DNA of 64,000 nucleotides, taken from positions 7,125 through 71,124 of the IMG/VR virus record IMGVR_UViG_3300009537_000004; one strand, given 5' to 3'. The translations under genes and the position numbers were made by a program. Below the pieces are notes generated by a model. The model was given only the letters and a program-made list of their open reading frames with translations. It made no database searches and was not told the origin of the DNA. Shown here piece by piece: positions 1 to 64,000 of the stretch; positions within the stretch are counted from its first letter, which is position 1, and each line of letters begins with the position of its first letter. This DNA comes from a virus.

Positions 1-2
1 AG

Positions 3-131
3 ACCAAGAAAGGTTCTAAAAGTCAATTCGGTGCAATGAACCAAGTCAATTTAGTCGGATATTTTGATAATAAGAAGGATGTAGAAGAGTGGGCCACAGG
101 AAGACATCCACCATCTTATAGTGGTTGGTGA
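3..131 (+). CDS. 3' end of a CDS truncated by the window edge (...TKKGSKSQFGAMNQVNLVGYFDNKKDVEEWATGRHPPSYSGW*)
   Basis: Open frame from position 3 to TGA at 129-131, just before the next gene's RBS; hand translated. Confidence 0.4.
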   Translation, partial: TKKGSKSQFGAMNQVNLVGYFDNKKDVEEWATGRHPPSYSGW

Positions 132-157
132 GGCGCAGAATAAACCAAGAGGTTGTT

Positions 158-664
158 ATGAATAGAAAAGAATTGAGACAGATGATTCGCGAGGAAGTCA
201 AGACAGAAGTTTTACGAGTTCTTCCCGAACTCATTGGTGAGGTATTGAATGAAGTTGTGTCCAAGCAGCTCAGAAAGCCAGCTAAGAAGGAGCGCCAAGT
301 AGTCAAAGAAAACAAACAAAAGAAAACAATGACTACTCTTGATCGCTCCAAATTAGCAGCTCTGTTGGGTTATGGGGATATAGAAGAGCGCCGCGGAAAC
401 TCAGCTCCAATTTCTGCCAGAACAATTGCAGGAGTTAAGGTGGAGGGTGGCTTGGCGGCCAGAGAAATGGCGGCTGGGCAAGCACATTTAAGAGATTATT
501 CGGCCGAGAATGTCGCCGAAATTCCTGAGGAAATCAATGAAAATGTAGTTGCGGGAGAAGCTCCACCAGTTCCCGCAGAACTTGTTGCGGCATTAGGTAG
601 CAGAGCTAAGCAGGTTTTAGAGGAAGCAGAACGAAAGTCTAATTGGCGACCAGGTATGAAATAA
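158..664 (+). CDS. Hypothetical phage protein with N-terminal 'ELRQMIREEV' leader
   Basis: ORF 125..664; likely start ATG158 after GAGG; the stop overlaps the next ATG (TAATG). Confidence 0.75.
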   Translation: MNRKELRQMIREEVKTEVLRVLPELIGEVLNEVVSKQLRKPAKKERQVVKENKQKKTMTTLDRSKLAALLGYGDIEERRGNSAPISARTIAGVKVEGGLAAREMAAGQAHLRDYSAENVAEIPEEINENVVAGEAPPVPAELVAALGSRAKQVLEEAERKSNWRPGMK

Positions 665-1044
665 TGGCAGACAACCAAACTGGAATTGGAATTATTCTTC
701 CTCTGAAACGGGGAAAGACTGGCTATTTTGAGCAATCCTTCACTGCCTTGGAGCAAGTCAAGTCCAATCTAACCAATTTGCTTCTTACTAGAAAAGGTGA
801 GCGGGTTTTTCAACCTGAATTTGGTTCAGACCTACATAGTCTAATTTTCACTCAAATGGATGACGAGTATGACGCCGCAGTTCAGAACGCAGTTCAACAA
901 GCAATATCCAAGTGGATGCCATTTCTTTCTATTATTGAGATGGTGGTCACCCGCTCCGAAGACATGAATCGCACATTGGTGAAGGTCACATTTGCATTGA
1001 GTAGCAATGTCACTATTACAGACAGCATAGTGATAGAATTTTAA
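664..1044 (+). CDS. gp25: Baseplate wedge subunit, T4 gp25/GPW-like
   Basis: 'QVKSNLTNLLLTRKGERVFQPEFGSDL...I.KWMP' is the gp25-family signature; start ATG664 is coupled to the previous stop. Confidence 0.9.
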   Translation: MADNQTGIGIILPLKRGKTGYFEQSFTALEQVKSNLTNLLLTRKGERVFQPEFGSDLHSLIFTQMDDEYDAAVQNAVQQAISKWMPFLSIIEMVVTRSEDMNRTLVKVTFALSSNVTITDSIVIEF

Positions 1045-1054
1045 GGAGATTTTT

Positions 1055-3037
1055 GTGGCTAACACGAACATTCCGAGACTCTCTAAGAGTTTCGCTCCAA
1101 AAGCGAAGGAAGTCAAGTATTTAAACAAGACATTCTCTGATTTTCGTCAGGGATTGATTGAACTTGCTAAGGTTTATTATCCAAATACTTACAGAGATTT
1201 CAACGAAGCATCGCCTGGTATGATGTTCATTGAGATGGCAGCATATGTGGGCGACGTTTTGAGCTACTACATTGACTCTCAGTTTAGGGAGAGCTTACTA
1301 ACCTTCGCCCAGGAAAGAGACAGCATCATCAACATCGCTCAGGGATTTGGTTTCAAGCCAAAGCCAGCAGCTGCAGCATCAACGGAGGCCGACGTATTTC
1401 AAACGGTTCCAGCACTCAGTACAGGATCAGCTTTCTTCCCCGACGAACGGTATTATTTGAGAATAGCATCCAATGCCATATTCTCCTCAGAAGATTTTGG
1501 TTCAGTCAATTTCCGCAATCCACAGGAGATTGACTTTGCAGACCCACTCAACAGAGAGATAACCGTCTTCGCGGTTAACTCTGCTAATGCTCCAACATTA
1601 TATCTTGTACGAAAGAAAGTCCGATTGGAAGCTGGAGATTTGAAAACTTCCACTCGCACCTATGGTAATCCCGTTCGGTTCAGTAAGATTGTTCTTCCTG
1701 ACACAAACGCTCTTGGTATAATTTCGGTCACCGACTCCAACGGTAATGTTTGGAATGAAGTGGATTACTTAGCACAAGATTTAATCATTGAAGACAAAGA
1801 GAATTTGGCGCCAGCATCAGGAAGCGTCACAATGAGTTTGGCACCAAGAAAATTGATTAAGTTTAAGAAACAACCTCGCAGATTTGTCACCAGATATAAC
1901 GAAAATTTCCAATTAGAAATATTCTTTGGTTCGGGAGTTCTTAACGACGATGACGAGCTGGTATCCTTGGATAGTAGTAAGATTGCAAGTGATGAATATG
2001 AAACAAGACTTTCTTCCACTACACTTGACCCCGCCGACTTTTTGTCATCTAATACCTTTGGTCTGGCACCGTCCAACACGACCCTTGCCATAACTTATGT
2101 GGTAGGAGGAGGTATTGAGAGCAATGTCCCAGCCAACACAATCAATGCGGTCAGAAATGTTCGTGCACTTAATGACAGAGATGTGTTTTCAACAGAAGAA
2201 CAAGTACTATTTGATGAAGTGGTGCGCTCTCTTGCGGTCAACAATCCTGAACCAGCGACGGGAGGAAAAGGAGCCGATTCAGTTGAAGAAATTCGCCAGA
2301 GTGCATTAGCATTTTTTAATTCTCAAAACAGACTTGTCACTCCTGAAGACTACAAAGTAAGAGTGCATGCAATGCCACCAAGGTTTGGTGGAATTGCTAA
2401 GTCATTCATCGTTCAAGAGGACCAATTAGCAGCGATTGAGAACTCAAGAATCACCGATATTCGTACAACCGAAGGCGCTCTCTCAACAACAGCGCAGGGT
2501 GAATTAGTTGTCAATGAGGGGAATCCCCGTTTGGTTAACATTTATGTCTTGGGCTACGACGCAGACAAGAGATTGAGAACCCTCAACAGTCAGACCAAAA
2601 AGAATCTCAAGGATTATCTTAGCCAGTATAAAATGCTGACCGACCAAATCAATATCATTGACGCATTTGTTGTAAACATAGGCGTTAGATTTAAGATTGT
2701 TGTGTTCAAAAATCAAAACATCAATGATACATTAGCGTCGGCAATGGATGCTGTCAAGGATTTCTTTGATGTGGATAGGTGGGATATTAACCAACCAATA
2801 GTCGTTAATGACTTGCTTCTACAAATAGCATCTGTTGAAGGTGTGCAGAGCGTGACCGAACTGAACATCTTTAACCGATATGCGTACAAAGACGGCGGCG
2901 ATTATGAGAATTTCAAATATGATATTCAAGGGAATGCTTTTGATCCAGAGTCGGGAATTATTTTCCCCAGCCTTGATCCTTGCATATTCGAGGTGAGATT
3001 TCCCGACAGTGATATAATCGGTTCAGCGGTGCAGTAA
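1055..3037 (+). CDS. gp6: Baseplate wedge protein, T4 gp6/baseplate J-like
   Basis: 'YLNKTFSDFR..L..Y.P..Y.DFNEASPGMMFIEMAAYVGDVLSYY' and 'GG...DSVEEIR...QNRLVT.EDY'; follows gp25. Confidence 0.9.
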   Translation: MANTNIPRLSKSFAPKAKEVKYLNKTFSDFRQGLIELAKVYYPNTYRDFNEASPGMMFIEMAAYVGDVLSYYIDSQFRESLLTFAQERDSIINIAQGFGFKPKPAAAASTEADVFQTVPALSTGSAFFPDERYYLRIASNAIFSSEDFGSVNFRNPQEIDFADPLNREITVFAVNSANAPTLYLVRKKVRLEAGDLKTSTRTYGNPVRFSKIVLPDTNALGIISVTDSNGNVWNEVDYLAQDLIIEDKENLAPASGSVTMSLAPRKLIKFKKQPRRFVTRYNENFQLEIFFGSGVLNDDDELVSLDSSKIASDEYETRLSSTTLDPADFLSSNTFGLAPSNTTLAITYVVGGGIESNVPANTINAVRNVRALNDRDVFSTEEQVLFDEVVRSLAVNNPEPATGGKGADSVEEIRQSALAFFNSQNRLVTPEDYKVRVHAMPPRFGGIAKSFIVQEDQLAAIENSRITDIRTTEGALSTTAQGELVVNEGNPRLVNIYVLGYDADKRLRTLNSQTKKNLKDYLSQYKMLTDQINIIDAFVVNIGVRFKIVVFKNQNINDTLASAMDAVKDFFDVDRWDINQPIVVNDLLLQIASVEGVQSVTELNIFNRYAYKDGGDYENFKYDIQGNAFDPESGIIFPSLDPCIFEVRFPDSDIIGSAVQ

Positions 3038-3048
3038 GGAGATATTTA

Positions 3049-4164
3049 ATGGCTAGAAAATTTGTAACTCCCGTATACGATGCATCAATCTATGAAGAAT
3101 TTCAAGAGCGTAATACTGGCTTTGATGAAATCATAGAAATTGGAAAAAGTGTAGATGGAACGAAGGCAATTCGTGGACTGATTCTCTTTGATGAAGAAGA
3201 GTTTTCTAATATTCCGTGGTCTTCTGCTGAATTTTATCTCAATCTAAGAGTTGCTAGAGGAAATAATTTCCAAGGCAGCCAGATGATCAACTTCTACGAA
3301 GTCAGTCAGAGTTGGCAAGAAGGAACAGGTTATTATGTTCAAGACTTTACTAATCCCGAAGATGGTGTCAGTTGGAAATATCGGTTCAACCTGGGTAATA
3401 CAGACGTTTCTGAATCATATATTGGCGGCGTAACACAATCGTATACAGCTTCTGCAGACGTGTGGGGCAGTGCTTTTGACCCGAAGTATGGTGGAGTCAC
3501 AGGTTCAGTTGGCTACACAGGTTCCGGCTTTATTGACGCATGGGGATTTGGATGGAAGCCCGCCGACGTAAGACTTGATGTGACGGAGTTGGTTAGAGAT
3601 TGGATTAGTGGGTCAAGAGTGAATAACGGAATGTTGGTCAAATTAGCTGACAGTGAAGAACAGAATGAGAATGTCAAAGCTAATGTGAAATTTTTCTCTC
3701 GACAGACGCATACAATATTTCCTCCAACTTTGGAAGCAGTTTGGAACAGCCAAACCATTGCGACATCCGGAAGTGGTTTGTTTGAAGCTCCGGCCGAATG
3801 TGAGTTGTTTGTCACAAATATGAGGCGATCATTTGTTACAGGCTCAACCTATCGCATTCGTTTTGGAGCAAGACCGACAATTCCAATAAAGACATTTGAT
3901 GACACCTTTCGATATGGCAACAAATATTTCTTGCCAAGCGGATCATACATTGGAGTCGTTGACGTAGCCACCAGCGCTTATGTGGTTCCATTCGATACTG
4001 GCTCGTTGATTAGCGCTGACACAACCAGCAGCTATTATGACTTGAAAATTGAGAATATGTATCTCAACCGAACTTATAAGTTGCAAGTTATGGTAAGCAA
4101 ACCCTGGGGACCGGAAGTCATTGACACAAACCAAAACTTTAAGGTGGTATTGTGGCACAAGTAA
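3049..4164 (+). CDS. Virion/baseplate protein with DNRLRE-like beta domain
   Basis: 'DASIYE...NTG.DE..EI', 'W.EG.G', 'DVTELV..W..G...NNG..VK', 'FFSR.T.TI..P.L...W'; baseplate context. Confidence 0.6.
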   Translation: MARKFVTPVYDASIYEEFQERNTGFDEIIEIGKSVDGTKAIRGLILFDEEEFSNIPWSSAEFYLNLRVARGNNFQGSQMINFYEVSQSWQEGTGYYVQDFTNPEDGVSWKYRFNLGNTDVSESYIGGVTQSYTASADVWGSAFDPKYGGVTGSVGYTGSGFIDAWGFGWKPADVRLDVTELVRDWISGSRVNNGMLVKLADSEEQNENVKANVKFFSRQTHTIFPPTLEAVWNSQTIATSGSGLFEAPAECELFVTNMRRSFVTGSTYRIRFGARPTIPIKTFDDTFRYGNKYFLPSGSYIGVVDVATSAYVVPFDTGSLISADTTSSYYDLKIENMYLNRTYKLQVMVSKPWGPEVIDTNQNFKVVLWHK

Positions 4165-4544
4165 TAAAGAACATCCAAGGCGAGGTCGTCATAGTTTCAG
4201 ATTTGACGCAACCAGCAAATACGCAACCTCCTGAATTGCAAAGGCAAGTTGTGGTTGTGGAAAATTTCTTAGAAGGTGAGCAAACCGACAAAATCACTTT
4301 CGTGCTCGATGAGAGATTTCGTGAGAGAGCAATTCAAGAGCTCATTGAGAGAGGAAAAGGTGTTGATCCCGCAACGGCACAGACCAATAGAGATTTGGCC
4401 GGATTTGTTGAAGTTGACTTGCAGACTTTCACAGAGGAAGAGGACCGCACACCGACGTATTTGAGCTCGTTGATGCGGTCACCTGTATATAGACAAGATG
4501 CGGTCAAGAAAATAATTGATTCAGATTTTAAAGAGTTTGTTTAA
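4152..4544 (+). CDS. Hypothetical structural-region protein
   Basis: 130-aa ORF, GTG start after AAGGTGG, coupled to the next gene. Confidence 0.6.
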   Translation: MAQVIKNIQGEVVIVSDLTQPANTQPPELQRQVVVVENFLEGEQTDKITFVLDERFRERAIQELIERGKGVDPATAQTNRDLAGFVEVDLQTFTEEEDRTPTYLSSLMRSPVYRQDAVKKIIDSDFKEFV

Positions 4545-5488
4545 TGCCCAACCAACACAATTTTCCAGAGAAGCTGTCCAATTTACAACATGTTAGGCCG
4601 TCACGAGTTTCCAATGACGACTTAGCACTTATTGTTGCGCAGTCTCCCGAAGGCGACCCGATAGAAAGCAATATTGTCTTTGGACAAACTATCAGAGATG
4701 TTGTGGAAGTATATGTTTATGATGAACTCAATAACATCGTAGCTCAAATTAATGTCCGTCCAAACGATCCAGCCTTGAGATTGATTGCGTTTACTCCTGA
4801 ACAACAAGTAGGAGTCGGCCAAGACCAGAGTCCTGATTTACTACAAATGGATTTGGTCAGCATTATTGGAAGAGCTAATCTTCCTCCCGGCCGCTATTCA
4901 GTGGCAGTTAACTTTTTCAGGGATGAGGTCGGCCGGCAGGAAGGTGGAAATGAAACAAAGCTGTTCATCACAGACATTTCGCCGTCACGAACCGAAGTAA
5001 GATTGCAGCCCGTTCGCCCAACCGAAAAGCTCGTTGGAGAGATACGAGAATTCTCCAATCCGTCAGTTCCACACTTTGTTGCACAAGCTTTGATTGACCA
5101 AACTTTTGGAGTTTCTCTTGACCCCATAGAGAGAACAGAAACAATAACTTTACCTAAATTCTCAAGAGAATTGGCAAGATTAGATACAAAGGCTGGCACC
5201 ACTGGTAGCTTATCGGTTTCGTCAAGGCTTGATAGAGCTGGTTTGGGTGGCGATTTTTACGCAGATTTTGATATATCATTGAGATTGATTAGAGACAAAG
5301 CATTAGATATTCTTGCACAGAAAGCGTCAGATTTACAAGTGCAAAATAGAGAATTGCGTCAGATTATTAAAGAAGCTACGGAGCAAGTTCTTATTGAAAT
5401 GGTAACGGTTGGAGAAATTGACCCCCGATTGCAGTTAGTTGATTCGGATGGTAATGTAGTAACTCCAACTACAACAGGGCAAGGATAA
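4544..5488 (+). CDS. Putative baseplate-associated protein
   Basis: 314-aa ORF with 'LFITDISPSRTEVRL' motif; TAATG coupling at both ends. Confidence 0.65.
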   Translation: MPNQHNFPEKLSNLQHVRPSRVSNDDLALIVAQSPEGDPIESNIVFGQTIRDVVEVYVYDELNNIVAQINVRPNDPALRLIAFTPEQQVGVGQDQSPDLLQMDLVSIIGRANLPPGRYSVAVNFFRDEVGRQEGGNETKLFITDISPSRTEVRLQPVRPTEKLVGEIREFSNPSVPHFVAQALIDQTFGVSLDPIERTETITLPKFSRELARLDTKAGTTGSLSVSSRLDRAGLGGDFYADFDISLRLIRDKALDILAQKASDLQVQNRELRQIIKEATEQVLIEMVTVGEIDPRLQLVDSDGNVVTPTTTGQG

Positions 5489-6987
5489 TGGCAAAACTAA
5501 TAGATGACCAAGAACAAGAAGGAAGTTCAGGAGGCGGCGCAGAACAAGGGCCTACAACTCCTGTAACTCCACCTGCCGGTGGCCAAGGTCCGCTTGATCC
5601 TGGCCGAGATCTTGGTATACCTATAGCGAAATACCGCCAGCAACGATACACAAATTCTCTTCTATTTGGTCCACCGGCGGAAACTAAAATTGTTAGTGAA
5701 GCTGCCGTAGGAACTAATGTTGTAAATGCATCATACCGTTGGCAGGGTTATCAAGCCTTTTCTGCAGAACCAATAAAATTTACTATCAGGGGTGACGACG
5801 CATTTCGTCTTCTCATTGGCGACCAGCTGGTCATTGACCAAGCAGGAACTGGCCTTGGACGAGTCAAATCTGCCATAGTTGATATGCCAGCCGGCGAGAG
5901 CTTACTTATCGTAGAATGGCAAAAGTATGGTGGAGGAACCAAATCCGTCAGGATGAATTGGGACAAGGCAACGCCAGGGTGGGTCAGTTGTGAAGATGGA
6001 GTGAGAAGGCCGGGTGACCCGCCAGACGGCTGGATCCAGACCGAAACTAGCTGCTGGCGCCCACCAACTCCCGAAGAGATGGACTTGGCTGGCATCGTGC
6101 AGATCAGTCCAAGCTCGCCGATTGAGGTAGGCTACGCTCTCAGATCAGGAGCTCAAGCTCCGCCAGTAGTGGTGATGTTCTACAACAGAGCAACCAACCT
6201 CTCAGTCAACGTCCAGCTGGACGGACCAGCAGCCGCGGCGTTCTCCGAGGCTGCCTTCGAGCTCATGCCACAGGAGACACGGGAGGTGACCGTCACCTTC
6301 CCGCCAGCAGAGCTCGACCAGCTCGCTGAGGGCACGAGCACGTCAGCGATTGCTGTGGTGCTCTCTCAGGGATCGCTAGCGCCTGATGAGGACGCAAAGA
6401 TCGGGCCTCCTGTGGAGCCACCTGAGGAGCCGATCGTCATCCCGCCGCCTGACGCTCCTACGCCTCCACCTCTGCAGACGTGGTGTGACGCCTCTGGGCC
6501 GGAGGTGGTTACCCGTCCTGGCACTCCACCTGAAGACTGGACGCAGCGAGCAGACGGCTGCTACGTGCCGCCAGCAAGCACGACCCCGAGCGTCACGCTC
6601 GCAGCCACCTTCGCAGAGACAGCCCCGAAGCTGCTCGATGGCGTCAGCATCGCTCAAGGCTCGCTCGCAGCTAGCATCAGTGGTGACGACCCGAACCTCT
6701 GGTCCTGGGCGTGGGACCTGGACGTGCTCGGTCAGGGCTCAGGCACCGGCGACACAGCAGCGCGGTCACTCCTGGCACGCTGGGTGATGACGCAAGCAGA
6801 CCTGCAGGAGCTCGAGACCGCTGGTGCTGCGTCACGCCTGGTCGAGGTCGTCGCACGCAAGGGCACTGACGTACTGCGCAAGAGGATCAAGGCAGTGCTT
6901 GACGACCCGGCGCTAGCGCTGGTGACGTCACCTACGCAGCCGTCATCACTCCTGAAAACTACAGTAATAAAGAACATTCCAAACTAA
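5488..6987 (+). CDS. Virion protein with PA14-like domain and Pro-rich linkers
   Basis: 'FTIRGDDAFRLLIGDQLVID...IVEWQKYGGG' resembles PA14; Pro-rich segments. Confidence 0.65.
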   Translation: MAKLIDDQEQEGSSGGGAEQGPTTPVTPPAGGQGPLDPGRDLGIPIAKYRQQRYTNSLLFGPPAETKIVSEAAVGTNVVNASYRWQGYQAFSAEPIKFTIRGDDAFRLLIGDQLVIDQAGTGLGRVKSAIVDMPAGESLLIVEWQKYGGGTKSVRMNWDKATPGWVSCEDGVRRPGDPPDGWIQTETSCWRPPTPEEMDLAGIVQISPSSPIEVGYALRSGAQAPPVVVMFYNRATNLSVNVQLDGPAAAAFSEAAFELMPQETREVTVTFPPAELDQLAEGTSTSAIAVVLSQGSLAPDEDAKIGPPVEPPEEPIVIPPPDAPTPPPLQTWCDASGPEVVTRPGTPPEDWTQRADGCYVPPASTTPSVTLAATFAETAPKLLDGVSIAQGSLAASISGDDPNLWSWAWDLDVLGQGSGTGDTAARSLLARWVMTQADLQELETAGAASRLVEVVARKGTDVLRKRIKAVLDDPALALVTSPTQPSSLLKTTVIKNIPN

Positions 6988-6996
6988 GGTGAATAG

Positions 6997-8349
6997 ATGA
7001 CCGTTCCGGTAATACTTGTTACTCCATATCAGGACCCGCCCAACACCTTCCGTGCTACAAGCATTACGGATATGTTTCGTGTTGTGCCGGCTCCTGACAA
7101 GTATTGGAAAGATTTGGATAGTTTGGGAGCATCGTTTATCTATGATGTTGGGTTGGGTCCTGAAGTTAGGTCACTCATATTCACATTCCAAAACCGCACA
7201 GTCAGTCATACATTACGAGTGACGCTCACTTTACCACCATACTTACGATCAGATATAGGTAATGTGTTTGATGTTCCACGCATAATGGATACAACTACTC
7301 CTCCTGTGGTTGTTCCCGACGATTTGCCTGAGGGAGTTAGATTCTATCCAATAATTGTTCCAGAGACTTTTGCTCCCATTGAAGGAAGTGGCAAAGGTAT
7401 CATCAATGTATGGATTAGCTTCAGTGAAGAACAAGCAAAGACTTATATTCCAGGAACATTTGAGGAAGCAATAATAGTTGATGTGGTGCCATTGAATGTG
7501 AATGGTCCCGTTTTTGTTGATGAGACTGCTGTCGATCCGATTGACTTGAACGAAAAACTTGAAGAAGGTGATACAGTTCCTCGTGATGATGATGTCATCA
7601 CTCCACCAGACGAAGAACCTACTGACGAAGCCGAGTTAGAAGTTCCGGTGTTTATTGACCGCGACGTTGAAGTTCCTGTGGAAGTTATCAAGTGGATTGA
7701 CGGCACCGACGGCCAGAGTAAGGATTGGCCGCCGCCCGCGGGCTGGCAAGCAGGCAACGACGGCAGAATGTATCCGCCTATCATTGAATCGGAATGCGAA
7801 GTCATCACTGGCACAGAACGAAATGTGGAAGACATTCCAGAAGACCAAAGAACTCCTCTTGAACAATTGTTATTTGAATCTCTTGGTATTGCACCAACTT
7901 TTGGTGGCGCCACTCAGCGACGAGGCTATGTAATTGATCTCGACCCTCTACTGAGCGGTTTCAACACTAGCAGGGTAACAGGAAGAACTATTGAACTACT
8001 GATAGGGGATTCCAAGAAAGATGGTATTGGTTTCAAAATCATCAACTGGAAAAAAACATTCAAAAATGGAGAAACTGTTCCTCCACCTTCTAATTCAGAA
8101 ATACGGCAATTGTTTGAAAAGACAGAACTTTATACTGGGCATCTCAAAGAAGGTGTTATTGTGCCCGGTGGCATATTTAGTCCAGATAGGTTAGTAAGTT
8201 TGAGCATCAAAAAGCTGTTAGATGAAAATAAGAAGTTATATGTTGCGGAAGATGCAGACGAAGGTGACCTTCGCCGCATAAGAATTTGGGGAACTACAAT
8301 GGCGCTCGTCAAGGATATTGAGGCTAATGGGGAGGGCAAGCCAGTATAA
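6997..8349 (+). CDS. Hypothetical virion protein
   Basis: 450-aa ORF, RBS AAGGTG, shares a W-PP-W motif with the upstream gene. Confidence 0.65.
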   Translation: MTVPVILVTPYQDPPNTFRATSITDMFRVVPAPDKYWKDLDSLGASFIYDVGLGPEVRSLIFTFQNRTVSHTLRVTLTLPPYLRSDIGNVFDVPRIMDTTTPPVVVPDDLPEGVRFYPIIVPETFAPIEGSGKGIINVWISFSEEQAKTYIPGTFEEAIIVDVVPLNVNGPVFVDETAVDPIDLNEKLEEGDTVPRDDDVITPPDEEPTDEAELEVPVFIDRDVEVPVEVIKWIDGTDGQSKDWPPPAGWQAGNDGRMYPPIIESECEVITGTERNVEDIPEDQRTPLEQLLFESLGIAPTFGGATQRRGYVIDLDPLLSGFNTSRVTGRTIELLIGDSKKDGIGFKIINWKKTFKNGETVPPPSNSEIRQLFEKTELYTGHLKEGVIVPGGIFSPDRLVSLSIKKLLDENKKLYVAEDADEGDLRRIRIWGTTMALVKDIEANGEGKPV

Positions 8350-11300
8350 TGCCAAACTTGGAATCTAAAACGGTCAATCTAACACTGGTATTCAATATTA
8401 GTCCTGAAATACCAAAGTTTGATTCTGCGCCTCAATCAACGCTGTCAACCCTACAAGTCAACGGGCTTCCAATCCGAATGGAAGAGGCAATTACCAATAT
8501 TGCTAAACGATTGACGGCAGGAAAAATTGCTAGCTACTTTGATCCTGACCGTGAGCTCAAAACTCTGATAAACTTTGGTGAAGACACGCAAAGATTGCTT
8601 ACCAACTGGATGAAAGACCCAGCCAATCTTGCTAACCACGGAATTCTTGCAAAGCTCTATGAACCACTTCCAATCAACATTGATCCAAAGTCATTGTTAT
8701 GGATTAGTAGGGAACTGTCGCCAACGCTTCTTGACCAAATCGCGGTTGTCATCACTCCTGAACAACAAATCATTCTCTACCTACGTTCGCCTAATCGCGA
8801 TGCAGCAGCAGAAACTTCACCACAAGTTCAGCTCACAGATGTCACGCTAGCAGATTTGTTGGTATCGGGTTCCACCACATCAGGCTCACAAGTTATTGCA
8901 AGTAATCCAACGCTTGAGCAGTGGTATACTACTGCGTTAGAGGGCGTCTATCTAAATGTTGATTACACAGACTACAATAATTTTGTTCATTTTAGTTCGG
9001 CCGAAAATAGACTTCAAGTTTTCAGACAAAAGTTACTGAAAATAGAACAACTACAAAGTGCGCTAAATGTTCAGTCGGCCGCGGCCGTAGCTACTCTTTT
9101 TTCCAGTTCTTTGAGCAATGTCTCTGGAACTGCTCAATTCAAGGTAATGCAAAGCTTGGCAGACCAACAGCAAGACATCGTTCGCGGGTTTGATGGATAT
9201 GAACGATTCCTCTACTACAACTCCGGCTCTTTCACTGGATCGCTGTCAGGTCTTGACGAAGATGAAGTGCTTGAGATCGCGGACGTGTCTTGGCCTAAGT
9301 CCACCGGAAGTATTGCATATCCAACCGGCAGCGTGTTACCGGTGACGCACTCGTTGTCTGTGGCCTTCTATGATGCGCAGTCAGCAATAGCGACAGACTA
9401 TGACAGACAGAACGCAGAGTGGCTCGTCTTGAATGTTCCTGAATACATCCAAAACGATCCTGACTCTGCCGAGTTCCTAACATTCCTCAACATTGTTGGT
9501 CATCACTTTGATACGCTCAAGCTCTACATTGACCAGATGCCTGAGATTTATGACAGGGGTGCTGACCCCGACGCTGGCATCTCTCCTGACCTGCTTTGGA
9601 CACTAGCGCAATCACTTGGCATTGATCTTCCAAACCAATACGCCATCAAAAACTTGGTTGATTTCACGGTCGGTCGTGCAGCAGCAACGCAAAAGACCTA
9701 CTCTCAAGCAATCACGGAGACCTGGAAGCGCTTCATCCACAACCAGGTCTACATCGCAAAGACCAAGGGCACGCTGACAGGCTTGCTCGCACTGCGCAAC
9801 GTCTACGGGGTTCTTCCGCAGCTTGTGCGCATCCAAGAGTCAGCCACGCCGTCGTCGCTCTTCACGACTGGCTCCTTCGAGCTCTTCGATGAGCTCACAT
9901 CGGTCCTGACCTTCAACTCTGGAGCACGCGTGGAGGTGCCATTCTCGGCGACAGGCCAGGACCCTGACGTGGTGGAGCTGCGCTTCCGCGACACAGAGTT
10001 CGCGTCAGGCACCCTGATGACCGCCTACGACAGCACGCCGACCGCTCTGTGGTCCGTGCTCGTCAAGCCCACTGGCAGCGCTGACAACGGCCGGGGAGTG
10101 CTGCAGGTCGTCACTGACGCTGTGGTGTACGAGACCCCGAAGGGCGACTTCCTCAGCGGCGACTACTTCACGCTCATGCTTCGACGCACCACAGCTGGTC
10201 CTGTAGACCTGACCGTCAAGAGCTACGAGGACGAGCGCTTCACCTACGCGCACGGACCTGTGGAGCTCTCAGGCTCGCTCTCCGCGTCGTGGGATGCAGC
10301 CGTCAGCATCTCTCTTGGTGACGGCCTCTACAGCGGTTCCGTTGACGAGCTCCGTGTGTGGAGCGAGGTCACGACTGACGCAACCTTCGATGACCACGTG
10401 CGCTTTCCTGGCCTCTACGCCGGCAACTCGTTCAGCTCGTCCACGGACAGCTTGGTGGTGCGTCACTCGTTCAACGTACCGCGCGACCTGACGGTGACGC
10501 AATCGGTCACCAACGAGACTCCGTGGTCTGGTGCAATCGGTGCTTTGTCTGAATCAGTTGCGGTAGGGTTTGATGCAGCTGCAGCGTATCCATATCAGTT
10601 TGAGTGGATTGTACGTCAGACGCAAAGATTCTCCGCAAATGCTGGTGGAGAACAATACAGCAGTAATAATATTACCATCGCACCATCGGCCGATTACAAA
10701 CCTGGTACAGTTCAAGTAACAGGAAGTAATCAGATTCCTGTTCTGAGCAGGGATCGCAGAATACGAGCAATCCCATCGGGAAGCACGACTTTCCCCGGCG
10801 ACGAAATCAAACAAAGAAGTACCATTGGTTTCTATTTGACTTTGGCGGAAAGCATCAATGACAGCATTATGCGCTCAATGGGACAAATTGATCTCAGCCA
10901 GTTGATTGGAGATCCTCTAAACTTGTATGAAGAAAAGTATGTTGATTTGATTAGTCGTTATGAATATTATGTAAACAACTATTCGCCAACTTTCAACTAC
11001 AACAAATTTGCGAAATACACCGATGGATTGTTGGACGGTCTTTTTGCGCAGTCCAGAGCCAACATTCCAGCGTCAGCAAAGCTCATCACCGGAGTTGCCA
11101 TAGAACCGCCAATTCTTGAAAGAGCAAAGATTGTTCTGAATAAACCACTCAAGGTTGAAGGTTCCAATACTCGACGTGAAGCAGATGCACGAAACATTCT
11201 TGCAACTGAGGGAAGCTATCCAGGAGCTCGTTATGCAGAAGCTGAGATTGAAGAAACTGGGCTTCCTACACCTCTAGCAGATATGAAGCAATTGTTGACC

Positions 11301-12158
11301 ACAATTGAAGAAATTTCAAGAGAGGTTCTCAGTGATATTACTTTATTGAACCCACTTTTGAGTGTTGAAGATATTACAATTCCGTACGCGTTTATCACTC
11401 AATTGAACGGATTGGTTGAGTTTGAAGATGAATTTACCATACTGGCCATTGTTCCAAGCTATAGCACAACGATTGACGCAGACATTATAGGTACAGCAAG
11501 CTCGTCACTTTCTGACCAATTCAATTTCCAGGAAATAAAAGCGGAAAGTAGCTTCGACGACCCGCTTTCTACTACATACTTTACACATCCATCTGGTTCA
11601 TATGGACTTCTGGATTATGAGTTTGAAAGAATAAGAGAGAACATTCTCACAGACCGAGGCGCGTGGGTTAGAGGAACGCTTTATCGCGTCAACGATATGG
11701 TCACAATTAGTGGCAGCGAATATCGCTGTTTGACTGACAAAGTTTTGTCGGCAGCAGGAAATCCTGTGCCATTCGTCAGCTATGTTGCACCAAACCTTGA
11801 CACAAAAAACTGGACCAATGTAACCTATCGGCAGGTTCCGGTACTACGACTATTCAAAGCGGTCGTTAGTGGTTCAAGCCCTATAGGAATTGGTGGTACT
11901 ACAATAGTTCCATTCGGCCAGACGGGGTACACGCCGTTCACAGGCTACGCACCGCAGCACTTCAAGTTCTTCAGAAACACAGCCACAGGCTGGGTCAACG
12001 CTCGCTACGACGGCTGCTTGCAGACAGCAGCTACGACCACCGACGGAAAAGACCCTGTTGAAGTCTTCCCGAGCTCGGAGGCGCAGCTGTTCGTCAAGGA
12101 AGGTAGGTCTGTTCAGGACGACACGGACGAAGATGGACCAATCCTGACAGTAAGGTAA
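8349..12158 (+). CDS. Large baseplate wedge-like protein with LamG/concanavalin-like segment
   Basis: 1269 aa; 'NFVHFSSAE.RL..F..K', 'FLNIVGHHFD', 'KTKGT', 'YSGSVDELRVW'. Confidence 0.7.
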   Translation: MPNLESKTVNLTLVFNISPEIPKFDSAPQSTLSTLQVNGLPIRMEEAITNIAKRLTAGKIASYFDPDRELKTLINFGEDTQRLLTNWMKDPANLANHGILAKLYEPLPINIDPKSLLWISRELSPTLLDQIAVVITPEQQIILYLRSPNRDAAAETSPQVQLTDVTLADLLVSGSTTSGSQVIASNPTLEQWYTTALEGVYLNVDYTDYNNFVHFSSAENRLQVFRQKLLKIEQLQSALNVQSAAAVATLFSSSLSNVSGTAQFKVMQSLADQQQDIVRGFDGYERFLYYNSGSFTGSLSGLDEDEVLEIADVSWPKSTGSIAYPTGSVLPVTHSLSVAFYDAQSAIATDYDRQNAEWLVLNVPEYIQNDPDSAEFLTFLNIVGHHFDTLKLYIDQMPEIYDRGADPDAGISPDLLWTLAQSLGIDLPNQYAIKNLVDFTVGRAAATQKTYSQAITETWKRFIHNQVYIAKTKGTLTGLLALRNVYGVLPQLVRIQESATPSSLFTTGSFELFDELTSVLTFNSGARVEVPFSATGQDPDVVELRFRDTEFASGTLMTAYDSTPTALWSVLVKPTGSADNGRGVLQVVTDAVVYETPKGDFLSGDYFTLMLRRTTAGPVDLTVKSYEDERFTYAHGPVELSGSLSASWDAAVSISLGDGLYSGSVDELRVWSEVTTDATFDDHVRFPGLYAGNSFSSSTDSLVVRHSFNVPRDLTVTQSVTNETPWSGAIGALSESVAVGFDAAAAYPYQFEWIVRQTQRFSANAGGEQYSSNNITIAPSADYKPGTVQVTGSNQIPVLSRDRRIRAIPSGSTTFPGDEIKQRSTIGFYLTLAESINDSIMRSMGQIDLSQLIGDPLNLYEEKYVDLISRYEYYVNNYSPTFNYNKFAKYTDGLLDGLFAQSRANIPASAKLITGVAIEPPILERAKIVLNKPLKVEGSNTRREADARNILATEGSYPGARYAEAEIEETGLPTPLADMKQLLTTIEEISREVLSDITLLNPLLSVEDITIPYAFITQLNGLVEFEDEFTILAIVPSYSTTIDADIIGTASSSLSDQFNFQEIKAESSFDDPLSTTYFTHPSGSYGLLDYEFERIRENILTDRGAWVRGTLYRVNDMVTISGSEYRCLTDKVLSAAGNPVPFVSYVAPNLDTKNWTNVTYRQVPVLRLFKAVVSGSSPIGIGGTTIVPFGQTGYTPFTGYAPQHFKFFRNTATGWVNARYDGCLQTAATTTDGKDPVEVFPSSEAQLFVKEGRSVQDDTDEDGPILTVR

Positions 12159-12225
12159 GTGGTTATTTCTTGGGAACATAATATGTATAGATAGTTGAAA
12201 ATCAACTTATGGGAGCACAAAAACT

Positions 12226-12861
12226 ATGGGATACTTGAACAACGCAACACTAACAGTGGATGCTATCCTTACTAAGAAGGGGCGTGAACTGTTGGCAAAG
12301 GGTGAAGGTTTCAATATTACGCAGTTCGCAGTAGCGGACGACGAGGTTGACTACACTCTTTACACAACCGCACATCCGCTTGGAACCGATTTCTTTGGCA
12401 GTATCATTGAAAATATGCCCGTTTTGGAAGCCTCGCCCGACGAGACCCAAGGCATGCGGTTCAAGCTGGTTACGCTCCGAAGAGGAACAAAAGAAATTCC
12501 AATCATCGCAATTGGAACTACAAATATCGTTCTAACCGCAGGACAGTCAAACGCATTCCCAATTAGACCAACAACTTCTAAGGGGTTGAATGGTGCTGGA
12601 TTTGGATATACAGTGACTCTACACAACGCTGATGCAGCAACCCTAAATGGTAGTGGGTTGCCGGCAACCGTAAGAGCAACGACTCCTACGTTCTTGAGCG
12701 ACGTACAGAGCGCAAACGCAACTGTCGCTGTTGGTTTGGAATTCACTTTGATTCCGAAGGATGTAGCATCACAAATTGTAACACAATTAACAGTAGTCGG
12801 AAACCAAACTGGCGCATCAATTACGATTCCAGTTACGGTCAATCCAGAGCCTACGGTATAA
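12226..12861 (+). CDS. Conserved virion structural protein (baseplate/tail associated)
   Basis: 'MGYLNNATLTVDAILTKKGRELLA...ITQFAVADDEVDY'; RBS GGGAG. Confidence 0.7.
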   Translation: MGYLNNATLTVDAILTKKGRELLAKGEGFNITQFAVADDEVDYTLYTTAHPLGTDFFGSIIENMPVLEASPDETQGMRFKLVTLRRGTKEIPIIAIGTTNIVLTAGQSNAFPIRPTTSKGLNGAGFGYTVTLHNADAATLNGSGLPATVRATTPTFLSDVQSANATVAVGLEFTLIPKDVASQIVTQLTVVGNQTGASITIPVTVNPEPTV

Positions 12862-12875
12862 CCGGAGATTAACTT

Positions 12876-13901
12876 ATGAATATCTTTAAGAAATTTGATG
12901 ACGACGATATTGTAAGAGCCAACCCGGCGGAAGTTTCTGTTGGACTTTGGACTGGCGATACCGGCAGCTTAGCAGCCTTTTATACTTCTAGCGCTCAAAG
13001 TGCATCTTTGAGCGGACAATACTATCTTGATGTATACAACATTGACCCATCATCCTCTGTAGCAGAGGTACAGTTTTCGATAGCTTACGGACATATAGAA
13101 GGATCAGGATCATCACTTCTTTCTGACGATGACAATGCTTTGTTACCTACGAAGGCTACATATTTCCAATATCGTAATATTTTGCTTGAGCCAGGCGACA
13201 CCAATTTCACATTCCTTCCGGATACCGCAGGAGCTACCTACAATTCCGATGACATTTATGTTATCAATATCAAGCGTTCTCGCTTGAAGGAAAGGCTAGA
13301 TCCAGGCAACTGGATTCTAACTCTCAGTGGAAGCGGGCATACATTCATTGATGACAGCGGACAAACTCTAGGAGAGACTTTTGGTAGCTCCGGCCGCGTG
13401 TTCAATGTTGTTAGCGGTTCGCTCACAGGAGCTTCCGGTTCAACAACGGTGCAATCATCGTCTGTCAGTGGAGGATTCGGCCTAGTTTATCCTGATGTGG
13501 GAATCATCGTTCTTAATCCACAGGCTTTGTTCTCCGTGGGCGTCATACCCGCACCTGATCTCGACACTACTGGCGGAACCAGACCCAACAATCAGGCACT
13601 GTTGACGATGATACAATCAGGAAGTGATTTCCAAGCAAGGTCAGCAGAAACCATTTCCTCAACTCACTATTTTGTGAGAATGAGAAACAAGGAGTTCAAT
13701 TACTCCAACAACCCGTCCTTCTTCAACGAAGCAAACGGTGCGATTTTGAACACCAACTTTGTTCAGAATCCAAAGGTTTTTGCGACAACTGTTGGGTTGT
13801 ATAACGACGAAAACGAGCTACTTGCAATTGCGAAGTTGAGTCAACCTTTACAGAAGAGTTTTGACAGAGAGGCATTGGTCCGCGTCAGACTTGACTTCTA
13901 A
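12876..13901 (+). CDS. Virion structural protein (tail/baseplate), paralog of the next gene
   Basis: C-terminal 'EFNYSNNP...TTVGLYNDENELLAIAKLSQPL.K' shared with 13919..14788. Confidence 0.7.
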   Translation: MNIFKKFDDDDIVRANPAEVSVGLWTGDTGSLAAFYTSSAQSASLSGQYYLDVYNIDPSSSVAEVQFSIAYGHIEGSGSSLLSDDDNALLPTKATYFQYRNILLEPGDTNFTFLPDTAGATYNSDDIYVINIKRSRLKERLDPGNWILTLSGSGHTFIDDSGQTLGETFGSSGRVFNVVSGSLTGASGSTTVQSSSVSGGFGLVYPDVGIIVLNPQALFSVGVIPAPDLDTTGGTRPNNQALLTMIQSGSDFQARSAETISSTHYFVRMRNKEFNYSNNPSFFNEANGAILNTNFVQNPKVFATTVGLYNDENELLAIAKLSQPLQKSFDREALVRVRLDF

Positions 13902-13918
13902 GTTAGAAGGGTAACAAT

Positions 13919-14788
13919 ATGCCACCGCTAGTCTTCAAGACTCTTGGTTCGGACAGCGTTACCATCCGCCCGTTCAAAGTCCACAAAACTCAAGTGCTCT
14001 CATACACATCGGGCAGCGGGAGCAATTCACCAGAGCTCAACGTAGCAACAGGAATTGCTCTCGCCGATGTTCTTGAGTTTGACCCAAACACTTCTCCCAC
14101 GAACGAAGATGGATCCTATCAGGAACCGCTCTACGAATCAATAGAACATCTGTTTTACGATTCCGCACTCTATACAAGCAGGAGCGTCACCTTTGCTGCG
14201 GGTGGTAGTGGTGACCGCGGATTCACACCATCGGGTTCAGTCTATGTTGTAAATGTGGCTCAGAGCTATTGGGGTGAGAGAATTAGAAAGGGAACTTTTG
14301 TCTTAGATGCCCCGCCGGGATCTGGATCGATTATTGAAGATGCTGCTGGACGACTTTATGTTAGCGGCTCAGATAATGTAGTAGGAAATGTATTCTATGG
14401 TTTGGGTATAGCAGTAGTAAACCGTGCGACTGCTTCCGGTTCCGGAAGTGAGCTTGTAGTGGACGATGGTCTATTTATAGCTGGCGGAGATACCGTCCGC
14501 GTCACTTTTGACGCAACTCAAACTCTATACGAATATCAAATAATTGCTACGATTAACCCTGGCGAGTTTAACTACTCCATAAATCCTAGCGCAAGAGGTA
14601 AGTTTTCAGGAAGCACAGGCCAAACTTTTGTTGTAGACGAAATGGCATCGGGCACTTTGAGCCCATACATTACAGAAGTTGGGCTATACAACGATTATTA
14701 CGAACTGGTAGCTGTAGCTAAACTTCCAAGGCCCATTAAGAGGCTCAGAAACACACAGCAAAGTTTCGTCATTCGCTTTGACGCATAA
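13919..14788 (+). CDS. Virion structural protein (tail/baseplate), paralog of the previous gene
   Basis: C-terminal 'EFNYSINP...ITEVGLYNDYYELVAVAKLPRPIK'. Confidence 0.7.
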   Translation: MPPLVFKTLGSDSVTIRPFKVHKTQVLSYTSGSGSNSPELNVATGIALADVLEFDPNTSPTNEDGSYQEPLYESIEHLFYDSALYTSRSVTFAAGGSGDRGFTPSGSVYVVNVAQSYWGERIRKGTFVLDAPPGSGSIIEDAAGRLYVSGSDNVVGNVFYGLGIAVVNRATASGSGSELVVDDGLFIAGGDTVRVTFDATQTLYEYQIIATINPGEFNYSINPSARGKFSGSTGQTFVVDEMASGTLSPYITEVGLYNDYYELVAVAKLPRPIKRLRNTQQSFVIRFDA

Positions 14789-15288
14789 TGCAGTATCGTA
14801 TTTTTGATTTTGACGACACGCTTGTCAAGACAGACGCAAAGGTTATCGTTACTAGGCGGAATGGGGAGAGAAGGGCTCTCAGTTCTGCTGAGTTTGCGGT
14901 TTACAAACAAAAACCTGGAGATAAATTAGACTTGTCTCAATTTTCAGACTACCTTGTGAATCCCCGAGCGATTCCAAAGTATGTTGAGAAGTTGAAAGAT
15001 GCTATGAGCGGCCCAGGTGAAGCAATAATCTTGACGGCACGAGGAGAAGCAAAGCCGATTGCTAAGTTCCTAAGAAGCATCGGAATCACGAGCGGTGTCA
15101 AGATTAAAGCATTGAACACGGTGGACCCAAACGATAAGAAGAATTACATTGAACAGCTGATTAAGAGAGGCGCTACCGACATAGAATTTTACGATGATTC
15201 GGTCAAAAATATCCAAGCTGTTCAAAAATTAACAAAGCAGTACCCTGATGTGAGACTAAGAATTGTTCATGTCCCATCAGCTCATTAA
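14788..15288 (+). CDS. HAD-superfamily hydrolase
   Basis: Motif I 'IFDFDDTLV', motif II 'ILTARG', Lys motif 'KK', motif IV 'FYDDS..N'. Confidence 0.8.
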   Translation: MQYRIFDFDDTLVKTDAKVIVTRRNGERRALSSAEFAVYKQKPGDKLDLSQFSDYLVNPRAIPKYVEKLKDAMSGPGEAIILTARGEAKPIAKFLRSIGITSGVKIKALNTVDPNDKKNYIEQLIKRGATDIEFYDDSVKNIQAVQKLTKQYPDVRLRIVHVPSAH

Positions 15289-15300
15289 TAGGAGAAACCA

Positions 15301-15600
15301 ATGAGTAATTTAGTTGACCTCTACGAGAACAGCAAAAAGAAGAGGGTCGAAGAAGCTCGCGAAATTCCCTCCAGAGAAACCGATTACTTTGACCGGGAGA
15401 AGGAATTTGCGACCGGCTTCAAGGCGGGAAAGAAGAAGTTAGATCCTACTGACTATACAGAAAAGGGTCTTGACCAGTATAATGAAGATCGAAATGACCT
15501 AACTCCACCTGAGTCTTTTGATGCGTCACAACCGCTCCATCGTTATACTCCTGAGACTCCATTCTATGATCCTGGAGCTCCCGATTCGTCAGCCACTTAA
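15301..15600 (+). CDS. Hypothetical acidic protein
   Basis: 99-aa ORF with AGGAG RBS. Confidence 0.65.
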   Translation: MSNLVDLYENSKKKRVEEAREIPSRETDYFDREKEFATGFKAGKKKLDPTDYTEKGLDQYNEDRNDLTPPESFDASQPLHRYTPETPFYDPGAPDSSAT

Positions 15601-15619
15601 GTAAGATAGAGAGGTTACT

Positions 15620-15970
15620 ATGAAAACACGGTCAGCAAAGGCAAAGGGCCGCCGCTTACAAAACGAAGTTTGTGAGACTTTGGTGGAACATTTCAAAGAA
15701 AAGTTAGAGTCGGGTGATATTCGCCCTGCTCTAATGGGAGAGTCAGGCGAAGATATTAAGAGGTCACCACTCGCCAAAAGACTACTCCCATTTTCTTTTG
15801 AATGCAAGAACCAGGAAAAGCTCAATATATGGAGTGCATTGGAGCAAGCAAAAGCTAATTGTCCTGATGGGGATTTGCCTGTGTTGGTGTTCAAGAGGAA
15901 CCGTTCTGAGACACATGTTGCAATGAGATTTGAGGATTTCTTGAAATTATTAGGAGAGAGTAGTGATTAA
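15620..15970 (+). CDS. PD-(D/E)XK nuclease, Holliday-junction-resolvase-like
   Basis: 'SAKAKGRRLQNEV...GESGEDI...FSFECKNQEKLNIW.A.EQA...P.LVFKRNR'. Confidence 0.8.
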   Translation: MKTRSAKAKGRRLQNEVCETLVEHFKEKLESGDIRPALMGESGEDIKRSPLAKRLLPFSFECKNQEKLNIWSALEQAKANCPDGDLPVLVFKRNRSETHVAMRFEDFLKLLGESSD

Positions 15971-16322
15971 ACTTATTGTCTTCAAGGAAGTTTATGCCGG
16001 CTTTGGCGAAACAATTGATTTTGCGATATTCAATCAATTGGCCAGAGCATATAATGCAGAACTTCAGATGATACGGGATTGGAGCGAAGCAATTATTCCT
16101 GAGGCCCATTCATTAGTAATAGTTGATGAGGCAGGAGTGAATGATATTAAGTCTTTCACTCATCCTGAAAACGCAGTTTACGTTATCGGTCGCACTAGCT
16201 TGGATGTCCACCAAACAGTGCCTCATAATTGCGCAGCGGGTGAATGTGTAAGAATAGATACGCCCAATTCAATTTCATTGTTTGGGCATTCAGCAGCGGC
16301 TATAGTTTTATCACGGAGATAA
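15963..16322 (+). CDS. Small SPOUT (SpoU/TrmH-like) methyltransferase-fold protein
   Basis: 'F.HPENAVYVIG...VRI.TP..SL...SAAAIVL' resembles the SPOUT knot region; GTG start after AGGAG. Confidence 0.55.
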   Translation: MIKLIVFKEVYAGFGETIDFAIFNQLARAYNAELQMIRDWSEAIIPEAHSLVIVDEAGVNDIKSFTHPENAVYVIGRTSLDVHQTVPHNCAAGECVRIDTPNSISLFGHSAAAIVLSRR

Positions 16323-16325
16323 GTA

Positions 16326-17984
16326 ATGACAGTTGCAGTTGCTCCGAATCTCACCGTAATTAATTATGCTGAATCAATTACTGGTTGGTCGGAATGGAAT
16401 TTAGGTGGTGGTGTAAATCTTGAGTTATTTACTGACCCAAGTCGGGAGGGAACCAACTCCATAGGAACAATTGCATCAGAACTTGCAGCAAATGAGAGTT
16501 CGGGTGGTTATTTTACTGCTGGCGCGCCAATAAATCTCAGAGGTAAAAGACTTTATGTTTGGATGAACATTCAGATTAGTATTCAAAACAAAGAGAATGG
16601 CGGCGCGCGCATTATTATTGGTGATGGAGCAAATACAAGGGCTTACTATGTAGGTGGTGGTGATGCGTTGGGATTTCAAGTAGGATTTTGGAACTGCTTT
16701 GTATTAGAAATAGATAACCTTCCCTCAGGATGGGAACAAATAGCCGGCACGGGCCCACCAGATGTAACCTCTCTCACAGAATTTGGAGCAAGTATTAGCA
16801 CTCCTATTAAATCTAGAGGTGTGGCAAACGTTTTTTGGGATGTTATTCGTTATGGAACTGGTCTCACTATCACAGGTGGAACAGCAGAAGACCCAGTTAC
16901 ATTTGCACAAATAGTGGAAGATGACGAAAGCGAAGCTACAGATAAAGCATACGGTATTATAAGAGAAGCAGCTGCCGGAGTCTACTCAGTTCAAGGAGAC
17001 TTGACTTTCGGCGACCCAACCGGAAGTGCAGGCCTTTATTTCTATGACACAGATGCTGTGGTTGTAGTAGGTGCGCAACCTAACCAAACAAGCAGCGGAG
17101 CACCATATAAATTTTCGGTTGTTGCCGCAACAAGTGAATCATATTTTCAGCTGGGAAATCCTGTAGGAACAGGAGATGATCAAGTAGGGGCAAGGCCTGT
17201 GCAACTAAGGCAAGCCACAGCAAAAACAGGAAGCATTCTCTTTACTTTTGAATCAACAGACGCTCAAGCCACTCAATCGTTCAATTTTGGTACAACATTT
17301 GTAGGATTAAACAGTGCTTCCATAGGCGCCATATTTGCAACAAGCTCCGCTGGAGCGGCATTTTCTGGTTCTGGTCTAACTTTTGACCGATGCGGCCAGG
17401 TAAACATTGGGTCTGTTCCTGTACGCAATAGCATATTTTCTGGCCATTCAATTAGTGGTTCTGGTGCACTTATTTGGACTACAGAAACAGATATAAAAAA
17501 GAGTGCATTTCGTAATAATACTGACGGAACAGGGAACGGGTCAGCAGGAATTGAGATCCCAATTACAGGAAGTTTCTCTTTTAATGGACTCACATTCTCC
17601 AACAATGACTATGACATTCTCAATAGTAGCAATGGACAGGTAACAGTCAGCGTCGTCGGCGCCGGAGACACACCAACCTACTCCAATGCCAGTGGGTCAT
17701 CAACTAAGATTGTAGCAGAAACAGAAGTAACATTAACTGGTATGTCCTCCGGCTCAGAAGTGAGAGTTTACGATAAAAGTTCTGGCGTAGCAGTGGACGG
17801 GGTAGAAAATGTTGGAGATACAGGAATTTTTTCTTTCTCTTACACCCCCGGCGAAGTGGTCTACATCGTCATCCATGCTCTCAGCTATGTCTATATATTA
17901 ATTGATGATTATACAATCCCAACTACAGATACCACATTGCCTATTGAGCAACGGTTTGATAGAAATTACAGCAATCCTATTTAA
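16326..17984 (+). CDS. Ser/Gly/Thr-rich virion protein (fibre or spike-like)
   Basis: 552 aa, beta-rich, C-terminus 'DRNYSNPI'. Confidence 0.6.
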   Translation: MTVAVAPNLTVINYAESITGWSEWNLGGGVNLELFTDPSREGTNSIGTIASELAANESSGGYFTAGAPINLRGKRLYVWMNIQISIQNKENGGARIIIGDGANTRAYYVGGGDALGFQVGFWNCFVLEIDNLPSGWEQIAGTGPPDVTSLTEFGASISTPIKSRGVANVFWDVIRYGTGLTITGGTAEDPVTFAQIVEDDESEATDKAYGIIREAAAGVYSVQGDLTFGDPTGSAGLYFYDTDAVVVVGAQPNQTSSGAPYKFSVVAATSESYFQLGNPVGTGDDQVGARPVQLRQATAKTGSILFTFESTDAQATQSFNFGTTFVGLNSASIGAIFATSSAGAAFSGSGLTFDRCGQVNIGSVPVRNSIFSGHSISGSGALIWTTETDIKKSAFRNNTDGTGNGSAGIEIPITGSFSFNGLTFSNNDYDILNSSNGQVTVSVVGAGDTPTYSNASGSSTKIVAETEVTLTGMSSGSEVRVYDKSSGVAVDGVENVGDTGIFSFSYTPGEVVYIVIHALSYVYILIDDYTIPTTDTTLPIEQRFDRNYSNPI

Positions 17985-17998
17985 TCCATTTTGCTAAC

Positions 17999-18005
17999 TA
18001 CTTAT
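17999..18005 (+). promoter_or_regulatory. TAYTTAT candidate late promoter
   Basis: AACTACTTATA in the intergenic gap before 18050. Confidence 0.6.
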
Positions 18006-18049
18006 AGAGTAGAACGATATATGTATAGTAGGCTTCTTTGAGGAAAGGC

Positions 18050-18619
18050 ATGACCAGCTATAAGCTATACACTGACAAACCAACCATTTTTGAGTGCAAA
18101 ATTCAGTTAGAGGGGGCCTCTCTATCTAATGCAGTCGCTAGATTGGTTTTGGAGGCCCCAAATCGCAGCCTCCTGTTTGAAGGTGAAATAAGCAAAGGTG
18201 GTAAGTGCTCCATTCCCATTGAAAAACTTCGTGGTATTTGGGGAGAAGATGTGAAGGGAAAAATGAAGTTAGAAGTCATTGTAGATGACTCTTACTTCCA
18301 ACCTTGGACGCAATCCTTTATTGTAACAGCGTCCAAGAGACTTCGTGTTGAGGTTGCTGAACCAAAACCACAGAAGACACAAATCAAAGTTAGCGTAGTC
18401 AATCCTGAAGAAAGAAAGAGGAAAGCATTGGCCGAACAAATAACTAGGTCTTTAAAGAAGAAAGGGATCACAGCTAAAAATGTTACTCGTAGCGTCAAAA
18501 ATAAAAAGTATGTGACCAATTTCATCAAAGAAGCTGTAGAACGATGTGACGGTGGTATTGATGGTAATAAATTACTTACAAATGTCATTCACAACTTATC
18601 AAATAGTGGAGCTCGATAA
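18050..18619 (+). CDS. Hypothetical protein (Ig-like N-terminus, basic C-terminus)
   Basis: ORF 18038..18619; likely ATG18050 after GAGG; preceded by TACTTAT. Confidence 0.65.
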   Translation: MTSYKLYTDKPTIFECKIQLEGASLSNAVARLVLEAPNRSLLFEGEISKGGKCSIPIEKLRGIWGEDVKGKMKLEVIVDDSYFQPWTQSFIVTASKRLRVEVAEPKPQKTQIKVSVVNPEERKRKALAEQITRSLKKKGITAKNVTRSVKNKKYVTNFIKEAVERCDGGIDGNKLLTNVIHNLSNSGAR

Positions 18620-20202
18620 TGTCGAAAATTGTTGATCCTGATAATTTAACTAGAAATACATCGGTCAATTTCTATATTGCCGATCCAGAAGCTAGATATA
18701 TTGAACTTTCGTCTAGTTTGGATGACCCCGCCAGCTTAATTCCGCCGCTTACTTCGGGCTCCGACTCGGGAGTTACTAACCAATGTCTTTACTCATTTTG
18801 TAAGGAGCAATGGAAAAATCAAGAAGACCTAATTCGAATTCCATTTCCATTCATTTCCATTACGAAAACACAGTTTGACTTAATAAATAACTGGGATTAT
18901 TACAATGATGCTACTCGTTATCTGATACGTGACGGTGGCTGGTCAGTTATTTCCGGCTCAGTTACAACACAGGAATGGGTTGGTCTCGTAACTCTTGGTA
19001 CGCTTGGTGTAACAGACCAAGTTTATTATCAACAGAGCGCTTCCCTCGAACCATACTTCAATTTCAAGATGAGTGGTTCGGTTAACCAAGCAATTCAGCA
19101 ATTTTCAGCGTCATATCTTGGAACGGTATACAATAAAAGGTCATTTACTAAACTTTTCGTTCGTGAGTATCAGAAAACTTACGACGATGCATCTGTCCAG
19201 GACGATCTCGCAATTGAAACGCAAGAATATGTTGTATATTCACTCCCGCTAACAAACGCGACTGATCTTCATATCACCACAACTCTTGAGGGCCAAGCAA
19301 CCGGTTCTCCATACAACGAAATAACAATCTCGTATCTTACTGGCTCAGGCTTTGACAACTATTCGGATGGACAAACTTATGAAGCAGGACGGGTTGTCTA
19401 TGACTCAGCCGGCTCGCCAAACCAAGAGTGGTTCATCACTAACGCTGGTGGAACTACGGTCGCAGGTGACGGCACCGTAGCCGGTAATACCGGAACGGCA
19501 ACATTCGTAACTTGGTCAGCGGCAAATGGCGGCGGCCAAAGACTGATTAGCTCTGTAAACTACGCTTTCAATATTATCATTGACGCTGGTGCAGGACAAA
19601 ACAACGACACCGAGGAAATTTATACTCGAATTCAATATGAACTTCGTCTGTCGTCCTCCATTGATGACAATGACCAATTCACTACGCCTCATACTGGTTC
19701 TGTGTCCGACTTGCTTTTGAGCTTCCTTGGTGATACATTGATCACCGCAAACGGTGTGTATGTTGATAACTTCCAGGATGCGGACACAAACAGCATTGAC
19801 TTCTATGATGTTTCGGGCTCTGTTCGCAGATTCCCGTTCGTTGCAACTGGTCAAATCAACTTCAATGACAACCTGTCTAGTGACGCGCAGGCAGAATACT
19901 TTATGTTCTTCACAAGCATCGCGTCAGGATCATTCGGCTCGGCCAGCGCAGTTATTGTTCAAGACAACACTGACGTACTCATCACCGGTTCCGTCAGCGG
20001 CTCGAGTTCAGTCGCCTTTACTTTTGATTATGATGGAAATGCACAAGGAGGCAGAGCTTCTGGAACCGATGCTCCTGTTACTGTAGTTGCAATTGGATTG
20101 AGCACCGCACAGTATGTGTTGGCGACTTCAACAATTGAAAGAACAAAAACGAATACTATTACTTTAGTATCCGCTCTTGAAAGAAACTACTCAAATCCAT
20201 AA
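18619..20202 (+). CDS. Virion structural protein
   Basis: 527 aa, SGS/TGS-rich, C-terminus 'ERNYSNP'. Confidence 0.65.
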   Translation: MSKIVDPDNLTRNTSVNFYIADPEARYIELSSSLDDPASLIPPLTSGSDSGVTNQCLYSFCKEQWKNQEDLIRIPFPFISITKTQFDLINNWDYYNDATRYLIRDGGWSVISGSVTTQEWVGLVTLGTLGVTDQVYYQQSASLEPYFNFKMSGSVNQAIQQFSASYLGTVYNKRSFTKLFVREYQKTYDDASVQDDLAIETQEYVVYSLPLTNATDLHITTTLEGQATGSPYNEITISYLTGSGFDNYSDGQTYEAGRVVYDSAGSPNQEWFITNAGGTTVAGDGTVAGNTGTATFVTWSAANGGGQRLISSVNYAFNIIIDAGAGQNNDTEEIYTRIQYELRLSSSIDDNDQFTTPHTGSVSDLLLSFLGDTLITANGVYVDNFQDADTNSIDFYDVSGSVRRFPFVATGQINFNDNLSSDAQAEYFMFFTSIASGSFGSASAVIVQDNTDVLITGSVSGSSSVAFTFDYDGNAQGGRASGTDAPVTVVAIGLSTAQYVLATSTIERTKTNTITLVSALERNYSNP

Positions 20203-20221
20203 TCCTTGATTTGGTAGTAAG

Positions 20222-20270
20222 ATACGAATGGTGGGCGGAGAGATTCGCCCACCATATCGTATTTGTTTAT
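20222..20270 (+). terminator. Intrinsic terminator-like hairpin
   Basis: ATGGTGGGCGGA-GAGA-TTCGCCCACCAT, extended by ATACGA/TCGTAT, then TTGTTTAT. Confidence 0.75.
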
Positions 20271-20281
20271 TCCTTCCAACC

Positions 20282-20288
20282 TATTTAT
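20282..20288 (+). promoter_or_regulatory. TAYTTAT candidate late promoter
   Basis: CTATTTAT right after a terminator, 34 nt before ATG20323. Confidence 0.6.
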
Positions 20289-20322
20289 CTATAGGTCTTA
20301 CAAGACGATGGAGACTTCATAG

Positions 20323-21714
20323 ATGGCTTCTAAGTTTACTTATGATTTTGAAAATAGATTATTGATAGTTAGCAGCAGCATCACCGAGTTGGATGTTCAA
20401 GTTGACTTATATTCGGATTGGAAAGAAGATGTCATTACTACTGTTTTCAATCCTGGTGTAGTACACCCCTTTCGAACAACCGCCGGCGATCCTATTGGCG
20501 GCGGCAATAAAATTAGCCCATATTTTTTCCTTATTAACGGGTGGAAAATTAGGCCTCAAGAAGCTAACCACACCTTAACCATACGAGGAAACTTATATAC
20601 AGATCCGGCTGGTCAAGACATTATTATTCCAACTTCAGGAGCATATACTGTCAATGCTGTTCTTGAACGAGCCGTAGACTCAACTGCAGTGTTGTTAAAT
20701 GAGCCAGTAATTCAACATGCTTCTTTCGGTGAGGGGGTTTGGGTCAATCCTTCCAGCCCATATGCAGGAACTACTTTTCCTATTGGAACATTATTACAAC
20801 CAGTTAATAATGTAAGCGATGCATTATCTATTCTTGTGGCCCAAGGATTACCTAATATGTATCTTCTTGGAAGTGTTGAGTTTGTTGATGAAGATATATC
20901 GGGCATTGAGATATTTGGAAAAGCCCCTGAAGTAACAATAATTGTTCACTCCGGCGTTAATATAGACAATACACAGTTTGAGGACTTGATAATATCCGGT
21001 TCTTTCATGCAATCTGGACCGCCGGCAGAAACAGTTATTAAAAGAAGTAGAATTGAAAATCTTACCTCATACAGTGGTAAATTAGCAAAAGATGTTAGAT
21101 TGGCAGGAGTAATGTTTTTGTCAGGATCTGGGCCAATTTCATTCTTAAGGGCATATGATTTTGATACTTCTTTTGGTGCTGCTACATTTGATTTATCTGA
21201 TATTTATTCTGGAGCTCAAATTGGTGTTAGAGATTATTTTGGAGCTTTAAAAATTGTTAGTTGTTCAACAGATGTTGATATGGCAATTGATATTAGGGGG
21301 AGGTTGATTTTTGATTCCACCGTAACATCGGGTTCTTTCATAGTAAGAGGTATAGGTCAAGTAGATGACCAATCTACAGGAACAGCTTTAATTAATACAG
21401 ACGATCTGATCGGATCTGAAGTAAAAACTGAAATTTCCGAAATTATAACATCGCAGTCTTTGGTAGATGGAGATTTTGATACAGTTATTACCTCTCAATC
21501 AATCGCAGACACGAAGCTCAATTCATTACTCTCTGTGAGTGGTTCTGGATTGACTCCGGCACAAGCAGAAATGTTGTTAGGATTATATGAAATTATGGGC
21601 CTTGACCCAACACAACCATTAATAGTGACGCCCGTAGCTCGCACAGTGTCGTCCAGCATCAGCCAGAGCATTACAACATCTGGTGATGAGGTCACTGTTA
21701 CACGGACAGTATAA
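20323..21714 (+). CDS. Virion structural protein
   Basis: 463 aa; 'DLYSDWKE', 'GGGNKI.PYFFL.NGWKIRP.E.NH.L...GNL'; GGAG RBS. Confidence 0.65.
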   Translation: MASKFTYDFENRLLIVSSSITELDVQVDLYSDWKEDVITTVFNPGVVHPFRTTAGDPIGGGNKISPYFFLINGWKIRPQEANHTLTIRGNLYTDPAGQDIIIPTSGAYTVNAVLERAVDSTAVLLNEPVIQHASFGEGVWVNPSSPYAGTTFPIGTLLQPVNNVSDALSILVAQGLPNMYLLGSVEFVDEDISGIEIFGKAPEVTIIVHSGVNIDNTQFEDLIISGSFMQSGPPAETVIKRSRIENLTSYSGKLAKDVRLAGVMFLSGSGPISFLRAYDFDTSFGAATFDLSDIYSGAQIGVRDYFGALKIVSCSTDVDMAIDIRGRLIFDSTVTSGSFIVRGIGQVDDQSTGTALINTDDLIGSEVKTEISEIITSQSLVDGDFDTVITSQSIADTKLNSLLSVSGSGLTPAQAEMLLGLYEIMGLDPTQPLIVTPVARTVSSSISQSITTSGDEVTVTRTV

Positions 21715-22130
21715 TGGCATTAACTTTGCCACAGATAATTTCGCCTATTGATATAGCTACTAATGGTCTGTTGGCAACGGTGGCCATAGATAGAACACAA
21801 TCCGGCGGACCACAGCTTATTGTGACGCCCGCCCTAACAATTGCAACAATGGGCTGGATCGTATTTCTTGAGGAAGAAATCGTTGAGGTTCCTGAAAAGA
21901 AAGGCGGCCGCAAACCGCCTAGAGTACGACCAGGCGATAAACGCAAGAAAAAGTTTCGTAAGAAAATCACTTGTAGAGTGCAGGTTGACAATGAGTGGTA
22001 TACCGATGTAGCTTACACAGATGACCTCAAGCTGAACTTGAGAGATGTTCGCGTCAAGCTTGACTTGGATGAACAAAAGAAACCAATAATAGAGATTATT
22101 TTACCAGAGGTGAAAAATGGAAGGGATTAA
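21714..22130 (+). CDS. Hypothetical protein
   Basis: 138-aa ORF coupled by TAATG. Confidence 0.6.
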   Translation: MALTLPQIISPIDIATNGLLATVAIDRTQSGGPQLIVTPALTIATMGWIVFLEEEIVEVPEKKGGRKPPRVRPGDKRKKKFRKKITCRVQVDNEWYTDVAYTDDLKLNLRDVRVKLDLDEQKKPIIEIILPEVKNGRD

Positions 22131-22344
22131 ATCAAGAAACGGCATCGCCAAAGGCGATAGGGTTCTATGGACAGGCTCATCAAAAATCCGGCCGGACCAA
22201 GTTGGTTTGGCCAACAAGTATCTTAAACAAGGCCAGCCATATGTTGTAGACTTTGTATTTCCTGGTGAGAATTTTGAACAAGTTGAATTAGAAGGTATTC
22301 CTGATGCAGCATTCGTTCATGATATGTTTATTAGGATAGGATGA
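22117..22344 (+). CDS. Small hypothetical protein (SH3-like beta barrel possible)
   Basis: 75 aa, GAGGTG RBS, 'KGDRV' start typical of small barrels. Confidence 0.55.
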   Translation: MEGIKSRNGIAKGDRVLWTGSSKIRPDQVGLANKYLKQGQPYVVDFVFPGENFEQVELEGIPDAAFVHDMFIRIG

Positions 22345-22694
22345 TGACAGAAACCTATCACAAATATGTTGAAGTCCCCAACTTAAAGAATTTTGGGTAT
22401 GGAATTAGGTATTTTGATGATGACCATACCATTTATGTATCGCCGCCCGTCTACAGGCTAATAGCAGAAAAACTATTACAGACGCTGGACTATCTTGTGT
22501 TGAGTTACACTCGCAATCAAAAGCCTATTGATAAAATTGCACGGGATATTATGATTGAACTTGATAATTGTCCCCCCGGCGGGTTTACTACCGAAATGTT
22601 AGGGCAACTTGTCAACAAACAGAAAAAGTTTGTAAATCCTGACTTGATCGTGTCACCAGTGCAGCCGGCCGGGTTGACAAGTTCCGCAAAGTAG
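22341..22694 (+). CDS. Hypothetical protein
   Basis: 117-aa ORF with ATGA overlap. Confidence 0.55.
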   Translation: MMTETYHKYVEVPNLKNFGYGIRYFDDDHTIYVSPPVYRLIAEKLLQTLDYLVLSYTRNQKPIDKIARDIMIELDNCPPGGFTTEMLGQLVNKQKKFVNPDLIVSPVQPAGLTSSAK

Positions 22695-22702
22695 ATTATA
22701 TT
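22674..22702 (+). promoter_or_regulatory. sigma70-like promoter for the primase/Mre11-Rad50 cassette
   Basis: TTGACA (22674-79), 17-nt spacer, TATATT (22697-702), 27 nt before the primase ATG. Confidence 0.7.
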
Positions 22703-22729
22703 ATAGGTCATAACATTTGACCAAACATT

Positions 22730-23653
22730 ATGACTGACGTAATTGAGTTACTTACTCTTCTTGACAATAGTTTAGGGAATCATAGATCGCAAGGACGAAA
22801 TGAGTATTTGTTCTTTTGTCCTTTCTGCTCTCACCACAAACCAAAGCTTGCAGTAAACGTAGAAACGGGGCAGTGGCATTGTTGGATTTGCGAAACCAGC
22901 GGCCGCAGCCTTGTTTCTTTGCTCAAAAAAGTCAATGCTCCAAGAAACAAAATCAATCAACTGGCAAAATTACTACACCAAGACATTCAATTTGCAGAAA
23001 CAGACGAACCGTCTGGTGATTTGATGTTGCCGGCCGAATTCAAACCGCTATGGAAAAAGCACAAAGATTACGAATCAAAGCATGCGCTAGCATATCTCAA
23101 ACGCCGTGGTATTACACCTTCCGATATAATCAAGCATAACATTGGATATTGTTCGGATGGGTTATATGCTTATCGAATCATCATTCCCAGTTATGATCAT
23201 AGAGGCCGACTTAATTTCTTTACAGCAAGAGCATATCGTGACTTAAAGCCACCATATAGAAATCCACCATGTAGCAAAAATGTTGTTGGATTCGAGTCAT
23301 TAATATCGTGGGACTTCCCGATAGTTATATGTGAGGGGCCAATGGACGCGATAGCAATTCGCCGCAATGCGATTCCTCTGTTTGGAAAAACACTTCCAGA
23401 AAAGCTTTTAGAGAAGATTTTTGAGCACAATGTGAAGGAAGTATATTTAGCGTTAGACCAAGATGCATTAAAGAATGCGTTAAGAATTGCAAAAACATTA
23501 ATGGATCAGAATATCAATGTTTACATCGTGAAATTGGACGGAAAAGACCCCGGCTCAGTGGGGTTTGAAAAAATGCTGGGCAGAATCAAAAATACTAAGG
23601 ACAAGCTCACTCTTGGCGGACTCATTAAAGAAGGGCTGTCATTGGTAAAGTAG
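22730..23653 (+). CDS. DNA primase (Zn finger + TOPRIM)
   Basis: 'CPFC...HCWIC' Zn finger, 'RIIIP', TOPRIM 'VICEGPMDA' and 'LDQDA', 'KDP'. Confidence 0.85.
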   Translation: MTDVIELLTLLDNSLGNHRSQGRNEYLFFCPFCSHHKPKLAVNVETGQWHCWICETSGRSLVSLLKKVNAPRNKINQLAKLLHQDIQFAETDEPSGDLMLPAEFKPLWKKHKDYESKHALAYLKRRGITPSDIIKHNIGYCSDGLYAYRIIIPSYDHRGRLNFFTARAYRDLKPPYRNPPCSKNVVGFESLISWDFPIVICEGPMDAIAIRRNAIPLFGKTLPEKLLEKIFEHNVKEVYLALDQDALKNALRIAKTLMDQNINVYIVKLDGKDPGSVGFEKMLGRIKNTKDKLTLGGLIKEGLSLVK

Positions 23654-23655
23654 AG

Positions 23656-24297
23656 ATGTTCATTTACGCTATTAGAAAGAAAAGCAACCTCACACATGTT
23701 CTTATAGGACAAACTATTCAGAAAAATCCACAACAAAGATGGAAGTCCCATAAAAGAGCACTAAAAAGAAACATTCATAAAAATCCCCACATTCAAAATG
23801 CTTGGAATAAGTATGGTGAGGATGCATTTGAATTTGTTGTTTTGACAGAAGCCAGAAATCAAGATGAATTAGATAAACTTGAGTGGGTTTACGAGAAATT
23901 GTTTGGTTATTATAATCTTCGTGAGGGTGGGGGTGGTGGAAAATTCAGTGATGAAGCAAAAAGAAGAATGAGTGCTGCAAGAGTTGGAAAAGTTCCTTGG
24001 AACAAAGGATTAACCAAAGAAATTGACGACCGCATTCTAAGAGATAGTATTGCAAGACGGGGAAAGGGAAATCCTATGTATGGAAGGAATTGGTCGCCTA
24101 AGCAACGAAAAATCATGAGAAAACAAATAGGCGAAAATCACCCGAACGCAAAACTTACTGAGAAAGATGTTATGGAGATAAGAAGAAGACATCAACCTTA
24201 TAAAGTGGGATTTGGAAAACTGGCCAAAGAATATGGAGTAGATAAAAAATTGATTATTAATATTGTTAAACGACAAATTTGGAAACATGTGAAGTAA
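23656..24297 (+). mobile_element. Free-standing GIY-YIG homing endonuclease with NUMOD3-like repeats and C-terminal HTH
   Basis: 'FIYAI...LIGQT...RW..H...H.N..IQNAWNKYG...FEF', 'YNL..GG', 'G.GNPMYG', 'GENHPNAKLT'. Confidence 0.8.
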
Positions 24298-24300
24298 AAT

Positions 24301-27300
24301 ATGGCAACAATAAATCCTGTCAAAGTTGATGTTCACTTTGATAAACTAGAAAAAATAATTCAGATCGCTGATATACATATAAGGTTGTTTAAGAGACACA
24401 AAGAATACAAAGAAGTATTTGAACAACTATATGAAGATTTGAAATTTAAAGGTCAATTATTTGAAAATTCAGTAATAGTTGTTTGTGGCGATATATTACA
24501 TGCAAAAACTGATCTATCTCCTGAGATGATCGCTTTGGCATCTGAGTTCTTGAAGAAGTTGGCAGATATATCGCCGACGCTGGTTATAGTAGGAAACCAC
24601 GACATGAATCTGGCAAATTCATTTCGCCTGGATTCGCTCTCCCCAATTATAGAAAACATTTCTCATCCTGACCTTTATTATTTAAAAGATAACGGCATCT
24701 ACACGGTCGCTGACACTGAGTTTGCGGTCTACTCAATTATTGGTGATCGTAGAGATTGGCCCCGACTCAAGAAGTGTAAATCACCAAACAAAATTGCTCT
24801 TTGCCATTCTCCTGTCAACACAGCAACTACCGACACAGGCTTCACTATTACAAGCAGACATGTTGACTTATCATTGTTCAATGGATATGACATGGTGCTG
24901 TTGGGCGACATTCACCGCCATCAAGTTTTGCAAGAGTACGATGCAGCAAATAAGAAGCCCATAGTAGCATATGCCGGTTCTATGATTCAACAAAACCACG
25001 GTGAAAGGCTGGAAGGTCATGGGTGGTTAGAGTGGGACGTTAAAAATCGAAGCTTTGAATTTCATGAAGTTAAGAATGACTATGGATATGCTACGCTCAT
25101 CATCGAGAACGGCAAACTTCCAAATCTTGACCACATTCCACCAAAGGCTCGTTTGAGAGTTTTTGTAAAGGATTTAGAGGCTAGCAAGGTCAAGAAGATT
25201 GAGTCAATTCTGAAGAAGAAGTTTGATCTGAAAGAATTCATCGTCAATAAAATGCGTGACTCGAGCGTCACTTTGGATAACCAGAAGCACGCATCTGATT
25301 TTATAGATGTTCACGATATTGAAAACCAAAACAAACTGATAGAAGATTATCTAACTCGCCACCACGCGTTGGTAGATGATACTTTGATGACTCGAATTTT
25401 TGAGATCAACAAAGAACTCAACGCAAAGGTTGGTGGTGAAGATTTATCTCGCAACATTCATTGGAAGCCGTTGCTGTTTGAGTTCAGCAATATGTTCTCA
25501 TACGGGGACGACAATGTGTTAAACTTTGAATCTATGCGTGGCGTCCACGGATTGTTCTCTCCCAATGCGTCCGGCAAAACAGCAGCATTCGACGCTCTGA
25601 TGTTCTGTTTATATGACAAGACACCCCGAGCGTTCAAAGCGTCACATATAATCAACAACCGAAAGAACAAATTCCGTTGCTATCTAAAGTTTGAGATTAA
25701 TGGGGTGGAATACGGAATCAAACGAATTGGTATTCGCAAAAAGAACCAAGATGTAAAAGTAGATGTAGACTTTTGGCACACTGATGAAAACGGCAACAAA
25801 ATATCTCTTAATGCCGAAGACCGTCGCCATACAAATGCAGTCATTCGTCGCTATGTGGGAAATTATGAGGACTTCATTCTAACCAGTCTAAGTTTACAAA
25901 ACAACAACGCGCTGTTCATTGATAAAAGCCAGTCTGAGAGAAAGGACTTGCTCAGTCAATTTATGGGTATTAACATTTTCGACTTGCTTTACCAGTTAGC
26001 TCTGGATGAAATGAAAGAGGCAACCGGAGCTCTCAAAATGTTGAGCAAGGGAGAGGGGACGCAAGCATTGGTAGCCGCTCAAGAAGAAATTGACGTTCTT
26101 CAGGAAGAGTATAAAATCGCAGAAACGGAGAGGGGCGAGAAGGAGGCTGAACTAAATGAAGTAGTGACTTCCATTACTAACTTCTACGAAGCTAAAGTTC
26201 CGTTAGATTTGAATAGCTTTGACATAACGAAGTTAGAGGAAACAAAAGCAGAATTGGTAACTTCACTAACCAGCCTCAGCGAAACTGTGGGTACTTTGGT
26301 TCGTAGGGTTGAAGATCTCAGAGCACAATCTGGTAGTTTGGCAGAAGCAGTAAAAACCTACACCGATATGGATATAAGTGATTCGTATGAAGAAATGGTC
26401 AGTAATGAAAAGAAACTGAAAGAATTAGAATCTGAACTAAAGATGGTTCAATCCCAAATAGAGTCTGTTCAAAGTCAAATAGACCATATGGTGACGCATG
26501 AGTTTGATCCAGAATGTGAGTTTTGCGTCAAAAACAATCAAAAAATGGTCCAAACAACCAATCAGTTGAAAAAGTCTTTGGTTGAGTATAAAAGAGCGCG
26601 GTCATCCTTAACTCCATATATAGATGATCTTCGTTCCCTGATGCAAGATTACGATGATGTAGTAGAAGACTACCAAGTATTTATTTCTACCAGCAAGGAA
26701 TTGGCAGAGGTTGACCGAAATCTTTGGTCATCCAAAGCCCATCTTTCAGATTCTAAAAGTCGCGTCACTTCTAAAAAGGCAAAGTTAAAAGAGGCCGATT
26801 CTAACATTAAGAAGTATTATGAATCTGTGGATCTCATAGAGAAAAATGCAGAGATAGATGAAAAGATTGGGAACTTGGAGCAAAAGCAAAACGAACTGGA
26901 AAACGAAATCAAATTACGAGAGGCTAAGATTCGTGGTTTGCACGGAAAGCTTCAGGTACAAAAGGCTAACAAAACTAAGATTCTAAAACAGATTGCCGAA
27001 ATGGAAGAACTGGAACAAACCATTCACGCATATCAATACTATGTGGATGCGGTCAAACGCAATGGTGTTCCATATGAAATAATTTCCAAGGTGATTCCTT
27101 CTATAGAATCTGAAGTTAATAATATTCTATCACAAATTGCAGACTTTACCATTGGACTAGAAGTTGATGGCAAGAATATTAACGGTAGAATTTCTTACGG
27201 GGACAATCGCCATTGGCCGTTAGAAATGTCGTCAGGAATGGAAAGGTTTATTAGTTCATTGGCCATTCGTGTGGCATTGATTACAGTGTCCAATTTACCA

Positions 27301-27501
27301 AAACCTAACTTTCTCATTATTGACGAAGGATTGGGAGTGCTGTCATCTGAAAATCTAATGAGTATGCACATGCTGTTCTCAATTCTCAAAAACCAGTTCG
27401 ACTTCATCATAATCATAAGCCATCTTGAGGCTGTAAGAGATATGGTGGACAGTCTTATGGAAATTCAATTGGACAATGGATATTCCAAACTGAACTACTG
27501 A
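24301..27501 (+). CDS. Fused Mre11/SbcD nuclease + Rad50/SbcC ATPase (T4 gp47+gp46-like)
   Basis: Phosphoesterase motifs DIH, GD, GNHD, GDIH; Walker A 'PNASGKT'; Zn hook 'CEFC' within a coiled coil; signature 'SSGME'; Walker B 'IIDEG'; 'ISH'. Confidence 0.9.
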   Translation: MATINPVKVDVHFDKLEKIIQIADIHIRLFKRHKEYKEVFEQLYEDLKFKGQLFENSVIVVCGDILHAKTDLSPEMIALASEFLKKLADISPTLVIVGNHDMNLANSFRLDSLSPIIENISHPDLYYLKDNGIYTVADTEFAVYSIIGDRRDWPRLKKCKSPNKIALCHSPVNTATTDTGFTITSRHVDLSLFNGYDMVLLGDIHRHQVLQEYDAANKKPIVAYAGSMIQQNHGERLEGHGWLEWDVKNRSFEFHEVKNDYGYATLIIENGKLPNLDHIPPKARLRVFVKDLEASKVKKIESILKKKFDLKEFIVNKMRDSSVTLDNQKHASDFIDVHDIENQNKLIEDYLTRHHALVDDTLMTRIFEINKELNAKVGGEDLSRNIHWKPLLFEFSNMFSYGDDNVLNFESMRGVHGLFSPNASGKTAAFDALMFCLYDKTPRAFKASHIINNRKNKFRCYLKFEINGVEYGIKRIGIRKKNQDVKVDVDFWHTDENGNKISLNAEDRRHTNAVIRRYVGNYEDFILTSLSLQNNNALFIDKSQSERKDLLSQFMGINIFDLLYQLALDEMKEATGALKMLSKGEGTQALVAAQEEIDVLQEEYKIAETERGEKEAELNEVVTSITNFYEAKVPLDLNSFDITKLEETKAELVTSLTSLSETVGTLVRRVEDLRAQSGSLAEAVKTYTDMDISDSYEEMVSNEKKLKELESELKMVQSQIESVQSQIDHMVTHEFDPECEFCVKNNQKMVQTTNQLKKSLVEYKRARSSLTPYIDDLRSLMQDYDDVVEDYQVFISTSKELAEVDRNLWSSKAHLSDSKSRVTSKKAKLKEADSNIKKYYESVDLIEKNAEIDEKIGNLEQKQNELENEIKLREAKIRGLHGKLQVQKANKTKILKQIAEMEELEQTIHAYQYYVDAVKRNGVPYEIISKVIPSIESEVNNILSQIADFTIGLEVDGKNINGRISYGDNRHWPLEMSSGMERFISSLAIRVALITVSNLPKPNFLIIDEGLGVLSSENLMSMHMLFSILKNQFDFIIIISHLEAVRDMVDSLMEIQLDNGYSKLNY

Positions 27502-27509
27502 GCGACCTT

Positions 27510-27541
27510 GGGCGCCGATTTTCAAACTCGGCGCCCGATTT
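27510..27541 (+). terminator. Hairpin, probable terminator after the Mre11-Rad50 gene
   Basis: GGGCGCCGA-TTTTCAAAC-TCGGCGCCC, a perfect 9-bp stem with only a weak U tail. Confidence 0.6.
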
Positions 27542-27552
27542 ATGCGCTAAAC

Positions 27553-27559
27553 TACTTAT
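27553..27559 (+). promoter_or_regulatory. TAYTTAT candidate late promoter
   Basis: AACTACTTATA after the hairpin, 34 nt before ATG27594. Confidence 0.65.
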
Positions 27560-27593
27560 AGATTGAGGAGTTCCACCCTTCACGCGGGTTATT

Positions 27594-30275
27594 ATGGCTA
27601 AGATCAAGAAGTTTAAATCCAAACAGAATCTACGCAGAATTAAGGTCTTTAAAGAAGACACACAACCAGGATCAAGATTCTTTCAGCTAAGAGAAGTTCC
27701 ACAAATTTTACACAGCGGAAAGAACGCATTTCTTATTCAGGGGTCAGAGAATCTAAATCCCAACACTGAAGTATTGGTTGAGATTTTGGATGCCAATGGT
27801 GACACAATCTTCAACCAGCCAATTCCAAAGTATGCGGAGGGACAGGCCCGCGTCGTTTCTGTTGAGATTTACGAAGATACCCCTCCTGGTCCAGGACTGC
27901 TGATTATAGTAGGTGAAGCTGATACTGATGAAGATGGGAGTCCAATTCCTGACCAATGGAGAGGGACTTATAATGTTAGGTATCAACAAAGAATTACTAT
28001 TGACCCGCTGAGAATTAATACCAGCAAGATTAGACTATATCAAAGACCAACCTTGGCAGTAACAGAGATTTTATCTCCGTTCAGAAAGTCTGTTCAGTCG
28101 GGTGTTATTGAGGCTGTGGGTTCGGGCTCAACCACCATCCTTCAGCAATCCGCCGGAGCTACTGGTTCTGCTACTTTCAACCAAGTTTTTACTGCTCCCG
28201 TCGCTTCGCTTTCCCGCTCAATGGAAGATGGGACAATCAAATTGGCCATTTCGACGCCCGATGGCATATTACCACAAACATCTTCCATAAAAACGGTGCT
28301 CAATAGCTTTACGGCATTTTTGGATGACAAGCTGAATATTAGTCCCGGCCTAGTCTATCCCGTTTCGGCTTATACAATCAGCTTTCAAGACACCCCAATA
28401 TTTTCTCCTACTCTGCTAAGTCGCTCTTTGGCCGATGTTAAGTTGGACAAACTGACCACATTTTCTGGTGATATAGCTCGAGCAAGATTCTATGTCAGAT
28501 CTATTGACTTCGGCGGAGACTTTGAGTTGGTGTTGGATACAAGGTTAGAATCAACAATACTGACGCAAACAGCTTCAGCTGAATTCGGTCCTGCAACACA
28601 AATGGGAGATTTCAATGACCAGCAAGTTATTGACCTATTTTGGAGCGGCGGCTATGTGACAACTTCTGTTTCTCCTCCATATCTTCCAAGCTCAGAGGTA
28701 GTGTTGGCAAGGAATACATCCGTATTGGCAGATTCTATGTACGTTTCTTCTGATACTCCTGTTGGCATTGGAGGGACTAGCGGATACAAAACCAATCCAG
28801 CAGAACAATTTTTTGGAAACTTCCGTAGATTAGAACCATCAATGAGTTTCCATGATGAACTGGAATATAGTCTGGAATTCAATACAATCTGCGAGAAGGA
28901 TAACGATGCCTTCAATGCTAGAATGGATGTCTACTTGTCCGGTAGTGCTTTTCCTAGTGACAATCCTCTTGGCGTATTGCTGACTACTTTAGAATCTCCA
29001 ATTGGACAAATAGAGAGAGTGTTCACTGATAATGCCGTCAATTTTGTTCCGTCCCGCGACGGCGCAGGATATTTGGTTTTTGTTGTATGGGGCGGAGATT
29101 GGTATATTTCAGATGTAGTTTTGCAATCATCCTTTGAAACCGGCTTCAATCCCGACCAAGTTGAATTCATCATTCCTGTTCTTGGAAAGAGATTTGAGAA
29201 CCTGGAATTCAAAGCTGAACTGTTTGATCCAAGCAACAACTATCTTGGGTTTGATGTTCTTTCCGACGTTGTGCTTTTTAATGGTGGAAATTTATTGATT
29301 CGTGGAACAGATCATAGGGTTGAAGGACGGCTAACTGTGTCTCCATCTGGTTCAGGCGTCACTATTTCGTCTGACGGATATTTTGATGAAGATGGTTCAC
29401 CAATGTCTGGTTCCGCAATCTACACCGGAGAAGGAAGATGGTTTCATAAGGATACCGCAATTCTTTTGGCAGAAGATACTGACGGTAATCCAAGAATTAG
29501 TTTTGGAGACAAACTGAAGGGTTATGTTGATTCTGTAACCGGCGAGTTTGTTCTTATCGTTCAAGGAACTATTCTTGTGGGAACAGGATCATTAGTAACG
29601 GACATTCTAAGTTTACTTCCAAGACTTCCTACGGATGATTTCTACCACAGAATTCGTGGAATCAATCTTGACTTTTATGATGTGCAAGGCAAGAAGGCAC
29701 TCACTGCAGGAGAAGTAGAATCCGCAACCGACTCTCAATTTGCATCTTCTGAACAGATTGCTAGAATGGGTAAATATACTCGTGGCACAATTCCACGAAC
29801 GGTTCCGGATGAGTCACCATTGATTGTGTCCGGAGTCACTGCATCATTCAATCCGCTATCAGCAGCAACGGTAACAGCAACCATTTCATCGTCAGGAACA
29901 ATTGAAGTTCCAGCGGGCGTAGTCATATGGAATAATACTCTCTATGGCAACATGCTTGTGGACATTGATGAGTTGGAGCTTACCAGCTCCGCATACTCAG
30001 TGAATATGGAACTGATAGTAGATACAAGCTGGGTGGGCTATTCTTCAGGAAGCAATCCTGGACTTAGCTCCGATGTTTTGGATTTGAGCGGAACTCGTGT
30101 TGTGCAAACCATTTCTGATGACGCAGACTTTTGGGTCACGGTCACTGGTAGTTTTTCTCCAAACCCATTTCTTTCGTATCCAATTCATATTCCAGAGGAC
30201 CGGCCGGATGGATACAACACGCTTTATGTTGTAGTATCTTTGACTGTAACTACAACAAGAAGTGACCAGGTGTAA
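27594..30275 (+). CDS. Large tail/virion protein
   Basis: 893 aa, beta-rich, SGS motifs, preceded by TACTTAT. Confidence 0.65.
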   Translation: MAKIKKFKSKQNLRRIKVFKEDTQPGSRFFQLREVPQILHSGKNAFLIQGSENLNPNTEVLVEILDANGDTIFNQPIPKYAEGQARVVSVEIYEDTPPGPGLLIIVGEADTDEDGSPIPDQWRGTYNVRYQQRITIDPLRINTSKIRLYQRPTLAVTEILSPFRKSVQSGVIEAVGSGSTTILQQSAGATGSATFNQVFTAPVASLSRSMEDGTIKLAISTPDGILPQTSSIKTVLNSFTAFLDDKLNISPGLVYPVSAYTISFQDTPIFSPTLLSRSLADVKLDKLTTFSGDIARARFYVRSIDFGGDFELVLDTRLESTILTQTASAEFGPATQMGDFNDQQVIDLFWSGGYVTTSVSPPYLPSSEVVLARNTSVLADSMYVSSDTPVGIGGTSGYKTNPAEQFFGNFRRLEPSMSFHDELEYSLEFNTICEKDNDAFNARMDVYLSGSAFPSDNPLGVLLTTLESPIGQIERVFTDNAVNFVPSRDGAGYLVFVVWGGDWYISDVVLQSSFETGFNPDQVEFIIPVLGKRFENLEFKAELFDPSNNYLGFDVLSDVVLFNGGNLLIRGTDHRVEGRLTVSPSGSGVTISSDGYFDEDGSPMSGSAIYTGEGRWFHKDTAILLAEDTDGNPRISFGDKLKGYVDSVTGEFVLIVQGTILVGTGSLVTDILSLLPRLPTDDFYHRIRGINLDFYDVQGKKALTAGEVESATDSQFASSEQIARMGKYTRGTIPRTVPDESPLIVSGVTASFNPLSAATVTATISSSGTIEVPAGVVIWNNTLYGNMLVDIDELELTSSAYSVNMELIVDTSWVGYSSGSNPGLSSDVLDLSGTRVVQTISDDADFWVTVTGSFSPNPFLSYPIHIPEDRPDGYNTLYVVVSLTVTTTRSDQV

Positions 30276-31102
30276 TGTCCGCAAGCCTTGAGTTTGCAAT
30301 TGCTGGTTTCGGCGGTCCCGTGGGGCCGGTGTTCTACTACGCGGTCACCTCGGCGTCAGCAGCACGCAGGGGCCTCTTCCTACAGGGCGTGAGCGGCTCG
30401 CCGCAGCTCTCTCTACAGCCGCGAAGCGGAAGCCCTGCTTTCCTTCTTCCTGGTGACCTGTGGTATCAGCAGAGTGGAAGCACTGGTGACCCGAACCTCT
30501 TCATCGCTGAGCAGTGGCCAGGCGAAGACCCGGCAGCGCACCGCTTCGTGCTTGCTCGTGAGGGTGAGACCGTGGTGCAGGCGGTCACTCGCTTCGCCAC
30601 GGGTGACGCCCCTGCCGACCTGTTCGCCGGCGCGAACGCTGTCGTCGTCAACGGCTTCTTCATCACGGCCAACACCGCTGCGGTCAGCGGTGCTCTCGTG
30701 CGCAATGCGACGTGGGACGGCGGCTTCTTCATGCCTGACGCAAGCACCGTGGCCGTGTCTGGTACGGTTGACCTGCTCGTCCCGAGCGGCTCGCTCACGG
30801 TCGAGCGCGGCGACCTGTCTGTGCTGTCCGGCTCGATCTACGTCTACAGCGGCAGCGTCACGCTAGCAGGTGAGACAGCATCGTTCGACATCAGCGGCTC
30901 CAGCGTGACCGCATCGTTGCTTGGCAACCCAATCATGAGCGTCAAAACAGGTTCCGTTAGCTCGGCCTCCCTATCACCAATCCCGATTGATGGAACTCTG
31001 TACGTCAACACTTCTAGCTTAGATATTAGTGTTCGTGCCAGCGGACAGTTCTATGATTTGACGTTCACTGCGCCGGATTTGGTTGATGGAGGCACTTACT
31101 AA
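30275..31102 (+). CDS. Tail-fibre-associated protein, paralog of 35615..36727
   Basis: Shared 'GLF...SP.LS..P......LPGD', 'LVRN..WDGG..M.D...VA..GT', C-terminal 'DGG.Y'. Confidence 0.65.
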   Translation: MSASLEFAIAGFGGPVGPVFYYAVTSASAARRGLFLQGVSGSPQLSLQPRSGSPAFLLPGDLWYQQSGSTGDPNLFIAEQWPGEDPAAHRFVLAREGETVVQAVTRFATGDAPADLFAGANAVVVNGFFITANTAAVSGALVRNATWDGGFFMPDASTVAVSGTVDLLVPSGSLTVERGDLSVLSGSIYVYSGSVTLAGETASFDISGSSVTASLLGNPIMSVKTGSVSSASLSPIPIDGTLYVNTSSLDISVRASGQFYDLTFTAPDLVDGGTY

Positions 31103-33579
31103 TGCCCGAAGTTACTTGTTCACTACTACCACAGAAAATGAGAGAGTTGCAGGCGGAATGGGCATCGTCTGGCTCTATCGCTGCGTATGACTTCGGCGCC
31201 GGCGGCTCGGTCACCGCTTCGTACACCAGCGATGTTACGCTTACCAATGCTTCCATTGTTGCACGACCTGATGCATTGAGTTTGGACTACAAAACCGGAT
31301 TTGCGTTCGGCCCTATCGAAAACGGAAACACGGCATCAGGATCAATAGCTAGAGCATGGCGCATTCAAAATCTCTATAACGAGAGCAGCTTTACTGGTTC
31401 TGTTGTGTTGTCAAGAGAAAATGACGCAGGAAATAACTGGGACACAGGGTCAGTTCTCTTTGAATACTCTGGCAGCAGAATAGAAGAAATCGATCTTACT
31501 TTTGATCAATCCGGCCGCCCAGTTGTTACAGGTGACCGCAGATTTATAGTGGCTGATATTTCTCAATCACAGGTTTGGTTGTATAGGTTTAGTACAGTTG
31601 CCAGCGCATTTATCTTTACTGGAATAGCTACTGGCAGTACGCCAAGAATAATGCTTGACGACCCAATAGATGTTTCAAACAGCGATGTGCTGCTATTCTA
31701 TGTTAGGGGTTACACCAGTGAAGATCGTTTTGGAAGTTGGGGTATAGGTCAGTTTATTGCAGCAACGGGAAGCGGAGTATCAGGAGATTTCAGTTCAAGT
31801 TATCAAACTGGTTCGGTCACTCTTTCTCTGTCACCATATCATTTCTCTTCTGAATCGTTGAATGAGATTGGAGTATTTACCAGCCAAACAGGAAGAGACC
31901 CTTCTATTGGTATAACTGGTTCATTCAACTTTCCAGGTGTTGCAAGCTTAGGCGTTACTATTGTTGGTCCTGACGCAGCAGGAAATCAGCTTTTTGCCTA
32001 CAATACTGCCGGCGGCCTTATTGATCAACGTTCGTTTTTATATGATAGCAATGCCAATGTATTGACAAAAGACACGCAGGTCATTCACGCTACGTCCGGA
32101 TCATATATTCGAACATTCAGATTAGCACCAGCGACGAACGATTATGTTGGTTATGATATGATTTTGTTTGAACCAACCTCCGGCTCAACGGAAGGAAATT
32201 TCTCTACTCAGCAAGTTTATTACCGTCAACAGAGAGATAACTATGCAATAGAGTATGTAGTTCCGTTGATAGAAGATACTTTTCTTGAATGGGTAGATTG
32301 GATGTTTGGGTCATTTACAGGAACGATAGGTGGTGGTGATGAGCCAGGCGTTCTTATCGGTGAGGTTGTATGGGAGAGTTGGGTGTCGGGTACAATCATT
32401 GGAACATGGTCAGGTTCATTTACAGGGTCTAGCCTTATTTACCATACTGGTAGTGGAATCTCCGGTTCCAGTAGCGAAAGTATGTGTGACAACAACATCA
32501 ATATTGAGATTCATCAGTATCATTTGAGTAGCGGGTCAGGAGAGCAAGGAATCTTCTCGTCCCGACCAACCGTTTCCGCATCGGTTCAAATGACAATCTC
32601 GTTTAGTGACCCATATGTGCACCGCGTTGGAATGAGATGTATCAACGCCAATTACGCAAATGATTTGATCGGGTTTGATTCTTCTGGAAACGAAGTTGAC
32701 AGAGCTACATTTCCATATGTATTTGGGCAGACCACGGGTCCGTGGACAGAGGCATACATTACTGCTTCGGGCGTTGCTGGCACTGGTTCAAGTCCAATCG
32801 TTAGGGTTGTAGTAGATCCTGACCCATTAGATTATATAGCGTTTGACTCATTACTATACAGCCCAATCCTCCCCACATCAGATTTTATAGGAGAATCTGG
32901 TTCGTTCCAAGGAATTCTAACTGGGTCAGTCAGTGGCAATGTTCTTGGATTTGCTAGTGGAGCAATGACAGGAACCTTCAGTGGCTCTCGCGGATTCAAT
33001 GATGGAATATTGACCGGCTCAACTTCGTCAAGCTTGATAGAAGGTGAACTATTCATCTACGATTTGTTCCTGGAAGATGTAACAAAGCTTCGAGATAACC
33101 GGCTGTCTCTGTATGTGTCCAGAAGAAATATTGATTCTGGATCTGGCGACATTGGAGAATATAGAGTTCAAAAGCTAGAAACCATTTTGTATCCTCAAAA
33201 AGTAGTGGAAGATGAATATACGGCAAGCGTCACCTATCTAACGAGTTCTTTGCTTCCCATTATCGCACATACGGTCTATGACATTGATTCGTATGTTAGT
33301 GCCAGCATGATGCTGGAATCAGGAAGCTTGAGGCAGTTTATTTTGACACATTCAGTCTATGACAAAGACTCTTATGTAAGTTCAAGTATGACCTTGGAAT
33401 CAGGAAGCTTGAGGCAGTTTATTTTGACACATTCAGTCTATGACAAAGACTCTTATGTGAGTTCCAGCATGGTATTGTCTTCTGGTAGCATGAGACAAAT
33501 TGTTATCACCCACACGGTTTATGATAAGGACTCCTATGTGAGTTCGTCAGTAAATCTTTTATCAGGTAGTTTGGAGTAA
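31102..33579 (+). CDS. Tail fibre/spike-like protein with C-terminal 27-aa repeats
   Basis: 825 aa; 'DLTFDQSGRP', 'YRQQRDNY.IEY'; four tandem repeats at the C-terminus. Confidence 0.65.
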   Translation: MPEVTCSLLPQKMRELQAEWASSGSIAAYDFGAGGSVTASYTSDVTLTNASIVARPDALSLDYKTGFAFGPIENGNTASGSIARAWRIQNLYNESSFTGSVVLSRENDAGNNWDTGSVLFEYSGSRIEEIDLTFDQSGRPVVTGDRRFIVADISQSQVWLYRFSTVASAFIFTGIATGSTPRIMLDDPIDVSNSDVLLFYVRGYTSEDRFGSWGIGQFIAATGSGVSGDFSSSYQTGSVTLSLSPYHFSSESLNEIGVFTSQTGRDPSIGITGSFNFPGVASLGVTIVGPDAAGNQLFAYNTAGGLIDQRSFLYDSNANVLTKDTQVIHATSGSYIRTFRLAPATNDYVGYDMILFEPTSGSTEGNFSTQQVYYRQQRDNYAIEYVVPLIEDTFLEWVDWMFGSFTGTIGGGDEPGVLIGEVVWESWVSGTIIGTWSGSFTGSSLIYHTGSGISGSSSESMCDNNINIEIHQYHLSSGSGEQGIFSSRPTVSASVQMTISFSDPYVHRVGMRCINANYANDLIGFDSSGNEVDRATFPYVFGQTTGPWTEAYITASGVAGTGSSPIVRVVVDPDPLDYIAFDSLLYSPILPTSDFIGESGSFQGILTGSVSGNVLGFASGAMTGTFSGSRGFNDGILTGSTSSSLIEGELFIYDLFLEDVTKLRDNRLSLYVSRRNIDSGSGDIGEYRVQKLETILYPQKVVEDEYTASVTYLTSSLLPIIAHTVYDIDSYVSASMMLESGSLRQFILTHSVYDKDSYVSSSMTLESGSLRQFILTHSVYDKDSYVSSSMVLSSGSMRQIVITHTVYDKDSYVSSSVNLLSGSLE
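33268..33576 (+). repeat. 81-bp (27-aa) tandem repeat, about 4 copies
   Basis: Unit H[ST]VYDKDSYVSSSM.L.SGS[LM]RQ...T; 33314-33377 is identical to 33395-33458. Confidence 0.95.
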
Positions 33580-33582
33580 TTT

Positions 33583-34632
33583 ATGAGAAACAGAATATGG
33601 ATTCCCGAGAAACCAATAACACACGAATTAGAAAGAGGAGAATTTAGTCCTCCAACTCTAACTGTCAAATTTGGCGGTTACTTCTATGTTGATTTGATCG
33701 ATGCCAAAACTGGCAGGGTCAAAGAGCATTATGAGTTTCCAAATTTATTGACTGATACTGGAATGGATTGGGTTGGTGGACAAGCAGGCATTTCAACTTT
33801 GTTTGCTTATCTAGGTGTGGGCACGGACAATACGACTCCAAATACTGGTGATACTACATTGGGTGCGGAAGTCAGCCGAACTAATTCAGATGGAGGCTTC
33901 ACTAGCGAGCAAACTAGCGGATACGTTACTGGTTCCGGCGGCCCGTTGGACTCTCCATACTACTATCAGCGCCGCGTGCGCCTGTTTACTGAAGCACAAG
34001 GTAACGGCAACCTTACTGAGTTGGGCTGGTTCAACCAAAGCTCAGGCGGCACAATGGGAGTTCGGTCACTCTTCAAAGATAGTGGAGGCTCACCCATCAC
34101 AGTTACTAAGACTAGCTCTGACCAGCTAAAAGTCACTTATGAGTGGAGAATGTATCCGCCGGTAACGGTCACCACCGGCAGCATCGCGCTCAGCAAAACT
34201 GCAACATCTCACTCTTATACTGCAAGTGCATTAGATATAGATAATGACAACTATTGGGGAATCACAGATGGAATGACTGTTGATATGCTTTTGCTCTATC
34301 GAGCATATGCTGTCGCCTCAGCTTCTCAGGTAATATCACCAACCGGCAGTGAATCAAATTTCTTAGGAGGTTCCAGTTTTATTCCTGCCGACGATAACAC
34401 CGTTCAATCTTATTCGGCCGGCACATTCTATTTGGATCTGGAATCTACATGGAATGCCGCTACTGCTAATTTTGGGTCAGGAGGAATTCCTGGTTTTGGC
34501 TTGGCTACTGCGGACAGCTCCAACAGAAGACAATGGCAAGTATATGTTTCGGAATCAATCAAGAAAACTAACTTAGACCAACTGAAATTGAACTGGCGCA
34601 TTACATGGGATAGGGCAGTAATAACATCATAA
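33583..34632 (+). CDS. Tail protein, paralog of 34644..35615
   Basis: 'RIWIPE...GGYFYVDLIDAKTG...EF.NL.TD.G.D...VGT..T.P...DT.L..EV...LTELGW' is shared. Confidence 0.7.
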   Translation: MRNRIWIPEKPITHELERGEFSPPTLTVKFGGYFYVDLIDAKTGRVKEHYEFPNLLTDTGMDWVGGQAGISTLFAYLGVGTDNTTPNTGDTTLGAEVSRTNSDGGFTSEQTSGYVTGSGGPLDSPYYYQRRVRLFTEAQGNGNLTELGWFNQSSGGTMGVRSLFKDSGGSPITVTKTSSDQLKVTYEWRMYPPVTVTTGSIALSKTATSHSYTASALDIDNDNYWGITDGMTVDMLLLYRAYAVASASQVISPTGSESNFLGGSSFIPADDNTVQSYSAGTFYLDLESTWNAATANFGSGGIPGFGLATADSSNRRQWQVYVSESIKKTNLDQLKLNWRITWDRAVITS

Positions 34633-34643
34633 GGAGTCTATAA

Positions 34644-35615
34644 ATGGAAAGAAGAAGGATTTGGATTCCTGAAAGTTATTGTTCTTCTATTGTGGAATTA
34701 CCACCAATTGGTATAGGTGGATACTTCTATGTTGATTTGATTGACGCAAAAACAGGTCACATCAGACAGCACTTGGAGTTTTCTAATCTCATTACAGACG
34801 ATGGCTTGGACCTTATCGGAACAGGTATCAGTTTGGACTCAATCTACAACGAGCTCGCGGTCGGCACTGGCACTACCGCTCCCGCGGTCACCGATACTGC
34901 TCTTGAGAATGAAGTTGCTTCCACAACAAACGACAATAACATTGCTGATGTAGACGGAACGACCAGCAGCCCACGAGAGTATTCGTTTCGCCGCCGGACG
35001 CGAGTATTTTTAGAAGGCGAAGCCAATGATGATTTGACGGAGTTGGGTTGGAAGGTCGGGTCAACATTAGCAAATCGTGCACTATTCAAAGATTTGGCAG
35101 GAAATTCAACAACGGTTTACAAGACCAGCAATGATATTCTTCAAATTTCTTACGAGTATCGAATCTTTGCTCCTCTTGTTGATTTGTCAGGAAGTTTTGA
35201 TTTAGGTGCCGGTTCTGGAAGTGCAACCTATACTCTCCGACCACAAAATGTGAACCAAGCAGACGGATGGGGCGCTCTCCGAAGTGATATGGGAGACTTA
35301 TCAACTGCATTTGCTAAGTTACATGAAACTTCTACTTTAGGGTCACGAACTGGGAATAACGACCCGTCGCCGTCAGATGAAGAATCCAGTAGCAGTTTAG
35401 CTCCTTATACACCTGGCAATTATTACAGAGATATAGAATATGTGTGGACATTTGCCGCCGCAAATTTTACAACTGGTGTTGGTTTGATTACTTGGAATCC
35501 GTGGTATACTACTGGTAACAAAGCAATATGGCAAATGAGTTTGAGCGGCCAAATAGCTAAGAGCGCCGCAACTAAATTCACCATATTTTTCCGTCAAGCA
35601 TGGAATAGAGTCTAA
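34644..35615 (+). CDS. Tail protein, paralog of 33583..34632
   Basis: As above; AGGAG RBS. Confidence 0.7.
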   Translation: MERRRIWIPESYCSSIVELPPIGIGGYFYVDLIDAKTGHIRQHLEFSNLITDDGLDLIGTGISLDSIYNELAVGTGTTAPAVTDTALENEVASTTNDNNIADVDGTTSSPREYSFRRRTRVFLEGEANDDLTELGWKVGSTLANRALFKDLAGNSTTVYKTSNDILQISYEYRIFAPLVDLSGSFDLGAGSGSATYTLRPQNVNQADGWGALRSDMGDLSTAFAKLHETSTLGSRTGNNDPSPSDEESSSSLAPYTPGNYYRDIEYVWTFAAANFTTGVGLITWNPWYTTGNKAIWQMSLSGQIAKSAATKFTIFFRQAWNRV

Positions 35616-36727
35616 TGGCCCTCCCTACCGGATCTGTAGGACAAAGTTGGGGAACTTTCGCGTTTCCAATCACTGCCGGTTCGCCAGCAGTATCTCGTTC
35701 TTTGCCTACCGAATTTGTGGTCACTTATGAAGCACCTGAAGGATTGTATGCTTCCTGTTTGTCAACCTACACTCTTCGCACCAGAGAGATGGGACAAGTT
35801 AGCAGCTCCATTGCGGACTTGGGCGATTATCAGAGAATCACATGGCGGATACTTGACACAACTGCTCCTGGCGTCATTGATACTGTTTTCTTCACCGTCC
35901 GTGGCGCGCTAGTCATTGGTATCGGCGATATAGAATTCTATTATCAATTTGAGTTCGGTGTGTCAGAATCACTACAACGCCGTAAAGGATTGTTCATTAC
36001 TTCGGAGTCATCACCACACCTAAGCATAGAGCCGTTCAATTTCCAAACAAACCTAAAATTACCTGGTGACATATATCTTATCCCTTCTGGACTGAGCATT
36101 GACCCAGGACTTAGGATTATTGAGGTAGGAGCAACCGGAAATCAATACACCGGTAGCTTCTGGACAGCAAGGTTGACGCAATCTATTGATGAATTGATTA
36201 GCAGAGTAACTGCTTCTAATGCTGTCTATGCTCTCACCGGCCTAATCACAGACAGAGGATATGTAACGCCACTGTCGGGTGGAATAGCTCCATTAGTTAG
36301 AAACTGGGATTGGGATGGTGGTTTGTATATGGCCGATTCCACTTCTGTTGCTATTTACGGAACTAACAAAAACTTTCTGATTCCATCAGGAAGCCTAATC
36401 ATTAGGGATGGAAGTGAAATCCTTTCCGGCTCTGTAAATGTAGAAAGTGGTAGTATTTATATACGAGGGCCCGCTGTGCGCTTTGATATGCTTGGAGAGA
36501 GCGCATCAGCGTTCGTACAGGGACAGCCGTTTGTGCATTTGACGCAAAGCACCTCTCCAATAGTAAGTGTGGAATCGGGTTCACCGTTTTTGCCGGATGG
36601 AACGATGGTATTGGTTCCTGACCCAGCAACTTCGTCACTTCTACAAGAAATGCACATAAGAGCAAAAGGTAATTGGTATACTTTGGTGACGCAATCGTTT
36701 GATGTAATGGACGGCGGATTCTACTAA
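35615..36727 (+). CDS. Tail-fibre-associated protein, paralog of 30275..31102
   Basis: The C-terminal ~240 aa align by eye with 30275..31102. Confidence 0.65.
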   Translation: MALPTGSVGQSWGTFAFPITAGSPAVSRSLPTEFVVTYEAPEGLYASCLSTYTLRTREMGQVSSSIADLGDYQRITWRILDTTAPGVIDTVFFTVRGALVIGIGDIEFYYQFEFGVSESLQRRKGLFITSESSPHLSIEPFNFQTNLKLPGDIYLIPSGLSIDPGLRIIEVGATGNQYTGSFWTARLTQSIDELISRVTASNAVYALTGLITDRGYVTPLSGGIAPLVRNWDWDGGLYMADSTSVAIYGTNKNFLIPSGSLIIRDGSEILSGSVNVESGSIYIRGPAVRFDMLGESASAFVQGQPFVHLTQSTSPIVSVESGSPFLPDGTMVLVPDPATSSLLQEMHIRAKGNWYTLVTQSFDVMDGGFY

Positions 36728-36728
36728 T

Positions 36729-37439
36729 ATGGCAGAGACAATCATACTGATACGAAGGAGTGGTATTTCGGGCTCAGCCCCGAGTTCCGGCTCTCTGCGT
36801 GTCGGTGAGCTTGCTCTCAATACTACTGATGGCGGACTGTTTTATCACAACACAGGTTCTGACACACCCGAACTGATCCGCGCCGGCACCGCGTCCTTCG
36901 CGCTCAACGCAGCCGTCAGTGGTGGCTCAACAGACAGCTCGTCCTGGGCCGAAACCGCATCCTACGCGGAAGTTGCACAGACGCTTCTTGGGTCAATAGA
37001 ATCTGCGTCCTGGGCCGAAACCGCATCGTTTGCGTCAAGTGTCATAAAAGAGGAGCATTTTACTGTATACTCAAGCGAACCCGCTAAAACCGTGCTGATC
37101 AATCAAACAGAAAGTCTATTTGAATATGGCCCGGAATTTAGAAAGAAAATGGTTTTGAATACTTATACTCAGGCTAGAGTTTCAACAATAGTTCATGATG
37201 CAGGATACGCTAGTTCTTCTTTAGCAATACAATACTCTGCAAATGATGGAAATGATTGGGACTTTATGAATGGCTCTACTGCTCCATCACTGAGTTTAGC
37301 GGTCACTGGAAATATTGCAGGAGAATGGGTAGATATAGTATCGGAATCCAAATCTGATATTTTACTACGATGGGTTACTCAAGGCGGAGATTCGGTGGAA
37401 AGTCCTTCTATTGGGTCAATCATTTTAACAATTAGATAA
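36729..37439 (+). CDS. Short tail fibre protein (Mtd/hyaluronidase N-terminal-like start)
   Basis: 'IRRS..SG.AP...L..GELA.NT.DG.LFY'; two S.SWAETAS repeats; C-terminal domain shared with 37453..38250. Confidence 0.65.
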   Translation: MAETIILIRRSGISGSAPSSGSLRVGELALNTTDGGLFYHNTGSDTPELIRAGTASFALNAAVSGGSTDSSSWAETASYAEVAQTLLGSIESASWAETASFASSVIKEEHFTVYSSEPAKTVLINQTESLFEYGPEFRKKMVLNTYTQARVSTIVHDAGYASSSLAIQYSANDGNDWDFMNGSTAPSLSLAVTGNIAGEWVDIVSESKSDILLRWVTQGGDSVESPSIGSIILTIR

Positions 37440-37452
37440 ATAAGGGAAAAAA

Positions 37453-38250
37453 ATGTCAGATATTAAACTATTTTTTGATAGACATGTTAGTGGAACCTTT
37501 TCAGGATCCTTTGACGGTTCTATCTCAACTGCAGTAAGCGCATCGTTTGCAACGACAGCATCGTTTGCGACCCTCGCGGCTCTTGCGGATACCGGTTCTT
37601 ATGTTGCTGGTGGCAATGTTGACGGCGCAGTAGCTCTAGCCGATACAGCAAGTTATGTAGCCGCTGGAAACATTGACGGCGTAGTGGCATCTGCATCATT
37701 TGCAACGACAGCATCGTTCGCTCAGACAGGATCGTATGTTGCCGGTGGCGATGTTGACGGCGCAGTAGCTCTAGCCGATACAGCAAGTTATGTAGCCGGT
37801 GCTGATGTTGATGGAACAGTTGCGTTAGCTACCACGGCATCATTTGCCAGTAAGGCAGCGGTGGCTCCAATTCAATTGTCTCTCAACAACAATTTTGGTG
37901 CAGATATTGTAATTACAAATCTTACCGGTTCTGTTGAGGAGTGGGATAGTGGTCAGAGAACAAAAGTTGATCTAACTAACTACTCGCGAGCAAGAACAAT
38001 TGTGAGGGTCAATCAAACAGATGTCAGCGGTGCAGTTGGTATACAATACTCAGCCGATGAATCGTCTTGGACATTCTTAGACGGCGGAGAAGGACCATCT
38101 GCGTCATTGGCAACTGTTGGAACCATAGCAAGCGATTTTGCTGAATTGGTTGGGGGCGCACAAGCCGATGTGTATGTACGCTGGGTAACTTTTTCAGGAA
38201 GTGAAGCAGACACAGCAAAACTTGGGAGCGTAACTCTGCTCGCTAGATAA
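37453..38250 (+). CDS. Short tail fibre protein with A.TAS[FY] repeats
   Basis: Repeats 'ALADTASYVA.G.VDG' and 'SASFATTASFA'. Confidence 0.65.
   Translation: MSDIKLFFDRHVSGTFSGSFDGSISTAVSASFATTASFATLAALADTGSYVAGGNVDGAVALADTASYVAAGNIDGVVASASFATTASFAQTGSYVAGGDVDGAVALADTASYVAGADVDGTVALATTASFASKAAVAPIQLSLNNNFGADIVITNLTGSVEEWDSGQRTKVDLTNYSRARTIVRVNQTDVSGAVGIQYSADESSWTFLDGGEGPSASLATVGTIASDFAELVGGAQADVYVRWVTFSGSEADTAKLGSVTLLAR
37616..37798 (+). repeat. 48-bp exact direct repeat, period 135 bp
   Basis: ATGTTGACGGCGCAGTAGCTCTAGCCGATACAGCAAGTTATGTAGCCG at 37616-37663 and 37751-37798. Confidence 0.9.
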
Positions 38251-39038
38251 TGGCAGTAACAATTGGAAAACGAGAACTAACCTCTGGTAGTTTTACCGGA
38301 TCGTTTGCTGGTGACGGCACTCTGCTTGTAGGAGTGACTTCTGATTCAGCTTCTTGGGCAGAGACTGCTTCATATGCAGAAATAGCCAACACACTTTTGG
38401 GTTCAATAGAAAGTGCTTCCTGGGCAGAGACTGCTTCGTATGCAGAAATAGTCACGCTGACCACCGATGAAAAAATCTACTCCAATGACCAACCAGATTA
38501 CAACTTTCTGGTTTTGGAAGCTGACAACTTTGGAGTATCAGCAAACAGTGTCGTTCTAAGCTCTCGCGCAGACTTAGCATTTGTATGTAACGCCAATGCG
38601 TCCGCCGGCGGCACGTATACTTTTGAGTGGGTGGTTGATGGGCAGTTTGGAAGTGGTGTTTCGGTTATGACGCTCTTGGCTATTGATAATGGAACTCGAA
38701 TAGGACAGCTACAACATGCCTCCGGCAGCATAAGTGCGCCTGGCATTTCATTTATGAATGACCCTGACACCGGCATCTATCACACTGGCACGGTGGTTGG
38801 ATTGGTGTATGGAGCTGATGCAGTAGCATTTTGGAATGCCAGCGGCTTCGGTATAGCTCAGAATGAATACCTTGGGTTTGATGGTAACTTTGATACGAAG
38901 TTGTATCACAATGGCACCGATGATGAATTATTCTATGGGGCTAATGCGACTAATGATGCGTTAGTTGCGGCGGTCGTAGTGACGCAATCGGCAGCAACCG
39001 GCGACTACCCGAAGGGCACTATTTGGGCGCAATACTAA
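38250..39038 (+). CDS. Short tail fibre protein
   Basis: SASWAETASYAE twice (66-bp period); 'GS.SAP.ISF..DPDTGIY' fibre motif; C-terminal 'G.IW.QY'. Confidence 0.65.
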   Translation: MAVTIGKRELTSGSFTGSFAGDGTLLVGVTSDSASWAETASYAEIANTLLGSIESASWAETASYAEIVTLTTDEKIYSNDQPDYNFLVLEADNFGVSANSVVLSSRADLAFVCNANASAGGTYTFEWVVDGQFGSGVSVMTLLAIDNGTRIGQLQHASGSISAPGISFMNDPDTGIYHTGTVVGLVYGADAVAFWNASGFGIAQNEYLGFDGNFDTKLYHNGTDDELFYGANATNDALVAAVVVTQSAATGDYPKGTIWAQY

Positions 39039-39039
39039 C

Positions 39040-39582
39040 ATGACCGGTAAGGTATACGACGGAAGTGCTTGGCAAACGCCGACCACTTGGAAGGTTTATG
39101 ATGGAAGTACCTGGCAGACGATAAGTCATGCTTGGGTTTATGATGGTGCGGCTTGGCAAGAGTTTATCTCTCCATGTGACCAAGTAACCTATGTCATTTC
39201 AACCACCACTACATTAGTCTCTGTGGGCTCCTGCGCAGGATGCCCAAACTCCGGTCAAGCAGGAGTAAGTTGGACACCAAAGAGCACATGTACTAATGCC
39301 TACATGCAATGGTACATCTCAAAGAATGGTGGCAGTTATACACAGATTGGATCGGCGGGTGGCTGTGACATATCAGACCGATATTATAGTGGATACAATG
39401 AATCAATTTATAATGTTCTATCTACTTGTAATGCAGATTGCGATTTGAGTTGCACAGCAACAACGTATCGTGGCAAAGTAGAACTATACGCCAGTTCAGA
39501 CGATACACTTTGCCAGACTGAGATAGCAGCAGTATCATCCACTCGTTATGTTTGTGGATGTGGCGACTGCGGAGGAGCGTAA
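39040..39582 (+). CDS. Putative fibre-tip/adhesin with three VYDGxxWQ repeats and a Cys-rich C-terminus
   Basis: KVYDGSAWQ, KVYDGSTWQ, WVYDGAAWQ; 12 Cys. Confidence 0.65.
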   Translation: MTGKVYDGSAWQTPTTWKVYDGSTWQTISHAWVYDGAAWQEFISPCDQVTYVISTTTTLVSVGSCAGCPNSGQAGVSWTPKSTCTNAYMQWYISKNGGSYTQIGSAGGCDISDRYYSGYNESIYNVLSTCNADCDLSCTATTYRGKVELYASSDDTLCQTEIAAVSSTRYVCGCGDCGGA

Positions 39583-39587
39583 ATAAA

Positions 39588-40016
39588 ATGCCAACACCAG
39601 ACGGACGAGAATGGCTAAGTCCACGCAAATTAGGTTTTATCATTATGGCTCGCTTTGTAAGCACATTCAAAGGTGAACCTTGGTTTGATGGAGGAGTAGA
39701 TTGGACTTTGGATTGGGATTGGACAACAGAAACTTTCACTATTACTGGTGGTCCATTTCCGTCAACCTCTATGTTAGGACAGCCTGGAATAAAGCAACAA
39801 TTCATAGATATTTTGGTTGGTGCTTATCAAACAATCGGATATAACATGGAGTTCAAGATACTTCGACTAACAGAGCGGCTGAAAGACCGCATTGCAGATG
39901 GCACTTTTACTCACATTGAACAAGTAAAGACAGCATTTAGAGATATTTATACCAAGGAAGTATTAGACCAAGTAGACGAAGAAGGAAATCTGATATCATC
40001 AGGTTCAGGAGGCTAA
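39588..40016 (+). CDS. Hypothetical protein
   Basis: ORF 39552..40016; likely ATG39588 after GGAGGAG. Confidence 0.6.
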   Translation: MPTPDGREWLSPRKLGFIIMARFVSTFKGEPWFDGGVDWTLDWDWTTETFTITGGPFPSTSMLGQPGIKQQFIDILVGAYQTIGYNMEFKILRLTERLKDRIADGTFTHIEQVKTAFRDIYTKEVLDQVDEEGNLISSGSGG

Positions 40017-40017
40017 T

Positions 40018-40194
40018 ATGGCATGCGGCGGCTGCGCAAAACGCGCAACAAAAGTCTTGAAGGCAATGGGCTACAGAGAACAAGGGAAGAACCTTGTAAG
40101 TCCGAGAGGAAAAGTTGTCCCTAACAAGGAAGTGCAAGAGCACCACGCTCGCGTCACTGCTCAAGCACTACTTGAGTTACTTAAAAAGAAGTAG
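40018..40194 (+). CDS. Small 58-aa protein starting MACGGC (absent from the ORF track)
   Basis: AGGAGG RBS at 40007-12; MACGGCAKRATKVLKAMGYREQGKNLVSPRGKVVPNKEVQEHHARVTAQALLELLKKK*; fills the gap exactly. Confidence 0.7.
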   Translation: MACGGCAKRATKVLKAMGYREQGKNLVSPRGKVVPNKEVQEHHARVTAQALLELLKKK

Positions 40195-40202
40195 GAGGTT
40201 TT

Positions 40203-40484
40203 ATGGCAGAAAAAAGGAAGAAGCTCAGTGAAGTAGCATTTGATGCGCTCATTAATTCTCAGTTACAGCTTAATAATGCACAGCAGCAAGTAAGACTTGC
40301 TCGTAATGATCTCAATAAAATAGTTGCGTTAATTTTAGATGGGTTAGGGTTACCAATAAACACCCAGGTTAATCTCGACCCAAAAACAAAAGAACTGGTT
40401 TATTTTTTAGAGGAGCCAAAAGATGTCATTCAGCGGTTACAAGGAAAGCCGCTGGAAGTAACTAAAGAAAAATCTGATGACTAA
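40203..40484 (+). CDS. Small coiled-coil protein (possible fibre chaperone)
   Basis: AGGAGG RBS; heptad-like 'LINSQLQLNNAQQQVRLARNDL'. Confidence 0.6.
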   Translation: MAEKRKKLSEVAFDALINSQLQLNNAQQQVRLARNDLNKIVALILDGLGLPINTQVNLDPKTKELVYFLEEPKDVIQRLQGKPLEVTKEKSDD

Positions 40485-42627
40485 TCCATATGATCTTGGA
40501 AAAGAAATAGGCACCCTTCTCTTCGAGAAGGTTCTTACAGAACAAAAGAAGAAGCGCATTGTGGCAGTTTATGCTGGTCGCTTTCAACCATTTCATGCTG
40601 GTCACTATTCTGTATATGCAGATATGGTTCGCCGGTTCGGTAAAGACAATGTATTCATTGCTACTAGTGAAAAAATCGAACCAACAAAGTCTCCATTTTC
40701 GTTTGATGAGAAGCAATCAATCATCACAAAAATGTTTGACGTTCCCAAAGATAAAATTGTTGCTGTTAAAAGCCCGTTTGCACCTGAAGAAATCCTCAGT
40801 AAATTCGATTCCAAAACTACCGCGGTCGTAACTGCTTTCTCTGAGAAAGACGCTGGCCGCTTGGGAGCAGGAAAATATTACCGGAAATTGCCAGACAAAA
40901 TTGATTCGGAAAATCTTGAAGGATATGAAGATAAGGGCTACTATTATGTTGCTCCCGTTCACAAGTTGGAGATAGGTGGTCAAAATATTAGTGGCACCGC
41001 CGTTCGTCAATTATTAGGAAATCCTAATATTGATGAGCGAACCAGAAAGTCAATTTTTAAGAGAATTTATGGAAAGTTCGATAAAGATATATTTGGACTG
41101 ATAACTAAGAAAACAAGAGAGTCAGAACATGTACGAAGGAAAGTCGCAAGACATAAAGAGAAGGCGGCCCAGGAGAAAGAGGATCGCCAAAAGCAAATCA
41201 AAAAGAGCGGTAGACAGAGAATCACAAATCCGGAAACAGGACGAAACATTCTCGTCAAAACTGCCCTATCTTATGATCCGAATCACCCCGCCCACAGAGC
41301 AGCAATAGCTCTCCGACAGGAAAGTGTAAGGGAAAGAGCAGCTCAATACAACCCAATAGGTGAAAATATGATTAGCCGAGTGTTACTAATGAAAGAAGGC
41401 GGTGCCGCTGGTCACATGGCGCACCCGTTTGACGATATGAATTTGACTTTTGGAGATTTAAAGACAATTGTTGAACTTGGACTTGAGGGGCATCTCAATG
41501 TTGAGGCTCCTGTAACGGAAAAGTTAGACGGCCAAAACATTTCCGTATCGTGGAGAGATGATAAAGGTGTCATTTTTGCACGAAATTCAAGTCACTTAAA
41601 AAATAGTGGCCTGAATGCAATGGATGTGAATGGCGTGAAGAGCATGTTTGCTGGCCGCGGCTCCCTAAGTGATGCATTTTCGTCCGCGGCTGAAGATTTA
41701 CAAGGTGCTATTTCAAGACTAACCGCAAAGCAAAGAAATTTCATTTTTGACAACGGTAAAAAGTTTATGTCGTTAGAAATCATCTTCCCAGCCACCCAAA
41801 ACGTCATTCCTTACGGACATAATATGTTGGTATTCCACAATACCACCGAATATGATGACTCTGGAAATCCAATTGGAGTAGTTTCCGGAACAGGCCGAAT
41901 TTTAGCAGGAATGATTAAGCAAATCAACCAGGACATTCAAAAGACTTTTACATTTACAGGACCAGTAGTAGTTACCTTGCCCAAATCACAAAACTTTGCT
42001 CGTCGCAAAGGATCATATTTTGGCCGAATCACAAGGTTGCAAAAGCAATTCAATCTTAGTGATAGTGACCCAGTTATGATGTGGCACCAGCGCTGGTGGG
42101 AAAATTTCATTCAGTATCAGGCTAAAAAATTCCGATACAACATGTCGAACAATGTATTTATGGGGCTTGTTCAGCGGTGGGCATTTCAAAACCTGGGAGG
42201 TTATTCTGTTCGTGATATGAGAAAAACTATCAACGATGAAAAATTTTTGCAATGGGTATTAGACTTTGATAAAACAGGAAAGCAAGCTCAATTCAAAGAG
42301 AATATCGCTCCATTTGAGAAATTGTTTTTGCAGTTGGGAGCAGAAATCTTACAAAACGCCAGTGGGTTTATATCTGCATCTCCTAATGCCGCAGCCCAGC
42401 AGCTCAAAAAAGAATTAGATTCTACTTCAAGACAACTAAACCAAACAGGAAATATTGACCAGCTTTCCAGATTTAGAGAGCAGTTAAGTAAGCTAAATTC
42501 CATTGGAATGGATAAGTTAGTTCCAACTGAAGGAATAACTTTTATGTATAGAGGAAAGATGTATAAATTGACAGGCATTTTTGCACCTCTTAATCAACTT
42601 CTTGGTATTGTTAAGTATGGAAGATAG
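40477..42627 (+). CDS. Fusion of an HxGH cytidylyltransferase-like domain and a ligase-like nucleotidyltransferase domain
   Basis: 'YAGRFQPFHAGH' and 'ISGT.VR'; second half 'GHMAHP', 'TEKLDG', 'EGI.F', 'YKLTG'. Confidence 0.75.
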   Translation: MTNPYDLGKEIGTLLFEKVLTEQKKKRIVAVYAGRFQPFHAGHYSVYADMVRRFGKDNVFIATSEKIEPTKSPFSFDEKQSIITKMFDVPKDKIVAVKSPFAPEEILSKFDSKTTAVVTAFSEKDAGRLGAGKYYRKLPDKIDSENLEGYEDKGYYYVAPVHKLEIGGQNISGTAVRQLLGNPNIDERTRKSIFKRIYGKFDKDIFGLITKKTRESEHVRRKVARHKEKAAQEKEDRQKQIKKSGRQRITNPETGRNILVKTALSYDPNHPAHRAAIALRQESVRERAAQYNPIGENMISRVLLMKEGGAAGHMAHPFDDMNLTFGDLKTIVELGLEGHLNVEAPVTEKLDGQNISVSWRDDKGVIFARNSSHLKNSGLNAMDVNGVKSMFAGRGSLSDAFSSAAEDLQGAISRLTAKQRNFIFDNGKKFMSLEIIFPATQNVIPYGHNMLVFHNTTEYDDSGNPIGVVSGTGRILAGMIKQINQDIQKTFTFTGPVVVTLPKSQNFARRKGSYFGRITRLQKQFNLSDSDPVMMWHQRWWENFIQYQAKKFRYNMSNNVFMGLVQRWAFQNLGGYSVRDMRKTINDEKFLQWVLDFDKTGKQAQFKENIAPFEKLFLQLGAEILQNASGFISASPNAAAQQLKKELDSTSRQLNQTGNIDQLSRFREQLSKLNSIGMDKLVPTEGITFMYRGKMYKLTGIFAPLNQLLGIVKYGR

Positions 42628-42663
42628 TTATAGAAGGATGCATATGCTTACAAAGGGGTTATA

Positions 42664-43308
42664 ATGCCAGAATATAAACCGTGGAAAGGTGACAAATTAG
42701 ATGATGCTGTCAAGAGTTCACGCAAAACTACTGAGGTATCAGAGGGAATAGAAGCACTTCGTGGTATTCGTGAGAGCATGGGCAAAGTTCTTAAGAAAGA
42801 TCAAGCACTCAAAATTAGCACATATACTCCTGAGAAAACAGAACGCAAAGAGGGAGAACGATGGGAGGAAGATGGGAAGTTGTGGGAAATGAAAGACGGC
42901 ACCAAACAATCTGTTAGCAAACTCCAATCAGCAAAAAGACCGTGGTTCTGTCCAAAGTGCGGAAAAGTTATGAATACACGCCTTGACGACAAAATGTGGT
43001 ATAAGAAGGGAACCTGCTACGATTGTGTCGTCAAAAACGAAACTCAGATGCGCCTTGACGGAACCTGGCACAAGTATCAAGCCAAAGTTTTGAGAGCCAA
43101 CGCTATTGCTTGGGCCAAGGAAAAAATCGAAGAACTTGAAAGTTACAAAACTATGGTTGGGAATCCTCAGATACATTTTGCCGACGGTCGCTGGGAGGAG
43201 TGGAACATTGGTGGTGAAAAGATAGCGTCAGACCTACAAGCAGAGATTGACAGTCTCGGCAAGTATGTAGCTGAGTTGGAAGAACTTCAAGCCAAAGTAG
43301 ATAAGTAA
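42664..43308 (+). CDS. Zn-ribbon protein upstream of the terminase
   Basis: 'CPKC...CYDC'; coupled to TerL by TAATG. Confidence 0.7.
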   Translation: MPEYKPWKGDKLDDAVKSSRKTTEVSEGIEALRGIRESMGKVLKKDQALKISTYTPEKTERKEGERWEEDGKLWEMKDGTKQSVSKLQSAKRPWFCPKCGKVMNTRLDDKMWYKKGTCYDCVVKNETQMRLDGTWHKYQAKVLRANAIAWAKEKIEELESYKTMVGNPQIHFADGRWEEWNIGGEKIASDLQAEIDSLGKYVAELEELQAKVDK

Positions 43309-44933
43309 TGACCGCACCAGTAGCTCCAAACTTACGGGACATAATCAAACGGGAGTATAAGCGTTGCGCTAAAGACCCCGCGTATTTCATGTGCAAGTAT
43401 TGCGTCATTCAGCACCCGATACGAGGCAAAATTCATTTCAATTTGTACGACTATCAGGAAGAAACCGTCAACAACTTTGTGACTCACGATTATATAATCA
43501 TCAATAAAGCGCGTCAGATCGGACTTTCTACATTGACCGCGGGCTATGCTCTATGGTTGATGATGTTCCACGACGACAAGAACATCTTGGTCATCGCTAC
43601 TAAGCAGGACGTGGCAAAGAACTTGGTGACCAAAGTTCGCGTAATGCACCAAAACCTTCCTGTTTGGCTCAGAGCAAACTGCTCCGAAGACAACAAGCTG
43701 TCACTACGCTTCTCAAACGGCTCGCAGATCAAAGCAGTCGCAAGCTCACCCGATGCCGGCCGCTCAGAAGCTCTGTCACTCCTGATCATGGATGAAGCAG
43801 CACACATTGACCCAGCAACACTTGCTGACGACATTTGGACAGCAGCGTCATCCACTCTAGCAACTGGTGGTAAGGCAATCATTCTTAGCACTCCGAATGG
43901 TATGGGTAACTTTTTCCATAAGACTTGGGTAGGAGCAAACGACGAAAGCAATGGGTTCTTTCCCATCTTTCTCGATTGGCGTGTTCATCCTGACCGCGAC
44001 CAAGACTGGCGTGATGAACAAACTAAGATTATGGGCGACCAAGAAGCACGTCAGGAACACGACGCCGACTTCATAGCCTCGGGCAACACCGTCATTGATG
44101 GTGACCTCATCCAGTTTTATCGTCAAACTTTTGAGAAAGAACCGCAGTGGAAACGCGGTTTCGATAATGGTATTTGGGTATGGGAGCCGGCAGATTACTC
44201 TAAGAGTTATATGGTAGTGGCCGATGTAGGCCGCGGCGACTCATCCGACAAATCAGCTTTCCATGTGATAGAGTTAGAGTCTGTAGCACAAGTATGCGAG
44301 TACCGTGGTGAAGTCGGCACAAAAGAGTTCGGTGCTATTCTAGTGGCTATTGCAACCGAATACAATGACGCTTTATTGGTAGTGGAAAATGCCAACGTAG
44401 GTTGGTCAGTTCTGCAGGAAATCATTGACAGGGGCTATCGCAATCTGTTCTACATGGAAGACGACTACAAGTTTGTTGACCCGTCTATTCCCCAGGACCG
44501 TAAGCATAAGCGCCGTGTCATCGAACGGCGCAAAGTACCTGGTTTCACTACTTCTGTTCGCACCCGACCGCTGGTCATCTCTCGTCTGGACGAATACATG
44601 CGCGACAACTCCGTAGTCATTCAGTCCAAACGCACGATGGACGAGCTAGAAGTGTTCATTTGGAACGGAAGCAAGGCCGAAGCAATGGCGGGATATAATG
44701 ATGACTTGGTAATGGCTCTGGCCATTGGACTTTGGGTCAGAGATACTGCCTTGAAGTTGAGACAGAAGGGTATTGACATTACAAAGATGGCTCTTGACAA
44801 ATTCACTCATAAAACTACCTACGATACCGTTTATACTCCCCAATCGCCGATTGGGCGTGATCCATATTCTATGCCGCTCGGACCAAACAAAGAGTATCCT
44901 GAGATGGAAGACATTCGTTGGTTGTTGGATTAA
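43308..44933 (+). CDS. terL: Terminase large subunit (T4 gp17-like)
   Basis: 'LYDYQ', Walker A 'KARQIGLST', Walker B 'LLIMDEAAH', 'STPNG', nuclease 'ADVG' and 'NDDLVMA'. Confidence 0.95.
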   Translation: MTAPVAPNLRDIIKREYKRCAKDPAYFMCKYCVIQHPIRGKIHFNLYDYQEETVNNFVTHDYIIINKARQIGLSTLTAGYALWLMMFHDDKNILVIATKQDVAKNLVTKVRVMHQNLPVWLRANCSEDNKLSLRFSNGSQIKAVASSPDAGRSEALSLLIMDEAAHIDPATLADDIWTAASSTLATGGKAIILSTPNGMGNFFHKTWVGANDESNGFFPIFLDWRVHPDRDQDWRDEQTKIMGDQEARQEHDADFIASGNTVIDGDLIQFYRQTFEKEPQWKRGFDNGIWVWEPADYSKSYMVVADVGRGDSSDKSAFHVIELESVAQVCEYRGEVGTKEFGAILVAIATEYNDALLVVENANVGWSVLQEIIDRGYRNLFYMEDDYKFVDPSIPQDRKHKRRVIERRKVPGFTTSVRTRPLVISRLDEYMRDNSVVIQSKRTMDELEVFIWNGSKAEAMAGYNDDLVMALAIGLWVRDTALKLRQKGIDITKMALDKFTHKTTYDTVYTPQSPIGRDPYSMPLGPNKEYPEMEDIRWLLD

Positions 44934-44934
44934 C

Positions 44935-44941
44935 TATTTAT
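44935..44941 (+). promoter_or_regulatory. TAYTTAT candidate late promoter
   Basis: AACTATTTAT 31 nt before ATG44973. Confidence 0.6.
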
Positions 44942-44972
44942 TGTTGGCGGATAATGCTTTACGGAGAAATGT

Positions 44973-45395
44973 ATGGTTAGACTCAAGAGTTTGTTGTTTG
45001 AAAGTGACTTGTCTGAAGAAGTAACATCAGGCTCCGAACCTATTAATGGCAAAAGCAAAACAAATGCCAAAAATTGGGTACACGGCAAAGTTGACAAGTA
45101 TACCAAGGGATTTTTCAGTGACGAATATTGGAAGCCTATTCAGACCATATTCAAAGAGTTTGACGCACAAGGTTTGAATTGGGTTCCTACTGGTGCCAAG
45201 TATGAAGAAGAAGTCAAGACTCTTGCTGATGGCTCCCGACATTCTGTTCCTGTTAGAAAGACTTGGACATTTGAAATTAGCTTCGTCAATAATAGAGATA
45301 AAGGGGATGTATTATATGGCCGCATTGTAGCGGCTGGATCAGGGCCGATAGAAAATCCGCTTGATAGATATGATGTGACTTTGACGTTGAGCTAA
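44973..45395 (+). CDS. Hypothetical protein with 'MVRLKSLLFE' leader
   Basis: GGAG RBS and TATTTAT upstream. Confidence 0.7.
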   Translation: MVRLKSLLFESDLSEEVTSGSEPINGKSKTNAKNWVHGKVDKYTKGFFSDEYWKPIQTIFKEFDAQGLNWVPTGAKYEEEVKTLADGSRHSVPVRKTWTFEISFVNNRDKGDVLYGRIVAAGSGPIENPLDRYDVTLTLS

Positions 45396-45396
45396 A

Positions 45397-45813
45397 ATGC
45401 CTACGAAAAAGACTCAACCTATAGAGAGTGGTGAGGGGTTTCCAAGAGAATATTTACCACAGATTCCCAAAAAGAAGATTCCAACGTTCATTAGGATTCT
45501 TCAAAAGCATGGAGTGAAAGTTACAGCGGACCAAGTTCCTGCAGATAAAATAAAGCCGCTGCAGAAGAACGCGAACAAAGAGAAGATTAAGAAGTTACAG
45601 CCGCATATATACCAATTCGCTCATGACCCGTTTATCGTGTCTGATGGTTTGTATCTGTTGGACGGACATCACAGATGGTTGATAATCAAAGGCAGTAATA
45701 AAGACGCACCAGTGCTAACCATTCATGTTCACTTGCCAATTCAACAATTGATGAAACTGGCACACAAGTTTAGTGGTTCTCACAGGCGCAACGAGGAAGA
45801 TGATACGGCTTAA
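45397..45813 (+). CDS. ParB/Srx-like N-terminal domain protein
   Basis: 'IKPLQ...PFIVSDG.YLLDGHHRW'. Confidence 0.7.
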   Translation: MPTKKTQPIESGEGFPREYLPQIPKKKIPTFIRILQKHGVKVTADQVPADKIKPLQKNANKEKIKKLQPHIYQFAHDPFIVSDGLYLLDGHHRWLIIKGSNKDAPVLTIHVHLPIQQLMKLAHKFSGSHRRNEEDDTA

Positions 45814-46201
45814 AGATATTCTCTTAGAGAACGAACGCCAATTTGAAGGTGGGTTTGGCACTAACATCGAGAAGGATAGTTTGGAGAACAAGAATTTTCG
45901 CAAAGTTCTCTATACTACCCATCAGATGCAATTAGTGGTCATGTCCATTGACACTGATATTGGTGAAGAGGTTCATAAAGGAATAACTCAATTTATACGA
46001 ATTGAGAGCGGGGAGGGAGTTGCAATCATTGACGGCAAAAAGTATCCGCTACGCGCCGGAGATTCAATTGTAGTCCCAGGTGGGTCAAGGCATAATGTGG
46101 TCAATACCGGAGATTCTCCGTTGAAGTTGTATTCGTTATATTCTCCCCCAAAGCATCCTCGAAAAACGATACATAAAACAAAAGAAGATGCAACAGAGTA
46201 A
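45800..46201 (+). CDS. Cupin-domain protein with 'MIRLKDILLE' leader
   Basis: 'IGEEVH...QF.RIESG.G', 'GD.IVVP.G.RHNV.N', 'LYS.YSPP.H'; likely ATG45800 after GAGG. Confidence 0.8.
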   Translation: MIRLKDILLENERQFEGGFGTNIEKDSLENKNFRKVLYTTHQMQLVVMSIDTDIGEEVHKGITQFIRIESGEGVAIIDGKKYPLRAGDSIVVPGGSRHNVVNTGDSPLKLYSLYSPPKHPRKTIHKTKEDATE

Positions 46202-46227
46202 AGGTTTTAACATTGTAGAGGTGATTT

Positions 46228-48147
46228 ATGGCTGACAAGTCATTACGACAAAGATTGAAGCGGCTGTTCAGTACGAACGTAATCGTGCGAAATGTCGGAG
46301 GAACTAAACTTAAGGTTGCCGACACAAGCCGAATGCAGGCTTTCACTAATAGAAACCTGTATGACAGATATAGCAGAGTTCATCACGCTGGCTATGGGCA
46401 ATACTCGACAGTTCGTGGTCAGTATACCCTTGCGTATCAGGGTGCCCGACTCCAGCTATTCCGTGACTATGACATCATGGATAATGACGCAATCATTGCG
46501 TCAGCACTGGATATTTACGCAGACGAAACAACCGTTCAGTCCGAGGCAGGGGAATCTCTCATTATTGAGAGTTCGGATGAAAACATTCGTGAGATTTTAC
46601 ACAACCTCTTCTACGACATTTTGAACGTTGAGTTCAACCTGTGGCCGTGGATTAGAAACATGTGCAAATACGGAGACTTTTATCTGTTTTTGGAAATTAC
46701 TGATGATTATGGCATCATCAACGTGTTGCCACTTTCGGTTTATGACACCATTCGTGTCGAGGGCGAAAATCCTGAGAATCCGTATGAAGTTTATTTCCAA
46801 ACAATGGGAACACAGATGCCAAAGGATAGGTTTGAAAACTTCGAGATAGCTCACTTTCGCCTTCTTTCCGACGCAAACTGGCTTCCGTATGGTAAGGCTA
46901 TGATTGAACCTGCACGCCGAACATGGAAGCAGGTGCAACTGATGGAAGACGCGATGCTTGTGCATCGCCTTGTACGAGCACCTGATCGCCGAGTTTTTCG
47001 TGTGGACATTGGCAATCTTCCTCCACAAGAAGTTGACACTTTCATGGAGAAGTTGATTACTAAGGTGCAGAAAACGCCTCTCATTGACCCCCAAACGGGC
47101 GACTATAACCTCAAATTCAACCTCATGAACATCATTGAGGACTTCTATCTACCGGTTAGAGGTGGTGACAGCGGAGCTCAAATCGAAACTTTGAATGGAT
47201 TGAGTTTCAATGCTACCGAAGATGTGGAATATTTGCGCAACAAGATGATCGGCGCCCTCAAGATTCCGCGAGCATTCCTTGGATATGAGGAACAGCTGAG
47301 TGGAAAGGCAACTTTGGCAGCTGAAGATGTACGTTTTGCGCGCACAATTGAGAGAATTCAGAGAATTGTCATCTCAGAGCTAACAAAAATTGCTATTATT
47401 CATCTTTATTCACAGGGATACACCAACGAAGATCTTGTAAACTTCTCCCTGAACCTCACAAATCCGTCAACAATCTATGAACAAGAGAAAATTGCGCTCT
47501 GGCAGGAAAAAGTTCGTCTTGCCGGAGATATACAGCAGCTAAATCTCATTGGAAGTGACTGGATTTATGACCATGTGTTTGGAATGAGCTCTGGTGAAGT
47601 TGACGACCAGCGCATTGAAGTGGTTAAAGACAAGAAACGCTTGTTTAGGCTACAATCTATTGAGCAGGGACAAGATCCCGCAGCAGCCGGCGGCACGCAA
47701 ACGCCGGGAGCAGAGTCAATGGCGAGCGAACCAGGCTCTCCTGGAGCTCCTGGCGGCGGAAAGCCCGATTTGAGCGGATTGCCAACCGCAGAAGAGGGCG
47801 TTGACTTCTCTGACCTTCCAGAATTGGAAAACCCTGACCTAATCTCAGACGACCGCGCTGTAGGACGCCCGCCTGAGGGCAAAAAGTTGGGAACTGACCG
47901 ACACCCGTACGGCCGCGACCCATTTGGGTCTAAAGAAAACAGAAAAGCTCTTCATCCTGATCCCGAAGGGAAAGTAAAGGTGACGCGAAAGGGACTGTCA
48001 CGCGAAAGTTTGGAGTTGCGTCATTTCATGAAGCAATTGAAGGAAAGATTTCCTGTTAAAAGCAAGGATGACAGAAAAATGCTTTCTGAAGGAAACGGAC
48101 AAAGAAGTTATTTGGACGAGGAAGTTCTCATTGACGAGACTGATTAG
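46228..48147 (+). CDS. gp20: Portal protein (T4 gp20-like)
   Basis: 'LMEDAML..R..RAP.RRVF.VDIGNLP', 'EDFYLPVRGG', 'LAAEDVRFARTI.RIQ'. Confidence 0.93.
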   Translation: MADKSLRQRLKRLFSTNVIVRNVGGTKLKVADTSRMQAFTNRNLYDRYSRVHHAGYGQYSTVRGQYTLAYQGARLQLFRDYDIMDNDAIIASALDIYADETTVQSEAGESLIIESSDENIREILHNLFYDILNVEFNLWPWIRNMCKYGDFYLFLEITDDYGIINVLPLSVYDTIRVEGENPENPYEVYFQTMGTQMPKDRFENFEIAHFRLLSDANWLPYGKAMIEPARRTWKQVQLMEDAMLVHRLVRAPDRRVFRVDIGNLPPQEVDTFMEKLITKVQKTPLIDPQTGDYNLKFNLMNIIEDFYLPVRGGDSGAQIETLNGLSFNATEDVEYLRNKMIGALKIPRAFLGYEEQLSGKATLAAEDVRFARTIERIQRIVISELTKIAIIHLYSQGYTNEDLVNFSLNLTNPSTIYEQEKIALWQEKVRLAGDIQQLNLIGSDWIYDHVFGMSSGEVDDQRIEVVKDKKRLFRLQSIEQGQDPAAAGGTQTPGAESMASEPGSPGAPGGGKPDLSGLPTAEEGVDFSDLPELENPDLISDDRAVGRPPEGKKLGTDRHPYGRDPFGSKENRKALHPDPEGKVKVTRKGLSRESLELRHFMKQLKERFPVKSKDDRKMLSEGNGQRSYLDEEVLIDETD

Positions 48148-48168
48148 TGGGAATGTAAAATACAATAA

Positions 48169-48175
48169 TACTTAT
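48169..48175 (+). promoter_or_regulatory. TAYTTAT candidate late promoter
   Basis: ATACTTAT in the gap after the portal gene. Confidence 0.5.
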
Positions 48176-48237
48176 GATTAGGTGATTAATATTACGGTAA
48201 AAAGTTTTCAATTGACCGGTACATCACGGAGTCTTAT

Positions 48238-49119
48238 ATGAAAAGCCAAAGGGTGCAGCATAGCAAGTATAAAAATACAGGCATCCTGTTTGAATTGTTA
48301 GCACGACAGGTAACAGCCGATACCTTGAATGGTAGAGAGCACTCACCAGCATTGCAAATCATTAGAGAGTATCTTCGCCCAACCACAGAGTTGGGCAAAG
48401 AGCTGGTTTTGTATCGTTCTCTAATGGAGTCTTCCAATCTTTCAGAAACTAAGGCACTTAAATTCATTGACATCGTTATTGAGCAACGCAAGAAGCTGAA
48501 TACCAAGAAGCTAAATGAGCAGAAATACAATCTGATAAAGGCCATCAAAGACAAGTATCCTTTGAAGGATTTCTTGGCATCCAAGATTCCTCTATACAAA
48601 GAATATGCGTCAATCTATAAGACTTTCATGTTTGAATCTCAGCCGCAAAAATTGAATGTTACCGACGTTAATGATATAGCAACAGCTAAATTCACTATTG
48701 TTGAACATCTTACTCATAGCCTAACCAAGTCTGACAAGAAGAGTCTTCCCGAAACTATTAGGGAGCAGCAAGAAGACCTACGACTTCTTACCTATAAGAT
48801 TTTGGTTGATAAGTTTAATGCTAAGTACCAAAGCCTCAATGAGCAGCAGAAGGTTCTACTTCGTGAGTATATCAATAATATTTCTAACACTAACTCTCTG
48901 AGAGAATTCATCAACTCGGAAGTTCCAAAGGTAAAGAAGGAACTTCAAAGTAGGCTATTAAGCATTGACGATAAGGTGACTCGTATCAAAGTTGCCGAAG
49001 TCATCAATCAACTTGACAATGTTAAAAAGGGAAACACCGTACGCGACGGCCAGGTTACAGCTCTGATGATCGCCTACCAGCTGGCCAAAGAGATTAAGTC
49101 TATAGTTGGGGACAAGTAA
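48238..49119 (+). CDS. Conserved head-module protein (prohead core candidate)
   Basis: 'HSKYKNTGILFELL.RQ.TAD'; helical; lies between portal and protease. Confidence 0.7.
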   Translation: MKSQRVQHSKYKNTGILFELLARQVTADTLNGREHSPALQIIREYLRPTTELGKELVLYRSLMESSNLSETKALKFIDIVIEQRKKLNTKKLNEQKYNLIKAIKDKYPLKDFLASKIPLYKEYASIYKTFMFESQPQKLNVTDVNDIATAKFTIVEHLTHSLTKSDKKSLPETIREQQEDLRLLTYKILVDKFNAKYQSLNEQQKVLLREYINNISNTNSLREFINSEVPKVKKELQSRLLSIDDKVTRIKVAEVINQLDNVKKGNTVRDGQVTALMIAYQLAKEIKSIVGDK

Positions 49120-50561
49120 TGATCCGCATCCGTGAGTATATACGGGAGTTGATTGAGCAAGAATTAGAGGAAATGACCACGACAGGTAATGCTGCCGGCT
49201 TCTACACCCCGTTTGCATTTCAAGGCGACAAAGAAGCAAATCGCCGTAAGCGACGACAGAGCGCAGCAGTATCAGGTTATAAAGTTGTAAAGAACGACGA
49301 GCAAAAGAGTAGTTTCTCTCTCGACGAGCAGTTTGAGAGAGTGGTAGCGGGGATACGCGAAACAGACGAATACGGACTGCTCTACCGCGACATTCAGAAG
49401 GCAGCAGAGTTGTTGAAGCATCAAGGCAAAGATATTGCTGCTGGCAATGTATTGAGAGCAGCTGAAAAATTCTATCGTGCAAAAGACTTGACCATGCTCA
49501 AAAGAACAAAAGAAACAGCACAGATGATATTGGGAGAGTCTCCACATATGGAATGGGTTAATGAAGCACATGCTCCTGAGTGGAAATACACCGATAATCA
49601 GGGACGCAAGCATCTTGGACATGTTCAGCATGTTTCTGACAGAGGCGGAACTGATGTGACTTACTTTTTTATTGACAAGAACACCGGCGAGTTATCACTA
49701 TTGAATGGACCAAGAGTAAAGAAGCAAGCAACGACCACGGGAAAAGCAAGCGAACCTCATCCTAAATTTTGGAAGAATCGCAAAGAGAGCGTTAATGAAG
49801 TAAAGAAAGTTGATTTTAGAATACCAATTTCAGGAAGAGGATCCAGAACCAGCGGTGGTCAGTATGGAAAGACGCATATATACGGATTGCGTTGGGCCGG
49901 TGATGTTGTAGCAGGTACAGCAGAGACTATGGGAAATGACGACGATTTGTGGAATGATACAAGAGAAATTATTGCTCGTTATGGATGGCAAGTAGGCGAA
50001 CCAAAATTTTTGAGCGAGAATGAAGCAGGAACGGTTTCAAGTTTGCAAAAGAATATAAAGAATAGGATGAACGAAGCAAAAATTACTGGTGGTATGAAAG
50101 TGCGAGCAAAAGGAGTATTTGCGAAAGGCTTAAAGGATGGAGTTTGGTATACACTTCGCCCAGCTGGATTTGATCGTGGAGAACCCGTATTTGCATTTGT
50201 AATTGCTGGCGGCCAAACAGTCCATAGGAATACAGAAAGTACCATTATGAGATGGTTGCGCCAAGGCGAAGCAGGCGACAACAATGGTCTTGTGAGGGAG
50301 AGTGTCAGTGAAGCAGGAGACCCATACTATCCTTGGAGAAATGATGAGTCCCTAACTCCACGCCAGAAGATTGGAAGAGCGATCTCAGAGATTAATAAGC
50401 AGTTGGGGGAGATGCACAAGGTGGTCAAGAGAAGTGCACGCCTCAAGAAAGAGATGGGCATGTCAGCAAATGATTATTGGAAACGAACTAATAATGCATT
50501 CTTAAAAATGGAACAGCGGATGCATAGAATTTCACAAAAACTTCGTGAGATGAGGGTATAA
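49119..50561 (+). CDS. Multi-module head-region protein (putative protease-processed polyprotein)
   Basis: Leader 'MIRIREYIRELIEQELEE'; internal VNE/SVNE/MNE/SVSE linkers; coiled-coil C-terminus. Confidence 0.75.
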   Translation: MIRIREYIRELIEQELEEMTTTGNAAGFYTPFAFQGDKEANRRKRRQSAAVSGYKVVKNDEQKSSFSLDEQFERVVAGIRETDEYGLLYRDIQKAAELLKHQGKDIAAGNVLRAAEKFYRAKDLTMLKRTKETAQMILGESPHMEWVNEAHAPEWKYTDNQGRKHLGHVQHVSDRGGTDVTYFFIDKNTGELSLLNGPRVKKQATTTGKASEPHPKFWKNRKESVNEVKKVDFRIPISGRGSRTSGGQYGKTHIYGLRWAGDVVAGTAETMGNDDDLWNDTREIIARYGWQVGEPKFLSENEAGTVSSLQKNIKNRMNEAKITGGMKVRAKGVFAKGLKDGVWYTLRPAGFDRGEPVFAFVIAGGQTVHRNTESTIMRWLRQGEAGDNNGLVRESVSEAGDPYYPWRNDESLTPRQKIGRAISEINKQLGEMHKVVKRSARLKKEMGMSANDYWKRTNNAFLKMEQRMHRISQKLREMRV

Positions 50562-50562
50562 G

Positions 50563-50967
50563 ATGGGACTAACAGTCGGACCAATTGCAATGACCATTCC
50601 TTCTGGAAGCCAGTTGAGTAATGTGGTGTCAGCAAGTGTATTTGATAAAATAGATAGAATGACGGCATTTGCTCCTAGCGCATCTGACGGTCTTGCAACA
50701 TTTCAGATGACACCTACATTAGGTGTTGCAACAGCATCTTGGTATGGAATGCTAACTTCAGCTGGCGCAGCATTGACGCTCCCAGCAGCCACTGCTTCAT
50801 ATGATACATTACAACCAGCAGCTGGGTATCGTTTGAGCAGTTCAGTTGTAGAGTCAGGCAGCAGAGAATATTTGATCATCGGAAAACTTCCTGTTTCAGT
50901 TAAAGTATTACCGCCGCAAGAAGCGTTTCCAATAACTTTTGCTGCTCTTGGGAGTGGGAGTGTATAA
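50563..50967 (+). CDS. Small beta-rich virion protein (possible capsid decoration)
   Basis: 134 aa, Ser/Ala/Thr-rich with SGS/TAS motifs. Confidence 0.6.
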   Translation: MGLTVGPIAMTIPSGSQLSNVVSASVFDKIDRMTAFAPSASDGLATFQMTPTLGVATASWYGMLTSAGAALTLPAATASYDTLQPAAGYRLSSSVVESGSREYLIIGKLPVSVKVLPPQEAFPITFAALGSGSV

Positions 50968-51041
50968 TGGCACTATTAACTGATTATGTACAGCTGAGAT
51001 ACAAAAAGGATAAAATATGTTTGACATCAAAAAATTCTTAA
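50967..51041 (+). pseudogene. Remnant duplicate of the prohead-protease 5' end (MALLTDYVQLRY...)
   Basis: 20 of the first 21 nt are identical to 51502-51522; ATG coupled to the previous stop; 24-codon ORF. Confidence 0.7.
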
Positions 51042-51490
51042 CAGAAAACAATGTCACCACCGTAAGCAAAGTGGATAAATTTTTGTCCGAAGGCATGATG
51101 GGATGGTCACATTGGGAGGAAAGTGATAACGCTGCCGATTGGCATGATAGTCTTGAAGATATTTGGAAACGATTTGAGAAGGGGCGGGACAAAGCAAAGC
51201 TCAAGGCAGATTTTCAGAAATGGCACGAGAAAATTCTCAAAGACAAATATGGATCAAGTTGGGATCTTGACGGTCACATGGCGCTCCCGCTCATTGCCAA
51301 TGATAAGTTGTATAAGCAAGTTCATGCTACATCAGGACTGAACGTCAAGCGATATTTTAGTGAAGCTATTAAGAAAATACAATCAGATTTAAAAGCAGGT
51401 TCAGATTTAAGAGCAGGCGATGATGGCGCATCTCCTGGCTGGACTAGTGGACTAAAGAGAATGATTCAACTTGCTCAGAAATGGACATAA
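51017..51490 (+). CDS. Hypothetical protein with 'MFDIKKFLTE' leader
   Basis: AAGGA RBS; leader shared with 52086 and 52422. Confidence 0.75.
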   Translation: MFDIKKFLTENNVTTVSKVDKFLSEGMMGWSHWEESDNAADWHDSLEDIWKRFEKGRDKAKLKADFQKWHEKILKDKYGSSWDLDGHMALPLIANDKLYKQVHATSGLNVKRYFSEAIKKIQSDLKAGSDLRAGDDGASPGWTSGLKRMIQLAQKWT

Positions 51491-51501
51491 GAGGATAATT
51501 G

Positions 51502-52086
51502 ATGGCACTACTAACTGATTATACACCGCTAAAATATAGCCGGCAGATGATTACAGAGGCTCTCCATAAGGGCGGGCCGCTTGTGCTGAAAAATGTATTA
51601 CTACAGAGAGCAAACGCAAAAAACCAAAATGGAAGAGTGTATCCTCTCCCAATTCTTATGCGAGAGGGTGAGAGGTATCAGGAGTTCATTAAGGAGCGAC
51701 GAGCACTCGGCGAACTTGATCATCCCGAAAGTCCCGTCGTCAACCTTAAGAATGTCTCTCACAACGTTACCGAAATGTGGTTCAATGGTGAAGATTTGGT
51801 GGGTAACCTTGAAGTTTTATCCACTCCATCAGGCAACATTCTCAAAGAGCTGTTGAAGAATGACATTAAGCTGGGAATCTCAAGCAGAGGGCTAGGGTCA
51901 GTAAAAGAGTTGGACGAATCAACCGTTCAAGTTGAAGATGATTTTTCTCTCATTTGTTTTGACATAGTTTCAAATCCCTCCACGCAAGGTGCGTTCATTA
52001 ATGAATCAGTTATTCCTGGGTCTCAGTGTGGACCATGGTGTAGAGTTGATAATTTGATCCATGAGTTTTTGACGGAGATGCGCTAA
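51502..52086 (+). CDS. gp21: Prohead protease (T4 gp21-like)
   Basis: 'N.NGRVYP', 'ALGELDHP', 'LGISSRGLGS', 'DIVSNPS'. Confidence 0.93.
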   Translation: MALLTDYTPLKYSRQMITEALHKGGPLVLKNVLLQRANAKNQNGRVYPLPILMREGERYQEFIKERRALGELDHPESPVVNLKNVSHNVTEMWFNGEDLVGNLEVLSTPSGNILKELLKNDIKLGISSRGLGSVKELDESTVQVEDDFSLICFDIVSNPSTQGAFINESVIPGSQCGPWCRVDNLIHEFLTEMR

Positions 52087-52400
52087 TGTGGGATATTAAG
52101 AAGTTTTTAACGGAGAACAGACTAACTTTAATTGAACAAAGTCTCAACCCCTTTGAGCTTTATGACGACCACCCCAAAGCTGGTGCAGCCACAAAAAGTA
52201 TCATGGCAGTTATTAAGACAGTAGCTCCTAAAGTTAAGTCTGGAAAAATGTCAGAGGAAGCAGCAGCAAAACTTGTGGCTAAGGAAGCTAGAAAGTGGTA
52301 CTCTACAGGAGCAAATGATACTGCATCGCTAGAAGCTATTACGGATGTATTGGGGAAGGCAATTGGCAAGGGAATGGAATGGAGAGTGGACTCGTACTAA
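52086..52400 (+). CDS. Hypothetical protein with 'MWDIKKFLTE' leader
   Basis: Coupled to the protease by TAATG. Confidence 0.75.
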   Translation: MWDIKKFLTENRLTLIEQSLNPFELYDDHPKAGAATKSIMAVIKTVAPKVKSGKMSEEAAAKLVAKEARKWYSTGANDTASLEAITDVLGKAIGKGMEWRVDSY

Positions 52401-52421
52401 ACTAAATGGACTAGTACTAAA

Positions 52422-52850
52422 ATGACATTTGACTATAGAAAATTTTTGGCTGATAATAAGATCACCAACGTTTCCAGGCTTGACGAAGATATGCGTTATG
52501 GCCAATACTTTTACGATGATGTTGGGAAATTGATTAGTGGAAAAAGTATAGGAGATTGGAAAGTATCTTTCAACGGAATGTCGGGGGTATTAGAGTGGTC
52601 CAATAGAAAATATCCAAATTTATTTATTGCAGCTACTCCGTTTTGGGAAGGAAGTGAAGGAATACCAGGAGTAATATCAAACGATTTTGGGGCAGCTTAT
52701 TACAAAGAATTTAATATTCCGTGGCCAAAAGACAAGGTTACTGGTGACCCCAAGAAGGATGCTCTAATATACTTGAACTTTATGAAGAAATGGTTTTCTA
52801 GGAACGCGTTGGGGTTTAAGAAAATGAACGCCATGAGAGCTAGGAGATAA
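52422..52850 (+). CDS. Hypothetical protein with 'MTFDYRKFLAD' leader
   Basis: Leader related to those of 51017 and 52086. Confidence 0.7.
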   Translation: MTFDYRKFLADNKITNVSRLDEDMRYGQYFYDDVGKLISGKSIGDWKVSFNGMSGVLEWSNRKYPNLFIAATPFWEGSEGIPGVISNDFGAAYYKEFNIPWPKDKVTGDPKKDALIYLNFMKKWFSRNALGFKKMNAMRARR

Positions 52851-52852
52851 AT

Positions 52853-54040
52853 ATGACAGCAGTCAGCAAAGCACAACAGCAAGCGGCGGGAATCGCATTG
52901 GCAGCTAAGAGAGCTGGCAAGAGCCCGAAGGCAGGAACTCCGTCAGCACAGATGTCAAAGATGCCTGAGAAGGAGTTGAGAAAGTTTGCCAAGACTTCTA
53001 CTAAGGGACTGCCAGCAAAGAAAGAAGCTGTTGTCGCGGAAAAATCACCAAAGGGCTGGGAAAAAACGGTCAAGGGAATGAAAAAGCATAAAGACATTAC
53101 CAATCCCTGGGCGTTGGCACATTGGATGAAGAAGAAAGGATACAAGTCTCATGAACAAGTTGAGAACAAACTCCGTGAATATATTCGTGAAGTTATTCGA
53201 GAAACTTTAGAAGAAAAGTATAAGGTTCGTGGAAAGCTTGGCACCGGAACCCGATTCAAAAACTTGGTCAAGTCGCTGGCAGCTCGAGAGGGAATAGAAT
53301 TGACTGAAGATGATTATTGTGAGTTAGAAGAACAGAAGGTCCGTAATCCAGCAGCTTTGGCAGCATGGATCGGCCGTAAGAAATACGGGAAGCAAAAGTA
53401 TCAGAAGATGGCAGCTAAAGGTAAGAAAGAGAGTGTTAAGGATTACGGCGCCAGAGTTAAAGAAACGGGCACGCCAGAAGGAGCAAAAAAGGGGTGGCAA
53501 AGCAGACTTAAAAGAGTCGCTCGTAAAGCATTTGATTATGAAGGTGAAACTGGTAGTACTGGTGAATTTCTAAGAAATTATGCGCGCGCACTTGTCCGCT
53601 CACCATATGATGTTGCAAAAGGAATAGGTAGAATGAGAAAGGGCAAACAATTTATTGATCCTTATAATCCAAAGGAAGGAATTAACGAAGATGCTTTAAA
53701 AGACCTTATGTTTGGAGGAATGAAGACGTGGTGGAAATTTGATCCAGAAGACGTGATGCGTTTTATTTATTGGACAAAGCGCCAAGTCCCACCAGCAAAT
53801 GATGCAAAAAGAAAAGAAGCCTGGAAAGCACTCATTCCTCAACTGCAAAAAAAGCATCCCGCACCAGCAAACGTTTACAAAAAGTTGATGGGAGAAGTTG
53901 CAAAATTGCAAGAGAAGTGGGGCAAGGCAGAGGGGGTTGAAGAAGGTTATCCAAAAAAGCACAAGGGCCGAAGAAAGATTGGTTCAAGAAAAAGAAGGGC
54001 GATAAAAAAGCGCCGTCTTGCGCGTAAACAAGGGAGATAA
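52853..54040 (+). CDS. Basic multi-module protein: DUF3008-like N-terminus, protamine-like C-terminus
   Basis: 'SKAQQ.AAG.AL.AKR...M.EKELR.FA.T..KGLP.K' resembles DUF3008; AGGAG RBS. Confidence 0.75.
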   Translation: MTAVSKAQQQAAGIALAAKRAGKSPKAGTPSAQMSKMPEKELRKFAKTSTKGLPAKKEAVVAEKSPKGWEKTVKGMKKHKDITNPWALAHWMKKKGYKSHEQVENKLREYIREVIRETLEEKYKVRGKLGTGTRFKNLVKSLAAREGIELTEDDYCELEEQKVRNPAALAAWIGRKKYGKQKYQKMAAKGKKESVKDYGARVKETGTPEGAKKGWQSRLKRVARKAFDYEGETGSTGEFLRNYARALVRSPYDVAKGIGRMRKGKQFIDPYNPKEGINEDALKDLMFGGMKTWWKFDPEDVMRFIYWTKRQVPPANDAKRKEAWKALIPQLQKKHPAPANVYKKLMGEVAKLQEKWGKAEGVEEGYPKKHKGRRKIGSRKRRAIKKRRLARKQGR

Positions 54041-54043
54041 GAT

Positions 54044-55441
54044 ATGCCGCAGAATCCGATGATGGGAAAGGGCCCACTTCGTCACTCCAACAAGGTGAGA
54101 ACCGCACACGATTCGGTCGCATCTAACGATGTTGACGATTTTGATCGTGGAGGCTACCCTGGGAAGCGTCATATTGATGTGGAAGCAAATCCCGTCAAAG
54201 TGATTGCTGAATTTTCCAGATTAGGAGAAGCACTTCGTCGCACCGGTACATTCAGAGAAGTAGCAGAACAAATTGCACGCATCTCTGAGATGGCCGAAAA
54301 CACGGTCATGCAGGAAGCCGGCGATTGGTTTGACGCACAGACAATCAAGCGCAACATGAAAGAGCTAGGTAGCTACTCCAAGGACTTCGGCAAGCTGGCC
54401 GAAGAGATGGACGCGATGCAGCAACGCGCAACTGCTCTCTACGACGACATGGGCAACGTGCTCTCCCGCTACTTCGAGCTCGCTGGCCCAGCAGCTGAAG
54501 AAGCTGAGGAAGCGCCGTTCGGCGGCAAGAAGGCCCCGAAGTTCGACGGTCCTGGCGGCAACCCCGCTGACGACCGCGGTCGCTCAGCTTGGGACGCACG
54601 CAGCAGCATTGACGCCAACGACGCCGACTTCGGTGGCAAGCAGGCACCCGCCTTCGACGGCCCCGGTGGCAACCCAGCAGACGACGCCGGACGCAAGGCG
54701 TGGGACGTGCGCGACGGCGAAGAGGACGACAGTGACGACGAACTGGAAGAAGGTGGACCTGGTAGTGGCCGCCGAGACAACGGGTTTAAGAAACGATATG
54801 GAGTGGATAAAACTACTGTAGCTAAGAGAAAGCTTGACCCGAAAAGTAGAGGTCGCATTCCAGGAGGAATGACCAAGAGTGCTGCTAGGTCGCACTTGCG
54901 CAGAGCCGGAGAAAATGTTGGTGCCAACGAATCAGCAGTCGCGCCCAACTCCTACAACGCTCGCCGTGCATTGAGACTTCCGCGAGCACAGCAAAGAATT
55001 CAAGGCGGATTCACTCGTGACCAGGCAAAAGACATTCTTCGCAAGGAAGGAGCTAAGACCGTATCGGAGGCAAAGAAATGTCTCTACAAAGAAATTATGA
55101 GATTGGCAGAATCAAATCAACTGACGGAAGCTCAAACTAAAGTTGTCAATGTTGATACTTTTTTGAGTATACTGAAGAATAAAAAGTTCCGTATTGGATT
55201 TGGTAGTCACAGCTATTCTACAAATGATCCGCCGTCATTTACAGATGCCAAAATAACCAAAGGAAAAATCATACAACTTAAAAAAGATCCTCAAGGTTTG
55301 TATGACCACCCAAGGGGAACATGGGAATATTTAGGAAATAATAAAATCAGAATGGTCTTAGAAGGAGAAATCAATTTTCCTAAAGACGGCAGAAAGAAAA
55401 TGCTAAGAGAAGCTGACCCTTTCGTAAAGAGGCCGAGCTGA
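54044..55441 (+). CDS. Multi-module head-region protein with helical core and internal repeats
   Basis: Core 'DWFD..TIKRNMKEL...ALYDDMG.VL.RYF'; 37-aa repeat twice (period 111 nt). Confidence 0.75.
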   Translation: MPQNPMMGKGPLRHSNKVRTAHDSVASNDVDDFDRGGYPGKRHIDVEANPVKVIAEFSRLGEALRRTGTFREVAEQIARISEMAENTVMQEAGDWFDAQTIKRNMKELGSYSKDFGKLAEEMDAMQQRATALYDDMGNVLSRYFELAGPAAEEAEEAPFGGKKAPKFDGPGGNPADDRGRSAWDARSSIDANDADFGGKQAPAFDGPGGNPADDAGRKAWDVRDGEEDDSDDELEEGGPGSGRRDNGFKKRYGVDKTTVAKRKLDPKSRGRIPGGMTKSAARSHLRRAGENVGANESAVAPNSYNARRALRLPRAQQRIQGGFTRDQAKDILRKEGAKTVSEAKKCLYKEIMRLAESNQLTEAQTKVVNVDTFLSILKNKKFRIGFGSHSYSTNDPPSFTDAKITKGKIIQLKKDPQGLYDHPRGTWEYLGNNKIRMVLEGEINFPKDGRKKMLREADPFVKRPS

Positions 55442-55617
55442 GGAAAATAGTTCAGACTCGTTCGGCCGGAAAAGTGGATGGACGTAAGCTAGATTTGTTC
55501 ACGGCTGGGGCGATACTAGCGGTTTTGGATGGATTGAAAAACCCATATAACAGAGAAAAGTATCTTAGGATGCCTGTTCAACAAATGGCAACGGTTGCCT
55601 TCAAATTGGTACATTAA
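55417..55617 (+). CDS. -1-frame extension of 54044..55441 (66 codons)
   Basis: Frame opens at C_CCT_TTC, encodes PFRKEAELRKIVQTRSAGKVDGRKLDLFTAGAILAVLD...AFKLVH, and stops in TAATG coupled to the next gene. Confidence 0.6.
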   Translation, partial: PFRKEAELRKIVQTRSAGKVDGRKLDLFTAGAILAVLDGLKNPYNREKYLRMPVQQMATVAFKLVH

Positions 55618-55964
55618 TGAATGTAAAGAAAAAAGTCAACGGAGCAATAAACGGAACTTTGGATAAAGTTTACAAACTGATTGACAAGGCTCCGACAACA
55701 AATTTGCGTATCATCGTCACTCTTTTACTTGTCATCGGCACCGCTATAAGATATTGGGCTGCGGGCGGCGGCCCGACCGCATGGTCTCCTGATTGGGATT
55801 GGTTGATGTTCTTGGCAGCAATGTCAGGGCTAGATGTTGTCCAGCACTGGGCAAAACGCAAAACAGCATGGAGTCCAACAGAGCAAGCTAATGCAGCCGT
55901 CATCCGTAACGGCCACGAAGAAGTAGAATCAACAATTAGTGCGGGAGAAGAGGAGGTCGGTTAA
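55617..55964 (+). CDS. Small membrane protein (holin-like candidate)
   Basis: Hydrophobic segments 'IIVTLLLVIGTAI' and 'WLMFLAAMSGL'. Confidence 0.55.
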   Translation: MNVKKKVNGAINGTLDKVYKLIDKAPTTNLRIIVTLLLVIGTAIRYWAAGGGPTAWSPDWDWLMFLAAMSGLDVVQHWAKRKTAWSPTEQANAAVIRNGHEEVESTISAGEEEVG

Positions 55965-56407
55965 TGTTAGAATTACTTCAAGTAGCGCCAATTCAAGGGG
56001 TTGAAATTCCCGTTTGGATAGCTTCCATGTCAGCATCAGCACTCATGCTTCTCAAAGGAGCATTGTGGGTGAGGGGAGCAAAAAACGGAAGCAACGGAAG
56101 CAGTAGAATAGCTGCAGAAGCTCAAGGTGAGTTCAGAGGAACCGTTAAAACTCTTATTTCTAATCAGTTTGAATTGCTGCAGCAGATGCATGAGTCAATG
56201 GAAGCTGATAGAAAGATGTGGAGTCCAACAATTCAAGAGTTGCTGCAAAATCAGAAAAAAACTGCAGAAATGTTGATGGTGCATGATAAGCAAGAGCGCA
56301 AGGTTTGGCAGCAAATGATTAAAGAGATTCAGGTGTTTCAAAAGGATTCTCAAGCGGCATGGGTTGTTTGTCACGATAAATTGGATAAACTAACAGATAA
56401 TAAGTAA
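55964..56407 (+). CDS. Membrane-anchored coiled-coil protein
   Basis: N-terminal hydrophobic helix followed by a coiled coil; GAGGAGG RBS. Confidence 0.6.
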   Translation: MLELLQVAPIQGVEIPVWIASMSASALMLLKGALWVRGAKNGSNGSSRIAAEAQGEFRGTVKTLISNQFELLQQMHESMEADRKMWSPTIQELLQNQKKTAEMLMVHDKQERKVWQQMIKEIQVFQKDSQAAWVVCHDKLDKLTDNK

Positions 56408-56419
56408 AGGAAAGGTCAT

Positions 56420-56668
56420 ATGTATATTGAGGTAAAAGGTTCCGATGATGCAGCATTTCAACGAGCGGTGTCTGAATTCAAGCGCCGCGTCAAGAAGGCA
56501 GGCATATTTGAAGACCTTAAAAAGCATGAGTATCATGTTAAGCCGTCGCTTCGTAAGAAATTGAAACGGCTTGACGCACTAAAAAGAAAACGGAGAGAAG
56601 AGAATGAGGCCATACGAAGAGCAAAAAATCCGCGAAATGATCCGCGAGGAAGTGAAACGGGTTCTTAG
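56420..56668 (+). CDS. rpsU: Phage-encoded ribosomal protein bS21
   Basis: 'I.VK.....F.RA...FKR.VKKAGI..DLKKHEY..KPS..KK.KR..A.KRKRR' is the bS21 pattern. Confidence 0.8.
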   Translation: MYIEVKGSDDAAFQRAVSEFKRRVKKAGIFEDLKKHEYHVKPSLRKKLKRLDALKRKRREENEAIRRAKNPRNDPRGSETGS

Positions 56669-56837
56669 AGAAGGCGGAATTACACTTAAAGAAGGCCGTG
56701 GAAAAAAGGGAAGCAGAGTTCGCACTCCTCATGGAACAGGAGTTATCCTGAATACTAATGGTGAGCAAGCTCGCGTCCAATTGGACAGCGGAGCAGTCAT
56801 AAAAGTTCATAGGGACAGAGCAACTGTCATTGGATAA
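56604..56837 (+). CDS. Small SH3/KOW-like protein with 'KIREMIREEV.RVLRE' leader
   Basis: 'G.RV.TPHG.G.IL...G..A.V.LD.G..IKV'; overlaps the bS21 tail by 65 nt. Confidence 0.6.
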   Translation: MRPYEEQKIREMIREEVKRVLREGGITLKEGRGKKGSRVRTPHGTGVILNTNGEQARVQLDSGAVIKVHRDRATVIG

Positions 56838-56910
56838 GGTTAACTACCTCCTTTTCTTGTGGTTGCGACTGCTTTTTGATAAAAATTGAATGTTTTCACT
56901 TGATCCACAC

Positions 56911-56917
56911 TATTTAT
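56911..56917 (+). promoter_or_regulatory. TAYTTAT candidate late promoter for scaffold/MCP
   Basis: ACTATTTAT in the intergenic gap before 57019. Confidence 0.6.
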
Positions 56918-57018
56918 GCGTAGTAAATACATCTTATGTAAGATGTTATGCTTAGCATTTTTACAACAACACTATATTAGGGACTTCTCAATAGTCTCTT
57001 AACCCTTTGAGGAAAGAT

Positions 57019-58383
57019 ATGGCAAAGAGAAAGAGCACAAATCCTCTTTTGCGTGAAGCTATTGCTGACGCCAAGGCAGTCCGTGAGACTGCTCTCGCTA
57101 ATGCAAAGGCTGCGCTGGAAGAGGCATTCACGCCGCATCTGACTTCCATGCTTTCGGCACGCCTCCGCGAAGAGGATGATTATGGCGAAGTGGAAGAAAT
57201 AAATGACCCAGTTCCAGCAGCTGATGGTCATGGTTCAGATGAAGGTGGAGAGACTGACGTAGACGCAGTAGAGAAGTCTTCGTTTACAGAAGCAGCAGTT
57301 GATGTAGACGCTGGAGTTCAGGACGATTCTAAACTTGATTCGTCAGACATTGCAACTGGTCCTCAGAACAAATTCGGCGACACGCCATCTAAGGAGCCAG
57401 CAGCAAGCACCAAGTCCAGTTCAGACATTGATAACGAGGATAAGCTCGGAATGAATGAAGCTGACGAGTTTGGATTTGATGATGAAGAAGATGGTGAGGA
57501 AGATGTTCTGTCCGCCGCTGATGAATTTCCTGGCGACGACGACGCAGTAGACCTAGGCGACGAAGAAGAGCCAGTAGATCTCGAAGGTGAAGGTGATATG
57601 GATTTTGGTGGTGATGAAGAAGAAGATGACCTTGACCTGGAAGCAATAATTCGTGAGCTTGAAGCTGATATGGTTGACGACGAGGAAGGTGAAGAATTCG
57701 AAGCACCTGTCGGCGAAGCAGAAGACGAATTTGGTATTGAAGATGATGACGAAGAGGTGGTAGGCGAAGCCGATCTTCCTTCAGCCGCTGACGGACACGG
57801 AAGCGATGAAGGTGGTGAGACTGATGCAGACGCCATCGAAAAGTCAACCTTCACACAGGGAACGGAATCCCAGACGGGTCCAATCTCTGAGCAGGAAGAG
57901 GACGACGATGAAGTCGATCTCGAAGAAATCCTCCGCGAAATCGAAGATGAAGAGAACGCAGAAGAACTCGAAACTGAGAATGCGGGGCTAAAGTCGGAGC
58001 TGAAAGAGTACCGGGACGCTGTAAGATTCCTGCGTAGTAAGCTCAATGAGGTTAATCTCCTCAATGCAAAACTGCTCTATACAAACAAGTTGTTCAAGAA
58101 CTACAATATGGATGGCCGTCAAAAGCTTCGTGTTGTAGAGAACTTCGATAGAGCAACAACTGTCCGCGAAGCGAAGCTTGTTTTCGCAACGCTCGCGGAA
58201 GCCTTCAAGGGTAAGCCCGTAACGCGCAAGCGTTCAATTACCGAAGGCCTAGCTTCCAAGAGAACTGGTAGCACCAAGCCAACGCGACCGGTTGACGAGT
58301 CTTCTAGCGAAGATACTCCAACCATTCTTGCAGAAGGCACGCAACTGGCAGCTCGTTTGAAGAAGCTAGCAGGAATCAGATAA
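57019..58383 (+). CDS. Prohead scaffold/core protein (acidic)
   Basis: 'LLREAIADAKAVRETA.ANAK.ALEEAF', very acidic middle, 'L.EVNLLNAKLLY.NKLF', C-terminal 'RLKKLAGI'; immediately precedes the MCP. Confidence 0.85.
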   Translation: MAKRKSTNPLLREAIADAKAVRETALANAKAALEEAFTPHLTSMLSARLREEDDYGEVEEINDPVPAADGHGSDEGGETDVDAVEKSSFTEAAVDVDAGVQDDSKLDSSDIATGPQNKFGDTPSKEPAASTKSSSDIDNEDKLGMNEADEFGFDDEEDGEEDVLSAADEFPGDDDAVDLGDEEEPVDLEGEGDMDFGGDEEEDDLDLEAIIRELEADMVDDEEGEEFEAPVGEAEDEFGIEDDDEEVVGEADLPSAADGHGSDEGGETDADAIEKSTFTQGTESQTGPISEQEEDDDEVDLEEILREIEDEENAEELETENAGLKSELKEYRDAVRFLRSKLNEVNLLNAKLLYTNKLFKNYNMDGRQKLRVVENFDRATTVREAKLVFATLAEAFKGKPVTRKRSITEGLASKRTGSTKPTRPVDESSSEDTPTILAEGTQLAARLKKLAGIR

Positions 58384-58417
58384 GCAACCATTAACTTAAC
58401 AAACGGAGAAAACACAA

Positions 58418-60148
58418 ATGAGTGGTATTAATCTTCAAAAGTTGATGGCTGACGCAAGAACGCCTCAGGCGGCGCTCTTGGCACAGACCCGTGGCTTGGT
58501 ACGCAAGTGGGAACCAACCGGACTCCTAGAGGGTCTGGATCGCGAATCTTCGCGTCACGGCATGGCCGTTCTCCTAGAGAACCAGGCCCGTCAGCTCATT
58601 GACGAAAGCACGACCACTAACCCATCAACCGCTGGTGTCGCAATTGGCACCGCTGGTTCTGGTGAGCAGTGGGCGGGCGTGGCACTTCCGTTGGTGCGTA
58701 AGGTCTTTGGTGAGATCGCCGCAAAGGAATTCGTCAGCATTCAGCCGATGAACCTTCCTTCTGGACTGATCTTCTTCATGGACTTCAAGTACGGCACCGA
58801 CAAGCCTCCACGCAATGTTGGTGACTCAGTATTCGGTGCATCCGAACTGGGTTCATCGCAGCGTGACCAAGTTTTCGCAACCGCATCAGTCGTCCCAGCA
58901 GGCGGCCTATACGGCGACGGAAAGTGGGGTTATTCTATCAATGACCAAGAGCTTTTGGTTCTTGGAATAGCTGGTTCCGGTTCTCTAGCAGCAACTGGTT
59001 CAGCACCTTTTGGTGGCTACCTAACTTCAGGAACGGTCAATTTCAACGAAACCATTACTGGTCTTTCCGGATGGACTAACACCTACGGAGTTTATCAGGT
59101 TTCGATGAGCGCTCTAACGCGCCCAGACCTCGAAGGCATTCGTGCTTTCGTTCCTGGAACTGGTTCTGTTGCAGCAGGAACATTCGTAGAACTCACTGGC
59201 TACTTGCCTGAGTATACGCATGTCAGCTCTTCTGGTGGAGTTGACTGGCTGTCATTCGTCGCTCTTCGTGGCTCTCAACTACTTTCGAGCGTCGTTTATC
59301 ACCGTCAGCCAACCGACTCAACTCGTGGCGACTTCGAGGACTCTCGTTCCGAAATCGTTGATGCAACCGCAACTGCACAGGCCTCTCTCGGTATTCCTGA
59401 GATTGACCTTGAGTTGAAGAGCATTCCAATCGTAGCAAAGACCCGTAAGTTGAAGGCTGTTTGGACGCCTGAGCTTGCACAGGATCTTAACGCTTACCAC
59501 AGCATTGACGCTGAGGCTGAGCTAACGGCAATGTTGAGTGAGTATATCTCGCTTGAGATTGACCTTGAGATTCTGGACATGCTTATCATCAACGCCCAGA
59601 CGACCGATTATTGGTCAACGCAGATTGGACGTGTTTGGAGCTCAGTCGCGGCCAACTTCGTTGACGATCCAAACCTTGCAGGACAGGCTTGGACGAACCA
59701 GACTTGGTTTGAGACTTTTGGACAGAAGCTCCAGAAGGTCAGCAACAAGATTCACCAGCTCACCCTTCGTGGTGGTGCTAACTTTGTCGTCTGCTCACCT
59801 GACGTAGCAACGATTCTTGAGACCATCCCTGGTTTCACCGTTGAGACTGACGGCGACAAGATGAAGTTTGCAGCTGGCGTAACTCAAATCGGTGCGTTCC
59901 AAAACAGATACACCGTCTACAAGAACCCTTACATGCTGACGAACGTCGTGCTGTTGGGTTACAAGGGAGCTAACTTCCTTGAGACCGGTGCTGTTTACGC
60001 TCCATATGTTCCACTGGTCATGACGCCATTAGTGTACGATCCTGACAACTTCACGCCAAGACGTGGTGTTCTCACTCGTTACGCTAAGAAGATCGTCCGA
60101 CCTGAATTCTACGGTAAGATTATCGTTGAAGGTCTAACCCGACTATAA
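58418..60148 (+). CDS. gp23: Major capsid protein (T4 gp23-like)
   Basis: 'LLENQ', 'QPMNLPSGL.F', 'AKTRKLKA.WTPELAQDL.AYH.IDAEAEL', 'YAPY.PL', 'TRYA'. Confidence 0.96.
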   Translation: MSGINLQKLMADARTPQAALLAQTRGLVRKWEPTGLLEGLDRESSRHGMAVLLENQARQLIDESTTTNPSTAGVAIGTAGSGEQWAGVALPLVRKVFGEIAAKEFVSIQPMNLPSGLIFFMDFKYGTDKPPRNVGDSVFGASELGSSQRDQVFATASVVPAGGLYGDGKWGYSINDQELLVLGIAGSGSLAATGSAPFGGYLTSGTVNFNETITGLSGWTNTYGVYQVSMSALTRPDLEGIRAFVPGTGSVAAGTFVELTGYLPEYTHVSSSGGVDWLSFVALRGSQLLSSVVYHRQPTDSTRGDFEDSRSEIVDATATAQASLGIPEIDLELKSIPIVAKTRKLKAVWTPELAQDLNAYHSIDAEAELTAMLSEYISLEIDLEILDMLIINAQTTDYWSTQIGRVWSSVAANFVDDPNLAGQAWTNQTWFETFGQKLQKVSNKIHQLTLRGGANFVVCSPDVATILETIPGFTVETDGDKMKFAAGVTQIGAFQNRYTVYKNPYMLTNVVLLGYKGANFLETGAVYAPYVPLVMTPLVYDPDNFTPRRGVLTRYAKKIVRPEFYGKIIVEGLTRL

Positions 60149-60171
60149 TCTGAAGTAAATTCAATCTAACT

Positions 60172-60198
60172 TGGGGAGTTCTTTGAGCTCCCCATTTT
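60172..60198 (+). terminator. Intrinsic terminator after the MCP gene
   Basis: TGGGGAGTTC-TTT-GAGCTCCCCA followed by TTTT. Confidence 0.8.
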
Positions 60199-60224
60199 AG
60201 TGCCTTTCTGATATTCATACATAC

Positions 60225-60231
60225 TACTTAT
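60225..60231 (+). promoter_or_regulatory. TAYTTAT candidate late promoter
   Basis: ACTACTTATA 38 nt before ATG60270. Confidence 0.6.
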
Positions 60232-60269
60232 ATATAAAGGGGGTCATTACAAATATAGAAAGGATATAA

Positions 60270-60956
60270 ATGTATATTTACGAAGTCCGTAACAAGGTTG
60301 ATGGAAAGCACTACATCGGTCAAACATCAAAGGAAGACCCAAAGAAACGATGGAATGAGCATCGCTGCTATCTAAGAAAAGGCAAGCACAGGAATAAACA
60401 CCTTCAACACGCTTGGAACAAGCATGGAGAACAAAACTTTGAGTTCAATATATTGAAGGAATACTCCTCTCTCAGTAAATTGAACAAAGCTGAGAGAAAG
60501 ATTGTCAAAGAAAGGGGTGACTATAATATTGAACCGGGCGGAGGAGTATATCCCATATCACAAGAGACTCGCATTAAAATTTCCAGAGCCAAACGGAAAA
60601 AGCCGTACCCGAAAGTAGTAGGGCCAGATGGAAAGCTGCATAAAATCGAACCTCCGCTAGAAGAGTTTTGTAGAAAACATGGAGTATGGTCGTCAAGTTT
60701 TAGAGCAATGCTAGCGGGCCGAATCAATTATGCTAATGGATGGCACCTTCCTCATATTAAGATAGACATGAGCGAAGCAAAGTCATTAGCTCAAACAAGA
60801 ACCTGGAAATCAAATATGGTTATCGGACCAGACGGGAAAGAATATAAGGTTACGAATCGCAGAAAGTTTATTAGAGATCACAATCTTAATGTTCGTCACT
60901 TTACAAAAGTTCTTCAAGGAAAATATCAGCAACACAAAGGTTGGCATCTCAAGTAA
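60270..60956 (+). mobile_element. Free-standing GIY-YIG homing endonuclease
   Basis: 'YIY...N...GKHYIGQT...RW..H...H.N..LQ.AWNK.G..NFEF'; two C-terminal 'GPDGK...F.R.H.......GW' repeats. Confidence 0.82.
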
Positions 60957-60982
60957 TTAATGGTGGATTTAACATTGTGCTT

Positions 60983-61005
60983 TACTTATAGAATTCACTA
61001 CTTAT
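60983..61005 (+). promoter_or_regulatory. Tandem TAYTTAT candidate late promoters
   Basis: TACTTATAG occurs twice, 16 nt apart; the second is 34 nt before ATG61040. Confidence 0.65.
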
Positions 61006-61039
61006 AGCCAGAGATTTATTTTATCTTGAGGAAACCTAC

Positions 61040-61693
61040 ATGACATTTCTATCGGGATCATTTGTTCGCACGATTGTATTGACCGAAGGAACCGCAGTAT
61101 ATTCAGCCTCTGCTGGTTCTACAGGACTCTACATCCAATGTGTTGGTGGCGGTGGTGGTGGTGGCAACAGCAACGCAACCAAACCATCGGCTGGTGGGGG
61201 TGGGGGTGGTGGAGCCTACACCGAATTTTTCTATGATATAACGGAAACAGGTGACAGCTTAGCGTATGCGGTCAACGTTGGAGCAGGTGGTGCTGCAGGA
61301 GCAGCTGGAGGGATCACCTGGATCTCCGCATCGTCTGATGCACTGATTTGCGCAGCAAGTGGAGGAGCAGCAGGAGGCACGGCACCAGCGGCCGGCGCAG
61401 CAGCCGGCGGAGCCGGTGGCACGGTCACAGGCGTAGCTGGTGAGGTCTCTGGCACGCTCGTCATCCCTGGTGGTCCTGGATCGGCTGGTTTTGTTGCAGA
61501 GTGGGGTGCACCACAGCGCAACACGATCAGACGCGGCGGCTTCACGCAAATCGCCGGACGCGGCGGTTCGTCAGCAGGATCGGTCGGTGGCACCTACGGC
61601 GCCGGCGGAACCGGCGGCGTTAATGGCTACAATGGTGGAGCAGGAAATGCTGGTTTCCTTCGCATTGCTGAATATTCCAGTGGTAGCGTATAA
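61040..61693 (+). CDS. Glycine-rich virion protein
   Basis: 'CVGGGGGGG...GGGGGGGAY', 'G.G..G...I.EY' glycine-rich domain pattern. Confidence 0.7.
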   Translation: MTFLSGSFVRTIVLTEGTAVYSASAGSTGLYIQCVGGGGGGGNSNATKPSAGGGGGGGAYTEFFYDITETGDSLAYAVNVGAGGAAGAAGGITWISASSDALICAASGGAAGGTAPAAGAAAGGAGGTVTGVAGEVSGTLVIPGGPGSAGFVAEWGAPQRNTIRRGGFTQIAGRGGSSAGSVGGTYGAGGTGGVNGYNGGAGNAGFLRIAEYSSGSV

Positions 61694-61716
61694 CCTATCT
61701 TGAGATAGACAAGTAG

Positions 61717-61744
61717 AGGGAGTCCCACAGGGCTCCCTTTCTTG
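61717..61744 (+). terminator. Intrinsic terminator
   Basis: AGGGAGTCC-CACA-GGGCTCCCT followed by TTCTTG. Confidence 0.75.
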
Positions 61745-61773
61745 TGCTTTCTACTTTCTTATTATCACTCAAC

Positions 61774-61780
61774 TACTTAT
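61774..61780 (+). promoter_or_regulatory. TAYTTAT candidate late promoter
   Basis: AACTACTTATA after a terminator, 33 nt before ATG61814. Confidence 0.65.
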
Positions 61781-61813
61781 AAAGTAGTGGAATACTATGC
61801 GCGGGAGACTTTA

Positions 61814-62041
61814 ATGCGCCCAAATAAAGCTACACCCGAAGATAAGAGAGAGGGGATAGTTTACAGATACCCGGTGACAGCAAAGGCTGATATGGTCGTT
61901 AGAAAATCAGGAGATTGGTATGCCAATGGGGTAATGGATAAAAATGGTAAATGGGTTCCTCACACTAACATGACTCACAATAATTTGCGTGACGCCCTTC
62001 ATTGGGCCGATTGGCAAATGAACAAAATGAGGGTCAAGTAG
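61814..62041 (+). CDS. Small hypothetical protein
   Basis: ORF 61742..62041; likely ATG61814 after GGGAG; TACTTAT 33 nt upstream. Confidence 0.6.
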   Translation: MRPNKATPEDKREGIVYRYPVTAKADMVVRKSGDWYANGVMDKNGKWVPHTNMTHNNLRDALHWADWQMNKMRVK

Positions 62042-62042
62042 A

Positions 62043-63251
62043 ATGTCTCAGCAAATTTTATGGCCTGGCTCAGGGTCAACCCCTGTAGGGAAGACGCCGT
62101 TCGCTCTTTATGATAGTGACGCGGATTTTGTAGCGACCGCACCAAAGGTTGCAGATTGGTGCGCTCGCCGATTGGGCTATCCTACGATGGATGTAGAGAT
62201 GTATGATGCTCAATTCTATTCCTGTTTTGAGGAAGCAATTACAGAATACGGTCACCAAGTCAATCAGTTCAACATTCGTGAGAACATCTTCAATCTACAA
62301 GGCCGTTCCAAAGATACTAACCTTACTGGTGTCAACATTGAGACAACTGCACTACCATTCTTGACCGTGTTGGCCGAAGACTACGGCACAGAGGTCGGAG
62401 CTGGTGGAAAAATTGATTGGAAGACTGGCTACATTGACATTGAGGAAGGAACGCAGGTGTATGACTTGCAGGAGCTCTTCGGCGACGTGTCTGAGAGCGG
62501 CAACCGCATTGAAGTCCGACGCATCTTCCATCACCGCACTCCCGCCGTCAACCGCTCCTACTACTTCGGAGACTACTATGGAGCCAATGGCTTCCTAGCT
62601 TCATTTGGCTGGGGAGCAGGCTCTGGGTTCGGAGTGGGAGGATTTCCAGGTGGCTATGGTGGCTATGGAACCTTTGGATATCCTGGCTATTCGTATGTTC
62701 TATATCCTGTGTTTGACACGGTGCTGAGAACGCAAGCGGTACAATTTGGAGATACTGTATTCAAGAGTGCATACTCGTTTGAAATTGTCAATAACAAGTT
62801 GCGGCTGTTTCCAAGACCCACCACAAACTTTCTCCTGTGGTTTGAGTATACAGTTCGTGAGGAACGATTGGGCGGTGTTGATGATGGAGCAAGTTTTACA
62901 ACTGATGTAATCTCAGATTATCACAATGTTCCATATGACAATGTGGTATATAAGGATGTAAATGATGTTGGAAAGAGATGGATTTGGGAATACACATTAG
63001 CATGTTCTAAAGAAATCCTGGGGCATATTCGTTCCAAATATCAAACCGTTCCAATTCCGAACGCCGAAGTCACGCTTGATGGCCCTGCTTTGTTGGATGA
63101 AGCAAAGGCAGAAAAAGACAGACTATTGACGCAATTGCGCGAGACCTTGGATGAATCAGGAACAGCAAAACAAATGGATAAGCAACGAAATAATGCTCAG
63201 GCGATGAAGGAAATCTTCGCTAAAGTTCCGTTGTTTATTTATAGGGGATAA
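62043..63251 (+). CDS. Neck protein (T4 gp13-like)
   Basis: 'RRLGYP..DVE', 'W...YTLA..KE.LG.IRSKY..VPIP...VTL.G..L..EA..E'. Confidence 0.75.
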   Translation: MSQQILWPGSGSTPVGKTPFALYDSDADFVATAPKVADWCARRLGYPTMDVEMYDAQFYSCFEEAITEYGHQVNQFNIRENIFNLQGRSKDTNLTGVNIETTALPFLTVLAEDYGTEVGAGGKIDWKTGYIDIEEGTQVYDLQELFGDVSESGNRIEVRRIFHHRTPAVNRSYYFGDYYGANGFLASFGWGAGSGFGVGGFPGGYGGYGTFGYPGYSYVLYPVFDTVLRTQAVQFGDTVFKSAYSFEIVNNKLRLFPRPTTNFLLWFEYTVREERLGGVDDGASFTTDVISDYHNVPYDNVVYKDVNDVGKRWIWEYTLACSKEILGHIRSKYQTVPIPNAEVTLDGPALLDEAKAEKDRLLTQLRETLDESGTAKQMDKQRNNAQAMKEIFAKVPLFIYRG

Positions 63252-63253
63252 AC

Positions 63254-63469
63254 ATGAAACTAAATGAGTTGAAGGAAATAGTTCGTGGCGAAATCAATGA
63301 AGCTCTTACCAGAAAAGACTTCATTATGATGGCCCGCGAGATTCGCAAGGCAGCTCCACAACATCACGATGTTCTGACTCGCTTTGCTATCGTTCTTGGC
63401 AAGAATCAGAATCCACGGTTTGATGCACAGAGATTTAGGGACGCTGTAGAAACCGGCAAGGGGCTCTAA
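63254..63469 (+). CDS. Small 'TRKDF...NPRFD' protein with 'MKLNELKEIVRGEINE' leader
   Basis: Leader followed by a compact helical domain; lies between the two neck genes. Confidence 0.7.
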   Translation: MKLNELKEIVRGEINEALTRKDFIMMAREIRKAAPQHHDVLTRFAIVLGKNQNPRFDAQRFRDAVETGKGL

Positions 63470-63954
63470 TGCCCAAATATCTAACCGACAGAGATGTAAC
63501 ATTCTTTCGTTCCATCAACCGTGAGTTGGTGGATGAAGTGATTGAAACTCTCGTCATTTTGTATAAATTGAGTGTGACTGAATCGCCGTCAAATATATAC
63601 GGAGAAGCACCCTCTAAGAAACATCATGTGGGCGTTCAAATTCCTTGCCTCATCAAGCGTCAGGACAAAAGTCCTACTACTGACGGACATATTATTGACT
63701 TCAATCAAACTGCTGTATTCTCATTCCTGAGAGAAACATTGGAAACAAAAGGCGTTTATCCCGAGGTCGGCGATATAATTGAATACGATAGCACGTATTG
63801 GGAAATCAACAACGCAGCAGAGAACCAGTTACTTGGAGATAGGCCTACATTGAACTGGGCAATAATCTGTACCTGTCACATGACAAGAAGATCAGCATTG
63901 CAGTTGGAAGAAAGACAACAACCTCCGTCTAATCCTATTACGGAGCGAGACTAG
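63469..63954 (+). CDS. Head completion/neck protein (T4 gp14-like)
   Basis: 'N.YGE..K', 'YPEVGDII......YWEI'; follows the gp13-like gene. Confidence 0.7.
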   Translation: MPKYLTDRDVTFFRSINRELVDEVIETLVILYKLSVTESPSNIYGEAPSKKHHVGVQIPCLIKRQDKSPTTDGHIIDFNQTAVFSFLRETLETKGVYPEVGDIIEYDSTYWEINNAAENQLLGDRPTLNWAIICTCHMTRRSALQLEERQQPPSNPITERD

Positions 63955-64000
63955 TGGAGTAAAGTATGACAGACAATATTGTATTGAATCCTGGTTTTGG

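What the first reader, a model, noticed from the sequence alone, without database searches (positions are those of the whole stretch)
5960..6954. A/T-tract-free island 1 of 4: a DNA-level code overlaid on coding sequence, with cores of about 450 bp
Seen (hand scan): 5960-6954 has no run of four A/T, and 6512-6954 (443 nt) has no run of even three, whereas flanking DNA usually has several such runs per 60 nt. This is not plain high GC3. A/T-ending codons (GCA, GCT, TCA, GGT, ACA) remain common. Codons that could create WWW (GAT, CAA, GTA, CTT, CTA) are each followed by G/C in the stretch I decoded, 6541-6954. The island starts and ends mid-gene. The same pattern recurs at 9695-10591, 30302-30943 and 54301-54784, with cores of 460, 464 and 423 nt, in four unrelated genes. 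TGAC/GTCA also looks enriched (about 20 in this island). Inference: selection on DNA shape or protein occupancy. Possibilities are zones excluding an AT/minor-groove-binding protein (H-NS/Lsr2/MvaT-like or phage-encoded), loading or pausing sites for packaging, ejection or partitioning machinery, or a localised mutational process. I know of no described equivalent.
Basis: partly seen in the sequence, partly recalled or inferred. Interest (0 to 1): 0.85.

Follow-up and report, generated by a model that had tools for sequence, protein, structure and literature searches.

The report
A/T-cluster-free recoded phage gene segments
Four stretches of 0.5 to 1 kb inside genes of an uncultured T4-like phage are written so that A and T almost never sit side by side; the pattern is real and unusual, but its cause is still open (shielding from AT-reading proteins, or import from a sister phage).

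Summary
The 71-kb contig (an IMG/VR virus record, T4-like, 44% GC) has exactly four intervals of 488-999 nt without any run of four A/T. The next longest is 205 nt. They have about 63% GC and lie in frame inside four unrelated structural genes.

This is not plain high GC3. Silent third positions flanked by G/C stay A/T-rich (53%, against 65% in the rest of the phage). With one A/T neighbour the share falls to 20%, and with two to 3%. One parameter, a penalty of about 2 log-odds units per adjacent A/T pair on the clade's own codon table, predicts island codons better than three real high-GC phage codon tables.

The penalty looks alike for all four A/T pair types, reaches 2 nt, and has also removed F/Y/I/M/N/K residues. 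Of five natural controls, only mycobacteriophage L5 comes close. Two rhizobial plasmids show the opposite trend.

Relatives' DNA at the same columns is ordinary for all four islands. Protein divergence is no higher inside the islands than outside.

A fifth, 240-nt patch abuts a site where a relative carries a GIY-YIG homing endonuclease gene. The origin is unresolved: in situ selection or conversion from a close sister lineage. No reads and no DNA of close relatives could be obtained. This scan has noted smaller recoded GC patches in other phages.

The parts
5957..6957 (+). Island 1: 999 nt free of WWWW inside gene 5488..6987 (499 aa). It covers everything C-terminal to the PA14 domain and ends about 30 nt before the stop codon.
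   Evidence: GC3 change points 5938-6954; GC3 0.68 inside, 0.29 outside. PA14 domain. Relatives' DNA is ordinary at these columns.
9692..10594 (+). Island 2: 901 nt free of WWWW in the middle of gene 8349..12158 (1269 aa, gene of the baseplate region).
   Evidence: GC3 change points 9711-10526; two-lnL support ranges of 12 and 7 codons. Relative L005 has GC3 0.35 against 0.76 here. Protein identity to P0008/P0009 is 0.67-0.68 in the island and 0.67 in the flank.
30299..30946 (+). Island 3: 646 nt free of WWWW, covering residues 9-224 of gene 30275..31102 (275 aa). The gene is a 33%-identical paralog of 35615..36727 and lies next to a tail-fibre-like gene.
   Evidence: The ortholog in G002 (L093) has GC3 0.38 against 0.75 here. 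Protein relatives at 76-84% identity have ordinary composition.
54298..54787 (+). Island 4: 488 nt free of WWWW inside gene 54044..55441 (465 aa, head-gene module).
   Evidence: GC3 change points 54278-54739. Relative L086 has GC3 0.40 against 0.70 here.
11919..12158 (+). Fifth, small patch with the same signature at the 3' end of gene 8349..12158. It abuts the intergenic site where relative L005 carries a GIY-YIG endonuclease gene.
   Evidence: GC3 0.70; WWW 5 against 38 in the preceding 240 nt; P(A/T at third position) is 11/18, 12/42 and 1/17 with 0, 1 and 2 A/T neighbours; the endonuclease gene lies between orthologous genes in L005 and is absent from the window.
60270..60956 (+). GIY-YIG (Seg-type) endonuclease gene directly after the major capsid gene 58418..60148. 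It is not adjacent to any of the four islands.
   Evidence: (PF01541 5.3e-10; PF07068 Gp23 1.4e-74).
23656..24297 (+). Second GIY-YIG endonuclease gene of the contig. It is not adjacent to any island.
   Evidence: genome 30780-31028 = window 23656-23904, 34.9 bits; ORF.

Best explanation
The four islands, and a fifth 240-nt patch, are native in-frame parts of this phage's own structural genes. Their DNA has been rewritten under a weak, pervasive penalty on A/T standing next to A/T. The penalty looks alike for all four A/T pair types and acts on top of the clade's ordinary AT-leaning codon preferences. It is about 2 log-odds units per adjacent pair and is still felt two bases away. The 63% GC and the lack of A/T runs are its consequences, and it has also pushed the proteins away from F/Y/I/M/N/K.

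Shown: the rule itself, its similar size for all four pair types, its range, its restriction to these segments, and its absence from relatives.

Inferred: the penalty is selection on the duplex that denies footholds to proteins reading AT-rich, narrow-minor-groove DNA. The most concrete candidate is the Seg-type (GIY-YIG) homing endonucleases that circulate among co-infecting relatives. I also infer that the recoding arose in this lineage, or in a very close sister from which it was copied by gene conversion.
For: - Context rule: P(A/T at a silent third position) is 171/323, 100/496 and 5/155 with 0, 1 and 2 A/T neighbours. Elsewhere in the phage it is 0.65, 0.65-0.68 and 0.53. With no A/T within 3 nt, the island intercept (0.47, s.e. 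0.19) is close to the background's (0.72).
- Model fit over 971 codon sites: the window's own codon table times one adjacent-A/T penalty gives lnL -999.3. Tables of relatives L086 and L005 give -1003.7 and -1015.6, a uniform table -1028.3, and Syn5, L5 and phiKMV -1072.9, -1088.8 and -1095.8. Plain GC pressure on the same table is 55 lnL units worse.
- Penalties for AA, AT, TA and TT are 1.6, 2.2, 1.9 and 2.2, and similar in each island.
- Relatives' DNA at the island columns has GC3 0.29-0.40 against 0.68-0.76 in the window, while flanks are equal. This was tested for 4 of 4 islands.
- Protein identity inside the islands is not lower than outside.
- F/Y/I/N/K/M residues lost against gained: 37:10 in islands 1 and 2, 27:44 in their flanks (Fisher P 1.4e-5).
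- 84 loci of relatives (754 kb) hold no such island.
- Link to endonucleases: the fifth patch, with the same signature, abuts a site that is occupied by a GIY-YIG gene in relative L005 and empty here.
Against: - No endonuclease gene lies next to any of the four large islands. The nearest are 5-6 kb away. No insertion was seen at these places in the relatives examined.
- Islands of 0.5-1 kb are far longer than a nuclease target.
- The two sites that do hold an endonuclease gene in this contig are not flanked by strong patches.
- No function is known for such zones.
- Sharp edges in mid-gene also fit recombination junctions.
- At silent sites flanked by G/C, island usage correlates only moderately with the phage's own usage (r 0.55, against 0.23-0.33 for three high-GC phages) and differs from it significantly (P 2e-4).
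- L5's most extreme 750-nt blocks reach the same neighbour dependence (slope -1.61).
- Everything rests on one metagenomic contig whose reads I could not inspect.
Confidence: 0.45

Rival explanations
1. Recombinant patches. Four segments were copied by recombination or gene conversion from an unsampled relative whose whole genome is about 63% GC and carries this signature genome-wide, as L5 does in milder form.
For: - Edges are sharp: support ranges of 7-12 codons for island 2 and 10-12 for island 4.
- All four islands share one signature.
- The islands are absent from relatives at the same loci.
- The four genes are unrelated.
- Genome-wide W-run depletion does exist in nature: L5 has a shuffle ratio of 0.55 and WWWW-free runs up to 2822 nt.
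- Mosaic exchange in tail genes of T-even phages is established knowledge (recalled, not checked here).
Against: - Island codon choice is predicted best by this clade's AT-leaning table plus one penalty, and much worse by three real high-GC phage tables.
- A partly ameliorated L5-like import does not fit. Matching the 0.53 at isolated sites would predict about 0.48 and 0.36 at sites with one and two A/T neighbours; 0.20 and 0.03 are observed (my arithmetic).
- No donor-like protein was found among 5.8 billion. The best non-self hits are 51%, 68% and 81% identical, and all have ordinary composition.
- No donor was found in IMG/VR.
- Island 3's protein is 84% identical to ordinary-composition relatives over the island columns. 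A donor would therefore have shifted its whole genome by 19% GC within about 16% protein divergence.
- Only 1 of 4 tested junctions lies on a strongly conserved motif.
- It needs eight in-frame junctions between DNA of low identity.
Confidence: 0.25
2. A local, context-dependent mutational process (for example repair synthesis after repeated breaks) turns A/T into G/C where A/T are clustered, with no selection for the result.
For: - At four-fold sites with one A/T neighbour, the loss of A (0.36 to 0.14) matches the gain of G (0.13 to 0.36). The loss of T (0.32 to 0.10) matches the gain of C (0.18 to 0.40), as transitions alone would give.
- The effect looks alike for all four A/T pair types.
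- Homing endonucleases, which make breaks, are active in this phage group.
Against: - Several codon families do not follow transitions. GGA is replaced by GGC, not GGG. AGA is replaced by CGC. CTC exceeds CTG.
- No such mutational process confined to 0.5-1 kb is known to me in phages.
- There is no centred G-then-C strand pattern in islands 1 and 2.
Confidence: 0.1
3. Assembly chimera. The assembler spliced pieces of a co-occurring GC-rich relative into the contig.
For: - It is a single metagenomic contig, estimated 38% complete.
- No sequencing run could be listed, so coverage was not checked.
Against: - All eight junctions are in frame and keep colinear homology with relatives.
- Two sequences with GC3 0.4 and 0.75 would share almost no long exact words for an assembler to join (inference).
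- The codon 'accent' is that of the same clade.
Confidence: 0.07
4. Selection on translation or on the mRNA: optimal codons, avoidance of AU-rich RNase sites, or RNA structure.
For: Two-fold codons end in C or G in 73-100% of cases (cysteine, with only 4 codons, is 50%), as in highly expressed genes. RNase E is known to prefer AU-rich sites (established knowledge, recalled).
Against: - The first base of the next codon matters as much as the codon's own second base: 0.53 against 0.21, and 0.20 against 0.03.
- AA and TT, and AT and TA, are penalised about equally.
- RNA folding is no stronger than in shuffles: z +0.53 and -0.07 for islands 4 and 3; islands 1 and 2 were not folded.
- The islands cover only parts of genes.
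Confidence: 0.05

Closest known systems
Genome-wide A/T-run depletion in mycobacteriophage L5 (measured here)
   Same: WWW is depleted beyond synonymous shuffles (ratio 0.55-0.57) and beyond a codon-position Markov model (0.64). WWWW-free runs reach 2822 nt. A/T at third positions is rarer beside A/T (slope -0.96; the most extreme block -1.61).
   Different: In L5 the property is genome-wide in a 62% GC genome with GC3 0.83, and isolated silent sites are also G/C-rich (A/T share 0.32). Here it is confined to five segments of a 44% GC genome, and isolated silent sites stay A/T-rich (0.53).
Intronless homing and marker exclusion by free-standing Seg/Mob endonucleases of T-even phages (SegG co-conversion, Liu et al. 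2003: seen only as an entry in the reference list of PMC10055350; the rest recalled)
   Same: It concerns T4-like phages with GIY-YIG genes between conserved genes. One site is occupied in a relative and empty here, and the empty site is bordered by a recoded patch. Conversion tracts of hundreds of bases are known for this system (recalled).
   Different: None of the four large islands adjoins an endonuclease gene or a known insertion site. I know of no published report of 0.5-1 kb recoding as resistance. Cutting was not tested.
Mosaic segments in tail-fibre and baseplate genes of T-even phages (recombination between conserved motifs; recalled, not read here)
   Same: There are sharp-edged foreign-looking segments inside structural genes. 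Three of the four island genes lie in baseplate or fibre regions.
   Different: The island proteins are as close to relatives as their flanks are. The codon table is the clade's own. One island lies in a head-module gene.
Avoidance of xenogeneic silencers that read AT-rich DNA (H-NS, MvaT, Lsr2, Rok; review PMC8476142, seen only as a search listing and the start of its abstract)
   Same: A constraint that looks alike for all four A/T pair types, acts on clustered A/T and has a range of a few base pairs is what exclusion of a minor-groove reader would produce.
   Different: Such avoidance should act genome-wide or at promoters, not in four mid-gene blocks. The host and its silencers are unknown, and nothing was tested.
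Smaller 'recoded GC patches' noted earlier by this scan in AT-rich lake phages (AI notes e1-5377297, e1-5377308, e1-5319542, e1-5633310; unchecked)
   Same: These are in-frame stretches of conserved phage genes with silent positions switched to G/C, often beside homing endonuclease genes or where relatives carry inteins or introns.
   Different: Those patches are 120-250 nt and mostly silent. These are 490-1000 nt, change the protein composition too, and show no adjacent endonuclease gene. Whether the older patches follow the same neighbour rule is unknown to me.

Membership tests
Recombinant patch from a high-GC donor genome | Compositional break with sharp edges | tested here: met
   GC3 is 0.68-0.81 inside against 0.29-0.42 outside. 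Edges are resolved to 7-12 codons for islands 2 and 4. The left edge of island 1 is graded.
Recombinant patch from a high-GC donor genome | Codon usage of a foreign, GC-driven genome at all silent sites | tested here: not met
   Isolated silent sites are 53% A/T. The clade's own table plus one penalty fits 74-97 lnL units better than three high-GC phage tables given the same penalty.
Recombinant patch from a high-GC donor genome | A different history of the segment (excess divergence or changed nearest relatives) | tested here: not met
   Identity to relatives, island against flank: 0.67-0.68 against 0.67; 0.51 against 0.39, 0.53 against 0.52 and 0.73 against 0.60; 0.84 against 0.73. In a star-like family this test has little power.
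Recombinant patch from a high-GC donor genome | A donor or donor-like sequence exists | tested here: inconclusive
   None was found among the proteins searched or in IMG/VR. The phage's own lineage is itself represented only by this contig.
Recoded target or co-conversion tract of a homing endonuclease | Adjoins an endonuclease gene, or an empty site that relatives fill | tested here: not met
   Met only for the fifth patch, 11919-12158. Not met for islands 1-4: the GIY-YIG genes lie at 23656 and 60270, and no HNH or HNH_3 match was found. LAGLIDADG and other families were not searched.
Recoded target or co-conversion tract of a homing endonuclease | The recoded allele resists cutting | not testable with these tools
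   This needs enzyme assays.
Diversity-generating retroelement variable region | A template repeat elsewhere, and adenine-specific differences | tested here: not met
   No second copy of any island lies in the 71-kb contig. A and T are lowered alike. The contig is only 38% complete, so a template outside it cannot be excluded.
Plain high-GC3 coding DNA | W-run depletion explained by codon usage alone | tested here: not met
   Synonymous shuffles give 2.3-3.2 times more WWW. The plain GC-pressure model is 55 lnL units worse than the neighbour model. Two plasmids of 58-62% GC have 16-25 WWWW per kb and positive slopes.
Structured RNA element | Folding energy below that of shuffles | tested here: not met
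   z is +0.53 for island 4 and -0.07 for island 3. Islands 1 and 2 were not folded.

The most novel reading that the evidence does not exclude
A T4-like phage maintains, by weak selection at hundreds of sites, blocks of 0.5-1 kb of duplex DNA free of A/T clusters inside its own structural genes. The price is a change in their protein composition. The blocks would act as DNA-level armour or exclusion zones against AT-reading proteins: homing endonucleases of rival phages, host silencers or nucleases. If so, a functional layer of phage genomes could be read from sequence alone through a simple neighbour rule.
Probability: 0.3. Interest if true: 0.8.

Novelty: new variant of a known kind. Interest (0 to 1): 0.6.

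Why it matters
If the blocks are maintained by selection, they reveal a distributed constraint on phage DNA that overrides both codon preference and protein conservation. That would give a sequence-only way to find where AT-reading proteins (homing nucleases, silencers, defence nucleases) bite on phage genomes.

If instead they are conversion tracts, they show that a sister lineage has recoded its DNA by 19% GC within about 16% protein divergence, and that such DNA still recombines into AT-rich kin. Either answer bears on how phage genes are exchanged and protected.

The neighbour-dependence measure used here separates this pattern from plain GC richness. It differs strikingly between phages (negative) and two bacterial plasmids (positive), which deserves a wider survey.

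Tried and rejected
Plain high GC3 was rejected by the shuffles and by the neighbour analysis.

'A generic property of high-GC coding DNA' was my own reading after the L5 control. I withdrew it when phiKMV and Syn5 proved weaker and pSymB and pAtC58 showed the opposite sign. Of 146 control blocks of 750 nt, 1 reaches the islands' pooled slope.

A transitions-only hypermutation fits some codon families and fails for Gly, Arg and Leu.

The idea that junctions sit on conserved motifs held for 1 of 4 junctions.

Motif searches found a few enriched words (GACCTG 11 against 1.3). These are codon pairs that the Markov null does not model, so I drew no conclusion.

A G-then-C strand pattern was not seen in islands 1 and 2 and was only a weak trend in islands 3 and 4.

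The paralog of the island 3 gene is only 33% identical, too old for a silent-site test.

Neighbour slopes in the very AT-rich relatives are ill-conditioned and were not used.

The PHROGs library gave nothing for the four island proteins. The PDB gave only PA14 for protein 1.

Literature: three full-text searches listed no paper on mid-gene A/T-run-free or GC-rich blocks in phage genes. I saw listings and abstract starts only, plus two passages of PMC10055350. Supplements were not consulted.

Sequencing runs: none was listed, so neither coverage nor variants were examined.

Unused: structure prediction, fold search, complex prediction, the search of protein representatives, the protein-atlas search, read laying.
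Full report
WHAT THE WINDOW IS. The window is bases 7125-71124 of a single 71,124-base contig. The contig is an IMG/VR virus record, linear, with CheckV completeness 38%. It encodes a T4-type portal (PF07230, 1.4e-63), a Gp23-type capsid protein (PF07068, 1.4e-74), a baseplate wedge protein and a tail-fibre-like protein. Nearly all long ORFs lie on the + strand. GC is 44.3%. No close relative is in the phage collection: there was no match for 5400-7400, and 6 records matched the head region at 65-69% identity.

THE OBSERVATION. Below, W stands for A or T. Intervals free of WWWW are 5957-6957, 9692-10594, 30299-30946 and 54298-54787 (999, 901, 646 and 488 nt). The next longest is 205 nt, in the window and in the whole contig. 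GC in these stretches is 0.60-0.64. Genes outside them carry 159 WWW and 81 WWWW per kb.

The islands lie in frame inside ORFs 5488..6987, 8349..12158, 30275..31102 and 54044..55441. The island peptides are unrelated to one another, and no island has a second copy in the contig. Synonymous shuffles give 2.3-3.2 times more WWW than observed; at most 1 of 2000 shuffles per island reaches the observed count. A codon-position first-order Markov model expects 52.2 WWW against 29 observed.

NOT PLAIN GC. GC3 in the islands is only 0.68-0.76. I sorted silent third positions by the number of A/T neighbours, counting the codon's second base and the next codon's first base.

Share of A/T at silent third positions, by number of A/T neighbours, with the log-odds slope per neighbour:
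| Source | 0 neighbours | 1 neighbour | 2 neighbours | Slope |
|---|---|---|---|---|
| Islands, pooled | 0.53 (171/323) | 0.20 (100/496) | 0.03 (5/155) | -1.58 |
| Rest of the phage | 0.65 | 0.65-0.68 | 0.53 | about -0.3 |
| L5 | 0.32 | 0.16 | 0.06 | -0.96 |
| Syn5 | 0.56 | 0.37 | 0.27 | -0.63 |
| phiKMV | 0.27 | 0.19 | 0.12 | -0.50 |
| pSymB | 0.18 | 0.25 | 0.28 | +0.30 |
| pAtC58 | 0.29 | 0.35 | 0.34 | +0.13 |

The per-island slopes are -1.89, -1.57, -1.23 and -1.47. The background slope of about -0.3 comes (median sliding-window slope -0.28; fitted neighbour coefficient -0.27). Of 146 control blocks of 750 nt, one (in L5) reaches -1.58.

The next-codon base acts as strongly as the within-codon base, which rules out tRNA choice as the cause. 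At four-fold sites flanked by G/C, the islands keep usage close to the phage's own. For example, GCN before G/C is A .32, C .17, G .16, T .35, against .40.16.13.32 in the background. With A/T neighbours, A and T are replaced by G and C. The effect extends to the second neighbour (-0.60, s.e. 0.13) but not to the third. With no A/T nearby, the island intercept is close to the background's. Slopes below -1.6 occur only inside the islands among 636 sliding windows.

A ONE-PARAMETER DESCRIPTION. I took the phage's own codon table and multiplied each codon's weight by exp(-lambda) per A/T-A/T step it would form. This gives lambda 1.95 and lnL -999.3 over 971 codon sites. Tables of two AT-rich relatives do nearly as well (-1003.7, -1015.6). 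A uniform table gives -1028.3, and the tables of Syn5, L5 and phiKMV with the same penalty give -1072.9, -1088.8 and -1095.8. A plain GC-pressure term on the same table is 55 units worse than the neighbour term. AA, AT, TA and TT are penalised at 1.6, 2.2, 1.9 and 2.2, with similar values in each island. A value near 2 is the size usual for weak selection such as codon bias (inference).

The change is not by transitions only: GGA gives way to GGC, AGA to CGC, and CTC exceeds CTG. RNA folding of islands 3 and 4 is no stronger than that of shuffles.

THE PROTEINS. Each island is colinear with homologs. DNA of relatives at the island columns is ordinary. GC3 is 0.39 and 0.29 (L001, L005) against 0.68 for island 1; 0.35 against 0.76 for island 2; 0.38 against 0.75 for island 3; and 0.40 against 0.70 for island 4. 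Flanks are alike.

Protein identity is not lower inside than outside: 0.67-0.68 against 0.67 for island 2 with its nearest relatives, and 0.84 against 0.73 for island 3. Composition is shifted only inside. F+Y+M+I+N+K is 0.105 against 0.17-0.20 in five relatives for island 1, and 0.17 against 0.22-0.28 in eight relatives for island 2. Residues whose codons begin with two A/T, and that are conserved in relatives, were lost 37 times and gained 10 times in islands 1 and 2. In their flanks the counts are 27 and 44. Island 1 starts just after a PA14 domain.

WHERE DID THEY COME FROM. An ordinary high-GC donor is unlikely. Isolated silent sites are A/T-rich in the clade's own manner, and a partly ameliorated L5-like import does not fit the numbers. 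An assembly chimera would need eight in-frame joints between sequences that share almost no long words, but I could not inspect reads.

Two readings remain:
- The recoding arose in place.
- It arose in a close sister lineage, locally or genome-wide, and was copied in.

For island 3 the protein is 84% identical to relatives of ordinary composition over the island columns. A genome-wide donor would therefore have shifted by 19% GC within about 16% protein divergence, which I consider less likely than the recoding of 3 kb (inference). No donor was found in the protein collection or in IMG/VR. The 84 loci of relatives (754 kb) hold no WWWW-free run longer than 276 nt. I could not obtain the DNA of the closest relatives, which would decide this.

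A LEAD ON FUNCTION. Earlier notes of this scan describe patches of 120-250 nt, recoded towards G/C, beside homing endonuclease genes in other AT-rich phages (AI notes, unchecked). Following that lead, I found two GIY-YIG genes in the contig, at 23656..24297 and 60270..60956, the latter directly after the capsid gene. Neither adjoins an island.

Relative L005 carries a GIY-YIG gene (11987..12655) between the ortholog of gene 8349..12158 and the ortholog (76% identical) of gene 12226..12861. The window lacks it. The last 240 nt of the window's gene, 11919-12158, form a fifth patch with the same signature. GC3 is 0.70, and WWW is 5 against 38 in the preceding 240 nt. The A/T share at silent sites is 11/18, 12/42 and 1/17 with 0, 1 and 2 A/T neighbours. 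So one patch of this kind borders an empty homing site.

For the four large islands the link is only by analogy. Islands 1 and 3 do end within about 30 nt of a gene junction, but no relative examined has an insertion there.

VERDICT. The rule is not without natural parallel (L5). Its cause is not shown, and import from a sister lineage is not excluded.

My best reading, at 0.45, is weak selection on the duplex against clustered A/T within this phage lineage or a very close one. Shielding from AT-reading proteins such as homing endonucleases is the most concrete mechanism. I rate it a new variant of a known kind (locally recoded or mosaic segments in phage genes), with interest 0.6.

Noticed in passing
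window 11919-12226 and L005 11915-12732: This is a polymorphic homing site. Relative L005 has a 222-aa GIY-YIG gene between two conserved genes. The window has a 67-nt spacer there, bordered upstream by a 240-nt recoded patch.
   Followed up: partly
window 58418-60956: A GIY-YIG gene sits directly after the Gp23-type capsid gene; as I recall, segD holds the same position in T4. The last 500 nt of the capsid gene have raised GC3 (0.55-0.57) and neighbour slopes down to -1.49, but high expression confounds this.
   Followed up: partly
L004, L088, L089 against L090-L092: The neighbour dependence of silent A/T is negative in three phages (-0.96, -0.63, -0.50) and positive in two rhizobial plasmids of similar GC (+0.30, +0.13). 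None of the 65 plasmid blocks of 750 nt is WWWW-free, against 8 of 26 in L5. This may be a general difference between phages and bacteria, or between lineages.
   Followed up: no
window 24301-27501: One 1066-aa ORF joins a calcineurin-like phosphoesterase domain (Mre11/gp47-like) to an AAA_23/SMC_N domain (Rad50/gp46-like). As I recall, these are separate genes in T4.
   Followed up: no
window 8349-12158 against P0008-P0015: The eight relatives aligned are 1453-1517 aa long and carry about 200 extra N-terminal residues that the window's 1269-aa protein lacks.
   Followed up: no
window 5488-6987: After the PA14 domain, protein 1 holds two similar Cys-containing modules (W-x-S/D-C/A-E/S-D/G-G ... 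PP-x-x-W ... C-W/Y-x-PP) that are invariant across the family. Both lie inside island 1.
   Followed up: no
window 9143-9695, 59626-60091, 62249-62702: These are stretches with intermediate GC3 (0.53-0.58) and neighbour slopes of about -0.8 to -1.5. They may be weak, old or nascent versions of the islands, or ordinary codon bias.
   Followed up: no

What the first reader, a model, noticed from the sequence alone, without database searches (positions are those of the whole stretch)
55414..55617. Candidate -1 programmed ribosomal frameshift appending an extra module
Seen: ORF 54044 reads ...GAC CCT TTC, giving the heptamer C_CCT_TTC (55417-23) in the correct X_XXY_YYZ phase. A 7-nt spacer (GTAAAGA) follows, then a stem: GGCCGAGC (55431-38) pairs with GTTCGGCC (55460-67; one G-U), extendable by GAG/CTC. 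The 0 frame stops at 55439-41. The -1 frame is closed by TGA immediately before the heptamer, runs 66 codons with no early ATG, fills an otherwise empty 175-nt gap, and ends in TAATG coupled to the next gene. A putative cleavage site (MLRE|A) sits just upstream. An A_AAG tetramer in the spacer is an alternative shift site. Established: heptamer + 5-9 nt spacer + structure is the canonical -1 frameshift layout. Inference: this sets a sub-stoichiometric amount of one cargo module.
Basis: partly seen in the sequence, partly recalled or inferred. Interest (0 to 1): 0.75.

Follow-up and report, generated by a model that had tools for sequence, protein, structure and literature searches.

The report
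Likely ribosomal frameshift in phage head gene
A head-module gene of an uncultured T4-like phage is broken by one base exactly where a proven slippery sequence and a strong RNA hairpin sit, so some ribosomes probably slip back and add a 64-residue domain that related phages encode in frame, but a plain one-base deletion cannot be excluded.

Summary
New evidence:

- **One protein in relatives.** The 66-codon -1 frame encodes a real folded domain (profile E 6.5e-30; AlphaFold2 pLDDT 95). 15 of 38 homologues carry it fused in frame to the same protein.
- **No start codon for the whole domain.** The only candidate, GTG 55474, would remove helix 1 and strand 1, and its Shine-Dalgarno pairing is at background level.
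- **The break sits on a signal.** It lies on C_CCT_TTC, which Sharma et al. 2014 class as a high-level -1 motif in E. coli. A -18 kcal/mol hairpin follows 7 nt downstream (z -3.45). Of 51 in-phase heptamers in the window, this is the only one with such a hairpin. The joint chance is about 2e-4.
- **Not conserved.** The four relatives with DNA lack both heptamer and hairpin, three of them fused in frame. No close relative, no reads and no conservation could be obtained. Two other family contigs carry frame breaks, neither at a checked slip site.

Verdict: -1 frameshifting giving a 465-aa and a 524-aa form is the best explanation (about 0.6). A recent deletion or assembly error is the main rival (about 0.3).

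This scan has already reported similar frameshifts in T4-like head-cargo genes on other DNA. Here it is a new member of a known kind.

The parts
54044..55441 (+). 0-frame gene (465 aa). It belongs to an unnamed family of T4-like head-module proteins. It has a conserved N-terminal domain, acidic/Gly repeats, a helical region and an 86-aa insert seen only here.
   Evidence: no Pfam or PHROG hit
55400..55411 (+). MLRE, with the putative prohead-protease cut after Glu (55411|55412). It lies 4 codons before the slip site.
   Evidence: Motif read. Homologous LRE|K, LNE|G and LAE|V occur in P0004, P0003/P0005 and P0014. [LIVM]xE is enriched before the module. S77 protease lies at 51499-52086. Cleavage itself is an inference.
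55417..55423 (+). Slippery heptamer C_CCT_TTC in X_XXY_YYZ phase.
   Evidence: C_CC.U_UU.C is described as giving 'high level frameshifting' in E. coli in PMC4066793 (passages).
55424..55430 (+). 7-nt spacer GTAAAGA. It contains an in-phase A_AAG tetramer (55426-55429), a possible second slip site lying only 1 nt from the stem.
   Evidence: tetramer ranking A_AA.G >> U_UU.C in PMC4066793
55431..55467 (+). Stimulatory hairpin: 8 bp, a bulge and 3 bp, with a 14-nt loop. It encloses the 0-frame stop.
   Evidence: Absent at the homologous place in L001, L024, L034 and L030.
55439..55441 (+). 0-frame stop codon TGA.
55417..55617 (+). -1 frame: 66 codons plus TAA, encoding the C-terminal module. After the slip, 64 new residues (RKEAELRKIV...FKLVH) follow residue F460, giving a 524-aa product.
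   Evidence: Profile of 15 fused relatives, E 6.5e-30 over residues 3-65. AlphaFold2 pLDDT 95.2.
55474..55476 (+). GTG, the only canonical start in the -1 frame before the module ends. It is the start proposed by the independent-initiation rival.
   Evidence: SD pairing is -2.8 kcal/mol against a gene median of -5.6. It corresponds to residue 20, inside the beta-hairpin of the model.
55615..55619 (+). TAATG: the stop of the -1 frame overlaps the start of the next gene.
   Evidence: the same overlap in L001, L024 and L030
55617..55964 (+). Downstream gene (115 aa, conserved neighbour, hydrophobic segment). It has a weak SD of its own (-2.8) and so probably depends on coupling to the module frame.
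51499..52086 (+). Prohead protease (Peptidase_S77, T4 gp21 type). This is context for the cleavage motif.
   Evidence: PF03420, 3.1e-24; phrog_207, 1e-47

Best explanation
Proposed mechanism: the gene is decoded in two ways.

1. Most ribosomes read the 0 frame and stop at TGA 55439, giving a 465-aa protein that ends ...MLREADPFVKRPS.
2. A fraction pause on the hairpin 55431-55467, with tRNA-Pro on CCU in the P site and tRNA-Phe on UUC in the A site. Both tRNAs slip back one base to CCC and UUU.
3. These ribosomes then continue in the -1 frame and make a 524-aa protein: residues 1-460 plus 64 residues of a compact helical module.
4. The T4-type prohead protease probably cuts after MLRE. This would release the module as a free peptide of about 68 aa inside the head.
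5. Ribosomes finishing the -1 frame probably also feed the next gene through the TAATG overlap.

**Shown:** the sequence signals, their rarity, the homology and fold of the -1 product, and the lack of a start codon for it.

**Inferred:** that slipping occurs, its rate, the cleavage and the coupling.

The arrangement probably arose from an in-frame ancestor by loss of one base. Whether it was then selected or is merely tolerated is open.
For: 1. **Same protein in relatives.** 15 of 38 non-self homologues carry the module fused in frame, as do loci L001/L002, L024 and L034. With the slip, the junction ...EADPF-RKEAELRKIV aligns without a gap to P0004 ...EKDPTLKEAALRKIV.
2. **The -1 product is intact.** The profile E-value is 6.5e-30 and the match starts 3 residues after the frame opens. 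The AF2 model has pLDDT 95.2, with helix 1 at residues 2-14.
3. **No start for the whole module.** GTG 55474 is residue 20. Its SD pairing of -2.8 kcal/mol is near the background median of -2.2 for internal start-like codons and well short of the gene median of -5.6. All 150 best family representatives contain helix 1. 89 of the 90 small homologues keep at least the end of helix 1 (two of them shortened or with an internal gap); only one, P0110, starts inside the module.
4. **A heptamer in the 8-codon overlap.** In-phase heptamers run at 0.25% per codon, so the chance of one here is about 2%. A 1-nt deletion in a homopolymer run would create one in 21 of 737 cases, or 2.8%.
5. **Hairpin at a 7-nt spacing.** It folds at -18 kcal/mol with z -3.45, within the top 0.86% of windows. 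It is unique among the 51 heptamers. It is built from minor codons: GCC 15% (used twice), CTG 12%, TCG 11% and CGT 16%. Relatives encoding the same peptide reach only -5.3 to -9.0.
6. **Motif efficiency.** C_CC.U_UU.C is named as giving high-level frameshifting, and H_HH.U_UU.Y is among the most efficient motifs in E. coli (PMC4066793, passages).
7. **Clean contig.** The contig is 97% coding, and this is the only empty gap of its kind. That argues against error-prone sequencing.
Against: - **The signal is not conserved.** Every module-bearing relative seen is in frame or broken elsewhere, and none has the heptamer or hairpin.
- **No close relative exists to test.** No protein of 255-814 aa other than self shares the insert region. 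Searches with 8-residue peptide patterns found only one IMG/VR relative, at 55% identity.
- **Breaks do occur in this family.** L033 has a -1 break in the conserved N-domain, with no slippery motif by my reading of the sequence. L030 has a break in a variable region that was not checked for motifs.
- **The source is limited.** The sequence is a single metagenome-assembled contig (IMG/VR, linear, 38% complete). No sequencing run was listed, so an assembly indel was not tested.
- **The module is dispensable in principle.** About half of the relatives lack it, so a truncating deletion would be tolerated.
- **Efficiency data come from E. coli.** The host is unknown.
- **The joint-chance figure has limits.** It assumes independence and uses thresholds fixed after seeing the site.
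Confidence: 0.6

Rival explanations
1. A plain one-base deletion, either a recent real mutation or an assembly error, in a gene that was fused in frame. The heptamer and hairpin are coincidences. The gene then simply makes the truncated 465-aa protein. If the cause is an assembly error, it makes an ordinary in-frame protein of about 524 aa.
For: - All fused relatives lack any signal.
- The family shows two other frame breaks (L030 and L033). By my reading L033 has no slippery motif; L030 was not checked.
- The break lies in short C3/T3/A3 runs, where restoring one base gives the same protein as the slip.
- The module is absent from about half of the family, so its loss is tolerable.
- This is a single contig and the reads were not checked.
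- The intact state of the module fits a very recent event as well as it fits selection.
Against: - It needs three coincidences. The break must fall within 8 codons at the very start of a 66-codon module. It must create an in-phase heptamer of the high-efficiency class (2.8% for run deletions). And a top-1% hairpin must sit 7 nt downstream, made from minor codons and absent in relatives. Together these come to roughly 2.5e-4 or less.
- The contig shows no other sign of indel errors.
- Even if the origin was a deletion, such a cassette would be expected to cause slipping.
Confidence: 0.3
2. A split gene. The module is made on its own from GTG 55474 as a 47-aa protein, like the many stand-alone versions of this module in other phages.
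For: - 90 homologues of 36-137 aa were returned, many of them 64-75-aa proteins with their own ATG.
- GTG 55474 is the first canonical start in the frame.
- 23% of the called gene starts have SD pairing as weak as this one.
Against: - The stand-alone forms start before helix 1. GTG 55474 would delete helix 1 and strand 1 of a fold predicted at pLDDT 95.
- The 19 codons before the GTG still match the family profile.
- SD pairing is -2.8 kcal/mol, close to the background median of -2.2; 43% of internal start-like codons pair as well or better.
- The site abuts the 3' arm of the hairpin.
Confidence: 0.05

Closest known systems
Phage lambda gpG/gpGT tail assembly chaperone -1 frameshift (Levin, Hendrix & Casjens 1993; Xu, Hendrix & Duda 2004, as described and listed in PMC5009743, passages seen)
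   Same: A -1 slip on an X_XXY_YYZ heptamer close to the end of a phage morphogenesis gene. The 0-frame stop follows a few codons later. A minority product carries an extra C-terminal domain, and the ratio of the two forms matters.
   Different: The lambda signal is conserved across tailed phages and lies between the tail tube and tape-measure genes. Here the gene lies in the head module between protease and scaffold, and the signal was not seen in the four module-bearing relatives whose DNA could be read, whose genes are fused in frame or broken elsewhere. The heptamer differs (G_GGA_AAG is recalled for lambda, not seen in a call).
Capsid-gene frameshifts: T7 gene 10A/10B and the Lactobacillus phage A2 major head protein (Garcia et al. 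2004). I saw the T7 passages and the A2 reference title in PMC5009743.
   Same: A -1 frameshift gives a head protein a C-terminal extension, producing a second virion component from one gene.
   Different: Those cases affect the major capsid protein. Here it is an accessory, probably internal, head-module protein of an unnamed family. The details of the A2 signal were not seen by me.
E. coli dnaX tau/gamma -1 frameshift cassette
   Same: A bacterial-type cassette of heptamer, short spacer and simple stem-loop rather than a pseudoknot.
   Different: In dnaX the slip truncates the protein, whereas here it extends it. dnaX also has an upstream SD-like stimulator (recalled), and none is evident here. 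Loci L001 and L024 may resemble dnaX more closely: an in-phase A_AAA_AAR at the same junction, with a -1 stop after 7 codons.
'Corrective' or 'savior-indel' frameshifting (Atkins et al. 2016, PMC5009743; abstract and introduction passages)
   Same: An indel relative to in-frame relatives that is compensated in translation at a shift-prone site.
   Different: In that class the unshifted product is usually useless. Here the short form resembles natural module-less family members, so both forms may be functional.
T4 internal proteins and other prohead-protease-processed head cargo (IPI-III, Alt; recalled knowledge)
   Same: The gene lies next to a gp21-type protease, between the portal and major capsid genes. 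A Leu-x-Glu motif sits just before the appended module.
   Different: There is no sequence similarity to T4 internal proteins. Packaging and cleavage are untested. No frameshift is reported for T4 internal proteins in the two literature searches I ran.

Membership tests
Canonical -1 programmed ribosomal frameshift cassette | X_XXY_YYZ heptamer in the 0-frame phase, allowing both tRNAs to re-pair in the -1 frame | tested here: met
   C_CCT_TTC at 55417-55423. The motif class is rated high-level in E. coli (PMC4066793).
Canonical -1 programmed ribosomal frameshift cassette | Stable RNA structure starting 5-9 nt downstream of the heptamer | tested here: met
   7-nt spacer. Hairpin of -18 kcal/mol, z -3.45, top 0.86% of windows, unique among 51 heptamers.
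Canonical -1 programmed ribosomal frameshift cassette | The -1 frame encodes a functional extension that cannot be made by independent initiation | tested here: met
   Profile E 6.5e-30. pLDDT 95.2. No ATG/GTG/TTG before codon 20. Weak SD at the GTG.
Canonical -1 programmed ribosomal frameshift cassette | Frame offset and signal conserved in diverged relatives | tested here: not met
   15 of 15 module-bearing homologous proteins and 3 of 4 module-bearing loci are in frame. L030 is broken elsewhere. No heptamer or hairpin is present at the junction. No close relative is available.
Canonical -1 programmed ribosomal frameshift cassette | The trans-frame protein is observed | not testable with these tools
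   No runs were listed. This needs a reporter assay or mass spectrometry.
Prohead-protease-processed head cargo of T4-like phages | Gene lies in the head module with a gp21-type (S77) protease | tested here: met
   Portal 46228-48147, protease 51499-52086 and gp23-type MCP 58418-60148.
Prohead-protease-processed head cargo of T4-like phages | Glu-terminated cleavage motif ([LI]xE) at the module boundary | tested here: met
   MLRE|A lies 4 codons before the slip site. Equivalent motifs occur in P0003, P0004, P0005, P0014 and P0034. [LIVM]xE occurs before 86 of 146 modules against 404 of 1,381 control windows (the motif was widened after a first look, and the sequences are related).
Prohead-protease-processed head cargo of T4-like phages | The protein is packaged in the capsid and cleaved | not testable with these tools
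   Needs virion proteomics.
Lambda G/GT-type tail assembly chaperone | Gene pair lies between the major tail/tube gene and the tape-measure gene | tested here: not met
   The gene lies between the prohead protease and the scaffold/MCP genes.

The most novel reading that the evidence does not exclude
The junction in front of this 65-aa module may be a recoding hotspot used in both directions. In the window, a -1 slip adds the module. In the L001/L024 lineage, the only in-phase heptamer of the whole gene (A_AAA_AAA or A_AAA_AAG) sits at the same junction, and a slip there would remove the module, as in dnaX. On this reading, T4-like phages set the dose of a protease-released capsid peptide by frameshifting. 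They would also set the expression of the TAATG-coupled downstream membrane-protein gene the same way. Together with the other cases already noted by this scan, frameshift-dosed head cargo would be a general and so far undescribed feature of T4-like phages.
Probability: 0.12. Interest if true: 0.65.

Novelty: new member of a known kind. Interest (0 to 1): 0.45.

Why it matters
If real, this extends programmed frameshifting in tailed phages from tail chaperones and major capsid proteins to accessory head-module proteins. These are probably internal cargo of T4-like phages.

It would also show how such a signal can arise within a single lineage from an in-frame ancestor: one base lost, then a slippery site and a hairpin.

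The work brings to light a very large, unnamed 65-aa domain family with a confidently predicted fold and no solved relative. It has 3,496 representative clusters, mostly at C-termini or as tiny stand-alone proteins. This may be a common capsid cargo or assembly module.

In practice, gene callers truncate this protein and leave a 175-nt 'empty' gap. Similar sites are probably missed routinely in viral metagenomes.

Tried and rejected
**Reads.** The look-up of sequencing runs listed no run, so none was listed and read laying was not used. An assembly indel is therefore untested.

I used the search for related loci instead.

**Close relatives of the contig.** Peptide-pattern scans of IMG/VR found only one relative, at 55% identity, and none for the module. 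The insert region (residues 355-465) matched only itself among proteins of 255-814 aa. The cultured-phage collection gave two weak N-domain matches and none for the module.

**Other decoding explanations.**
- Read-through or an alternative code is rejected. The 0 frame meets TAG three codons after the TGA.
- Transcriptional slippage is rejected. No run is longer than 3-4 nt at the site.
- An intrinsic terminator is rejected. No T-run follows the stem, and the scan lists nothing at 55431-55467.
- No Rfam family matches. The only hit was a chance snoRNA match below threshold elsewhere.

**Function of the module.** No Pfam or PHROG family matched. PDB sequence matches were no better than E 0.09. 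Foldseek against PDB gave nothing at E 0.001 or better. VIA-align wide gave a best Z of 4.6, which is uninformative. BFVD gave only uncharacterised phage proteins.

**Literature.**
- 'CCCUUUC' + frameshifting and 'CCCTTTC' + frameshift + phage gave nothing relevant.
- 'ribosomal frameshift' + 'internal head protein' gave 0 papers.
- The capsid-targeting-sequence search gave 1 paper, on phage P1, which I did not read.
- The supplementary tables of PMC4066793, which hold the per-heptamer efficiencies, were not open to me. I therefore quote only the text's wording.

**Pseudoknot.** I looked by eye for pairing between the loop and downstream sequence and saw nothing convincing. This was not computed.
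Full report
**Context.** The window is part of a 71-kb linear IMG/VR virus contig. All genes lie on the + strand. The region 46-60 kb is a T4-type head module:
- portal, Portal_T4 1.4e-63, at 46228-48147
- prohead protease, Peptidase_S77 3.1e-24, at 51499-52086
- major capsid protein, Gp23 1.4e-74, at 58418-60148

The finding lies between protease and capsid genes, at the end of ORF 54044-55441. This ORF has no Pfam or PHROG family.

**Observation.**
- The 0 frame reads GAC CCT TTC GTA AAG AGG CCG AGC TGA, so C_CCT_TTC (55417-23) is in X_XXY_YYZ phase and the 0 frame stops at 55439-41.
- The -1 frame is closed by TGA at 55414-16. It is then open for 66 codons and ends in TAA 55615-17, which overlaps ATG 55617.
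- The first canonical start in that frame is GTG 55474.
- The stem 55431-38/55460-67, extended by GAG/CTC, is the minimum-free-energy fold. Its energy is -18.0 kcal/mol and it makes up 69% of the ensemble. z is -3.45, with 1 of 200 shuffles as good.

**Is it more than chance?**
- In 65 called genes (20,543 codons) there are 51 in-phase heptamers with Y = A or T, or 0.25% per codon. The site at 55417 has by far the strongest downstream hairpin. It is the only one of the 51 at -15 kcal/mol or better; the next best is -14.5.
- Only 0.86% of 9,137 sampled 46-nt windows fold at -18 or better.
- The frame change must happen within the 8 codons between the -1-frame TGA and the 0-frame TGA. The chance of an in-phase heptamer there is about 2%, and with the hairpin about 2e-4. 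This is my multiplication and assumes independence.
- If the break arose by deletion in a homopolymer run of 4 or more, an in-phase heptamer results in 21 of 737 runs, or 2.8%. The joint figure is therefore similar.
- The stem is built largely from minor codons: GCC 15% (used twice), CTG 12%, TCG 11%, CGT 16%.

**What the two frames are.** The key new result is that they are one protein in relatives.
- A search of 5.8 billion proteins returned 38 non-self homologues.
- 15 of them end in a conserved segment of about 65 aa (consensus KKEAAxRxIV...K[IV]xG..VDxFTA..IV.VLD.LNP.NK.KFL.MPI..MA..AFKL), fused in frame.
- A profile built from these 15 tails hits the window's -1 frame at E 6.5e-30 over residues 3-65 of 66.
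- With a slip on the heptamer, the junction ...GEINFPKDGRKKMLREADPF-RKEAELRKIV aligns without a gap to the closest such relative, P0004...GEIKFPKDGKMLREKDPTLKEAALRKIV.
- AlphaFold2, given an alignment of 49 sequences, folds the 66 residues at pLDDT 95.2 and pTM 0.81. The model runs helix 2-14, beta-hairpin 18-25, then three helices.
- The fusion product would be 460 + 64 = 524 aa.

**Independent initiation.** The module also exists very widely on its own.
- 90 proteins of 36-137 aa were found, many of them 64-75 aa with their own ATG.
- A full-library profile search found 3,496 representative clusters at E 0.001 or better. Among the best 150, 125 carry the module at the extreme C-terminus and 78 are 140 aa or shorter. 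All 150 include helix 1, with the profile start at position 17 or earlier.
- In the window no ATG, GTG or TTG precedes helix 1.
- GTG 55474 corresponds to residue 20, in the middle of the beta-hairpin.
- Its SD pairing of -2.8 kcal/mol is at background level. The median for internal start-like codons is -2.2, and 43% pair as well or better. Real gene starts have a median of -5.6.

I therefore give the split-gene reading about 5%.

**Relatives and conservation.** This is the weak point.
- I obtained DNA for 64 related loci.
- The module is present in L001/L002, L024 and L034, always in frame, and in L030, where it lies in another frame.
- The L030 break lies more than 100 nt upstream, in a variable region, and runs in the +1 direction.
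- L033 has a -1 break inside the conserved N-domain, without any slippery motif.
- So plain frame breaks do occur in contigs of this family.
- At the homologous junction the relatives fold weakly, at -5.3 to -9.0 kcal/mol, and have no C_CCT_TTC.
- No closer relative exists in what I could search. The 111-aa region with the lineage-specific 86-aa insert matched only itself.
- I do not treat it as fatal. It shows that the two frames belong together. It also shows that hairpin and heptamer are lineage-specific additions on a peptide that relatives encode without them.
- It does remove the usual proof by conservation.

**Sequence quality.**
- The contig is 97% coding. Only three stretches over 150 nt lack a called gene, and this is the only one that stays empty. 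There are many intact ORFs of 800-1,269 aa.
- That argues against an error-prone assembly.
- No sequencing run was listed, so the reads were not inspected.

**Motif efficiency.**
- In Sharma et al. [quoted passage not shown]
- H_HH.U_UU.Y is listed among the most efficient heptamers in E. coli.
- U_UU.C is the second-best tetramer after A_AA.G.
- The spacer holds an in-phase A_AAG, but it lies only 1 nt from the stem. A slip there would give ...PFVK-EAELR, which is the same length.
- I could not see the paper's supplementary efficiency tables.

**Likely biology (inference).**
- MLRE|A lies four codons before the slip site.
- Equivalent Leu/Ile-x-Glu motifs precede the module in P0003, P0004, P0005, P0014 and P0034.
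- Across the wider family, [LIVM]xE occurs in the 20 residues before the module in 86 of 146 cases, against 404 of 1,381 control windows. For [LI]xE the figures are 52 of 146 against 278 of 1,381. The sequences are related and the motif was widened after a first look.
- With an S77 protease encoded 3.4 kb upstream, the module is probably cut off inside the prohead.
- The slip rate would then set how many free module copies each head receives.
- The TAATG overlap between the module's stop and the next gene is kept in L001, L024, L030 and the window, which is 4 of the 5 places checked. That gene has a weak SD here. Its translation may therefore also depend on ribosomes that have slipped.
- The function of the module is unknown. 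There is no Pfam or PHROG family, no PDB relative by sequence, and no informative fold match. The only structural look-alikes are uncharacterised phage proteins, including T4-like cyanophage proteins.

**Weighing.**
- Given a frame break between two halves of one protein, the likelihood of the three signals under a plain indel is of the order of 1e-4. The signals are the position at the very start of the module, the high-efficiency heptamer and the hairpin. Under frameshifting they are expected.
- Against that stand a low prior for a lineage-specific PRF, the lack of conservation, a single unverified contig, and thresholds chosen after the fact.
- I put frameshifting that yields both forms at about 0.6. 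A silent deletion or assembly error stands at about 0.3, independent initiation at about 0.05, and other explanations take the rest.
- Even if the origin was a deletion, the cassette would be expected to produce slipping. That would place it in the 'corrective' class described by Atkins et al. 2016 (PMC5009743, passages).

**Comparison and novelty.**
- Mechanistically this is the textbook bacterial -1 cassette.
- By outcome, a C-terminal extension on a phage morphogenesis protein, it resembles lambda G/GT, T7 10A/10B and phage A2.
- It is not a member of the G/GT family, because the genomic position is wrong.
- Two literature searches found no report of frameshifting in internal head proteins.
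- Earlier notes of this scan describe similar, conserved -1 sites in head-cargo genes of other T4-like phages. I did not test those notes. They are leads, not support.
- I class the finding as a new member of a known kind, with moderate interest.

Noticed in passing
window 55417-55614; proteins P0040-P0270: The appended module belongs to a very large, unnamed domain family: 3,496 representative clusters at E 0.001 or better, with no Pfam or PHROG family. Its fold is predicted at pLDDT 95 and has no informative PDB match. It occurs as tiny stand-alone proteins, as the C-terminus of many unrelated phage proteins, in Micromonospora-type actinobacterial genomes, and in up to 11 matched stretches in one 2,097-aa protein (P0133).
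   Followed up: partly
L001 4014-4020; L024 3327-3333: In both fused relatives, the only in-phase slippery heptamer of the whole gene (A_AAA_AAA or A_AAA_AAG) sits exactly at the module junction. The -1 frame stops after 7 codons and no hairpin follows. A slip there would make a module-less short form, as in dnaX. The two loci are close relatives of each other, and the Lys-Lys codons are expected at this position, so this is weak evidence.
   Followed up: partly
window 55421-55438 (0-frame tail): The 0-frame ending ...DPFVKRPS resembles the natural C-termini of module-less family members: P0013 ...RRPFSKR, P0009 ...RRPFSQR and P0007 ...ARPFV. The short form may therefore end in a family-typical way. 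The match is too short to test.
   Followed up: no
window 55100-55370 (residues ~360-445 of the 465-aa protein): An insert of about 86 aa lies between ...RLAE and GEINFPKDG. No relative carries it, and the region matched only itself in the 5.8-billion-protein search among proteins of 255-814 aa.
   Followed up: partly
window 52853-54040 versus P0010, P0012, P0019, P0033: The basic tail EGYPKKHKGRRK...KRR of the preceding gene (which has a DUF3008 N-terminus) forms the C-terminus of several homologues of the 465-aa protein. DUF3008 heads other members (P0007, P0036, P0038, P0082, P0087). N-terminal and C-terminal modules are evidently shuffled among these head-module genes.
   Followed up: no
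L030 998-1140; L033 1325-1355: Two related metagenome contigs carry frame breaks in the same gene family. L030 has a +1-direction break in a variable region. L033 has a -1 break in the conserved N-domain without a slippery motif. These are probably plain indels.
   Followed up: partly
window 56420-56668: A phage-encoded ribosomal protein bS21 homologue (PF01165, 2e-10) lies in the head module, overlapped by ORF 56604-56837. Most genes of the contig have GGAG-type Shine-Dalgarno motifs.
   Followed up: no
window 60270-60956: A GIY-YIG homing endonuclease gene lies directly after the major capsid gene. A terminator-like hairpin precedes it at 60172-60194.
   Followed up: no
window 57007-58383: The very acidic 458-aa ORF before the capsid gene is a probable scaffold. 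Its first listed start is TTG, with no SD pairing (+1.0 kcal/mol). The true start is probably the downstream ATG (MAKRK...), which would leave about 170 nt without a called gene.
   Followed up: no
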